Shown here piece by piece: positions 1-64,000 of a stretch of 64,000 bases of DNA. This DNA comes from Nageia nagi (lineage: Eukaryota > Plantae > Pinophyta). The stretch covers positions 133,796,001-133,860,000 of the forward strand of contig JBITNC010000001.1 of NCBI GenBank assembly GCA_050084985.1, written 5' to 3'. Each line of letters begins with the position of its first letter. Positions within the stretch are counted from its first letter, which is position 1. A program made the translations under genes and the position numbers. The notes beneath the pieces were generated by a model. It made no database searches. It saw only the letters and a program-made list of their open reading frames with translations, and had not been told where the DNA came from.

Positions 1-427
1 ACTTAAGGGTATTATTTGATACCTTAAGTATTTAAATGAATATGATAATGTAACTTGTCCTACACTCCATGTCATGAGCATGCCCCTTGGGTAAAAGGAT
101 GTGCATGTCATGCTTTTGTTCATTGCATATCCAAAGGGGGATTTTGGCCTATAAATAAAAGGCTTTCTCTTTGTGATCACACACCAATTTGTGGAGTAAA
201 GCTATGCTATATGATAGTGTTTAGGATATGAGTTAGGAGAATTATAAGATATTCATGTTTGTGAATGAAGTGAGATCTAGTTAGTGGATGTACTCCTAGT
301 TGGAGGAACCACTTACATCTTGTGTTATCTTTGTGAGATTACTTTATGAGTTTTTTAGATGTGTATTGTGACCTTGCATTTGATCTTAGGATTTTATAGT
401 TGTTTATGTTATAGTTCAATTCTATCA
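1..427 (+). mobile_element. Partial LTR of Copia family A (window-truncated)
   Basis: Shares GTAACTTGTCCTACACTC...CCTTGGGTAAAAGG...GATTTTGGCCTATAAATA with the LTRs at 16844-17360 and 28192-28676. The right end is approximate. Confidence 0.75.
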
Positions 428-1416
428 AAAAATATAGTAAATCCATAAAACTATAATTAAGACAATCAACCACTTTGTCAATTTTTTTTTACCAAAATGT
501 AAGTAATTATCTATAGTACTCAATCTAGGCCCAATCAATTCATATTGTAGTAAATGGATATGTGAAACACTTAAATTGTGATCAAATACTAAATCTCCAT
601 ATTTACTATTTTTTAAAAATGATGACATCTATCAATCACACGCACCAAAATTAGTTTTCAATTTTTTTTATAAAGAAAATCAATAAGAATTTCCAAATGA
701 ATCCCAATAGAAGTAATGTCAATATGATTTTGTTGAAAATTTTTACTTAATTTATTCAACTCAAATAAAACATCAACAAACAAATTAATGCAAAATTGAA
801 CTTGGAAAATGGTTCCCATTTGGTACATCCTTGCTTCATTTTATCTCCAATCCTATAATAATGTTAACATGATTTTGATAAGCCTTTCCATGACTTGTCA
901 TCTTAAAAGCCATCAAATTAAATGAATCTAGAACACTCGTAATTTATCTATATTAAATTGATCCATTAAGTCTTCAATCTCTCCATGTATTTTTGTTGAT
1001 TTTCCTAATCATGCATATATTTTATTTATCAAATGTTCAATATATTCGGATTATAGAAAATAATTTGAACCATTTGTTATAGCTAATACCTCACAATGTG
1101 TAATAAAATGAATTCATAGTGTAGTCTCTAAATAATTATTTACAATAAAGAAGTATAGTGAATAAAGAGCTACAATACATAAGTGCAAGATACTTATCAT
1201 GGCTTCTTGAATAATACTAAGAAAGTGTACACTTGATATGAGAGAAAAACAATCCTAAGGATATGATATAATATATAGAGGATTAGATCAGATCTAGGAT
1301 GAAGCTTGTGATGGATATTCAATAATCCATATCTATACTCTATGTACTTCAGATTTGTCACTCTGGATCATGAAGTGGAATGATATGTACATCATGTTCA
1401 TAATCTTATCACATTG

Positions 1417-2480
1417 TGAGAGAACTAACTCTAACTGACTAAATTTCTCTACTACCAAGATCTCACTAAAGCTCTTTAAAATATCATTATAATAGTATAA
1501 ATATAATAACCAATCTCACAAATTTAATACCAATACAAAGTGGTTCCTCAAACCATAGGAGTACATCCACTAATCTAAGAGCTTATTCTTAAAGTGCACT
1601 CTCTTACAACAACTCTTTCTCACTTCTCCTAAAAATCTTAGAGCATAAATTTTCCACAAACTTGAGTGAGTAATATTAAGGAGAGGGTTCTCTATTTATA
1701 GGCCAAAATCCTCTCTTGGATCACTCCTTTAACCATTGTACAATATCATGACATGCATCACCCTTTTACCCAAAGGGGCATTCTCATGAGGTGGAGTGTA
1801 GGAAAAGTTACATTATTTTATTTATAAATACTTAAAAGGTATCTATGGATACTTTTAAGTATGAGAGAATTTACATTATCATATTTAATAAATACTTAAG
1901 GTATTTTGGATACCTTTAAGTATTAAGTGAATTACATAAAGATAACTTACAATAATGGATTATATATTCCAACACTCTCCCTTAGTGTAATATTGGGGTA
2001 GAGTGAAAAGAATAGAAGAACGAGAGAGTAAGAGGGAGTTATAATCCATATAGATACAATCAAAGATGAGAATATTTACATATTTAAGAAATAAGCAAGA
2101 ACTTAGATTGAGGCTCATTACATTACTATTTGACAATATGGTTTACAATATAGTCATTAATCGCAACTAGTTTCACTATACAAAGTAGTCATTCAACAAC
2201 AAGTTAACATGATGAGCCTCCATGAACTTGCCCACTTGAAGTAGGTAACCTGCACTCTCAAGAAAAAACCTACAAGCTATAAGCAGCTCATAAATAAGAT
2301 CATTCAGATGCATTATATAAACATTCATATCAACATAAGATAAATGAATCAATTAATGCCATCCATAAACTGATCAATGGTGCATTATAAGTGATCACAA
2401 AGATAAAAAGCCAATACTCATAGTTACCAGCTATATAAAATATGTATTGATCAACATAAAAAATAGATCATAAGCACATG
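1417..2480 (-). mobile_element. 3' fragment of a Copia family A element (3' UTR + PPT + 3' LTR)
   Basis: Reverse complement reads PPT AAGGGAGAG then TGTTGGAAT at 1974; the LTR spans 1417-1974. Positions 1975-2460 match the 3' UTR at about 27700-28190. Confidence 0.85.
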
Positions 2481-2489
2481 TGGGTGTCA

Positions 2490-2650
2490 AAAATAGTGTC
2501 ATATTTTTTATGTAAATTTTGACTTAAAGTACTTCTATTTTTTATGCAAATTTTGACTCAAAGTATCTCTATTTCTGACTCAAAGTGTCTCTTTTTAATA
2601 CAAATTCTTAATCAAAGTGTATATATTTCTAACACAAATGTTGACATAAT
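2490..2650. repeat. Degenerate ~33-bp tandem repeat, about 5 copies
   Basis: Recurring AAAGTGTCTCT...CAAATTTTGACTC units. Confidence 0.6.
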
Positions 2651-2724
2651 CTTTATCATATTGTTTAATGATATATATGGTATCATGCTGTAGATAAAAA
2701 TTTAAAATAAAAGTATGAATATTT

Positions 2725-4144
2725 TTGCCACAAAATCCCTTTTATTTTGTAGTGATTCTTAGGAAATAATAACAAATAATGATCATTCTTAGTGCATGTT
2801 GAGTACATCAAGAGATTTATCAAGAACTTCTCCAATATTGTTCAACCATTAAATCAATTTTTGTAGAAGAATGTGACATATGAAAAAGTAGAAGAAGCAA
2901 GAGAAGCATTTGAGAAATTGGAGCAAGAATTGGTAACAATACCTATTTTAAAGAATCCTTATTAGAGTAAGACATTCATAGTCTACATTGATGCATCAAA
3001 TAAGGCATTAGGTAGTATATTTCTCAAAAAAATTAATATGAAAATGATCATCCTATCTATTTTGGGAATTGACAAATGAGTAGTGCCAAGGTAAATTACA
3101 CACTTATTGAAAAATAAACTTTAGCATAATTCCTACTTTGAAGAAATTTAGAAATTACTTTTTGGGGAAAATGTTCACCATGGTTATTGATCATCTAGGT
3201 TTGAAGTATATCATTTATAAGGATAATCCTATGAGAAGAATTATAAAGTGGATACTCTTATTATAGAAATTTATATTTTTAATATTATGAAAATACTAGG
3301 GCTAAAAGCATATCAATGTTGATGCATTATCTAGATCATATGAGGGCATTGGATCTTGTTGTGATGATGATGATTTTCTCGATGTAGTTTTTTTTTGTGA
3401 TACATTGATATTTGAAATTACTTGAGTGAAATTAAATTTCCAAAGGAGGTGATATTTAATATAAAAAGGGAAATTACTTAGGAAAGTATACTCTATACAA
3501 TTGTGGATGGGGTATTATATAGAGTTGGAACAAATGAAAACTATATTCATGCCATTGGAAAATATCAAGGGAAATCATTATTAAGAGAAATACATGATAG
3601 CATATGTGGAGGATCTTTTTATCGAAAGTTGACAATAAGAAGACTATTGGATTCAAGCTATTACTAGCCCATTCATTTTTAATATTATTTCAATTATTGT
3701 AAAAGTGATGATATTTTTCAATCTTATAAGAATTGCATAAAAACATCTGCTATATCATATTTTTCCATCAATATCATTTGAGAATGATGAAATTTATACT
3801 ATAAAAACACTCCCTCCTATACCGAGGAGAAATAGATATAATTTTATGGTTACATATTATTTGACTAATTGCATAGAAGTAAGATCATTCAAGGAAGCAT
3901 CAATGGAGGAGATGGTAAGACTTTTATATAAGTGCAATATGATAAGATTTGGATATCCATCGAAGATTGTAACAAATCATGGAACTCACTTCATGAATGA
4001 GGTAGTAAAATATTTGAAAATTCAATTTGTAATCAAGTACATAAAGGTAACCACTCACAAACTAAGTGCTAATGATAAAGAGGAATAAACTAAGCATGTA
4101 TTATGTCAAATCCTTGCTAAGGATACAAAATTGCAAGTGTATAC
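2725..4144 (+). pseudogene. Degenerate Ty3/Gypsy pol (end of RT, RNase H, integrase N-terminal half); element G, part 1
   Basis: Manual translation: RSFL..YIKRFIKNFS..PL, FIVYIDASNKALG, DHPIYF, NYTLIEK, HINVDALSR, IHDSICGG, FGYPSKIVTNHGTHF. Many stops and frameshifts. Non-chromovirus (Athila/Tat-like) character. Confidence 0.9.
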
Positions 4145-5138
4145 TATAGAAACCTAAAAATGAATTTTTATTTCTAATAAAATCATATGTATGCTTTTTA
4201 GATGAAATATTATTTACTTGAGTAAATGCCAAGAATAGTGAAGATGAATGTGTTAATCATATGATAGTCATATGGTAGTTAAATATAATTATCATTAATT
4301 GTGATTATATATAGAATTATAATGAGATTTTCAATACTTTATTGTTATTATGGAATATTGATTAACATTATTTTCTATATCTTGATGGGTCATAAAAGGA
4401 GGAGAAAGATGTTGGAATTATAATGTAACTTAGGAGGTTACAAACTATTTACATGGAATAATTGTAATACCTAAGATAGGAGTTAGATATTTATTTATGA
4501 CAAAAGTAAATATTATGTATAACATGGAATAATCCACCTATGTTAATAATTAGATTATTCATATAAGAAAATGTGGAACCCCACCTAATTTTATAGTAAG
4601 TGTTTTTCCACATGTACATGTAGGTCCACTCACTTATGATTTAAGTATGTACATATGTAACTAATAAATGTACATGGGGTGGAAATTAGTCCACCTCCAT
4701 TCTCATAATTTGTGAGGTGGAACACCCATGTGAAGGGTGGTCCACCTAAGTATATATAAAGTAATTTAAAATTTATTAACTCATGGTGATTTAAGTATTT
4801 GTGGTTAAGTTTACTATACACCTATGGTTAACTTTGAGTCCTATATAAGGACCCCATGAATAGGAAAAACATATAAAGGATAATTTAGAGAGTGAAGTTA
4901 GTATAGTGCATTGTAAAAAATTGTTATTTGAAGTTAATAGAGATTCTCTAAATTAAAAGTGAATTTTTCCTTGCTACTAAGTTAGTAAGGTATTTACCAG
5001 TATATATATTGTATTATCTTGTGTGGTTGATTCATGATATTGGTATAGTGCATTGTAAAAAATTATCATTTGAAGTTAATAGAGATTTTCTAGCTTAAAT
5101 GTATATGTTCCCTCACTACTAAGGTAGTGATGTATTTA

Positions 5139-5141
<3 letters not shown>

Positions 5142-5203
<62 letters not shown>
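5142..5203. repeat. (TA)n microsatellite inside the 5' LTR of element B
   Basis: About 30 TA units; the partner LTR has only a short TATATA at this position. Confidence 0.95.
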
Positions 5204-5206
<3 letters not shown>

Positions 5207-7805
5207 CTTATGTGGTTGATTCTTAGTTGTGTTAAAGTTTACTTGGAGATGACTTGGAGCTTTACTTACCACATCTCTCTAATTCCATCATTTTTGTATC
5301 AAAGCACACCTTCAATTTTTTTTAAGCTTGAAGTATAGATATAATATTTTTTTATTAGATATTGATTAGTATTTTTAATGCTTAGGTCTAACATATTTAC
5401 ATTATTTAGATTCTAAACTATATATTAGATCAATTTAGAGTTGCATTTTTTTAATAAAAATTAACTAAAATTTAACAATATAATGGAAGCACACCACATG
5501 TTATTTTTTATCCATTTCCATTCATTTCCTCTATCCATTATATAGTCCCCAAGCTCCATATGGGTTTCGAGAGTCTCAATGGTTTTATGTACAAGGGATC
5601 CTTCCTTGATGAGTAGGACAATCACATGGGGCTTTTGGTTGAGTGGACAAACTTGGTGTTGTGTAAGCCCCTAATCGAGGGAGTACCTTCCATCTTGGAT
5701 CATGCCATAGTTTCATCCATCTTCTTTGTGCTATGGTTGTAAACTAAGATAGGAAAACCTTTCTCTATAATATTTAGGGTCAAGTTCTTCCCCATAAAAA
5801 TTAACCCAACCAAACCTACCCTAAAGAGATTTTTAGCCATATTTTCCTAATAATTCTTCTAATTTTGGGTCTTATCTATGTTGAGAATTAGGAACTGTTA
5901 TGGTACATAGGTGATTCTAATTTCATTTGTTACCCAAAAAAATTAGTAATCTCCACACTAATGTGGATATCACTCTTGCACCACTCTATCGAGATGGGTG
6001 ATTGAATTCCTCATTGCGCATAATCTTTCCACTTACTTCCAATAATATATCAATCTCCCCATTGATTTAAATATCATTGCCACACAACTCTATTGATATG
6101 GACCATTGAAGAAACCTGCTTACATAAATATAGGGATACACTACCCTCTCTAGCTTCATTTTAGAAGGCAATGATCTTTTGATGTCTACATGTTTCCAAT
6201 CTTATAATTCTACAAGTTACCTAATAAAATGACACTCTTCATATCGATTTGGGTATCACTCTCACTCAACTCGATCAAGATGGGCAATTTTAGTATATGA
6301 TGCATATTCAAGATATATATTTTCATGTGCCTTTGTCCATATATACCTTTTTAATATTTGTAATAACCAATGGGATCTATTGGGAGCTTTATGTCTTCCC
6401 ATAGGGGATGTCTAAGCATAAAGTAATGTAATTTAGGAGTTAATTTGATAGATATGATTATTTTATTATTAGTTACATATGTATTTCAAAATTAATATAA
6501 GCAAGCAAAGTGAATATGTGGATCCTTAGGACCAATTATGAGCCTCAATGTTGGATGTATCCCTCCTTAGATAGATAGGAGTTATTTGGTATTGTTATAC
6601 TTGATTGTTGAGATCTAATGGATTTATTTTGCATATCCCAAGGTTAGATTTAGAGTTTGAATCTTGGTGCTAAGCATGGGATGACTCCTAAGTGGGATCC
6701 AAGCATCCCAAATGAGGTGTCACCTACATAATGATCCAAAATAGCATTGAGGAGTATATTTTTAAGATATTTTAAATTATTTTTGATATTTGAAGTTAGT
6801 TTGAGTCTTCTCTTGGTCCTCTTTTATATGAAAACTTACAAGGGAAGGATCTAGTGGGACGAAAATCTTGTTGGCTTTGACTAAGGATGAAAACCCTTGG
6901 TCATTGGTTGCATTACGTATATCCTTATGAAGGACCGTGAGTTAGGAGGAGCCCTTTAGTGGAGCATCCAACTTGTTTAAGGGAGTGTTTCTTCATATCT
7001 TCATTGCATATCAAGGTATCAAGATCCCTAGTGTGACATCAACCTAACTGGAGTCTTATTATTATTTGTTGGTGCTAGATCTAACCTTGCAAGCTAGACA
7101 TCTAGCCTCTTTTGGCTATATTACATTGTATTTTCTCTACTATTAATATATTTGAGGTGTTTTCTATTGGATATCATTTTTATGTGTGACATTGAGCATC
7201 ATAGTATTGTGTTTTTCAACTTTGCATCATTTTTAACTTGGAATTTACCCTGGATAGTTCGTTGCATTTTTGGCTTAATAATTTTAACATAAATATAATT
7301 TAGTTCTTCCCATATGCACTCTTCTAGACCTACATCATTGAATATTCATGTCACTTAAATTATGGATGGAGTTCATGTAGTACTTATTGAAAATTAACTA
7401 AAGGGTATTTGGTGTGAAAATGGAATGAAGATTTTTCTAGAAAAATGCTTTATTTTAGCAAAATATTTCACTATCATATCCTTGTAGTCACTTTGTAGAT
7501 AGATTTACCTATAAAAATGATAATCTTCCAATCGATATACATATACCTTCCACCCAACTCTACCGAATAGGAGCAGACCCATGAATAAAATAGTATATCC
7601 TATTAGGCCTACTAACAGATCCTTAGACGAGAACTCTAATGTTTATCTATTGGATCCAAAAAATAGAGATCAACTCTCATGTAGTCTAACAACTCCACCA
7701 ACAATAGATCCTCACAATCATGGAATTGAGAATATTATGTTGGGATTCACACTTCTTCAACCTGGTAAACTTTAGAGAAGTTTATCCAAGGCCCAAACTC
7801 GATCA

Positions 7806-8130
7806 CAAATCCTATGCATATATACATATAAATTATGTGTATATAAATAAATATTTTATGTATATAAATAAATATTTTATGTATATAGATAAATCCTATG
7901 CAAATATACATAAATCTTGTATGCAAATACATAAATATTATGCATATATACATAAATCTTATGTGTATATTCATAAATTATGTATGTATATACATAAATC
8001 TTATATATATACATAAATCATGTACGTATATTCATAAATATTATGGGTATATACATTAATCTTATGCATATATACATAAATCTTATGTGTATATGCATGA
8101 ATTTTATGTATTTATACATGTAACACATGT
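7806..8130. repeat. 21-bp minisatellite, about 15 copies
   Basis: Consensus ATACATAAATCTTATGTATAT; produces the 7-aa periodic ORFs on both strands. Confidence 0.9.
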
Positions 8131-8391
8131 GCATATATGCAAAAATAAGCTAACAACCAATCTAACTTCAATCATAAATAATTTGAATATGCACATGACT
8201 AGTGGTACATTAGTGTTTTGCCTCTCTAACATACCTAACCTCAATATGATTGAGGGTATTAAAGCCCATATATGCCTTAAATAAGTAAATCATTGGATAG
8301 AATTAGGTGAACATGTCTATGCTTTCATGTACTTTTGCCTATGATGTTTTTTAACTCTATATATATAGAATTGATTTTAGTTTAAATTTTT

Positions 8392-8402
8392 TATATATAC
8401 AT

Positions 8403-8459
<57 letters not shown>
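8392..8459. repeat. Compound (TACA)n(TA)n microsatellite
   Basis: Seen directly. Confidence 0.95.
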
Positions 8460-8464
<5 letters not shown>

Positions 8465-9019
8465 TTGATATTATTTCTAAATGGAGTATTCTTTTAGTAT
8501 TTTAACATTTTAAAATATTGTTTAATTATTGGCATATCAAACTGTATTTTTTACTTTTGAAGTAAAATCTTATGATGCCTTGAAAATTATTTGTATGGCA
8601 TGTTATGTTGATCCAAAAAGGGATCATTTGATAAGGTTAAATGTCAATGCTTGTTGAAAAATATGGCTTGATATTAATGAGAAATTCTCTTCAAGGAAAA
8701 AATAAAATATTTTTTTGCTTATGTTGGAAGATGAATTTTTAAGGAAATCCTAACCCATGAAAATATCCCAAAGAATAAGCATTTAAGATTACAAATGAAG
8801 TTAGATCAAGAACCATCTAAAAACAAACAAAATTGGTCACCAACAAATGAACCAAGTCATGTAATTATAGTCAAAAACCTTCAATACACTATCCAAAACA
8901 CCTAATATAGATTATGAAAATACAAAAGAAATATAAAGGCACTATTATTAACACCATTGTACCACACCAACACAAAGATATACAAACAAAAATGATCAAC
9001 CATTCTTACACTCCTCAAC

Positions 9020-10160
9020 CTCCATATCACCTAAGATCTTGCCTAAGGCTTCTAACATGTGCATTGCATATCAAATTGATCCAAGGATGTTGCTCCTATG
9101 GGTGGATTGAGAGCCTTCCTCTTCCCTAATTGGTCCCTACTTACCTTTAACCATTAGCTCCTCTTCGTACTCTAACTTCTCCAGTGAATTCTCCCCATCT
9201 AAGCCTTGCTTCTCTTCTTGCACCAACTCCTACAGATCCATGACCAATCCCTCCTTTTTATCCAGAGGACCTTCAATTGCCATAAATTTTTCCATAGCCT
9301 AGTCTACATCCTCAAACTCCTTAGGATTTGCCTTTGAATCTGAGTCCTCAACATAGACTACACCTTTCTTATCTTTACATATTAAAGAATGCCTCCCCCT
9401 CCCTTCCATGCATGTTAGTTTCCAATCCTATCTTCAAACTTGATCCTATACTTTTTCTCTAAAGAAGCAAGCTGCTTTTCCTCCATATCTTCTTAAACCA
9501 TTGGTCCCTCACTTGCATTCCACTTTAAGCTCTTTGAAATCCCCATTTTCCCCATAATAAATTTAAACACCATAAGTATCAAACCCTGATGATACATATC
9601 ATTACCAAGGCTCTTTTGGAAGTTCTTGGTCTCTTTATCTAATTTCCATTAAAAAAAGGTTGAGAAGTTCATTTTTATGTCTTTTAAGTGATTTAGAAAA
9701 TCGAAATGGAGGCTCCTAACCTATAGGTTCATAGTATCTAGGGTAATGAGCTACATGATGACTAGGGTGACTTCTGGACATGGTTTTGAGAGTGAAATTT
9801 GTGCCACCCCATCATGATTCTGATGTTGTAAATTCAAATCACCTTTGCAGGACTTAGTGAGATCCATATTGAGGCTATGATTATCATGCCTCATTATTTC
9901 ACCTAGAACTAATAGCTATATAGCTTTTACTAAAATCTTTTGGTTAACTTAGAAATTAATGTTGAAAACCTTGACAGCCCTCCCTTCCAACTCTCCAAGA
10001 ATTATCTAGATATGTCTTCATTATGGCTGTCAAATTTCTTAAGGAAATTTAGCATCCCTCCTAACTCTATAATGGTTTTAATAATTGAATACACATTCAA
10101 ATTCCTCAGCTCTAGGTAGAAATTTACTCTATTGATATCCATTTTACATTTGGATGCCAT
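9020..10160 (-). pseudogene. Degenerate retrotransposon accessory ORF (Transposase_32/PMD-like N-terminus, charged low-complexity C-terminus)
   Basis: From ATG 10160: ...GGMLNFLKKFDSHNEDISR*FLESWKGG..VKVFNINF*VNQKILVKA. This resembles the FL..F..HNE.....F...W pattern of plant LTR-element extra ORFs. The family call is recalled, not searched. Confidence 0.45.
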
Positions 10161-10949
10161 GGTTTAGGATCTCCACTTCATTTGTTGCCTGCACATAATC
10201 CCATAATAATTAAAATAATCACTCAACCTTCCTCCTCGAGTTTACAACTCAAAAAATCCTTGATCACTTAGCTTGTAAGCTATAAGAGTAAATTCTAAAG
10301 TAAGATCCACCCCATGTGAAATGATATCACCACCCACTTGGATGAACACCATGAGTCCCTCTTCGTATCCTAGCCCTCCAACATATCTCATCAATTACAT
10401 TTCACTAGAGCCTAAATTTAGAGACATCATAGGAAGTCATTTCTAACCTTACCTTGGAAAAGGTGGTCACTTGCTTCATCCACCTCAAAATTTGATGATG
10501 AAACCCTCCTCCTAAATAACATGCTAATAGTTTGGGTGCTATCATGATCATGAGAGAGTTGGAAACTTATTTGTGATATGTCATTTGGTGTGTACTGCCA
10601 CACCCTCCATCCAATATGCATAAATTTTACCTTTTGATATGATAATTGAAAAAAAGGAACCTTTCCTAAGATGAGCCCATCTCTTCCCAACTCCTAGCCT
10701 CCTCTCCTCCACTCAGAGCTTACCTTTCAGCTCATCCTCCTTATCCAAATATTCTCGCCACACATAGGCTCCCCACTTTAAAATTTAAAAATAAACATTC
10801 TCCTCCCATATAAGAAGGAAGATCCCCTTCTAGCCCTATTTATTCTCTTCATCTCAATCCTCCTTGGATAACATCTCAAATTGGTATAGGAAATTAGTCT
10901 TCTAGACTTTCAGTTCCTCTATGTTCATCACTTCATCAGTTATACAATC

Positions 10950-11335
10950 AACCATGTTATTTTCCTCTCAATAATTAAGGATTATGGTGATATACTCCAC
11001 ATTGTGGATAGTTTGTATAGAATCCTCCATCATATTATTGATATCCCACCTTGGCAAAGAATGACCCTTCAATAGGTTTATAACATTCAGTGAGTCTCTT
11101 ATTATAACCAAATTGGTGCAATTGCATCTTCAAATCATAGAAAGATTGATAAATGTTTCCCTTTCCTTCATAAAATGACTCATTTGGTGGCCCAAAGGTT
11201 TTGCAATTATCAATTTAATCCTTCCTAGATGGTCTCTCACCACTCCTGCAACCTGGATTGAGCCTGGATTACCTTTAGAGGATCCATCAAAATTAATGGA
11301 AAACCATCTAAGAGGTAGGAACCTCTAATGGGATT
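10950..11335 (-). pseudogene. Degenerate archaeal-type RNase H (RVT_3-like) domain
   Basis: Minus-strand translation PLRWFSINFDGSSKGNPGSIQVAGVVRDHLG...LVIIRDSLNVI matches the NFDG.SKGNPG..G.GG..RD..G motif. Confidence 0.85.
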
Positions 11336-12669
11336 TATTTTGAGGGTGTTTCTCCCTATTATCAATTCTTCGCTCCAACCCCCAATTCAACAAGATTGGA
11401 GCATTGAAAAATAAAATATTTGATAAGTCTTTTTTTAATGTATATTTTGGAATAGCTCTCCATTTGTGCACTTGGATACTTAAGGTATCATATCTTTTGG
11501 ATTAGCTCTCCATTTTGTGCTCTTAGATATTGGTTTTATCCTTTTTTGTTGAAATAGATCTCTATTTATGATAAAAATTGACATAAGGAAATCCAAAATA
11601 TTTTCTTAAAACATTTTAGGAAGATTTTATGTACATTAATTATTTTAGCAAAACTTGAAAATAAATTATTTTGTAATTTGTTTTCTTATTGTGTTTTCTT
11701 TGTAAACTTCATAATGTTGGGGAATTATCCTCAAAGGGAAGGGTAAAATGTGTGAAGCCCACTTCCCCATCAACAAATTGAATGATGTGAAGTAATTATT
11801 ATTCACAAATATTGTAAATTACTTAAAGATATAACCATAATGGAACAAGTTGATTTAATCTTTATGTTTAAATTATTATTTTTTCAATATTAAGTATAAT
11901 AATAATTGTAAAAGTTTTGATATTATTCCAATAATGATTACTTAGTATCTATTTACAATTAGTTTATGAATGAAGCAAACCAAATTTTAAGTGCTAATTT
12001 TTATAGTGCTTAAATTTTTATCTAGTACAAAGTTTTAATCTAAAATCTTTAATGTGACTATGTTTATGTTTAATACCATTTTTGGATTGACAATCATTGT
12101 TTGTTTCCATGATTAGAAAGTTGATATCCATTAATATGGATACAACTTTCCTAAAATGGAAGTTGATATATGATGAGTTATGAATTTATATTTAGACTCG
12201 TTATAAAAATTATTATAGATTCACAATTGGCAAAGAATTTTTTTATGCAGATTCCACTTATTGTGACCCACAACTTAAGTGCACCTCATAAGAATTGATG
12301 TGTAGCTCTTTAATAAGGCTACACACAAAGATATATATATATATATATCCCTTACCTTCCATCAACACGTAGGATCTTAAAATGCATAGCACTATTCAAA
12401 TAATAGTGAAAGTAATAGTCTTTTATATGGAAAATACTTAAGGTTACAAATACCTCAATATAAATGTTTGGTGCTATTTATATTTTTTTCTACCTTGAAT
12501 AGATTAATAAACTATCTTACGACATATGCAATAAATATTTTTTAAATCTTGTGCATTTTTTGTAAAGATGTAAATGGCTATGATTAATAATCCAAATTGG
12601 ATATTAATATAAACCTTGTGTAATTTTTGTAATAATATAAATGAAAATTGATGCAATAATTAATTAAAA

Positions 12670-13190
12670 TATGTTGGATTATCACCATATTAATTTCACT
12701 ATTAGGAAGTTTATATTCAATCTATTGATGCCACTTTACTTCTATTTTAGGAGGTTTGTCCATGTTTGTGCATTGATGCCACTTTAATACTTCCATTTTG
12801 GGAAATTGTATCCATATAAATGGATTGATTACCATATTTTTTTACTTCCATTGGGAATTTGTATTCATATTGATGGATTGATTGTCCCATTATTACTTCC
12901 ATGTTAAGGAAGGTTTATCTATATTTATGGATTGATTTTCATATTTTTTGACTTTCATTAGGAAGTTGTATTTATAATGATGGATTGATTACCACATTGT
13001 TACTCCTGTGTTAGGGAATTTATATCCATATTGATGGATTGATAACCACCTTATTTACTTCCATGTTAAGAAAATTATTTCCATGTTTATGGATTACTTG
13101 CCACATTATTTCTTCCATGATTGGAAAATTATATCCATGTTTATGGATTAATGGATTTTGAATTCATGTCTTTGGATTACTTGGCATTTT
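12670..13190. repeat. Degenerate ~52-bp tandem repeat, about 10 copies
   Basis: Recurring ATGGATTGATTACCACATT...TACTTCCATGTTAGGGAA...TATCCAT units. Confidence 0.8.
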
Positions 13191-13270
13191 GTGATTAATG
13201 TGTTATGCATATTGACTTATCGTAAGGTCAAGTTGGAATTTGATGGATTATGGATTATAACTCTTGAGAG

Positions 13271-14294
13271 TAAGTGCAAGAAGATGAATCCAACTTTTAA
13301 CCAAAAAATAGAAGTGTTTTCCTTGATTTTCAAGTTTGGTCACACTTGATCTCAAAACTTGAAGCTCTTAGAGTTCAAATCTTAAAAAAGGTCAATAAGG
13401 TAAAAATGTAGTGCTCAAAGTCTAGTTTTCAATATGTAATTTATTCCAATACCAAAATGATAGAAATTAATATTTGATAGGAATGTTTACAAACCAGTAT
13501 TTAAAAAATGCATTTTCATGACCATACCCAATTATGTTCGGCAAGCATAATTAGACCTAAATTAAAATATTTTTTAATATCCTTTTGGGTAAAGATACCT
13601 ACGAAACTAAAGATTATGTAGGATATTTTTTTGTAATTTTTTCATCAATATTTATTTTTTACTAATTTTTTATTGAACTTGATTATCATTTCTAAAAGTG
13701 CTCATGTTCGTCAAGCATAATTTGACCTAAACGTATCATTTTTAAATTTTGTTTAACTTGTGAAGAATTATATGTAGATTATGCATATATTTTTTTTAAT
13801 TATTCTAAAAAAAAGGCTATTAAATAAATTCAATTAACAAAAAATATAAAAACTAATCCAATTATAAAAACAATTACATATTTGAAATTTGCACTCTTTA
13901 ATCTATAATGGGTTAATTTCATGAAACATTCTTCAAAAAACTCCATCAAACGTATGATCAAAGTTGATATTTTTTATTGAAATTTTCATAAACACATACT
14001 TGTAGGTCCACGGTTAAGGGTTGGCTCACCAATCCTTTCCTAAGTCTAAAACTAATCCTAAATTAGAGATTCAAATATCATGATCTTGATATTTAACGCT
14101 AAGGAAATATATGTGTTATAGTTTCAACTATCAAGATCATGATTTAAAATTGGGATCCTAATATTTATTAGGATCTTGAAACTAAATCAAGATCCTAATT
14201 TTAATTTATTAAAATCAAAATCCTAGTTTTTCTAACATTGAGTTTTAACTCCACCCACTCTTCCCCTCCAAGCGGACTCAACTTCTTGCTTTCA
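13271..14294. mobile_element. ~1-kb dispersed module with inverted termini, copy 1
   Basis: Collinear with 20157-21134. The left end TAAGTGCAAGAAGATGAATCC is the inverted counterpart of the right end GGACTCAACTTCTTGCTTTCA. Confidence 0.7.
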
Positions 14295-15134
14295 CATGTG
14301 TGTGAAGATGTTTAACTTCATCATGAAGGAGAAAAATGGGATAATGGATGATAAATAAAAAAAATTTGAATGAATAGGTGACCTAAGCAAGGGGTTGAAG
14401 GTTATAAGGCTACATGCCAATTCTCACGTAAGCCTTGAGTTGCTCGTATTCCCTTAGAGGTAGATGAGGAGTGAGGTATGTATGGCCTTATTGGTGAATA
14501 TTTTTTATTCTTAAGAAATATTTCCCATAGTGATTATAAATAAGGAAGAAACATGTGCATGTAAGTGAAATCTACTTATTGGGTGTTGAATTCAATTTCA
14601 TGTATGGATAGGTGAAAAGAATTTTTGATTTTGTTAAAGGATTTGGTGTGCATGTGTGCACTTACTTGAATATGATATATCTTCATGATAATTTCTTGTA
14701 TAATTGCTTGATTAAATTAAGATAAGAATGGTAATATGAATTGATCTTGGCTAAATTAATCTCATTTCATACTTTTGTTGATAAAGTTAACCTTAGGGGG
14801 AGAGAACTAAGATGATATATGTTGTCAAATTCATAACAAAAACATATTGGGATCTAAGAACACTTAATTAGGAAGAAATTCTTTATGATAATTTGAATTT
14901 GCAATATTATACATCAATATTTTCCTAATAAAATGGGTTGTGTTCCAATTATACATGTGATACTCAAAGACATGCATAGAACAATCTCTTCCATTAATAT
15001 TTTTCAATTCCCAAAGCTTAAAATTTCAAATATAAGGAAATATATTAGGATGGTAAAGTTGTCCTTAAGGGGAAGTAAAGTATCAATTATTTAGAATTAT
15101 TAGCATGACTATTTCATCTTTAAAATATATTTTT

Positions 15135-15480
15135 ATATTGTTGATTGTGCACTTACGAATATTTCATATACCATTTATTGTTTGTACACTTATTTATGCA
15201 TTATGAACTTATGGGTATTTTATATATCAAGTGTTGTTTGTGCACTTTATTTATGCATTGTGCACTTATGGATATTTCATATATCACTTGTTGATTTTGT
15301 ACTTATGGATATTTTATATATCACTTGTTGTTTATGCACTTGATGATATGGATGTATTCTATTGTTATATATCATTCTTGTTATTTTGCATATGTGATAT
15401 TAGTAGATATCATATTTTGATGAGTTCATGTGATATTGTTAGATATCATATTTTGATGATGTGGTGCATATGTGATATTA
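15135..15480. repeat. Short tandem repeats (~35-39 bp) in the 3' UTR of element B
   Basis: GCACTTATGGATATTTCATATATCACTTGTTG units, followed by ATGTGATATT..TAGATATCATATTTTGATGA units. Confidence 0.7.
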
Positions 15481-17362
15481 CTATTATGAACATAACCCTT
15501 TTGATCAAATGCAACTTATATTATATGTTTTGACATTTTATGCTTATAGTTGTAGATCTTATGGTTAATTTCTGCAAGTTCTTATAGGAAGCTACAGAAG
15601 CTACAAATCTACAAGAATATGGTCAATACATATTTTGAAGAATGTTAAGTTAGGAAAATCCTTCATTCACATCCTCAATTGTATATTCAAGGGGAGAATT
15701 AGATTGATTACTTATATTGTTATCAACATCCCTAAGATCACTTTAAGGGGAAGTGTTGGAATTATAATGTAACTTGGGAAGTTCCAAACCATTTACCAAT
15801 ATAGGAGGATAAATATGTACTTATGAAAAAAGTAAATATAATATGTAACAATATAGAATAATCCACCTATGTCAATAAGTGGATTATTCATGTAAGACAA
15901 TGTGGAACCCCACCTTATTTTATATTAGGGGTTTTTATAGATATACATGTAGGTCCACTTATTTATGATGTAATCATACACACTTATAACTAATAAATGT
16001 ACATAGGTGGAAAGTATTACACATCCATTAATCATAATGTGTGAGGTGGAACACCCATTTGAAGGGTGGTCCACTTAAGAACATGTGGAGTAATTTAAAA
16101 TTAAGAGCTCATGGTTAGTTAACCATTTGTGGTTAATTTTATTAACCACCATTGGTTAAATTTGATTCTTATATAAGGATCCCATGAGTAGGATAAAAGT
16201 GTGAAGGAGAACTTAGAGGGTGATGTTAATATGGAAAATTGTAAGATTTCTTAGCTTAAAAGTGGATGTTCCCTCATTACTAAGGTAGTGAGGTGTTTAC
16301 CACTATATATCTTGTTTTATCTTATGTGGTTGATTCGTAGTTGTGTTGGAGTTTACTTGGAGATTTACTTACCACATCTCTTTAATTACTTCACAAGGCA
16401 TGACATTATGTATAAGGTCCCCAATACCTGATATGGATAGCTCATCTGAGAGATCATTGCACCCACATCACTACTCTCACTAGTATCTCTTGACACCATA
16501 TATCTAAGGATCTATATACTCTTTCAAATATTGAATTGGTATTTGCTCAATATTCATACTCTTTAGGATCTATGATAATAATAGTGTTTATTATGTGTGG
16601 GTATATCATATTTGTTATTCTTTCCATATATTAATGAGATCTCCATAATCGAATAACATTGCATTGTGGTGTTGAAGATACCATATATAAGGTTAATTAA
16701 TTGATTGGGGTTTAATCTAGTTCATAAATCATTGAAGGTTCTATAATGCATTTAATTGGATATTCATATAATTAAGTAAACTATTCATTAATTTATTTTA
16801 TTAATATGCACATACATGGGAGAAAAGGATTCATACAGCACTACGTTGGAATGTATAATGCATTATTGTAAGGTATCTTAATTTAATTCACTTAATAATT
16901 AACATGATAATGAAATTCACTAAGACTCAAAAGTATATTTAAAAATCTTTTAAGTATTTCTAAATATGATAATGTAACTTGTCCTACACTCATCTTATGA
17001 GCATACCCCTTGGGTAAAAGGGTGATGCATATCATGATATTATACAATGGTTGAAAGGGTGATCCAAAGGAGGATTTTGGCCTATAAATAAAAGGCCTTA
17101 TCCTTGAGATTACTCACTCAAGTTTGTAGCAAAGTTATGCTCTTGTTCAGGTTGTAGGAGAAGTGAGAAAGTAAGTTGTAAGAGAGTGCTCTTTGAGAAT
17201 AAGATCTTAGATTAGTGTATGTACTTGCATGGTTATAGAAACCAATTTATATTGGTTTCATCTTGTGTGAATGTTACTTTGAGTATGAATTCTTAATGCT
17301 TAATGATTTGAGAGAGTCTTCAGGGTAATATGAATTTAGTATTGTATGCTTGTTCCTTCAAA

Positions 17363-17375
17363 TGTTATCAGAGCC
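17363..17375 (+). promoter_or_regulatory. Primer-binding site (tRNA-iMet type) of Copia A
   Basis: TGTTATCAGAGCC versus canonical TGGTATCAGAGC, 2 nt after the LTR end. Confidence 0.85.
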
Positions 17376-20156
17376 ATACTTGTTGGATCCTCTTCAACAT
17401 CCTTGAGACTCTTCATCCTAATCCTTCCATATTTGGAGGTTCACCTTCATTGTTATGAGGTAAAATCAAGTGAAGGTATAACCTCCTATCATTTTTTTAA
17501 AATTTTTGACTAGTTCATTATGATAGTAATAATTTTGGTTATGATTATGTTAGTTCAATTTCTTAACAAAAATTGATCCAATAACATAATATATTGTTGC
17601 TAAATTTTATTACTAACAAATTTTATGTTAGTAATTACTTTTTTTATTGATATAAAAATTATTTTCAAGAGCAATGATATATTATTCAAAATTTGTAATT
17701 TTAAAAAAACTTTTTATTTTTTTACTTTGCAAGTTTTTTTTTGTTTTACACATAAAATAATGAGGTGGTTATTTTATTTTTTTAATGGAAAGGGATTTAA
17801 AAAAAATTGTTAGTAAAACATATATACAATATTCATTTATTATTTAAAAAATGAGGGACATTCTATTTTTTCAAATAGGGCTCTTTATTTTGAAATAAAA
17901 TAATTATAATATTATTGGTAGGGAAGGGGGGGTGACTATAGTGGTAACCACCTAACCCTTCCCCTCATCATTGGCTAAGGGAAAATTAGGGGCTACCAGC
18001 TCTTGTGATGGTTCCTCCTACCTCTACTCTGACTTTGACCCTCCTCTCACCTTTGCCAACCATCATGCCAACCACCAACAAGAATCTTTGCAATGTGTCC
18101 TAATTTGTTAACAATGTTTGCATCGTGCATCTTATCAAAATCCTTCATTATTGCATTCAGCAACATCCCTCTTACCAAAAATATCCTTCACCCACCAATG
18201 CAGCTACTCTTGCTACCTCCTGCACTACATCATAGCCCCACCCACCACCATGAGACTTACCCTTGTACCAAGCTTCACCACCCTCTATTGGCTTGTAGTT
18301 GCTCTACCCAACTGAATAAGAGGGCATAGAAATCCATAAAAAAATTAGTAAGAGGTGGTTTTCACTTATATGTTATTATGAAAAATATTTTGATATACAT
18401 GTATGGTAAGTTTAGAAACATACCTAACCCTTGTAGTTGCCCATTGCTTACCAAATCCCATTGATGACTCCCACCACACACTAGACCTCCTTTCCTCCCT
18501 TCACTTGCTCTAACCTCTCCACCCCTCCCTGATAGGGTTCGCCCACTATTAGGCTCCACCCCTGCTCCACCTCAAACCACCTACCAAACACCTCCTCCAC
18601 CTCTAATTGGTCGACTACCCTTCCCCTCTCTTGTGATTAAATGGCCATTGTGATTAAATTGGAAGGCACTTTGTATTTTCTTGGCCAATTTTTTTATGTT
18701 TACTTGCAAGACAATGTTTTTAAGCCATCATTAAAACACCAACAAAATATTAAATGAGCATGGAGAAGAGTATGGGTCTCCATTTTAAATTTGATTCCAT
18801 GTAGGGTGGTATTTGAGTTTTTTAAATTTCTTTCTACCTTGCCTTTTATTTAATACAAGTGGAAGAAATTTTTTAAATAGTACTTTATTATTTTTTAAAT
18901 AAAAGAGGGGGGATATTTCCTTAACAAAGAGTTAATTTTTCAAAATAATGGAATATTTAAATAATCATCTTAAAAAGGAAGGAAATATTTTAGAAGAAAT
19001 TTTTTTAAGTATAGAATTATGTTTCTTAGTATTTTTTTTTCCTTGAAGTAAAAATTGCAAAGAGCATGAATTGTTTTTGCTATGGTAAAAATATGTCAAG
19101 TTTAAATGTTAAAGGGGGAAGTTTTTTTTTAAGTGTTAAAATTTAATTTTTTAAGGTAAAATTGCAATGACATTTTTTACCTAAGTGCATTTTAAATGTT
19201 AAAAAGGTACAAAAGTTAAAATTTTAAGTAAAAGTGAGGGAGACTCCTTTTTTTGTTACTTAAAAATAATGAACCCATGTATTTTTTTGTAAAGAGATCA
19301 TCTTGGGTTGGTAAAAAAAACCTATTGGACACTCTTAGGTTTCATTTTTAGATGATGTATCATTTTTTAAAAGAACTTTACTTTATGTTAAGCATCCTTA
19401 TTTTAGTTTTTTGCAAGCAAATCATAAACATTGAAAGTTCACCCCCTAAAATGAATACATCTGCATGTATATTTTGTAACATGATTTGTTTGGGGAGCCA
19501 CGAGGGAAGGACAAGGAAGATAAGATCCTTCAGTCTGATGATTCAAATGTTTTAAAGTGTGTACTTTTTAATTTCTTTTAATTCCTCTATTGGTATGGTA
19601 TATGTGTAGTGATACCACATGTCTGCATGTCCATTCAGGAATTATCCTGATAACCTAGGAGGATAACTTACAACCTTGTAATCAAGATAATAATTTGATT
19701 GATACAATGTACATTACACCATTGGAAAATAGTTATTACTCCTCCTTGTGAGAGTATATTACTTACCAAGGGGAATTGGTTGAAGATTGGTAGGACTTGG
19801 GCTCCATGTGGGTATCTAGAGGAAGGCCTAATTTTAAACTAGAAAATAAGACTCAACTTTACCCTTCTCATTGTTAATTGGTTATGGAAAAATATTGGAT
19901 GTATGGGATTTATCACTTGAATCAATTGTAAACCTTTTTGCATATGTGAAATTGGTTAAACAATTCAAGCATGCATTATTCATTATCCTTGATCAAAATT
20001 CAACATATATGATTGATTAATTCAACATGTATGGTTGATTTATTTGAACAAATATCAACATGTATAAATGATTTATTTGAACAAACTGAACATGGTTAAT
20101 TATTTTGGTTCACAAATTTAACATGCTTACATTGGTTAACACTTTCATCTTCTAGG

Positions 20157-21134
20157 TGAATGCAAGAAGTTGGGTCCACTTTAAGGCCAAAAAGTGGAAG
20201 TGTTTTTGTTGATTTTCAAATTTGGATACGATTGATCTCAAAATTTAAAGAACTTAGACATGGAATCATGAAAAAAGTCATCATGGTGAAAATGTAGTTC
20301 TCAAAGTCTATTTTTCAAATATATAATTTATTTCAATACCTAAATCATAGAATTCAAAATTCGATAGGATGAACAAAAACCTTTTTAAAAAAATTATTTT
20401 TGGACCATACCATGCATAGGTCCATCCACCATAATTTGAATAAAATCAAGGTATTTTTTAAAATCCTTTTAGGAAAAGATACCTAACACATTGGAGCTTC
20501 TCCTGGATATTTTTCTATAATTTTTGAATCAATATTTTTTTATTAATTTTATAGCAAGCATGTTTGTGGTTTCAAAAAGTGCTTGTGTCCATCCACCATA
20601 ATTTGATATAAACTTAATTTTTTTCCAAAAATAAATTTATTCTTATTGATAATTCTATGAAGCTTGTCCCTATATAATTTGTTTTCATAACTCACCCAAA
20701 AAAAACTTATTAAGAAAATACAAAACCCTCATATTTCAAGTATATGAACCACTTTTACTGAAAAAGTAATTAAAAATATAAAATCTTATCCAATTATAAA
20801 AAATAACATATTTGAAATATACACTCTTTAATCTATAATGGGTTTTAATTTCATGAAAAAAATTTACCAAAAACTCCATCAAACGTATGCCTAAAGTTAA
20901 CATTTTCCATTAAAATTACCATGAACATATACTTGCAGGTCCAAGCTCACCAAGCCTTTTTCAAGCTTAAATTCAAGCAAATCAGATATTTAAATATCAA
21001 GATCTTGATATTTATACGTATTTTAACTTTAAATATCAAGATCTTTACTGGGATCCCAATTTTTTTGACATTGAATTTGAACTTCATCGATTTCGCCCAC
21101 TTCCCCTTTAAGTGGAATCAACTTCTTGCTTTCA
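20157..21134. mobile_element. ~1-kb dispersed module with inverted termini, copy 2
   Basis: Left end TGAATGCAAGAAGTTGGGTCCACTTTAAGG versus reverse complement of the right end TGAAAGCAAGAAGTTGATTCCACTTAAAGG. Ends 17 bp before the Copia gag ATG. Confidence 0.7.
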
Positions 21135-24100
21135 TTATTCTTTTGTAGCAAATGGGAGACTCCTTTACACCCAAGCACATCCTGGATAGTTCCAATTATG
21201 GTATTTGGGAACCTAGGATGAAAGTAGAGCTCCAAGCATGAAAACTATAGGAACTGTAAATGAAAACCAATTTGCTATGACAGATGAGAAGTTACTTGAG
21301 GCTTATAATACAAAGAATGAATTGGTGATCTCTATGATATTTTATGCATTTTTAGATAAAGTTTTTCTTATGATATCTTCTTCAAACTCTGCAAAGGAAG
21401 CTTGGGATAGGTTGAAGAAAATCTACCTCAGCTCCAAATTCTCGAAGAGGTTCACCATTCTTCAAAAATTATTGCAATCACATCAAAAGAAAAATGAAAG
21501 TGTTGCAATATATTTGAATAAGATTGTTGATCTTAGTACCCAACTTGTTAGGTATGATTGCAATTGGATCAATGATGAGTTTAGGGTATTCATCATCCTT
21601 CAAAGTCTCCCTTCTAAATTTAGTCACTTCGTGATAGTTATTGAGATAAGGCTCGATGATGAAGAAGTATACTCCTTGGAAAATATTTCAAGACTTCTCC
21701 TAAAATATGAAGAAAATCTCAATAAAAAAAATTTGATCTCTACTCCTAAGGAGAATCCTATGGCACTTGACCAACAAAGGTTCACTTCAAAAAGAAGTTC
21801 CATAATCAAAAGAAATCTTCCCATGCTCCAAAAGAGAAATTCAAAAAGGTGAAAATAAAAATTAGAATGGCCATGTTAAGTTTGAAAATCCAATTCTAAA
21901 TAAAAATTTGATGGCAATTGTAATTTCTATAGAATCTATGGTCATAAGGAATAAAATTGCTACAATAAAAAGAAAGAACAAGATGAAAAAGGAACTAAAA
22001 AATCAAACAACTTTAAAGGTAATAAAAATAATAAAAAAATCTACTTTTGTTTATGGTATGTACTCCAAGTCTCATGCTTTCTAAAATAACTGGATTGTAG
22101 ACTTTGGGTATACTAATCATATATGTTTTGAAAAGGCTAAGTTTGAAAATTTTCATAAGTATAGGAAGGATGCAGTTGTGATAGGTGATAATTCAATCTG
22201 TAAAGTTCAAGGTATTGAGAGTGTGTTGATACATGAAACAGTTCTTGAAAATATGCTCTTCATGTCTAAACTTAATATGAACCTAATTTCTATAATTTAA
22301 GTTGCAAGGAAAGGATACTTATTTGAGTTCAACTTACAATCCTAGTGCATTAAGAAGGGACTTGCCACTTTGGTGAATGGAATAATAAAATATGATCTCT
22401 ATATTATGTACCAAGTACCATTAAAGATATGCTTACTAAGAATATTTTCTCTAGGGGAAATCTTTGGCACCATTGATTAGGCCACATTTAAAACAAAAGC
22501 ATTCAGGTCATGAAAAATCAATAACTTGTGTAAGGATTGCCATTGATATCACCCATAATTGATCTTTGTGAAAAATGCATATTAGGCAATATAAATAGGT
22601 AAAATTTAAGAAAGATAAGGAAATAAGGGAAACACAACCTCTTTCTCTTGTGCATTCAAATTTTATGGATCCATTTCAGATTAAGTCTCTTGGGGGAGCT
22701 TCTTACGTATTGACCTTCATAGAAAACTTCAGTAGGATGATATTTGGTTATCTACTCAAGAAAAAAGATCAAACTTTTGAAATCTTCAAAGACTTCAAAG
22801 TCTTTGTTAAAAATGTATTTGACTTTAAGATCAAAATATTGAGATCTAACAATGGGGGTTAATATAATAGCAATGAGTTCAATAATTGTTGTTGCAAATA
22901 CAAGATCAATAGGTAGTTCATGATCCCTTACACCCCTTAGAAAAATAGTATTTCTAAAAGGAATAATAGGACCATTTAGGATATGGCTAGATGGATGTTA
23001 AGAAACCTCCCTAGTTTCTTATGGGGTGAAGCTGTAAACATTGCAACCTACACTTTGAATAGGTTCCCTATGAAAGTAGATGAAGTTAAAACCATGTATG
23101 AGGTATGGATGGAAAATAAATATAACATCACTCACCTTAGGTTATTTGGTTGTGATGCCTATGACTTCATTATTTCTAATAAAATAAAGAACTTGGACAA
23201 GAGATCTAAAAAATGCATCTTTGTGGACTATGATAGTCAACATAGAGGCTACAAGCACTACTCTCCTTCCTTTAGAGCATTTTTCATCTTGAGGGATGTA
23301 AAGTTCAATTAAATTCCTGAGGAATCTACTTCTTGTAAGGACTTGGATGATATTGATGACTCTTTTATTACACCTAACTAGTTGGATGTCAATGTAGATA
23401 AGTCATCTCAAGAGAAAAATTCTCCAACATAAAGGATAATGAGAAGTATGAACTTAAACAAATCCTTATTTAACAAAATTGACTACAAAAATTAACCCTC
23501 ATCATTCAAGAAAGCTTTGAAGCATGAATACTAGATGGAATTCATGAAAGTGGAGTATGAGGCTCTAATAAAAAATCAAACTTAGGATTTGGTTCCCTAT
23601 CCCAATGAATATAATGTAATTGTAAATAAATAGATTTACAAGGTCAAACACAATTCAATTAGGGAAATTGAGAATTACAAGGAAAGGTTAGTAGCCAAGG
23701 TTTTTGCTTAGAAATACAAAGTTGATTACGAGGAAACCTTTTCTTCAATAGCAAAAATGCTCATGGTCAAGTTAATCCTTTCTCTTTCAGCATCTCAAGG
23801 ATGGAAATTTTCTCAACTTGATGTTAAGAGTGCCTTTTTTCAACCATGAATTAGATGTGGAAATCTACATGAATCAACTAGAAGGGTTTGTTGTAAAAAG
23901 TAAAGAGTCGATTAGATTGAAGCTAAAGAAGTCCTTGTATGGACTTAAGCAAGCACCTAGATCTTGGTATAAAAAGATTTCAAGATACTTTGCATACATT
24001 AGGTTCTCTAAGTGCTTCTCCAATTTAGATCTATATGTGCTCAATTAGGGACAAGATTTGGTCTTGATCTTCTCTATATGGATGATCTTATGATTACAGA

Positions 24101-24186
24101 AAATAATGATGAAATCATTCAAGAGTGCATATCCAAACTTAAGGCAACATTTGAAATCATTGATCTTGGTTTTTTGCATTGCTACC

Positions 24187-26588
24187 TATTAGCTTTTTAT
24201 AGCCTAAAATTGATAAGTTTAATTTTTTATTTTTCTATCAATAACCACCTCTAGCAAACTAGTTGTTCTTACTAATTTTAGTTTGTTGCATGGATTCCCA
24301 AGCCATATTGTAATCTATTTTCTATAAGAGAGGGGATTCTATTGTTTATATGATCTAGATTTATTATGTAAGGTGCAAGATTGAGTTTAAGAGAGGATTG
24401 TTGATGAGAAGAAGAGTAAGGAGAGACTAACATCTGATAGTTCCAAACTTTATTCTAGAGAGGATTGATTGTAACATTGTTGTAAGGGAGATCCCTTTGA
24501 GTAATAATAGGAGGATTATTTTGTGGAGTAGCCCATATTTTGGGTGAATCACTACACATGTTGTGTTTGTCTCTAATTTATTATTGTATGTGTTGTTTCT
24601 TTGATATTAATAATTTTGTTGTTATTTTCAATATCTGATATATATTTCTCCAAGAAGATTAATTTTTATTTAATTAGTAAATCCCAACAACTTGTATCAG
24701 AGGTAATTATTTGGTGCACTCAAAAAAAGGAGAGTTTTCAGTTCGAGTGGGAGAAATGGAAGATATATCAAAATTTGAAGTGCAAAAATTTGATGGAAAG
24801 AATTACCAATTTTGGAAATTGCATATTGAAGACTTATTATTGATGAAAGATTTATATCTACCTATAGAGGGACTAGTAAAGAAACTTTCTTTTATGATGG
24901 ATGAGGAGTGGAATATTTTTGATAGGAAGGCATTGGCTATTATCCAGTTGAGTGTCACATCTTCTATGGCATTCAATGTCTCTAAAAAAAAGAATGCAAA
25001 GGATCTTATGTATGCACTGAAAAAGCTCTATGAAAATCCCTTGACATCAAACAAGGTATTCTTAGTGAAGCGACTTTATAATTTGCATATGCCAGAAGGT
25101 GGATATGTAGCTAGTCATTTCAATGAGTTCAATATGGTTGTTAGCAAGTTAGTCTCTGTTAAAGTTAAAATAGAGGAAAAGATGAAGGTCATTATATTTT
25201 TGTGTTCATTACTTGGTAACTAGGAGAGCTTATTAATGGCTATTAGTATTATTTTTGGTATTCTTTATTTTGATGATATGATGAGTGCAATCCTTGGTAA
25301 TGATATGTAAAGGAAGAGTATAGGAGATTCATCATATGGTGTATCACTAATTGTCAAAGGATAACAAAGGGCAAGAAGAGTAAGTTCAGGGAACCATGAA
25401 GAGCAAAATGGATCCAAGTCCAAGGGAATATTGGAATGCTAGTATTTTCATAAGAAAGGGTAGTTGAAGAAGGAATGTTGGGCTCAAAAAGTAGAGGAAG
25501 AGTAGGAAAATATAGTCAATGAAAAGGCCTTAATTTTTTCATCTATGGAGGATGAGCAAGCAATGGGAGCTAGGAGACATGTCCAAGAATATGGACATGG
25601 CTCAGGATTTATTGTATGATTATAGGACGTAACACATAAAATGGTTATAGTTATAGATCATTATGACCCAAAGTAACTAAGTTGGAAGGTAATTCCATAC
25701 TCGAGGAGTGTGCTTTCAAAGCTAATGGCAAAGTTATATTGTGTGTGTGCATGCTATGGGTTATCCATAGTATGTAGATCTTGCCATGGTGATGATGTTT
25801 GATTCACCATGATACATAATAATTCTAAGGATGTTTTCATTATCATTTATGTGTGGTAGGTAGATTGTGTGTTGCTTGTTAATCATAGGATAAAAGTGTG
25901 TAGATGATACTAGTCCAATGTGATGGTTCAAAGCATGGACACAATAATCTAGAGGAAGTGACATTCTTTGTTTGGTTGAAGAGTTATATCCAATGAATGC
26001 AATAATGATAGAGTTAATAGGATTTAATCCTAGGTTATAGGGTTGTTGCAATAATTTCAATCTCCAAGTGGGAGATTGTTAATTTTTTGGAGCCTAAAAT
26101 TGCTAAGTTTAATTTTTTATATTTTCTATAAATAATCACCTCCTACAAATTGATTATTTTTCTAATTTTAGTGTGTTGCATGGATATAATTGCATGGCTA
26201 CCTAAGCCATATTATAATATACTTTCTATAAGATATGGTATTCTATTATTTGTATGCTCCAGATTTATTATGTAAGATGCAAGATTATGTTTGAAACAGG
26301 ATTATTGATGAGAAGAAGAACAAAAAAAGACTAATGTGTGAGGGTTCTAGACTCTATTTTAGAAAGGATTTATTGTAACATTATTGCAAGGGAGATCCCT
26401 TTGAGGAATAATAGGACTATTTGTGGAGTAGCCCATATTTTGGGTGAACCATTGCACATGCTATTTTTATATCTGATTATTATTGTGTACATTATTTCTT
26501 TGATATTATCTATGCTACTATTATTTTCAATCTCTAATATATATTACTTTAAGAATATTATTTTTTATTTAATCACTAAATCCCAACA
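24187..26588 (+). mobile_element. Non-autonomous gag-only LTR element (TR-GAG-like), 2402 bp
   Basis: Perfect TSD CTACC (24182-24186 / 26589-26593). LTRs 24187-24689 and 26077-26588, PBS TTGTATCAGAG at 24692, PPT AAGTGGGAGAT at 26066-26076. Confidence 0.95.
24756..25500 (+). pseudogene. Copia-type gag (Tnt1/Tork-like) with degenerate zinc knuckle
   Basis: KFEVQKFDGKNYQFWKLHIEDLL...DRKALAIIQLSV...NKVFLVKRLYNLHM, then EC*YFHKKG*LKKECW. No pol motifs seen before the PPT. Confidence 0.9.
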
Positions 26589-28681
26589 CTACCTTGGTAT
26601 GTAAGTGTACCAATACAAGAATTTTACCTACCTTAATTAATTCAAGTATATCTCATATATGTTACAAAATTTTAGAGTGGAGGAATGCCAACCTGTTGCA
26701 ACCCCAATCTTTCCTAAAATCACTTTATTTCTTAACTCCAACTCTCAATTTATAGATATTACCTCTTATAGGTAATTAATTGGTAGCCTTCTTTATTTAA
26801 CTATCTTTAGGCTAGATATTACCTTTGCAGTAAATATTATGGCACAATTTATGCAAAAATTATATGTTGAGCACCTCAATGTTGTTAAACAAATCTTGAG
26901 GTATGTTGTGGGCATGAAGGATCTTGCTCTTAAGTATTCCAAGTTGCCCTCATTTGTTCTCTCAAGGTTCTCAAATTCTAAGTATGAGGGAGATTGAGAT
27001 GATAGGAAATCAACCTCTGCTTGTGTGTTTAGAATGGTTTAGGTGTTACGTCTTAAGATTCCAAAAAGAATTCTACTACTTCTCTCTCCACCATAGAGGC
27101 TAAATATCAAACCATGTTAGTCACAACCAAGGAAGCTATTTGGTTGAGATATCTTCTAAAATAAATTGAGTATGAGCAATCTCACGCATATCAAATTTTT
27201 ACAAATAATCAATAGGTTATTACTTTGGAAAATAACCCTATTTTCTATCAAATAATAAAACATGTTGAAATCCAAGCATATTTTATCAAAGAGAAGATTC
27301 TAGATGGTATCTTACAATTTTAGTATTTTCCATCAGTCCTAAACTCCATTTATTTTTTCACCAAGCCCCTTCCTAAAGCTCAATTCTACAAGATTAAGGA
27401 TTCTATTGGGTTGGTGAAGTTATTCTCAAGGTGGAGTGAAGGTTTAATTCTTGTTGAATTCATGTTTGTGATGACAACTTCATCCCTAGGAGTTTTTTTT
27501 GATGGTATAGTGTTGATATTTTTATGTACATCTTCATGGTTAGTTCACTCCATGTGAAGAACTAGTTGTACATTTTGTTTCTTAGCATATGATGACTTAT
27601 GCTAACATTGTTTTAGTTATCCATATATGAGAAAATAGTATGTGCTTTTTGGCACTATTTATTCATCCATATGTGAGTAACTCATATGTGCTTATGCTCT
27701 ATTTATTTACATAGATCAACACATATTTTCTACACAATAGGTGACTATAAGTATTGGTTTGACATCTTCGTGATAATTTATAGTGCACCATTAATCATTT
27801 CATGAATGATATTAATTATTTTATTTATCTTATGTTGATATGAATATTTGTAAAATGCATTTGATTGATCTTATTTATGAGTTGCTTATAGCTTGCAGGT
27901 TTCTTCTTGAGAATGTAGGTTACCTACTTCAAATGGGTATGCTCAAGGACACTCACCATGTCAACTTGTTGTTGAATGATTACTTTGTACAGTGAAACCA
28001 GTTGTGGTTAATGATTGTATTGTAAATCATTTTATCAAATGGTAAAGTAGTGAGTTTCAATCTAAGATCTTATTTATTTCTCAAAGATTTAAATGTTCTC
28101 ATATCCTATTATAAGTCTATGGAGGAGAACTCTTTCTTACTCTTTGATTCTTCTCTCCTTCACTCTACCCCAATATTGCATTAAAGGAAAATCTTGAAAT
28201 GTATAATGCATTATTGTAAAGTCTCTTAATGTAATTCACTAATACTTAAAAGTATCCCCAGATACCTTTTAAGTATTTGTGAATATAATAATATAACTTG
28301 TCCTACACTCCATCTCATGAGCCTACCCCTTGAGTAAAAAGGTGATGCATGTCATGACATTGTACAAAGGTTAAAAAGATGATCCAAGAGAGGATTTTGA
28401 CCTATAAATAGAAGGCCCTCTCTTTCATATTACTCACTTAAGTTTGTAGCAAAGTTATCTTGTTTAGGTTGTAGGAGAATTGAATTGTAAGAGAGTGCTC
28501 TTTGAGAATAAGATCTTATATTTATGGATGAACTCCCATGGTTAGAAGAATCACTTTATATTGGTATCATCTTGTGTGAATGCTACTTTGAGTATGTGTT
28601 CTTAATGCTTAAGGAGTTTAGAGTCTTCATGAGATCTTAGGTAATAGGAAGTTAGTCTTTTATGCTTGTTCCTTCACACTA

Positions 28682-29150
28682 TGGGCATATAAAGCTATAA
28701 TAAATATATCAACTAAGTATTCTCCATTCTATTTAACATATGAAATCTATCCTCTTTTATCAATTGAATTTGGTGTTCCAACTTTAAGAACTATATCAAG
28801 AAAAAGAAAGGATAAAGGAGAATCTATTGGTGATAGATTGATAAAGTTCAATAATTAGAAGAGATGCACCAAAAAACTAGTGAAACCATTTTAAAGACAA
28901 AAAAAAGAAAAAGAAGTATTTTGACAAGAAGTTTAACTAACCTCCACTCAAGGTCAATGATTTGGCCATGGTATATGATTCTAAGCATCATAAGAGGAAA
29001 TACAATCATTTGTTACTAAAGTGGAGCGCACCATATCATATAGTAGCTATATATGATAATGGAACATAAAGACTTGAAGAATTGGATAGTACTTTGGTAT
29101 CTAAGTAGATCAACCATGATAAGTTGAATATTTTTCAGGCTCCTAATTGA
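28682..29150 (+). pseudogene. Gypsy integrase C-terminus (element G, final part)
   Basis: WAYK....TKYSPFYLTY..., KKYFDKK, LKVNDLAMVYDS, LLLKWSAPYHIV (GPY/F motif), INHDKL. Confidence 0.85.
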
Positions 29151-29198
29151 AGACTTTCCTACTCTAAGGATGGATTTTAAATTAAGAGGGAGAGAAGA

Positions 29199-30441
29199 TG
29201 TCATCATAAAATTTTTCCTTTAAAAATTTATTATCTCCACATAGATAGTATGTTTCAATAGTGAGTATTAATGCATAGCCATTAGTTTATATTCTAAGAT
29301 AATGATACCTACAAATAAGTTATAGTGTCAATCTCAATAGAGTAATCATGCAACCATATTAAGAAGATAGAAATGTAAAAATTTTCAATATACATTACAT
29401 AGTACAAGTGTATTATGGGGCTTTTGAGTTGGTGAAGTTTCGTAAAAAAATAAAATAGTAAATAGTAATTGGTAAAAGGTAAAAGGTAATGGTAAATGAT
29501 AATTGGTAAAAGTAAAAGTGATTCATGGTAAGTGGAATAATTTATATATGGGTAATATCTAAAGATATCTATTCTAAATTTTTCTAAGGGGTTATCTAAC
29601 ACAAGGAGATGTGATGATGTGGAAATTAGTTGTTAATTTAAAATAGGGATTTCTAGAAAAGGTAATGTGGCATGTCATGGATATTTTTAAAATTATTTTA
29701 AATATTTCTAAACGTGGAGATATAAATTATTTTAAATTCAATATATTCCTAAGTATTATAAAAATCTAGATACCTTCTTTGGCCTATAAATAGAAGAGTG
29801 CCATGGGCACAAAAGGTAATTCAACTTAAGTTGAGTTAAGTTATGAACAAATTGTGACTGAGTTGTGAACAAATTGTGAGTGAGTTGTGAATGTATGAAG
29901 AACTTTATAAGTGTATCATGTCTTGAATCTTAGTATCATGAATTAAGAGTCATAAGTGTATCAAAGTGTTGCATTGTATTCATGATAATTTATTTAATTG
30001 AAGAGGAGAGATTTAATTGTAAGAAGGGTCTCTTTGTGAAGTTGTGATAGTGGAACTTGTATCAAATTAGTTGTTAATTTGAGCAAGTAGTGGTGCTCCT
30101 TTTAGGATAATTAGGTCCATTGTTATCATTATTGTAAGAGTTTCTTACCATTATATTGTAATTGTATCTTCACTTTCATCATGAATATTATTATATTACT
30201 GTAATTTATTATATTGATCATAGTGTGTAAATTTCATTACTACTAATTAAAGAAGTATATCGAGATGAAAGATTATTGTAAAGAGGAAGGATTGGTACTA
30301 TAATTCCTTATGTGCTAAAATAGTTAACATATCCTTTGTAAGATGAATTTCAATCTTTGAGATGTTTTTATATTTGTTGGTTAGGTTTTGAATTAACTAT
30401 CAAAGTATATGAATAAAATACTAAGTGCTCTCATGATGACA
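29199..30441 (+). mobile_element. 3' LTR of Gypsy element G
   Basis: PPT AAGAGGGAGAGAAGA immediately upstream; perfect 9-bp inverted termini TGTCATCAT...ATGATGACA; CCTATAAATAG at about 29783. Confidence 0.8.
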
Positions 30442-30879
30442 TAATGATATTTTATAAATGGGGTATTAAGTACTGCCATGATGATATAATGATAAAATCC
30501 ATGGATATTATGTTTATTTCATATTTACTACTACTAATGAAATATCTTTATAAGATAAATATATATGCTTGGAAATATGTTTTTGTATATTCTCATCATA
30601 GGTTCTTCATATTCAATTACATCAACTCGTTGAATCCTTTCCTAGCAACAATCAACACAAATAGAGGGAAGGAAATAATATCTAAAATTTGGATACCCAA
30701 AGCTACTCCAACACCTTGGGATTATTCTATCCTTTCTTTCCTTTGAAAATATAATTACATATTTGATTTTTTAAAACTACAAATAGGGATAACCGTAGAT
30801 CCCTAAGTTGGATACCTTTATCTTAAATTAATTATTTTATTATTTAATTGATAATAATTTCTATGTTAAAGATATATCT

Positions 30880-31570
30880 TACTTTATTACCATGTGGGTT
30901 GACATAAATCCAATTGTATGTTATTTCTCTCTTTTGTTATGTAAGGAACCTAGCGTCATTGTTGTCCTCTAAGTGTGCATCATGATGGTTCTCTTTCCTA
31001 TAAAAAAAGGGAAAACCTCACATGGGATGATTCTCATATATTTATCTCGATATGAGCATGCTAGCTTCTTATATGGTTACCAACATTGCTTATCAAGATT
31101 GAGATTTTGCAACAATATAAGCTTTATCATTTATCTTTCACTATTATTTTCTTTATTAGGCCTGCCACTATAATATACTTCTATAGACCATTTTTGTGAG
31201 GCTTCTCACTCAGGTTCATTTGCATGGGCTTTAGATTTAGTGCATGCACATGATTTAGGTCCTAGCATTTGTATTGAGGTATCTGCATATATCTTATATT
31301 ATTATCATATTGGTTGACATAAGTGTAATCTAATATTATTTTCTCTTTTATTATGTAAGGGAGCTAGTGTCAACATTGGCTTCTAGGCAAACATTTTAGT
31401 GGTTTACTTGCCTATAAGAAGATAAAACCTTCACATGGGATGATTATCAAATCTTCATCTTGATAAGAACATGCTATTATAATTCTAGGTTTTTATAACC
31501 ACCACATATTGAAATTGAGATATTGCTATCACATGAGCTCTTATCATTCATTCTTTCTTTATTATATACT
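30880..31570. repeat. Diverged ~270-bp direct duplication (period about 415 bp), probably inside an old LTR ending near 31990
   Basis: GGTTGACATAA...TTATGTAAGG...CACATGGGATGATT...GATTGAGAT occurs twice. Confidence 0.7.
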
Positions 31571-34500
31571 AGATTATACTTATTATTTTATCTTATTGAT
31601 ATAAGTCTTAATTATGAGGATTGATTTCCAAGCGGATTGGTATCAATGCTGAACTTAGCAACTATGTTGGGTTTTCTAGATAAATCTTTTATGAACTTTA
31701 CACATCAATGTTCAACTAATTTAACAAGTTTACATATATGATCAATCGTCCAGGTAAAGTGAAATGTAGATTATCTCTTATCGCTTTCTCTTAGGTCCTA
31801 AATTTTAGATATGATCCAATAGTCTAGATATTGCTTTCCATAAGTTCTACAATTATCATATCTTATATTATTGTCTCCTCACATTTCTATATTGCATCTT
31901 TACACATGTTCATTCAATAGTATTATTCTTCATTATTTGTTTGATATTTATTATAAATTAGCTTCATAGGGTTAATTTTAAATATCAACAAGGAGAATAT
32001 CACGACCCCATTTATTTGAACCATTGACACTTAATCTATGTTTTGTGATAAAAAAAAATTAAATACACTATTGGATACTTAAGTAAAACTAAGATCTTGG
32101 ATACCTATCAAGATTAATTAATGGAATGTGATATATTAATTTTATATAAGACTTGGTTTACCATTTAATATTTTTGAAATAATATGCATAGACTTGGGCA
32201 ATAACTATGTATATATATGAGTAAAGAACATTATGGAAGAAAAATTGTATACTTTGACATTAAGATTAATATATGTGTGTTATGACAATACTAATTGTAT
32301 ATGAAAAGATTTTACATCAAGATGAATAAGGTAATGGGGTTTTAAATGATATTTTGTACTTCATGGATCATTTAGGATATTTGAAAGATCGCTTTTGACA
32401 CCTTCAAAATAATGCATACTTAGATATTTATACTATTTACAATTTAAACATGAGTATGGTAATTAAATGTGTTTTGATTATGGTTCCATAAGAAGGATAG
32501 TAAAGCATTGAAAATTAAATAAATAATAGAACATTCTTCATGTTTGATTGTATTCTTGTTTAAAGCATTTATAAGTTAATTATTTTAAAGCATAGATGGA
32601 AATCTCGATTGATTACTAGAAAAATTCCAATTGTGAGGAAGGAATAAATGTCTAGCCCATTATAATACTAGGAGCTTTCATCCCAACAATTATAATAATA
32701 GTAGGTTAATTATGCAGAGTAAAATTCCTCCTCTCGCTAAAATAAAATAATTGATCTATTTACAAACTTCATTTTTATGAATTGTAAGGTGAAATAAAAA
32801 AAAAACCTTGTATCTCCCCTTACTAATTAAAAGGGGAGCCAATAAACGTTAGGCAATGTATTTGTTTTTGTTGCTAAATTTATTGTCACAATTAAAGTGA
32901 TAACTCCTTAGCACCATATGCTTCACTAAATCCCAAGTATGGGATAAAGTGTCCGTGGAGAATAAGGGAGACTAATCATCCCTCCATGGAGAATTTGCTA
33001 GAAGGAATGTTGGGCATCAATTTCAAAGGGAATATCACATTGTGGTTGATAGTCTATTTTGTTGGCACTTTTATGAGGTTGAGTATTTTCCAACCTTGTG
33101 TGACCTAAAGGAGAATGACGAGAAGTTTTAAATGAACCTAAATCTTGGGCATGCAAGGAGCCACATCATGAGGTTGCATGCATAGAAGAATAGGAGGATA
33201 AATCACAATTTCATGAGTATTATGGGAGAATTCAATTAGAGAAAAGCAAAGGGTGCTTATGAGAATTGAGAAACCCAAAACTTGCAAGCATAAACTCACT
33301 ACGATTTATGTTGCTTATGGTATGTAATGGCTTTCCTCTTGTTTTGTGAATTTTGTTACAAAATAATAGATGCTTGTAGATAAAGAAATATACCTAATGT
33401 GACTAAAACTAGTAGTAAATATAGTAAGTTTTGTTTAAGCTAAACACTCTTTTGGTTGGAAGGTCTTCTTTTGGGCATTCATGGTCATATTTGCTCATTT
33501 GGATGTTGTTATGGACACCCTCTCCTCCTTGTTGTTTGTTGAATGTATGAAGTTAAATTCCTAGAAAACCCATCATATACATACATACATACATATATAT
33601 ATATATATTATAGTATACTTGGACAAACAACCACATGGTTGTCTTGTAGAATAAAAAAGAAAGCATAAACCGAGAATAGGAATTACTACATGATGGTCAT
33701 TCCATAAAATGTTATATTACATTAATCAAGTTACTTTGGGGCATTTAGGGAATGATTTTTACTAAAGCAAGACCTTGTTAAAGAATAGAGGTTTGAATAA
33801 CCACACAAGTTAAGCCTTAAATCTATGTAACTATTTGATTAAAACTAAGGTAATGTACAATTAAGGTCAAGAATTATGTCTTGATGGAGATCGTGTAGTA
33901 TATAGTTTCATAACCTATGAGAAATTATGATGAAAACATGGAAAATGATAATTAGTATAAGTTCTATAGTTGACTAAATCATTTAGTAAACTATTAACTA
34001 ATCCATGAATGTTTTTGAAACCTATTGGACAAGGATCGAGTAGGAGAGAAAGGAGCTTTTGATTCACAACAAATTAAAATGTTACGTATATCATGGAAAC
34101 ATGGTTGCTTGAAATAGTCTAGGTCTAGTTAACGAAGAAATAGTATGTTTACTCATAGTAAAAGGTGATGAAGTATTGTAAATATACTCATGAGAAAGGG
34201 TGAGGTAGCACCTTGACTTGCTCATAAAAATAATGACGCAATGTCGAAACCTATTCATATTAAATGATGAATATGTTATAAATTTGCTGGATATAAATCA
34301 AGCAAACAACGCATATAGCTCTTGAAATTCTTGGGTTTCATGTCCCAATAGATGTAAAAAATGAATATTTACAAAAAAAAAAAAAGAACTTACTCTAAAT
34401 TTATAAAATAGAATTGTGTTTAATTAAGAAATAAATTTGATGTCTTAATTCAAAAAATAGAATTAGGGGTCATAATAGACTTCAACATCAATTCCCACTA

Positions 34501-35263
34501 ATGATGACATAGGCAGCAAAGGCTACAAACAAAGCTAAGATTCTAAAAGAATTCATTCAAAAGACCTTGCTTAGCTATAACTTTCGAAAGTAGCATATCA
34601 TTGTAGTTTTTATTAATAATTATAAAATTTGGGTCAATCTATACTAATTTAATTAAAAGAATGATTGAAACATAGGAAGTTGGTAACATGCAATTCGATT
34701 TTATCATGAAACCATGATAAACTCCAAAATTGCAAAAATTCTCATTTCTAATTTCAAAAATTTACAACATACTCTTGCAAATGCTCTCACTATCAATCGC
34801 TTTAACATTATACAATACAATAAGGTTGTAGTCATTGACCAGTTGAATTCTTAAATGACATATTTCTCAGAAAAAGTGACAAACATTTATATTAAAAAAA
34901 CATTTATATTAAAAAAACATTTATATTATATTTAAAAAAAAAAAAAACAACTTATTTACTAACATACTCTATGTATTTGTTTAGTTTTTCTCTAGACTCC
35001 ACGATGGACATTACCCATTTCATCACTCTCCTTTCCATGAGCAGTTAGCTTAAAAGATCAGTTTCTCATATATAAGTTCCTTCCATTTTAATAATTCATT
35101 GATCCCAATAGAAGAGAATTAGAGCAGAATAGATTTAACTCATTATAATTAGCATTTGGAAATTAGCCGACTTATTATCGAACTGATTTTATCAATGTGT
35201 TTCATTACTACTGAAGTTTATCAGTTAATCAAAATCGATGCTCATTGCATTTCTTAATATTAA

Positions 35264-36024
35264 AGGTAAATTACAAAAATAATTTTAACATTTTACAAAA
35301 TTACAAAAATAGCCTTGTAAAATTTGTATTTCTATGGAATGATAACAGAATATAGATAGAACCGGTTTCTTAAGGAAATTGAAAATCTTTTTCAGGAAAT
35401 GCAGCATGGATATATAGTCCATAGAATAAAAAAATGCTGTTTAAATGTAAAAAATTGTTATTTTTGCTATTTTTTCAAAAAATTCATATTTTCCCTCAAA
35501 CGACGTCAAAAACATCATTTTAAACACCATTTTTTACTTGACAAAAAACAACTGTTTAAACATCATTTAAATAGGAAAAAAAAAATTTAAACAAGTTGAA
35601 AACAGAACCATTTTATCTGTATTTGATGTACTTACCGTACTTGATGTATTTGATGTTTAAACAGTCAAAAAATCAAAAAACATACAAACCTTGTCATACT
35701 TGCCATACCTGCCTTCTTTGGATTTGTTTTGGCCATTTTTTTCTAGTTTTTGTCTATTTTTTACCAATTTTTTTCATCACAAAATTTACCCCTTTTTTCC
35801 ATTTTTAACTGTAATTTTGGCATTTTTTCCATATTCATGAATTTTAAAATTTGTGAACTTTTGCAGTATTCATCGAAGTTTGACTATTTTTTTAATCATT
35901 TTTACATATTTAACCTCAAAGTATATTTTCAAAAAACCGTTCTTATATTCTATGATACAATCTCATGGAATTATAAATTTAACAAGGTGGTCTATTTTTT
36001 AGGACCATTTTTTGCAATTTGCCC
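35264..36024. mobile_element. Mutator-like MITE, 761 bp
   Basis: Perfect 9-bp TSD TAATATTAA (35255-35263 / 36025-36033). Imperfect long TIRs AGGTAAATTACAAAAA / TTTTTGCAATTTGCCC, with similarity extending beyond 100 bp (AGAATATA..AGAACCGGTTT). Confidence 0.85.
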
Positions 36025-37462
36025 TAATATTAATAATGTATAGCGAACAGTTAAGATTAAGATTATTTGGTTATCTAGCCAATTTAGATTTCTTCCTATG
36101 TCCAAGTTGGAACTAATTCCTGTTTACCTGCTTCTATCCATGTAGGGAAGAATACGTTTGTACTAGACCACAAAATTCCTAGATTTTCTTCATTACATTA
36201 ACATGGATTTCTATATCATTTGATAATGAATTTAACACCATAAAGGGTTACGCCAGACGCTAAAAAAATGTGTTCCATTAGGAACATAATGATTCTGAGC
36301 ATGTATACTATATATAACCTTTTGACGATAAGAGGTGTACATCACACAAGGAAAATACACTACATTCTAGCTTCTAAAATATTGGTCTTATATTTCTTCA
36401 AATCTACATTTGTCTGTCCTGAGTTTCTTCAGTAAACTAAATTCTTATTTCCTTTTTACGAAAAGGACAAAGAAAGACAATGCAATTTTTCACACATAAT
36501 GCATCATATGAACAATAAATATGAAGGCTTAATACATGGGCACAAAAGATGAAATATGGAAGAGAGGACATATTGCTGACATGTTTTATATTTTATATTT
36601 AATGCCATGATATAAAGCCAAGGATGAAATTCTACTCGTGACACCTTCAGTATTAAAAGCTGCTTGGCAATGAAAATCTGAAAACAATTATAAGGAAAAC
36701 AAAAACCTACTTGCATTGTTTTAAGTCCATGTCTATGCTTCATAATTTTCTCATTATATTGAGTATATCTTGAGAGCTTTTCTAGATGTAACTGATTAGA
36801 TGAACATATTTTTATATTTGTCAAGAACACCAAAATTCATATTTTTCACTTCAGCATCGGAAACGCACATTAAAGGAAAAACAAAACTACTTTCAGAACC
36901 GCGATAAAATTCATGCCCATGCTTCTCCATTTTTTAATTCTGTTTAGTAAGAATAAATTGAGAGTTTTCTATAAATATAAACTGAAACAATCATCTACTA
37001 CACAACAAAAAGCTGTGCCATCTAAAATATTTCACTTGACATCAACTACAAGAAAGATGCAGTTCGTAATTTTTCTCCACCATCAAGATTCCATAGATTC
37101 AAATAAAAAAGTAAGGCTTTGTAAGCACACGAAAGAACCAGCTAATAATATATAGCTTAATAAGTTAATACTATGTCTGATATACCACATCAGCTTGTTA
37201 TCAATTGGCCATTTGTTTCTAAAAGTCTGCGTCATGTGTAGTGACATAACATGTTAACTAAAGTGCAAGGAGATTTATTCATACTACAAGTTCAAAGGCA
37301 TTGCATCGTTTTTAAACAGCTATCATTTTGCATCTAAAGGCTTGCCAAGAAACACGGACATTAGAGTTCGACTCCTATAATGTCTTACCAGATCAATCTA
37401 TGTAACCCTTGTGTTTAAACAAGTCAAGCTCTTTGACAGGAAATACACATGATATGACTACA

Positions 37463-37549
37463 TTATTGTCCAGTTCGTATCCGCTTTACATCAGAACCTG
37501 GGACACTTGCATCACAGCAAGAAGTCTTAGGGACCAAAGGACTAGTACC
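37463..37549 (-). other. Putative terminal coding exon (GTSPLVPKTSCCDASVPGSDVKRIRTGQ*)
   Basis: Strong acceptor GTTCTGTGTTTTGCAG and 28 open codons to TAA, in a non-repetitive region that retains CpG. Product not recognised. Confidence 0.35.
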
Positions 37550-38519
37550 CTGCAAAACACAGAACACCGTTAACTCCTTGCATCATAACTTCACAACAAA
37601 TTGTGATTATCTTTGCCATCCAAAGATTGTATCATACGCATTCTGTTCTCTTTCTACACAAAAGACTGTCTCGTTTCATTTGCCTTCATGTTTGTCAAAT
37701 TGGGATACTTGGCTATACACCAGTTCTAGCAAATTGTTATACAATCAATGTAAATTTCACAAAGCAGCCAAAAAGAACCAAGGGCTCCAAAATTCTGTAG
37801 AATTGGTCATCAATTTGTCATCTTTAGTTGAGTCTCTCTGTATCAGAGCTGGGTATTCGTGTGGACTTAATCATATTACCAATCAATTTTTCTAGTACGG
37901 TGCACTAAACTAGCTACTCTTTTGTGAGGTGGCTTGCTTGAGGAACAAGGAACCCAGCTAAGTTAAAGTAAGTGGACCAACATATATGTCGAATTGTTTG
38001 ATGGTCCAAGGTTTTCATCTATTTGGGCTTCTTATGGTCTTGAATATCATCTGGTTTTCCATGTGAATGTAGTCGTATGATCAAATCTTTATTTTCAATT
38101 CACTGAAAAGCAGTCTACAGGCAAGAATCAGAAATGCATTGTTCACAAATAAGAACTTCAAACAAAACATTACCGATCTTGCACATAATCTTGTTACTCT
38201 CAGCCATGCTGTTATGGCCCATCATGTTTAAAGGGGGATACTAGAACGTGTGTTTTTATAAATCCAACATTCAGGCCCAATAGGGATGATGAATTTTATA
38301 ATTATTGCAATGGACCTTTGAATGTGTTGCACAAGCACATATTCTAAATAAAAAGTGGAAGGAAATTGAAAACAGGATTCTTGTATCCATGGTAATGGGA
38401 TACTCATAAGCATCACAGACCTAAAGATTATATGATCTTAATGTAAGAATTTACTCTACTATGTTTCATTATGTAGATGTATATATTTATACTACAATAG
38501 TTCGTTCAGCATAACCAAC

Positions 38520-38609
38520 CTGATTGCCTTCATCTGCTCTACAATTTCTACACATGACACATATGATGTAATAAGTCCTACATTCCCTCCCTCCCCTAGT
38601 TACATTATT
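38520..38609 (-). other. Putative 90-nt internal exon (NNVTRGGRECRTYYIICVMCRNCRADEGNQ)
   Basis: Acceptor CTCTGTTTGCAG, donor CAG|GTTGGT, open in phase 0. Confidence 0.3.
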
Positions 38610-38731
38610 CTGCAAACAGAGATAGGAAAAGTAATGACTACCTTATGAACATATTCATTCATCAACAAAGGGACAAAAATCTATTCATGATTAGTAATAG
38701 TGGAACTAACTTCACTATGCTTCTTCAGTAG

Positions 38732-41700
38732 TGTTGGGGGCTTTTTCTTTCCTACCTTGCGAATGGCAAAATGACTTACAAGGCTTGCGAAAGGCACCAA
38801 CACCTAAGTAGGTGGGCATTACCCCTACCCGCTATGAGGATTGGTTACCTCAAAAGGTCTCATGAAATGGATGCGCGAGAACAAACTCGGAAGACAGGCT
38901 AGGATGTTTAAAGCTATTACCAACTCAAATAAAATTTGTTAACCAAGGATTCAGAGTGTCCCTGTTTCCATACAAAGGTAGTTTCTCTTAACAAAACAAA
39001 CAAAAGGGTTGCAAAAGCCACGGAAAAAAGTGAAAAATAAAGAAAAAGGTTGAGTAGACAGTGATATGTGAGTTTAAGCACAAGTGTTTAATGGTCTCAT
39101 CAACTAGTACAGGTTTAAAGAATCAACTCTCACGGTCTTGTTACAGGTTCCACGCACTCCGATTCCGCCTTACTAGTCAACAACACGAGTGACCTAGCAA
39201 GAGTAGCTTGAAGCTAAGGCAATGATGGTAACTGACAGGACATGAGTAGACCTTTGACAACAGACTGAAGTTCCTATGTTACGTAACATATGGGAGCCAT
39301 CTCAAAGTATACAAGTCTAAAATGCAAACTATGAACCGTTACACAACCATGCACTACTTGAGATACTTCTAAAGATATTCAAGCACTCTTTTGTCCACCT
39401 TAAGCAAGATTTACAAAACGCACTATGTACTCTGGACAACACAAGATAGTAACATCTATTCACATTCATAGTTCCAATGAGAGAATTCACCATTCAATTA
39501 CTTGAAATATATTACATTCACAAATTCAGAAAACTAGCAAGCTTGAAAGTATTAAGTTGTCCAGTTTGCAAAAATGTCTAATCACCTAACAACTGAGCCC
39601 TTATGGCCTATAAATAATTTTTCGACGATACAAAATGTTGCCCTAACTCTAATTAGGTTTTTCAAGAAAAACAAATGCGGTCCAATAATAAATCGCCAAA
39701 TGGCGTTACAAGATCTCTTCCAACACTTATGGGAGCAAATCCTCACCCGTCACAAGATTGGGAATAAAATAATAATTAAAGTCTTTTTCTAAAAATAAAA
39801 ATATTTTGCTGAAATAATAAAATAAAATAAAATAAACTATGATGATGGTGGCCTTAAGGCCACAACTTTGTCCTCGAAATCGTCCTCTAGGAACTTCGTC
39901 GTGAACTCCAAGTCATGCAACATCTCGTATGTCCTCTCAAAGTTCTTTGCAACGCAAGCATCAACTTTGGGAATGATCTACTCCATTTCTAACTTCCAGG
40001 CATGCACCTTCATCATGTATCTCACATGACTTCTTATTTAGTAGGCGCTGATGTCTTCGGTTAGCAACAAGCTTTGTAGCACGTGTTCTACTTCTGCAAT
40101 CATCTCATTTGGTTCTCTGATGATGGTATCTTCCTCAATGAACTTAACTTCATACTCCATTTGTTCCATGCATGAGTTTGCCTTATCATTGATCTTTGTA
40201 ACCTCCTTGCTCACTTCCTGGCAGCAAGTACTCATATGTCGTACTACCCCCAAGAAGAACCAGTAATTGCCATAGAATTTGACATATTCCAATCTCCTAC
40301 TCCCTGTTGCCTAAAAATTCTCGATGATAGGTCTCCAAGACTCCAACCTCCTAAGGAACTCTATCCTGTTGGTCACGATCCCCTTCAGCTTCTCTTTTTC
40401 AATAGAGATCTTTTGCAAGGCCTCCACAAACTGTGCTACCACTACAAGTACCTCCTCAATCAGATTTGTCTTAACAGCCACCAACCCCTCCTTCAATGGT
40501 TTCACCTTCTTAAGTTCTTCAGGGGGTATCTTGTCAGACTCCATCTCTCGTGTAATTCTTCTCTACGTTGCCAACTCCTTCTTTAGATTCTTAATTTCCT
40601 TTTCTTTATGCAATCCGTCCTTTGTTATTGTACCAACATTTGGCTATGATGGAGTGTTTCCTTCCAACAATTCCAATAGGGCTTGTGTTGATCATTTGAT
40701 TAATCTGCTTGAGATCTTCAGGTTTCTATGGGTTAGCCTTGTCTGTGTACACGATCTTGATGTGAACTACATTGTTGGTCATGTGTACATATGTTTGGCT
40801 CTTCTCTGGGCTAGTGGAGCTCTCTCCTACCTGATCATTACCTTCGACATCTCCAAACTCCTCTCTGACATCCATGTTAAAGACATCAAGGCACTCATCC
40901 ACGTCTATACCCCACTCATCGTTTGGTGGGTCTCAACAATGGGCTCCTGAGTGGTAGTAACATTATTTCTTTGTCTCTTAAGATGCCTTGCCTCTTCACT
41001 AGCACTGTCTTCATCACCTCCTTCGGATGGTTGTGACTATGGAGTTCTCTTCAACTGCAACCTTCTAGGAACTGACTCAGAGACTAGACTCTTCCCTCTT
41101 CTTCGGAATTTGGAGGGGTTTGATGAAGTGGAATTGTGTACCACCTCCAAAATCCGCAAAAACTCTTCTTCTTGGGCATTTGGAACTTGGATAGGCTGAC
41201 CTTGGGTCTCTCCTTGTTCACCAACCTCCTCTTGATCATTTTCTTGGCTATCTTCTAGTTCATAGATTGCACTAGAGGACGAGGAACCTGAGGGTGCAAT
41301 AATGGTGATAGGACATTGGCTTGGCTCTCTAGGAGGTCTTTGTGGAGGTGATGGATCTTCTACTCTATTCCTCACACACCTGACTCTTTTATCTGTTGCT
41401 ACCTCTTCCAACTCCTAAACATCATGCTCATCTGCTATCCCTTTCACTTGCTCCACTACTGTCTCTACATAATCTTTCCCATGCATAGAAGCATATTGCC
41501 CTATTGGCTCTTCATTCATTAAGGCATACTATGTGAACCTTGAAGTAGACTCTTCTTGTCCCTTCTCCTTAATATGTGACAACCTCTTGTCTATAGTAGC
41601 TTCTACTATCCTTTGTTGCTTCTTAGCTCCCTCTTGCAGTTGGGCACGAATCTTCCTCATCTCCACCTCATTGCTCACATTCCTAAACAACTTCTCATCT

Positions 41701-41904
41701 CCAAGTGGCTTATGCTCATATGCCATCTTTCGTTCCTTCATGTAGAAGCTGTGGATTTTGTGCTCCATGTCATATTGGCCTATGACGTTCAACTTCTTGA
41801 AGTGGTATTTCTTCAACTCCTCTTTCATGGTATCCACGTCCACCTAGGTCCTACAATGTTACTCCCCTACTATGACTGGAAAATTGGTGGTGGCTGATTT
41901 ATTG
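38732..41904 (-). mobile_element. Family D copy D1: 3' part of an ORF-containing LTR
   Basis: Ends ...GGAAAGAAAAAGCCCCCAACA on the minus strand. 38732-39780 is collinear with 42859-43850. The 5' part is missing. Confidence 0.85.
39837..41903 (-). pseudogene. C-terminal part of the family D LTR-encoded protein (single frame, nonsense mutations)
   Basis: ORF-track pieces starting at 41843, 41411, 40544 and 40292 share one frame. MKEELKKYHF...YDMEHKIHSFY...YEHKPLGDEKLFRN aligns with D3 MKMELAYYGF...YDPEGVIGAFY...YPHKSLGKLERYRN. Confidence 0.85.
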
Positions 41905-44409
41905 TGTCACACGTGCTCGTGCAGGAAGGCCAATTCCCTTATCATCTCTTTTAGAATCCCAATCACAAATTCAAGTGCAATTAAGCAAATTCAAACAAGT
42001 ATGCACCAATGTTTGACCTAGGGCATCCAATTAAAGCTCAAGCAACACAATAATGCCAACATCTAGCTGACACATGCATACATGTACAAAGTAATCCCAA
42101 TGATGCAAACATGGAAAAGTATACAACATAATATGGAAATCTAATTGCCCAACGGCTGTATTAATGATATGAAGTAACAACAATACAATAACAAGCCCAA
42201 AGGGCTCAATGTTGGCCTTCAAGGAGCCAACTAGCGCACAACAAATGTGACCAATGTTAGATGGATGGGACAATGCTTGGGATAGCCTCAAGCCCGAATG
42301 CTCTGTTGCAGAACTCCCATGCCTGGAAACCACTGAAGGTAGGAATGCGACATCGGAATACCACTGGATGGACTAAGATGCTTCACCTTCGCTTTAGATC
42401 AATAGGATCCCTCAACGTGCTAACCCTCCTAGATGCTGCACCTAGGGATGTGCTTGATGTTGTGCCAAAAAATGTGTCCACTGGATGATATGAACAATAA
42501 TAATAATTTTGTATATCCAGAAATGATGCTCCAAGGCCTAATCTAGCTCACATTGGCTCTGTATCTCACCTCAAAGTCATAACCCAACCCCTCAAACCCC
42601 AACAATGGTGCCTATGGGTCATTCCAGGCCCAACATGGGTATCTGTGCCTCCCTTATGCTCCATGTGGGTCCTCAAGCTCAATGTGGGCCTTAGAGGGCA
42701 TGTGTGGGTATCTGAGTGGCACACGTGGGTGTCACGGGCAAATGTGGGGGTCTAGGAGTCTCCCCAAGGTTGGCGCATGTGTACAAGTGCTCCCAATGTC
42801 AACGTTGGGGCCATTAGGTGAATATCCATGCTTTAAGTGCTAAATAACCATTGGGATTTGTTGGGGGTTTTTTCTTTCCTACCTTGCTAATGGGAAAATG
42901 AACTTACAAGGCTTGTGGCAAGACACCAACACCTAGGTGATAGGGCGTGACCCCTACTCGCTATGAGGATTGGTTACCTCAAACGTCTCGAGATGGGGGT
43001 GCAAGAGTTTACTCAGGAGATTGGTCAAGATGTTTGAAGTTGTTCCTAACTCAAATGTAATTTGTTAATCAAGAACTCGAAGGGTCCCTATCTCAAGAAA
43101 GTAAAAGGATATATTAGACCATGGTGTATGAATTGGGCAAAGTTGCATATGGTTTCATCGACATGTACATAGGATTGGGATTTACTTCTCTTGGGCTTAA
43201 TTTAGGTTCCACACAATCCGCATCCACTCTACTAGCTAACATCACAAATGGACTAGCAAAAGAAGCCTAAAGCAATGGCATGGGTGGAAGAAGGTAGATC
43301 ATGGGTAGATCTTCGATTATGGATTGAAGTTCCTAAGCTAAGCATCATAAGAGATAGCCATCACAAAATGCACAGGTCTAACTATGCAAACTATGAACTT
43401 ATCACAAGTAAAGTTTTACTTAAATCACTTCAGGAGATATTCAACTACTCTCTCATCCACCTCAATAAGGTTTATGAGATGATCCAAGCAACTCAAAATA
43501 GACAAGATAGTAATAGCATTCATCCACTCAAAGTGCACAAATAACATTCATAGTCCCATCAAATGAAATCATTCACCATTCAATTACTTGAAATCACACC
43601 ACTTTCACAAATGGAGCAAACTTGTTTAATTGGCACTAGTATTAAGTCTCTCACAAATCCAAAATGTCTAATCCCCTACAAATGAGCTATAAATAGTTTC
43701 TTTGGCAATCGTAGATGTTGCCCTAACCCTAATTCCAAAATATGAGAAAATACACACGGTTCAATCACAAACTGTCACATGGCATTACAAAGTTTTTTCC
43801 AAACTCGTGGGAGCAAATCCTCATCCATCATGAGTTTGGGAATTAAATACTAAATATAATAATAAAGTTTTTCATCACAATAAACATCATGTTCTTGAAA
43901 ATAAAAATAATTCTCATCCAAGAATTTCACCATGAGTTCCAATCCACACAACATCTCTAACATCTTTGGTCCGTTCTCAGCAACACAACATTCAACTTTT
44001 GCAGTCAGACTTTGGATCTCAATGGAAGTAGTCATGATGCTCAAGTGTATGATGGGATTCTCCAGGAGTGATGTGTAGGTCTTCTAGGGATAAGGCCTCC
44101 CAATGTTGTTTGTCTTGTCTCCTAATTCCTTGTGCAATCCCTAAGATGCAATGGGACGGATTACAAACTCAAAAACTAGTCTTCTTCAATTCTGACGCAA
44201 GAAAAGGAATGCAATTTGTATTTGAGAAAATGAAGTTTTCAAGCTTGTATTTATGGCTGAATTTGGTCTCCAAGAAACCCTAGTCGGCCATGCATGAGGA
44301 AAAAATTCATCCTAGTTGTCCAAATGGCCGACCTCCTGGTGTATGCCCGTTTAAAAATTCATGTCCAACCAACCAAAACCAGACTTGGGGGTTCCAGGAC
44401 ACCTTCAGG

Positions 44410-45255
44410 CTTGGTGCATGCCCATGAAAGACAATATTTTATCTTTCTAAATCGTGCGCCAGCCTTGGGGATGAATGCACTTCCCACGTTGGCCATCCTT
44501 GCTCCTTTGCTCGTGCAACTTGACCTTGAAGCTCATCCTGAGACTTGAACTTGTCTATTTTTGCTCTTTCTGGTGTCCAAGCTTGTCAAATTCAATCTTT
44601 ATGCTCAACTTGGACAATCCCCAAACTTGGCGCATGGTTCAAAAAGACAAGATTTTGTCTTTTTCGAAATGTGCACCCAATTCTCTAGCCTTCCTAGTTT
44701 GAGCACATGATTTTGTCTTTTTCACGCATGTGCTGATTGTAGATGCCCATATTTGTCTTTTTTCGTGATCCTGCTTCAATGCGTTAACCAGATTTGCATG
44801 ATTTTCTCCTCCTCAACGCTTCCTGGGTCTGACGCATGGTTCAAAAAGTCAAGATCTTGTCTTTTGAAATCATGCGCCAGCCCTTCTAGTGTTGCTAGAG
44901 GTGATATTGGGGTTCGAGGCTTCATGCCTTGGTCAAATTTTGCCTTTCGGACAAACTTGATGCCTTTCTAGGTTCAACACATGGTTCAAAAAGACTAGAT
45001 TTTGTCCTTTTGAGGCATGTGCCAGCATCCTAGATGCTTGGGATTGACTTTCACATTCTCGAACTCGTCCTATGCTTGCTCCTGGGCTTGATCACATGGT
45101 TCAAGAAGACAAGATTTTGTCTTTTGAAATCATGCGCCAGCCTTGAAGTGTCTTCTACTTGTCTTTTTCGATCTCGATTCCTATCCAAACTACTCCTTGC
45201 CCTTGGCGCATGCTCCAAAAAGACAAGATTGTCTTTTGGAGGCATGCGCTGGGCT
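44410..45255. repeat. Array of ~46-bp palindromic units with unique spacers in the D2 LTR
   Basis: GCGCATGGTTCAAAAAGACAAGATTTTGTCTTTTGAAATCATGCGC-like units near 44414, 44630, 44702 (short), 44832, 44976, 45092 and 45206. Confidence 0.85.
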
Positions 45256-47559
45256 TCAAAATAGCCGAAATTGCCTGTTGGAGACTTAACTCCAGTTTGG
45301 GCGACTCCCTAACCCAGTCACATGATGAAGCATGCGCCAGGCCTGAGAGTGGCCCAGTTTAACTTGACTATATCCCGACTTGCCTTGGACTCCCCTGGTT
45401 CACCTAAGACCAGCTTTTGGTTTTCCAAACTTGACCATTTTTTTGAGGAATTTCAGATTTTTGACTTGGTATGACTAAGCATAGGCGAAGGATGAGGTTT
45501 GAACCTAGGGGACACGACATTGAATCCAGGTCTTACGACATTACTTAGAATGGACAAGACAAAAACATGACAATGCGTTGACAAGGAGTGATGAGGGTCC
45601 ATGTTGTGTTTTAGTCACAACATAAGCTAAAACAAAAACAACAACAAAACAATATAGACAAGCTAAAACAAAAACAATAACAAAACGGAAGGCAAGTAGC
45701 TTTGACTATGGTGATCAACAATTTTGGGGCAAGCAACTTGACATCCTAAGACAAACCTAAGTAATTGGATATATAGTGACTTGCTTTGTCCACAAGGAAT
45801 GAGCCTGTGTCAACACTGTCACTCATGGCTGCATCGTCGGTTTCATTAGAGTGAGTGAACTATCATTGGTTATTCAAGTAGCCATCTGGACACCTGCGTT
45901 TCAGTCCAAGTCCGAGGACATTGTGTTCATCCAAAGTGTCTGTTCCAACTGTAGTTTCCAAAGAAAAGGGCAACCCGCCCTTGAGCTCGATCGCTCTTAT
46001 GAACGCACCCATCACTTCTTACATCAAATAATCATGTTAGAGTCACCCAAAGTGTCTGTTCCAATTGTAGTCTCTGGGGAAAAAGACAACTAGTCCCTGA
46101 GCTCGTTGCACTCTGTGTAGTGTTCTCGATGACAAGCTTCAAAGATCATAGTATTTTTTTTATTTTGCAAATAAGAGGACACTCAACACACTATTTACAT
46201 TATAGTACAACCCCAAGGGGCTTAAGGTGTAATTGATACCCAGATCAAAAATCTTGTTTTGTTCTCCACCTAAAGGAGTGCATTGTATGTTTTGATCCCG
46301 TTGTAGCATGCCTCTAGAATGAATGGATTATTGTAGTAGATGTCTTGAGTGCATCAATGAGAATGTATCGTGCGTACATGAGGCACTAATCTTTATGAAA
46401 ATCCTTTGCATGAAATGATATAAGCTATTAATAAGAACAAGCAAAAGACTTTCTTTCATGGGCACCTTAAATTAAGGAGTATCATATGTTATGCACGATG
46501 TTGGTATACCAATTTCTTCTACGACTACCATATGACCTTGGCTCTCACCATCTACAACCTCCACTCCTCTAAAAGATGAAAAGTATGAGCATCTGGGCAT
46601 AAGGATGGTGGGACTGTAAGGTCTAAATCTCTTGGACTCCAATTCAAGTTTTGATATCACTAGTTCAAGTTCTTTCAACAAATATCCAGGTTTCATCTCT
46701 ATTTTTTCATCTTCATGTGTCAAGAAATAATCACTAGTGGTATCATCAATGCCTATAACTTGATATTCTTCTATGTATGCCCATTCCTACGCATGAACAA
46801 CAAGAGCATCCCTAATATCCTGTTGTGACAATTCTTGTGCTTGGATAAACAAGGAATCTTCTATATCATCAAACCCTAAGCCAAGAGGCTCATCCATAAT
46901 GGGCTCTGATTCGATTTCACCTTGGTTTTCATTCTTTAGTAGCAATGAATAGTCACTATGGATGATAGCAACATCTTCAAGTTGCCCTTCATCTTGGCAT
47001 ATGGAATTATTTTCATAGTATACATGATTGAGCTCCCACTGTGAGTTCAAATAGTTGCATTTTACTTAACCAATTATCTGAGCCTGAGTAGTTGGATAGA
47101 GCTTCTTCAAGTTCTTTAAACACCAACTCTAGAAACAACTCTACTGAAGGTGCTCCTTCAACTTCCATGGTATCTCCACTCACATGTGGGGTAGATGATC
47201 CATCTGTTCTCACACTCAGGTCTCCAATAGCATGTAGCTCAAAGAGTGGATTCTCAACATCCAACTTGGCCTCCATTTCAAGCAATGGGTTGTCCATAAA
47301 CTGATAGTTATCTTTATGCTACCACTAGGAAATCAGCTCATGATCAAGTTCGTCATCAACACTCTCTTCTTCCCACACATCCTCGTTTAACTAATCTCTT
47401 GAAGAGAGATAAATGAAGGAATCATCTGCAAAGGCCTCTTCATGTAAGGATCCCATAGAACGATGATTGACTAAGGAAGAGCCATCATAGTGTGTGTCTG
47501 ACTCCTTATCTCCATTCTCTTCTTTGTCTTCATCCACCAGGAGGGTGAGATATTCATGT

Positions 47560-48815
47560 TCTTTGAAGACATGTATCCAATCTTTACTAATTATGGCAGA
47601 GACAACACCCAGAATATCAAGCACCCAGATGTCCACAAAATACAAAGATGGCGATCCTATAGGGCGCATGGGAACATTCTTTAAAATATCCATCATCTAA
47701 AAAGTACCATCAACACCTATGGGGTCCTTCTCATCTGCTACTGTTGGGACAAATCCAACATCTAAGCCTCATATGTCATCACATTGAAGTCCATTCTGGA
47801 GCTTAGCATTCAATTGGTAAACTTTTTGTCCTTGAGGCACACAGTTGTTGTAAATTCATGCCTCTAAGCTTCCTGAGCATTCCCTTCTTCATGTTCTAGG
47901 TCAAGTAGCTCTTTTGGTGTCTCTCCACTCTCATTTGGTGGGGCTCATTCTCAAAGAAAAATTCAAAGTCAAGATCTAGGTCTAATATGTCTTCACATGT
48001 GGGTTCGGTTATCCTTTGATCTTCCTCATGGGAGTGGTTACTGACATCTTTTTCACTATCTTCCTCTCCATTTTCAGATGACTCAATAGGTGGGGGAAAA
48101 TATTCTATCCAAAGGAATCCCCATTCCTTGCTAAACAAGATCGAGAAGGCATCCTTACATGGCACATCAGTTACAAAAGATATCCAATGAATATTGTTTT
48201 TCTGATCCTATGGCTCGTATATAAACATTGTTCAACACTCCTATTCGTACATTGCCATCGGAACATCTCAAAATTTTGTTGTAAGGTGTTATAGTAAGAC
48301 CAACTCCACGACATATCGCATATGACATAAAGCTCCGTTTGGAATCAGGATTTACCTTACAACCATGAAACATTTCGTTTCCAGGGCACAATTCTACAAA
48401 GAATGAAGGGGATTGGTGTGCTTCTTCATTTTGAACGAACTCTTTGAATGGGCAAGGATTGAGTTGCTCATTCACCTTGCTATCTTCACCACCTTCACAT
48501 ACATTGAAGATTGAGGAATTGAAGAGGTTTAGGTAGTGGACCCATTTTCTACCCATTCAGATTGGAGTTGGGCATATATCCTTTGGCACGTCTACCACCA
48601 CGAAGTCTAGAGAACTTTTCATTTCTGACCCCATGGCTTGCACACAAACATTCTCTACTATTCCGACCATCTGTGGGTGGACATGTTCCAGGAGGCTTGG
48701 GATTGGGATGCGAATGAGTTGAATTTCAAGACAAGTGGCAAGTGTTATAAGATTGAGATTAGAGCGAGTATCTACCACATAATTATATGAGATTCTTTTC
48801 CTTGAAGGCACAAAG
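47560..48815 (-). pseudogene. Three tandem degenerate retropepsin-like domains
   Basis: VVDTRSNLNLI...VGIVENVCVQAMGS...LDFVVVD...MGRKW; KVNPDSKRSFMS...IGVLNNVYIRAIGS...LDIF...ILFSKEW; MDILKNVPMRPIGS...VDIWVLD...IISKDW. Confidence 0.65.
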
Positions 48816-49769
48816 ATATCCTATTCGACTTGACTTTATCCCGACTTGCCCTGGACTCCCCTGGTTCACCTAAGACCAACTTTTGGTTTTCTAGACTTAG
48901 CAATTTTTTTGAGGAATTTCGGATTTTTGACTTGGTATGACTAAGCCTAGGCAAAGGATGAGGCTTGAACCTAGGGGACTCGACATTGAATCTAGATCTT
49001 GCAACATTACTTGGACTAGTCGAGATAAAAACATGACAATTAATTGACAAGGAGTGATGAGGGTCCCCAAAATTGTAGAATTTTGGGGCATGTTGTGTTT
49101 TAGTCACAACAAGATTCCCACAATCACTTTTTGGGATCTGTAAGTACATTGAATCACACTAATCTACACTTGGGAGGGAGATGTCCCACTTGGGACTCAC
49201 AGAGGGATCCAACGGCCCTTTATGTCTTCTATCCCAAATAATACGCCTAAAGCTCAATTAAATAAATAAATATATAAAAGGGGGAATACATTGGATTCCA
49301 TAATTAATTAAAATAATCAAAAAGGGGGACATCACAAAGCCTCCCCTCTCAAATTCCTTGCTCTCAAGCAATTGTAGAATGCTACAACATATTGTCTTCC
49401 AAGATTCCTTTAGCCTTGTTGGCTGAAGTGTGCTAGAATGGAATGCAACATCAATAAGTCTCCTCCATGGTGAAGGTACTGCACGAAACGTTGAAGCTGC
49501 CTCCTCATGTATCAACATTGCATATAAAAATTCGGATATATTGTTGTTGTTGTCAATCCACATTAAGTACCAAAATCCTTGCAAACATTATAGTGCCATC
49601 ATCCTCAGAAACATAGGAGTGTATGCAGAGATGTTGATGCATCCATCTATACTAGGCATCTAGTTGTAGTAGTGAACATATGGAACCCTCCTAGAAGATG
49701 TTCTTGCAAAAACATCAAGTAAATCAAGCATGAGTAGAAAAAGGTGGAGCCTTTGCTCCATGGTTGTGC

Positions 49770-50460
49770 CCAAGACTCCTCCAAGCTCAACGTTGGGTGT
49801 CAAATTCCCCCAATATCTGACGTGGGGCTCTAGTTCTTCCAGATGCTCAACATGGGGTGCCAAACTTCCTCCAAGCCCATCGTGAAGTGTTGTAGCCCCT
49901 CCATGCTCAATCACGGATGCCAAGACTCCCTTACGTCCAATGTCAAGTCCCCAAGCCTATCCAAGCTCAACGTGGAATGCCAAAACTCCTCTATGCTAGA
50001 CTTTAGGTGTTTCAGCCTCCCCAAGCCCAATGTGAGGTGCCAGAACTCCTCTATGTCATAAGTTGAGTACCTAAGTCTCACCAAACCTAGCGTGAGATAA
50101 CAAAACTCCTCCACGCTTGTTGTGGGATGTTTAGGCCTCTCCAAGCCCAAGGTGGGGTGCAAGAGTCCCTCCATGATCATCATTAGGTACCCAAGCCCCT
50201 TAGTCTCCCATGTGAGGTATAGAAGCTCCTACAAGCCCAACGTGGGGTGCAAGAGCGCTTCCAAGCTTAACGTCAAGTACCAAGCCTTCTCAATGTCAAA
50301 TGTGAGAGGTAGACGATCCTCCATGTCCAATGTGGGGTGCAGAAGCCCTTCAAAGCTCCACAATAGATGCCAAAGCTCCTTTATGTCCAACATGGGGTAT
50401 GGGAGCTCCTCATTGCTCCTTGCCTCGTGACAAGGCTCCTTGATGCTCAATGTGGGCTTA
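49770..50460. repeat. 30-bp tandem repeat, about 23 copies
   Basis: Consensus CTCCTCCAAGCTCAATGTGGGGTGCCAAAG-like; gives a 10-aa periodicity on both strands. Confidence 0.9.
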
Positions 50461-50753
50461 TCTTCTTCCTCCTTTTTCTGACACCACTCAATCACCTCTA
50501 ATCTTTTGTTGGCAACCTGTGGGCAATCATCCTGAATTTCCTGTAAGGTGTGGGTCTTACCATCAATGTCGAAGCTCATGGTGAGATTCATGTGTGACAA
50601 TCCTGTTGCATAATTCTAAATAATACTGGAATCCAACGGATTTCCCTTTTGTATTATAGTTTATCATTTAATTGTGCTTTTATTGGGACAGAAGACTTAA
50701 TGGGTTATTGGACCCCATTGTGAGCCCCAAAAGGGACGTCTCCCTCCCAAGCG

Positions 50754-51400
50754 TGGAAAGGTTCACATGGAAGGGGCTAAAGCAAGACATTTTGAGGCAA
50801 GTTCAAAAGTGTGTCCAGTGCCAAGAAAACAAGGAGGAGCATGTGACGCCAAAAGGAATGCTTCATCCATTGCCCATTCCATAGCAGAAATGAGAAGGCA
50901 TCTCCATGGATTTCATCACTAGACTTCCAAAGCTACAAGGTGAAGACTGTATCTTTGTGGTGGTAGATAGGCTCACCAAATTTGCCCATTTCTTTGCCAT
51001 CACTGTCACATATACAACAAGACAAGTGGTTGACTTATTCTTCAAAGAGATCTTCAGATTGCATGGGTTGCCTAAGAGGATTGTGCGTGAGAGGGACACC
51101 AAGTTTATGAGCCTGTTTTGGCAAGAGTTATTCCTATTGAGTGGCAACAATCTTACCCCAAGCACTAGCTATCACCCTCGAACGAACGGGCAGACAATTG
51201 TTAACAGATGGGTGGAGGAGTACTAGAGAGACTATGTGATCAGGCAGCAGCAAATGTGGGTCAAGTGGATCCATGTTGGGGAGTATTGCTATAACTCCAC
51301 CTATCATGTGTCCATCAAAATGTCTCCTTTTAAAGCTTACTATGGTTATCGTTTACCTAACTTTGCAAACTTTTCTTTTGATGAAGGAAAGGTTCCAAGA
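50754..51400 (+). pseudogene. Chromovirus-type integrase core (inverted relative to its host element)
   Basis: RFTWKGLKQD...CVQCQENK...LHPLPIP...ISMDFITRLP...VVVDRLTKFAHF...LHGLPKRIV..RD..F...STSYHPRTNGQT...YNSTYH...MSPF. Confidence 0.95.
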
Positions 51401-51634
51401 GGGGTGTTATGCAAAGCATAGAGCACTTTCTCCTTCATTTCAAAATTAGGAGTTAGGAATACTTTATTCCTATTCAAGATCAATCCTTCCCTAAACATGT
51501 ACCTCTTGTTCCTCACCGTCCCACTTACGATGCCTTAAGCAAACTCATCCTTAGTGTATTCAACCACTACCATCTTGATAGAAGAGAGAGAATAAAAGGA
51601 TAGGTTTCTTGATAACGCATCAGTAGTTATATTC
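51400..51634 (-). pseudogene. Chromovirus RNase H end / integrase N-terminus
   Basis: NITTDALSR...EYTKDEFA...EGLILNRNKVFL...EKVLYALHNTP. Confidence 0.85.
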
Positions 51635-52599
51635 TGTTGTGCTCGCACAACACACCCCAAGATGCAGCATTTTGGGGACCCTACTTTTTTTGAAGGCAAT
51701 GGATGACATTGCCTTGAGGTGACTATCCGATGGCTAGAGAAAAGAGTTAGAGCGACCAAGTGATAAATCAGTGCACACAAATACCCACAGAGGCACCAAG
51801 TCAGTTCAATCCATCCAAGGGCCATTCTTCGTCGAGTTTCAAGCAACATCAAGCAGAATACAGTTTTGGATCATGGTAGTAACCAAGAAAGGAGTTTTTG
51901 ACCAAGCGACCAATAAAGAATAAAAAGGCACGTTTTCAAAGCATTCAAGCGCAAGACTGGCAAAGTTGACCAAAAATAGCATTTTTTAAGGAATTCAGCT
52001 CATAGGTGCCTAGCATCACAAAAGGCGCATTTTTTGCAAAATATAGTGCAAAGGTACCTAAGTAGCAAAAATGAGCGTTTTTTGTCATTTTTGAGTTCGG
52101 GTGCCTTGAAAATGATAGGGATGACAAAAATGGACGTTTTTGTCCAAGTTGACCCCAAAAAGCTAGAAAAGGGCAAAGGTAGAAAAGCACGTTTGGGTCA
52201 CTTTTGGGTCCAGAATGGTCAATATGGTAAAAAATGGTGTGCTTTGCATGATTTGAATCTGGAAAGCTTAGAAATGACCTAAAGTGATGAATTGAGCCTA
52301 GAACGGTGAAATGCTCAAAAATGCCAAAAATGTCGAAAAAGGTCTTTTTTCACACCAAGGGCTCGAAAATGGACAGAATTGAATACTTTGAACCTGAAAA
52401 TGATGAAAAATGACAACTTTGAGCTTGAAAAAGCAGAAATGGTCGTTTTTGCACCATTTGAGCTTGGAAATCATTGAAAATGCAGAGTTTGAGCTTGGAG
52501 GTGCTTGAAAAGGCGTTTTGATCGAGTTTGAGCTCGGAAATGCCAAGAGTGACCAAAAATGCACAGATTGAGTATGGAATAGTTCAAAAAAGCAAGTTT

Positions 52600-54080
52600 G
52601 AGTGGCCTTGGCCCCAAGTGCATTTTCTCTAGGTATTGAAAACCCAAATGAGGGAAAAATGATGCAAGTTTCTTATTGATAAATGCAAATTGTATCAGAA
52701 TTCGAGTCTAAGAGCGTATTTGAAGAGATAAGGTGAATTCTATCATAGTTAAGACCCAAAATTTTCAATTTTGACCAAGTCTAAGGCACTCTAAGGCAAG
52801 GTGTAGTTTTTCAAGCCTATGGGAAATCCATAGAGATGTATTTTGGCACCTAGATAGTAAAGAAAAAGAGGAAATGCATCAAAAATGAAATCCAAATGCA
52901 TGAATGAATGGAAAAGATGGTTCTAAGCCACATTAAATCTCAAAATTTTTTATTTTGACCAAGTAAAGACCCCCAAAATGCTATGCACAAGTTTCTAGAT
53001 GTTTTCAAAACCATAAAAGTGACAAAATGGCACCTAGGTTGACAAGATAGAATCATTTTTTACCAAAAATCAAGTTTAAGTGCTTGGGACCAACGAAAAC
53101 ATGATTGCAAACACATTTAGGTCTCGAAATTTTCAATTTTGAGCACATTTGAGCACCCTAAAGGCTAGGCGCAAGTTTTGAGTGCTATGGAAATCCAATG
53201 AGATGAAAAATGGTGCCTAGGATCAAGGAATTTGATAAATTTTGGTCAAAATTCAAGTTTGAGGGGTCTACAAGGTGTAAAATGTGATTTCTAGCACATT
53301 TAAGTCTTGAAAAATTAAAAAATGATCAAGTTTTGACCCTCAAAAGGCTAGGCGCAGGTTTGCAAATGTTTCTAATTCCATAGATATGAAAAATGGCATC
53401 TAACTTGGACGGATGAGTGAAAAATGCACAAAAATTTGATCTCAAGGTGTCAATTGCATGGAAAACCCCATTTGACATTTAGAACTACAAAATTCGAATT
53501 TTAAGCAATTTTGTGCCACCTAAAGGGAATCCAATGAAGTGAAATCTAGCACCTAGGAACAAGAGTTTTTGAACAATTGCCTCAAAATCCAAGTTTCAAG
53601 GGTCAATTGCAAGGAAAACATGATTTCTAGCACATTTAAACTTGCATATTTCCAAATTTGAGCAAGGGAAGTGGCCCAAAATCCTAGGCGCACGTTTGCT
53701 CATTTTTCTAAAACCAATGAAGTGAAAATCAACGCCTAGAATGAAAAGGAGTGAAAATTTTGCAAAAAAATCAATTTTTTTTTCACATGGTTGCATGGAA
53801 AAGGGCATTCTAAGCATGTTTAAACTCACAAATTTTCGAAATTGAGCACTAGAAATGTCTCAAAAAGTCAGGTGCAGGTTTCCAAGCCATTGAAGAACCC
53901 AAAAAAGGGAAAATTGGCGCCTAGATGCAAGAAAAAAGCCGCAAAAATCATAAAAATTTAAATTTGGGCATATAGATGGGTGAAGGAAGTGATTTAAATC
54001 ACATTTAAACTTTGAAGTTTTCCATTTTGACCCAAGGAAGTGCCTCAAAAAGTTAGGCGAAGGTTTGTAGTCCTATGGAG
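52600..54080. repeat. ~184-bp degenerate tandem repeat, about 8-9 copies, in D3
   Basis: AGGCTAGGCGCA-like anchors near 52793, 52977, 53161, 53344, 53680, 53863 and 54048. Each unit has inverted CTAGGCGC...GG(T/C)GCCTAG arms. Confidence 0.85.
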
Positions 54081-54182
54081 TGTTTACGGCCTCCAAAAAC
54101 TTAAAAACTATGCAAAATGCACCCCTAGAGAACTTTTTAGGTCAAAAACCCACTAAGGAGTATGCAAAAGGCACAAAAAACC

Positions 54183-54190
54183 TATAAATA
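54183..54190 (+). promoter_or_regulatory. TATA box of the LTR-embedded ORF
   Basis: CCTATAAATA followed by a pyrimidine-rich TCATTT tract. The equivalent motif occurs in D4 (59561-59568, minus) and D2 (44248-44255, minus). Confidence 0.65.
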
Positions 54191-54944
54191 CCCCCCTAAG
54201 CCTCTCATTTGCTCCACAAACACTCTCCTTGAGCCTCCATGCACCCATTTTTGAGCAAAATACTAACAAAAAATCACAAAATTGATCAAAAACTTCAAAA
54301 TTGCTCACAAGATCCAAAATAAGCCAAACCTTGTCAAAATTTTTGAAGGATCTTAGAATTCCATCCTCTATCCACCCATTAGGTCAAAATCCACTTTTTT
54401 AAAATTTTTGAAATTTCAGAACCCCCTATCTTTTGGCCATTTTCAAGCTTTTTGAAAAAAGGTGACAAAACACAGTAAAACACTTTTTCAAGGCCAAATA
54501 ACTCCTAAATTTTGAGTGATCCAAACTAAGAAGTGAATACCAAAGTGATAGATCCCATATAGGAGAGCAACCTCCATCATTTACTTCCCAAAAACGAAGC
54601 TTGAAAACCCATTTCACATCCCTATCTTTTCAAGCTTCGAAGCTGCAAAAACCGGTCAAAAAATGAATACATGGGCTAAAAAAACAGCGAGTTAATTTGG
54701 ATCCCAAAAACTCAAAATTTTTCTCCGAGACCTGGCCACAAGCCTTCTAGATTTATTTGCCAACACCCCATGTGATTGTTTCCCACTTTCAACAAACTTC
54801 AAAATTCTCGAAAATCAACACTTAGCTTCTAAAAAAAAAACAAAAATAAGCGAAAAATTTGACTATCTCTTTTTTGCTCCAAAATCACTCTAGAGATGCC
54901 CAATTCCACTCCCAACACCTTGTTGCACTCCACAGGTTTGAATC

Positions 54945-57257
54945 ATGAGCATTGATAAGAAAAACAAAGATCTCCAAATGGAGAAGCTCGTGAAGGCTAG
55001 CCTGATCACCCTAGAAAAACAAGGGAAGGCTCTCTTCCCTACAGCTATGCTAATAGATGGCCTTGGACAAATTAGGGACACAAATTGGGCAAACAACGAC
55101 CCTGTCAAGTCATTAGAGAAGATGGCCAAGATCCCACACGAGCGACTGTTCAACGATACAATTGTTCAATGCACGATCATTGAAGCTTCTTTGATCCCTT
55201 TTACCGCTCCATTCTCAGAACTGTGCCTTGAGGTAGCAAGATATTACGACACAAAGGAGAAAGTCCTCCTCAACAATGAAGGCACAAAGATACTAGATTT
55301 CACAATGGAAGTAATAGAGACCACATTTGCATGGAGTAACGAAAGCATCATATTCTCTATGAAAGAGTCCATCAAATTCTATAACAACCTAACCAAGCCA
55401 AGGAATTTGATAAGAGACTGGTTAGTTGACGAGTGCAAAGATTACAAGGCAAAGGCCTTAAGTCAACCCAGAAGGATAGACTTCTATCCTACAGTCTCAA
55501 CCATTATCAGTATGTTGTGCAAGATCACGGGACAAGAAAATGATCAAAGATTCAGAAAGGAGTTTGTGGGTTTCATACATCAAATCAGCAGAGGCAAAGG
55601 AATCACATGGAGTAAGATGATCAACAACTGCTTAGCTCAACAATTGTCCAAAATTGTAGAAACAAAGAGATTCTACATGAGCTCTTACTTGGAATTCCTG
55701 CTTCTACATGGCAAGAACAGAAAATCTGCCATAGCCGTTACCAAGTACCTCTTTGATCGAAAAATGCTAGTATGGCGGAGTTACCCTAGATATATGTTGG
55801 AAAACCAATGGGACGAATTCAAAATAACGAATGAAGGATTCAAATGTCGTATATATGCAAAGGTAAAGGGGACCGTCAATATGACCAAGATATCACAAGT
55901 GGCAATCCAAGTTCTTAGAGGACATGCAAACTTTTATCTCGAAGAAACAGATGCCACACATATCAAGGTTTATGGGTCAATTGAGCCACCTTACAGACTT
56001 CCTCGTTATGCAAGTAATTGGTTCATCCTGATGGAATTTTGCAGACACTTATCATACTAACACGAGAAAGTCTAGTGCAAGAAAGGTGCCACCACATGCA
56101 AATTACATATCCGCATAGGGGAATACGAATGCACGTCATGGTGTCAAGTCAAGACAATGAAGATGGAGCTAGCATATTACGGCTTCACAGTAGAACATGC
56201 GGTAGAGTATTATGATCCTGAAGGTGTAATCGGTGCATTCTACAAGAAAACCTGGCAAACCGATTACCCTCACAAATCCCTAGGAAAGCTCGAAAGGTAC
56301 AGAAATATAGATGAAAGAAAGAAAAGGAATGCCAATGGAGAATTTACATTAGTGGTGGAAACACAAGAAGAGCCATGTAAAGCGATCGAAACTTTGGGCA
56401 AGCAACATGCAATAGTTTCTAATGTTGCAACGTTGATAGAGGAGAACACATCACAGAAGGTGGAGCTCAAGGAGCTGAAAAGAGAATTGGCTGAAAAGAG
56501 GAAGTTGACCGTTGATATCCAAGCTGCTAACTTGACAGTTGAAGACATCAAGAAGCAGATCTCATTGAATATTGGGATTCAAGCAGTCAAACAAGAGTGG
56601 ATTAACGAGACCAAAGAGGCTATTCAAGAGTTATTCCTAGGATTAACTAATTTCTTTATTGAAGACAATGGATCGTTCGTCGCTCAAGACAGGATCTGTG
56701 AACTGATTGCCAGGTGGGGCAAAAGTTATCAGGTGATGCATGAGCTAAGAAGGAAAGTTGTTGGCATTCCATTAATACTGGAGTACTATCATCAATTCTT
56801 TTACCAGTATGATTGGTTGTTCTAAGCTATTTCAAAGTGTTAGGATTTCATCCAAGTCGAGACAAATTTCAAAGCAGACATGAAGAAAGAGCTAGCGGAA
56901 TACCAATTTGATCTAAGGCTGATCGAGGAAGATGGACGCAACAAGGACTATTCCACAATAATAAATGAGGTCCAACTGATGATCAACACTTACCTTGAAA
57001 CTGAAGATATTAATGTCCTCAAATCTGGCAAATAGCTCAAATATGGTAGCAATATGGCAGTATGGTGCAGCGAAATGAAGAAGACTTCAAAGACCATCAC
57101 TACATATCTGTTGGCAAATGAAGAGATAATGGAGATCCTCAACACCGGAGTCAAGGACAGAGAAATCTTCATGGGCATGAACTTTGAGGCCACCATCGCA
57201 TCACATGTGCAAACCACAAATCAGCCACAATTTTTGTTACTTTCGAAAATTTTGTAA
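54945..57257 (+). pseudogene. Family D LTR-encoded protein, 770 codons in one frame with five premature stops (possible PMD/Transposase_32-like N-terminus, coiled-coil-like C-terminus)
   Basis: ORFs at 54945, 56157 and 57054 are in frame. Stops at 56058, 56073, 56823, 56841 and 57033 are all TAA/TAG, with no frameshift. Homologues are present in D1, D2 and D4. Confidence 0.85.
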
Positions 57258-57430
57258 ATCAGTCAGACAGGAAAGTTGAGCACCAAAAGTCAACTAACCC
57301 TGCTCTCATGATCAATCAGCCTGACAAGTAGAGCTCCAAAAGTCAGCTGACTTAGTCGTAGCAGGCAACTATGTAATATTTTAATATTTTTTTATAGAAT
57401 TAGGACAACACTTGAAAACCCTAAAAATTC

Positions 57431-57438
57431 TATAAATA
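57431..57438 (+). promoter_or_regulatory. Second TATA box (probable canonical LTR promoter)
   Basis: CTATAAATAG about 1.07 kb before the LTR end. The context TTAGG(G/A)CAACA...AAAAATT is conserved in D1. Confidence 0.6.
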
Positions 57439-58506
57439 GACCCCATGGGGTCACTTTTATGTAGATTGAAAGTTTGGAACATTTCAAGGAATGAAAATGT
57501 TAAGATCAAGTTCAACTTTTTTGTACAAGGAGAAAAATTGTGAAAACTTTTATGTAACTCTTTTACAAAGAAAATACAAAGTGGTTAACGCAAACACTTG
57601 AGTTTGACACTTTTCATATGGATGATATGGATTGATTCTTTGAGGGCACTCATAGTGGGTTTGTGTACTTTCGTTTTATTCCTTTGAAAGCTCTTGCGCT
57701 TTAAGGAAGTTATCTCTGAAAAACATTAAAAGTGCTTGAAGCCTACCTATGTTTGTTGCTTGGTCCTTAGCATGCAAGTTGATTGGGAATTCTATGTCAG
57801 ATTCTACTTCTATGACATCTTGTTAGATCCTTCATCCAAAACCATGATCCATTCACTTTGAGACCTTCCATTTCCATTCAATTGAATCAGTCCTATTCGT
57901 AGAGAACTGACAATTGGCGTTCCTCACCGCTCCTCTTTGAAGCATTTCAAATGTGAAGTTGTTTGCTTGCAAGGTTGGATGAATTGGATGAAGAGTCCTT
58001 AACCGATCTGGAAGAGATTAACTCTTAGACACTTTCCCATCAGTGAACCTCAACCTCATATCTGACCAAGTATTCTTTCTTTCTCCAAGGTGCTTTCCTT
58101 CACCTCTTTACAATATTACCTTTACGCTTTCTTTTTGCTTTCATACCAAATATGATCATTAAGTCCACACACAAAAGCTCTGAACAAACTCTATACATCA
58201 AAGAATAAAACATCGTTGGTTAACTGACTATACACCTATCATTCCATTCCATTGAGGCTGATTCCAAAGAGGGATACCGCACTTTATATTTATATCTATC
58301 CCTATTGAGAAAACACATTGAGCAAACAAACCTTACAACGTCACGACATTGGGGTCGTTGGCAGGGTGTTTCAAAGCCTTGAAGGTACATAATCCTTTTC
58401 AACCGGGGGAATTGGTAACGCATTCCCACCTATGTTGCTTGGGGTCTCCTACGTTTCACCTGCGATATTCAAAGTGTCTTGCATGGGAAAGAAAAACATC
58501 GCAACG

Positions 58507-60814
58507 ACATACTGCCACAGCTCCATACTGGCCACTTCAACCCAAGTCTGACACACATAACTTGCAATTGAGATAGGCAAGTTAATGGTTACATTCTTCT
58601 TCCAGATGTTCTCTTTGAAGAACAAAAGCTGCCTCAAACTCCATGAGGATAAGCCTATCACTAGGATATCTCGAGAGGAGCAGGGGTTGCTCTTCGAAAC
58701 CATAGACTCTAATGAATGTATGGTCAATATCCTGCAAGGAGAAATCTTAATGTACACTGATGGCTTGGACGGCCGCATCAGAAATCCTCTTCACCATAGA
58801 CTCCCCTTTGATATCTTTATAGATATCATACTCCCAATGATCATTTCTCTCATAGAAATGTTGGAACTTGTTCTGGTACCACCACTTTGGCTAAACCCAC
58901 CACAGGGGGATGCCACAAGTTCAAATTTTTTGTAAAAGGAAGAAAATTGTGAAAAATTTTATGTAACTCTTTTACAAAGAAAATACAAAGTGGTTAACGC
59001 AAACACTTGAGTTTGACACTTTTCATATTGATCCTATGGATTGATTCTTTGAGGGCACTCATAGTGGGTTTGTGTACTTTCGTTTTATTCCTTTGAAAGC
59101 TCTTGGGCTTTAGAGAAGTTATCTCTGAAAAACATTAAAAAGTGCTTGAAGCCTACCTATGTTTGTTGCTTGGTCCTTAGCATGCAAGTTGATTGGGTAT
59201 TCTACGTCAATATCTACTTCTATGACATCTTTCATCGGCCAGCTCCTTGGATTTGACCTTTGCCATGCAACAACAGGTACACAAGATACGAGTTCATGTA
59301 GAATCTCCTCGAGCAACCAAAATAAGCCAACTGGTGGCATAGGTCATCACTGATCACCCCACTCCATCAGATAGCTCTCCCCGAATTAATGATTGTAATG
59401 AAGCTTGTAAACTCCTTCCTATACTTAGCATCATTTTCCTAACCAATGACTCTGGACAAAAGAGTGATCAGCTTGGCCACAACAGGCAAGAGCTCTCTAC
59501 GAGCACTGATCAACCTTTGGCCCTGAAGGTTCTGGTAAAAATGACTAAGGGGTGGCTTGATATTTATAACCTTCCAAGTTGCCATGTGTTACCTCTAGGT
59601 TGGTAAAATGGTTGAGCTAAAATAGAGGGCGCATGATTTAGAACGGGTGCAAAACCATGTGCCAAAAGGCATGAAACTGGGAGTGGGGAACTTAGCCAAA
59701 TTTCAAATCATGATGGGGCCCAATTCCTGGTTGCACCATTTTAGAAGAGTGCAAAAGCATGTACCTTAGACCTTACGCCTGGGCTTTTCCTCTAAATTCA
59801 AACACTTTGCCAATTTTACTCCCGGGCCAGAAGGTCTAAGGCTGGACGCATCATTTGGGAGGGGTGCTTTTTCATGTATAACAAATGATGCGATTGGGGT
59901 CTAGAACACCTCCCGAGAGAAGAAATTTCAAAAACATTTAAAACATCACTTTAAAATGCAAATTTGAAACAAGACACGTTTTGGGGTGCGTGCCTTTCAC
60001 CCTTAGCTCCACGCAATGCTCCATACTTAGCCATCCAAACATACTAATTGGGGATGACCTTCCTTTTTTGGCCCTCTCAGATGGGAAAATTGTCATCATT
60101 GATTGCCACAAGAAGGGGTCAAATGCATTTGCTTACACTTATAAACAATCCGAGCCCAACACTTCATCAAATTTCATTTTGTGAATCTCGTCACACGGTT
60201 TTGGGTGGGTGCAAAAGCACACACATGAAAACATGTGACTAGCCTTGCAAGCTCCAAAAATGGCTAAGTCTTCTTCTTCCTAGTCGCACGATTTGAGTTG
60301 AGTGCAAAAGCACACACCTGAAATCATGCGACTGGGCCTTTTCCAAAAAAAATGCTAAGTGTGAGAGCTCCCAGCTTTGGTCGCACTATTTTGGGGATAT
60401 GCAATCGCATGTCCCTCAAAACATGCGATTGGCTGAAAAACATGTTTTTATCTTGAAATTTGAACAGAATGACATTAAACATGAAATGCAATGAAAGAGA
60501 AATGAACTTTTACAGCATGAGAGACCTGAAAGTGCAATTTAAGGCTGAAAAATGCAGGCGTGAGTGTGAAAATGCAGCATGAGGTTGGTCGCACCTTAGG
60601 GATGTGCAAAAGCATGTCCCTCAAAACATGCGATTAAGGACAAAAGTATGTTTCTTACTTGAGTTGATCATGAACGTGCATGTTTAACATATTTCCTAAA
60701 GCTAGACCAAGTTGCACACATTTCCTTTAGACAAATGTTTACTTCCACGCATTGTATTTTATTTTCGAGGTTCCTCAAAAAGTAAAATTTTGGGTTTGTT
60801 GTGCAAGCACAACA
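58507..60814 (-). mobile_element. Family D copy D4: 5' part of an ORF-containing LTR, internally deleted
   Basis: Starts TGTTGTGCTTGCACAACA at 60814. ORF remnant IG*ENDAKYRKEF...RRFYMNSYLVYLLLHGK...IRVYGFEEQPLLLSRYPSDRLILMEF aligns with the D3 protein. Confidence 0.85.
58916..59231 (+). repeat. ~315-bp near-identical copy of 57507-57821 inserted in the D4 ORF
   Basis: Direct comparison from CAAGTTCAA to TATGACATCTT shows only scattered substitutions. Confidence 0.95.
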
Positions 60815-61987
60815 AATGCCAAATACTCACAAAGTAGCCAAATAATGGCACAAATCCAACGTCTAGGTATGAAAAGCCATACATAGTAAAAGAGCAAGCA
60901 ACATAGTAAAGTAATGATCCAACAATGTAACTACAATTCATATGAAATAGAAATCTCAATTACAATGCTTGTGTGACGAAGATTGATGCTTCAGGGCTCA
61001 TATCCGAAATGTTACAAGGCTTGCACCAAGGCTTCCTCCTTCAACAGCTATGGTGGAATCTCAAACATCCACTAGCAATGCTCTACTAATCCAAGGGTAA
61101 TGCCAACACACCCTGAAAAGCTAGCTAACAACTTGGGATGCACCAACCCCTAAGTGTGTGCCCACATAAGTCCTGTTATGCACCCTGCAAGAGGTACCTC
61201 ACTTTGAAGAATGGAATCAAGGAAGAGCAATGCCCAAACCAAGAAGAATAATAATAATCAAATGAATTGTTTTCAAGGAATCCTTTTTTTATAGTGAGAG
61301 GTAGCTTCATCATTAATCATGTTGGGATTGATGTAATCTCATCCAACAGTGTCCAAGGGTGATCTGTGTGCTCTCATAGCCCACGTCCGAGATGAGGTGC
61401 CTTGAGATGGGTGTGATCACATCCAATGGTCTAGAATGCCCACGTTGGGTTATGGGAGTCCTCCATACGCCTAGGTATCATCGCCATCGTACTATGAGCC
61501 TCCAAGGGATATGTGGGTGTCTTGGGATGCCTGATTTCACATCTTAATGGCCCAATCCTCTTCTCAAGTCCAACATCCAAGTGTGGGGGTCTTCTAGTGC
61601 CTCATAGTCTATGTAATTCCTTAGGAATCATGTGTCTCTACCTTGAATAGCCAAGGGGGTGAGCTAAACAATAACTACTACCTATTAAATGACAATTTAC
61701 AATCATCAAGGCTTCTCATATGCAACATCCCAAATTCCGTGACTAATATTGCATTTATAATTAATAATTGCCTTGGTATTTTAATCCATAATTATTAGCA
61801 TATTAAAATATAAAAATCACTCCTAATGCACTAAAATAGGCCCAATGTCCCATTATTGGAGTAATTAATTATTCTCCAAGTGGAACTTACAATTAAAGGG
61901 TTAAATTACCATTAAAACACCAAAATTAAATAAAATACTCCTAAACTAAGTGTTCCCATTTTCCAGTGTCGAAATGGGGAAAATGCA
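60815..61987 (-). mobile_element. Truncated LTR of another Gypsy-type family (E), target of D4
   Basis: Minus strand starts TGCATTTTCCCC (similar to TGTAATGTCCCC-type LTR starts) and has CTATAAAAAAAGG near 61290. Layout resembles the LTR at 41905-42858. Confidence 0.6.
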
Positions 61988-63875
61988 ATAAAAATGGAGG
62001 CATTTCATGCATCACATTATTCTCAACAGTACCTTCAAATCGACAGTGAGAGTGATCTCCCCTTCTGGTTACATCAGCCTACATCTTCCCTTGGATTGAG
62101 GATGTTCGTAGGAAAATTTAAGGTTTGCTCACATCAATTGAGTATCAAGACAAACCATCATTTAGCTTGGGACCTGGGAGTCTTTCACCTTTGCTCACTT
62201 GAAACTGTGTATGAAGACCACTTCATCTTCTGGCGTTCAATATACTATGAGATCAAAGGCAGATACCATTGCCATTTTAGAGACTGACATAGATCAATGT
62301 CCACATTTTTTTAGTAACTTGATTAGCATTGCTTAGCTCTTTACCTTTGAGAGACCTTTCTCCTTTGGAAGCATCTTATGTCCAGCACTCAACATTCGAC
62401 ATGCGACCGCCACATCACATCTTTTTTTCAAGCTTTCACCCCTAAGGAGGAACGTAGGAGATGGTGTGTCAATCCTCTTCTCCCTACACATCGCACTAGG
62501 AGGCACCTCCAAGATCGCTCAACCCTGTTGAGAACTCAACAAATCACTTTTTTTTCCCCTATAGCAACACTACCACATATATGGTTTTCGGCAACTAGTG
62601 TACTCACTAGAGACCAGGATGACACTCAATGGATCATGCTTAAATTTAGACTGCTACCTTATTTAGGGTTTAGATCATCCATTCATGGATGCATTTGTAC
62701 TTGTTTTTTTTATTATTTTTATGTTTTCTTTAGTGAGAGACCTTTAGAGGTTTTCCTGGTTTGCTGACCATGCTTGTACCTAACAGTCCCATTGACAACT
62801 TTTGGTCACCCAAGGGCATTAATATACTCTTTCTTTCTCCAATGCTTATTGTTGAATGTCCTTTTTATTTAGATTTGATATTTGCAGCTGTCCATTCTAA
62901 CCTTTGTTCCATGAATTTGCTGAGAATCTCCTTGATATGAGTCCTTTTACCAGGTATATTGCATTTTTTCTTGTGAGGATTGGTTGCTTTTACTCCTAAT
63001 GAAACAAACTTCTTTCTTGTTATCAAACTTCCTGGGTCTCTCTCATGTGTTTTGTTTAAGAAAAAGTAGTTCACAAAATGCTTCATAAGTAAACTTTGCA
63101 TTTACATCTCCAAGTAAACTTTTCATTTACATCTTCAATTGTATTTTGTGAAATTCAAATGTAATACCAAACACCTAAGTGTCCCTTCAGAATTATTCAA
63201 AATGTCCTCGAATACTTATGAACCCTTCTTGCAGTATTTTGTACCAAATTCTTCTAGCTTCTTTGAATGTTAAGTGGCTAAAGCAAGGTAGTACTCATTT
63301 CGATCAAACTCAACAATGCCAAAACTTCTTCAACTGACAATCTATTTAATGTTCTTTCCAAAAATCTTTCATAAGCCTAAGCCTGCTAGTGTGGAGTTAA
63401 GGTTCTCTCCATACTAGCTTAATTACAAGCATAACACCTCCTCTGCTTTGATCTTATAATATTCCTTGCCCTCTGCTATGGGAATTTGCATAACTTGAGA
63501 CCCTAGTTTTCTTGGTGGAGATGGCTCAACCTCATGTTGCTCAGGCAACTGCCTAAGCTTCAAGTGGAGGAGGTGCAAAAAGGCTTTCTTTCCATCATAA
63601 ATCCAACCTTTTTCCACGGAAACAGGCTAAACACGTGATAGAACTTCCTTTCTTTCACCTGCTTTCAGTGGAAACTCGTTGCTGGTCCACCATGAACATT
63701 CCCCATTCAACAACAGTTTTCTTCGCGGTACCTTCAAACTAATTCATTTGGATGAAACTGCATCTCTCTTCATACTGAAACTCTCCACTCATGTGACATG
63801 AGAAACAAGTATCATAAGATTATAAATTTGTTAAAAATAGTTCCTGGTTTTACTTTTTCTCTAGGCTTAACTTGC

Positions 63876-63975
63876 TTGAAACCCATTATCATAAACGTCC
63901 ATTATTTGATCAAGAGGAATAAAAGCATTAGCATCATTTCCAAAGTCCCTGTCCTCATTAATGTCATAGCTCAAA
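63876..63975 (-). other. Putative exon (LSYDINEDRDFGNDANAFIPLDQIMDVYDNGFQ)
   Basis: Strong acceptor TTATGTTTGTTCTCTGCAG, open frame, possible GC donor GCAAGT. Product not recognised. Confidence 0.35.
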
Positions 63976-64000
63976 CTGCAGAGAACAAACATAAGCAGAT

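Follow-up and report, generated by a model that had tools for sequence, protein, structure and literature searches.

Can the long terminal repeat (LTR) of a plant retrotransposon carry a protein-coding gene of its own? The question is raised by a repeat family, D, with four copies (D1 to D4) in the 64,000-nucleotide stretch of DNA analysed here (the window). One of them, D3, is a whole terminal unit that contains a long, decayed reading frame and an array of tandem repeats. The reading favoured here, with a probability of roughly 0.5, is that D3 is a likely solo LTR of a gymnosperm retrotransposon, whose U3 holds a decayed gene for a protein of predicted VANC21/PMD fold together with an array that its protein would have bound to avoid silencing.

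The D3 unit and its decayed gene

D3 occupies positions 51635 to 58506 of the forward strand, on which all its features below also lie, and would have measured about 7.9 kb before an internal deletion. Both bounds of the preliminary description, a start with TGTTG at 51635 and an end with CAAC(G) at 58506, are borne out. The unit opens with a double hairpin (51635 to 51678; z -3.0), as do D4 (z -3.2) and D2a, one end of the D2 element (z -4.8), so that the terminal hairpins reported earlier are upheld at this end; D2b, the other end of D2, has the first hairpin only. This first hairpin occurs four times in the 64 kb and never in 100 shuffles. A conserved 3'-terminal hairpin was also considered and was dropped, its z being not significant. 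The 3' terminus, GGAAAGAAAAA...CAAC(G) (58486 to 58506), is common to D1 and D2b. In a motif search, the terminus motifs are confined to their own ends in D3, D2b, D1, and D4, the sole stray match being a weak one (four mismatches) inside the D3 array; neither motif is present in the D2 interior or in L001, a longer relative found in metagenome contigs, which lacks the termini. The TG...CA form of LTR ends is found in D2b (TGTTG...CAACA) and at the ends of D1 (CAACA) and D3 (CAAC(G)). D3 has no target-site duplication (TSD), its flanks being TATTC and ACATA, for which the simplest explanation is that two family members lying side by side recombined or that a flank was deleted. No tRNA or Rfam matches were found.

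Between the termini lie a motif array of seven units found, about 180-186 bp each (52740 to 54165), a first TATA box (54183 to 54189), the open reading frame (ORF; 54945 to 57257, 770 codons), and a second TATA box (57431 to 57437). The two TATA boxes and the CCACAG upstream of the ATG are confirmed. The first TATA box, also present in L001, is the putative promoter of the ORF; the second is the putative core promoter of the LTR, and the block around it weakly resembles D1. A possible intron in the 5' leader (54383 to 54935) is suggested by a GT and the CCACAG, both of which are kept in L001.

The 770-codon frame stands as a long frame between two termini, but it is interrupted by five in-frame stops (codons 372, 377, 627, 633, and 697). 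Compared with L001, it also lacks about 990 bp of linker at 56315; the undeleted protein would have had about 1,100 amino acids. D3 is thus a dead copy with an internal deletion and not a complete working transcription unit, and the earlier expectation that a solo LTR leaves such a unit behind does not apply to it. Its N-terminal domain (54945 to 56315) has a dN/dS of 0.15 (95% interval 0.11-0.21) over 455 codons, not near 1, and the substitutions at codon positions 1, 2, and 3 number 43, 38, and 107 of 457. The ORF is therefore one formerly under purifying selection in the N-terminal domain, and the proposal of past selection at the protein level holds there. For the C-terminal domain (56316 to 57254), which is homologous to the C-terminus of D1 and probably helical or coiled-coil, dN/dS is 0.55 (0.32-1.10); dN/dS comparisons that involve D1 and D4 are saturated. 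Its Pfam matches are weak and below cut-off, and a homodimer prediction, run with the alignment not used, scored 0.00. No longer or fused forms of the protein were found, which is weak evidence, and genome and viral contigs yielded no longer loci. Candidates L002 to L007 were dropped as chance matches to short terminus patterns.

Predicted fold and the motif array

The N-terminal domain is predicted to have the VANC21/PMD fold. The match to VANC21 comes from the L001 relative (residues about 40-316), and the predicted structure models have pLDDT values of 80.9 and 87.9. This agrees with the earlier guess of a PMD-like protein, but Pfam profiles do not: PMD (PF10536), DUF1985 (PF09331), Transposase_32 (PF20167), and ATHILA (PF03078) gave no match with 2 proteins at E<=1, 40 at E<=0.05, or 68 alignment members at E<=1. 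A PDB sequence search found no family, and Foldseek against PDB and viral folds returned nothing at E<=0.001, one search placing VANC21 at rank 31 (E 3.9). Atlas searches gave two leads below 0.9 for a distant relative (P0099), one to a cluster named PMD (0.86) and one to DUF1985 (0.85), and no usable match for a close relative. The VANC and PMD folds themselves are reported to resemble each other. In Taxus, distant relatives are annotated as 'hypothetical proteins'.

Each unit of the D3 array (about 183 bp) contains a pair of inverted motifs, TAGGCGC-N40-GCGCCTA, in partly decayed form. In the nine-unit array of L001, 14/14 motif columns are conserved as against 44/156 other columns, and the spacer is 40-41 bp in eight of the nine units. 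The same test in D3 is not significant (4/14 vs 24/153, p 0.26). The motif of D2b is different (8 matches, at most 1 in shuffles), and that of D4 is different again and weaker (5 matches, at most 4 in shuffles). Note that the motifs were chosen after inspecting the arrays and that tandem units have common ancestry. With conservation significant in L001 and not in D3, inverted motif pairs are shown to be conserved within the array and to differ among subfamilies, as family-specific short motifs in tandem repeats.

A model may be proposed from these features. The U3 of the LTR would run as far as the second TATA box, and the gene would be transcribed from the first, ending in R. The protein, perhaps in oligomeric form, may then bind the array beside its gene. 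Given the fold, there is about an even chance that it does so and counters silencing. Reverse transcription would copy U3 to both ends, so that gene and target sites would be inherited together, twice per element, and kept in solo LTRs. Copies from which the ORF was deleted, such as D2b, still have the array, on which protein made elsewhere could act in trans.

The gene may also lie in the LTR and encode a PMD/VANC-like fold with a function other than sequence-specific anti-silencing: simple activation of transcription, Polycomb antagonism as in MAIN/MAIL, or a part in chromatin or integration, the array being read by host factors. A common fold does not show function, host factors for silencing and against Polycomb are found among PMD proteins, and there is no local demethylation footprint in the arrays, because their CpG observed/expected ratios (0.41-0.56) are no higher than those of the ORFs (0.48-0.62). 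The inverted motif pairs, specific to each subfamily and repeated in tandem beside the gene, do however match the VANC pattern, and such a different function is considered unlikely.

Other copies and the nature of the unit

D2 (reverse strand) is the one element with evidence from two ends. It consists of D2a, where 285 bp of the 5' terminal repeat remain (48827 to 49111), an interior (45623 to 48826), and D2b, a 2.76-kb 3' unit (42859 to 45622) with hairpin, own motif array, TATA box, C-terminal ORF remnant (about 43907-44044), and terminus. The recurrence at 49111 of the first 285 bp is confirmed, 27 of 262 aligned sites being different, and direct repetition is limited to these 285 bp. D2 had been described as TSD-bounded; the left flank of D2a (AATCT) and the right flank of D2b (AATCC) do agree, but at four of five positions, a match with a chance of about 2%. 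D2b taken alone has no TSD. The description of its ORF as N- and C-termini fused by deletion was not confirmed: only a C-terminal remnant of about 46 codons is present (score 83, 0/500 shuffles), and an N-terminus was rejected as unsupported, no N-terminal homology being found. The interior contains an acidic stretch and two tandem segments, an internal duplication (score 63, 0/500 shuffles), which are putatively protease-like by a motif; they match nothing in Pfam or PDB, and no reverse transcriptase, RNase H, or integrase was noticed in the interior. No polypurine tract precedes 45622 (6/20 purines, T-rich) in this single old, deleted copy.

D1 and D4 (both reverse strand) are half copies with one end each. 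D1 (38732 to 41957) is the 3' half of a diverged unit, with the ORF from residue 361, the linker, the C-terminal domain, and 1.1 kb from there to the terminus. D4 (58507 to 60814) is a 5' part with hairpin, short motif array, and ORF residues about 155-410; it is cut by the 3' end of D3. Within its ORF lies a 316-bp D3-family piece (58916 to 59231, forward strand), 94.6% identical to 57507-57821. D1 and D4 are not halves of one element, a possibility that was rejected because both ORF remnants include residues 361-407, with differing sequence. Both are diverged homologues as first described, but the protein motifs quoted for them occur in D3 and D4 only, the D1 remnant beginning at residue 361. 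D1, D2, D3, and D4 represent diverged subfamilies (protein identity 27-41%). The segment to the left of D3 is presumably RNase H/integrase, judging from a motif.

In public contigs the family is seen at high copy and is sharply bounded at 51635, where depth steps 16-41 fold in 4/4 runs; contigs of all four also cover the whole unit, and the CAACA end is seen. Among the matches listed, flanks are heterogeneous at both ends (agreement 0.45, 0.53, and 0.57). Loose contig ends at 58505, four contigs in each of two runs, are heterogeneous at the level of the consensus. Relative to the ORF, depth is 1.8-3.1x at the 5' terminus and 0.9-3.0x in the 3' part; depth is not copy number, and these ratios can also be accounted for by short LTRs or by frequent loss of the ORF.

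The terminal unit is probably an LTR. The earlier statement that it behaves as one is borne out in part: several subfamilies have the ORF enclosed by both termini of a single terminal unit, but the 5' copy in D2 extends over 285 bp only. The two-ended evidence comes from this single deleted element, and the window preserves no end of a 5' LTR. A full-length element with both units whole was not seen in the window, nor was a primer-binding site (PBS) in the window or at contig ends, nor a reverse transcriptase-RNase H-integrase region or additional RNase H joined to a D copy in either the window or L001. The unit could instead be a self-contained TG...CA element with one gene, mobilized in its entirety by an integrase or transposase borrowed from elsewhere, in which case D2 would be a composite of two units around captured sequence. 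The unseen PBS and purine tract, the unit's own hairpin terminus, and the origin of VANC itself in DNA transposons speak for this, as does D2, the sole two-ended case, with its interior lacking a confirmed retroelement domain. However, that interior is collinear and protease-like, the TSD links the left flank of D2a with the right flank of D2b, and a second conserved TATA box stands 1.1 kb before the end, as in an LTR. A self-contained element is considered improbable.

Alternatively, full-length elements may have LTRs of the ordinary kind and a single extra ORF between them in the style of Ogre or TatIII, D3 being a deletion chimera that fuses outer LTR halves. The region is indeed much rearranged (D3 without TSD, an inverted integrase fragment, a D3 piece within D4), public contigs have greater depth at the termini than over the ORF, and the available text of two sources describes extra ORFs with PMD and PMD-coiled-coil domains between LTRs (PMC4408406; PMC6317226). 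Against this, the stretch from hairpin/array to ORF holds no LTR end in D3, D2b, D4, or L001, and in D3, D1, and D2b no hairpin start lies on the way from the ORF to the terminus. Identical deletions would be needed independently in several diverged subfamilies, which makes a chimera quite improbable.

Comparison with known systems

As far as the accessible text of PMC6317226 and PMC4408406 describes them, Tat/Ogre elements of Ty3/gypsy have PMD and PMD-coiled-coil extra ORFs (PF10536), TatIII being found in gymnosperms, and members of the group often have large LTRs, tandem arrays, and 5-bp TSDs. The D family resembles them in having, as far as predicted, a plant LTR-element accessory gene whose product combines a globular PMD-like domain with what is probably a coiled-coil tail. 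It differs in that the D-family proteins have no PF10536 match, and its ORF is inside the terminal unit in sense orientation, whereas the extra ORFs in these sources lie between the LTRs (Ogre 5' sense; TatIII 3' antisense). The D3 unit, at 6.9 kb (about 7.9 kb undeleted), also exceeds Ogre LTRs of 1.9-6.5 kb (PMC6431247). Gene23 of Grande, a maize Tat element, is likewise a nuclear accessory gene with its own promoter, but by the accessible account it is antisense and in the 3' internal region rather than the LTR (PMC7264820).

PMD extra ORFs of retrotransposons are thus already known between LTRs, and placement inside a plant LTR would be the new part. No plant ORF inside an LTR was found in the open-access literature searched. 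A gene of about 1,100 codons in an LTR of about 8 kb would probably be missed by LTR finders at the usual size limits, so that the copies of an abundant family could wrongly be entered as 'hypothetical proteins' of the host. An animal retrovirus, MMTV, has its sag ORF in U3 and therefore at both ends, its LTR and ORF being far shorter than those of D3. The position inside an LTR is as proposed for D3; homology is not expected.

MAIN, MAIL1, and MAIL2 are host PMD-C genes and the D-family gene is element-borne; they are likened here via their reported structural similarity to VANC, and the accessible part of the report has them working through DNA motifs (bioRxiv 2024.09.27.615353). VANC proteins, in the source text available, target short motifs in tandem repeats, which vary among families (PMC5735166). 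With VANC21 of VANDAL21, an Arabidopsis Mutator-like transposon (DUF1985/PF09331; PDB 9LNK), the D-family proteins share 7-10% identity and have no PF09331 match. VANC21 belongs to a eudicot DNA transposon, whereas the D-family protein belongs to a TG...CA unit of a likely gymnosperm. The D-family motifs are inverted pairs 40 bp apart, unlike those of VANC21, and binding and demethylation are predicted only. An origin from a VANDAL Mutator-like element does not agree with the TG...CA ends, the 5-bp flank match in D2, or D3, which has no second long frame.

A bolder reading, held to be less likely than not, would make the D family a retrotransposon counterpart of VANDAL/VANC, in which an anti-silencing gene and its co-evolving array moved into a gymnosperm LTR of about 8 kb and solo LTRs act in trans. 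The role of PMD-type extra ORFs in retrotransposons becomes accessible here: candidate protein and candidate target motif adjoin and differ among subfamilies, so cognate and non-cognate binding can be tested directly. If the bolder reading is true, lock and key would be copied together at every reverse transcription, thousands of solo LTRs would be free-standing anti-silencing genes, with a possible part in the growth of conifer genomes, and VANC-type anti-silencing would extend from eudicot DNA transposons to gymnosperm retrotransposons.

The terminal unit and its surroundings

D3 (51635..58506, + strand), a family-D copy, is a real, high-copy, gene-bearing terminal unit. It is limited by TGTTG (51635) and CAAC(G) (58506) and has TATA boxes at 54183 and 57431, exactly as the preliminary description had it. 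A double hairpin (z -3.0) opens the unit. The first hairpin has four copies in the window, in D3, in both terminal units of the minus-strand element D2 (D2a, 49111, and D2b, 45622) and in D4 (60814), and none in 100 shuffles. The 3' terminus motif of D3 is found again in D1 (38732) and in D2b, the 3' unit of D2 (42859). In each of four public runs, contigs span the entire unit and their depth rises 16-41 fold at 51635. Contig flanks are heterogeneous, among the matches listed, both at 51635 (agreement 0.45, 19 contigs) and at 58505 (0.57 and 0.53, 4 contigs each), and CAACA is the family's 3' end in public contigs. Depth step, coverage, heterogeneous flanks and CAACA end together indicate that the unit and its limits are real.

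No TSD is found on comparing the two flanks of D3, which is compatible with recombination joining two neighbouring members. The left flank is presumably pol-like, judged by a sequence motif, and the right flank is the ORF of D4 (58507..60814, - strand). A 316-bp D3-family piece (58916-59231) is inserted in this D4 ORF, with a little D4 sequence missing, and has the look of DNA from templated repair.

Six sequences were compared, and they place the ORF inside the terminal unit. The interval from hairpin or array to ORF is free of the terminus motif in D3, D2b, D4 and L001 (a metagenome-contig relative of D3), except for one weak match in the D3 array (4 mismatches) that is absent from L001. The interval from ORF to end is free of the hairpin in D3, D1 and D2b.

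The neighbouring region 49334-51634 is a rearranged gypsy-like host element, with D2 inserted into its LTR-like start. An integrase core (rve, E 0.0019) lies there on the + strand, within pol-like sequence of the minus strand, and the region also has a tandem array of ~90 bp. Remnants of copia gag and SH3 (PF14223, PF25597) lie at 21217-25223. The left part of the window is AT-rich and has one family of dispersed repeats of ~350-460 bp with 72-82% identity (1-340, 1511-1973, 16845-17360, 28227-28676). CpG o/e is 0.16 in 1-38700 versus 0.4-0.6 in the D units (38700-64000); younger insertions or partial methylation escape are suggested readings.

The encoded protein and the motif arrays

The frame at 54945-57257, reported as 770 codons, is long but has five in-frame stops and is ~990 bp shorter than its counterpart in L001. 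This 5.7-kb contig is 75-86% identical to D3 and has the extra ~990 bp at 56315, where 11 contigs of one public run also diverge from D3. Therefore, the family protein is ~1,100 aa, with a 457-residue N-domain, a ~335-residue linker (E-, S-, P-rich) and a C-terminal domain. None of the sequences examined has an intact ORF of full length, L001 included, which has a stop at codon 758. Copies D1-D4 are diverged subfamilies with 27-41% protein identity. Motifs earlier quoted for D1 and D4 are found in D4 (and D3) but not in D1 (38732..41957, - strand). Similarly, D2b was thought to carry fused N- and C-termini; it has a C-terminal remnant only (score 83, 0/500 shuffles), comparison giving no N-terminal match.

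The suggested protein-level selection holds for the N-domain, where dN/dS between D3 and L001 is 0.15 (codons 1-457; 455 codons; bootstrap 0.11-0.21) and codon positions 1, 2 and 3 differ at 43, 38 and 107 sites. For the C-terminal part, which has decayed in D3 and L001 alike, dN/dS is 0.55 (0.32-1.10); comparisons involving D1 and D4 are saturated. The protein was once functional. Synonymous divergence between D3 and L001 is uneven (0.37 N-domain, 54945-56315; 0.14 leader; 0.15 C-terminal part), suggesting mosaic ancestry or a constrained leader. Among 1.84 billion representatives, 136 relatives are found; no scanned relative matches a relevant Pfam family. Of 10 clusters of distant relatives, two consist of hypothetical proteins from Taxus chinensis, which makes a gymnosperm host probable. 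The predicted fold is VANC-like, i.e., like the anti-silencing protein of Arabidopsis VANDAL21.

The L001 array (457-1929) has a period of ~183 bp, near the nucleosome repeat length. TAGGCGC occurs in all nine units, its reverse complement follows 40-41 bp downstream in eight of them, and conserved columns number 14/14 in the motif versus 44/156 elsewhere. Seven units of this kind survive in D3 in decayed form, and there the column-conservation test does not reach significance (p 0.26). The inverted pair of D2b is another one, TGGCGCATG (8 matches, shuffle maximum 1), and D4 has a third, weaker pair (5 matches, shuffle maximum 4). The D3 motif is missing from D2b and D4, and the D2b motif from D3; the D4 motif is less exclusive, with 2 matches upstream in D3. 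Since the motifs were picked post hoc, on inspection, and tandem units have common ancestry, these arrays are only suggestive of subfamily-specific candidate targets. VANC targets, in the available text of two papers, are short tandem-repeat motifs differing from family to family (PMC5735166, PMC10398659).

LTR status and alternative explanations

D2 consists of 285 bp of the unit (D2a, 48827..49111), a 3.2-kb collinear interior (45623..48826) and D2b (42859..45622). The 285-bp repeat described earlier is present, D2a and D2b differing at 27 of 262 sites; the supposed TSD is the imperfect pair AATCT/AATCC (chance of such a match ~2%). The repeat and flanks, thin as this evidence is, make it fairly probable that the terminal unit is an LTR. 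Two negative results speak against an LTR: D2b is not preceded by a polypurine tract (6/20 purines), and no PBS was seen. A self-contained non-LTR unit would agree with both but is unlikely; the AATCT/AATCC pair spans the whole of D2, while D2b alone has no TSD. The expected polypurine site, 45623-45660 (- strand), is occupied by a T-rich tract in two copies, and a perfect hairpin opens D2b; plus-strand priming may be unusual here. The D2 interior has two segments, presumably protease-like by a sequence motif, that are mutual duplicates (0/500 shuffles) and have no match in Pfam and PDB searches. This tandem pair, with a long acidic stretch after it, lies at 48100-48790 (- strand); no RT was noticed, and D2 is possibly a non-autonomous derivative.

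From the observed layout, selection and motif arrays, and from the predicted fold, we infer an anti-silencing cassette. U3 would reach as far as the second TATA box, and the first would drive the gene, whose leader may contain an intron (54383-54935). The protein would bind its own array and oppose silencing. Reverse transcription would carry gene and array jointly into both LTRs, the cassette would persist in solo LTRs, and ORF-less copies such as D2b would be served in trans. We give this U3-borne, VANC-like cassette a probability of about 0.5. An identical fold with some other function is unlikely, though less so than the non-LTR unit. Least probable, by a little, is a deletion chimera of an element with short LTRs and the ORF between them, as it needs identical deletions in several subfamilies; the contig depth of termini, 0.9-3.1 times that of the ORF, is compatible with either model.

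Comparison with known elements

One survey, in its available part, finds extra ORFs of 250 or more codons to be frequent in plant gypsy elements, sorts them by whether they lie 5' or 3' of the polyprotein, and has LTRs reaching about 5 kb (PMC6317226). Likewise from partial texts, Tat lineages, gymnosperm TatIII included, have PMD (plant mobile domain) and PMD-coiled-coil ORFs (PMC4408406, PMC5418596), and Ogre LTRs are 1.9-6.5 kb long (PMC6431247). The accessible part of a review describes additional ORFs for the internal region only (PMC7264820), and that of a meeting report has nothing further on LTR-borne genes (PMC12859917). No plant ORF inside an LTR was found in the literature, with subscription papers, Repbase entries and supplements outside the scope. 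Among retroviruses, MMTV sag is an ORF inside the LTR. In the D3 family, a terminal unit that is probably an LTR bears a gene for a protein whose fold is predicted to be VANC-like, together with an array of candidate targets.
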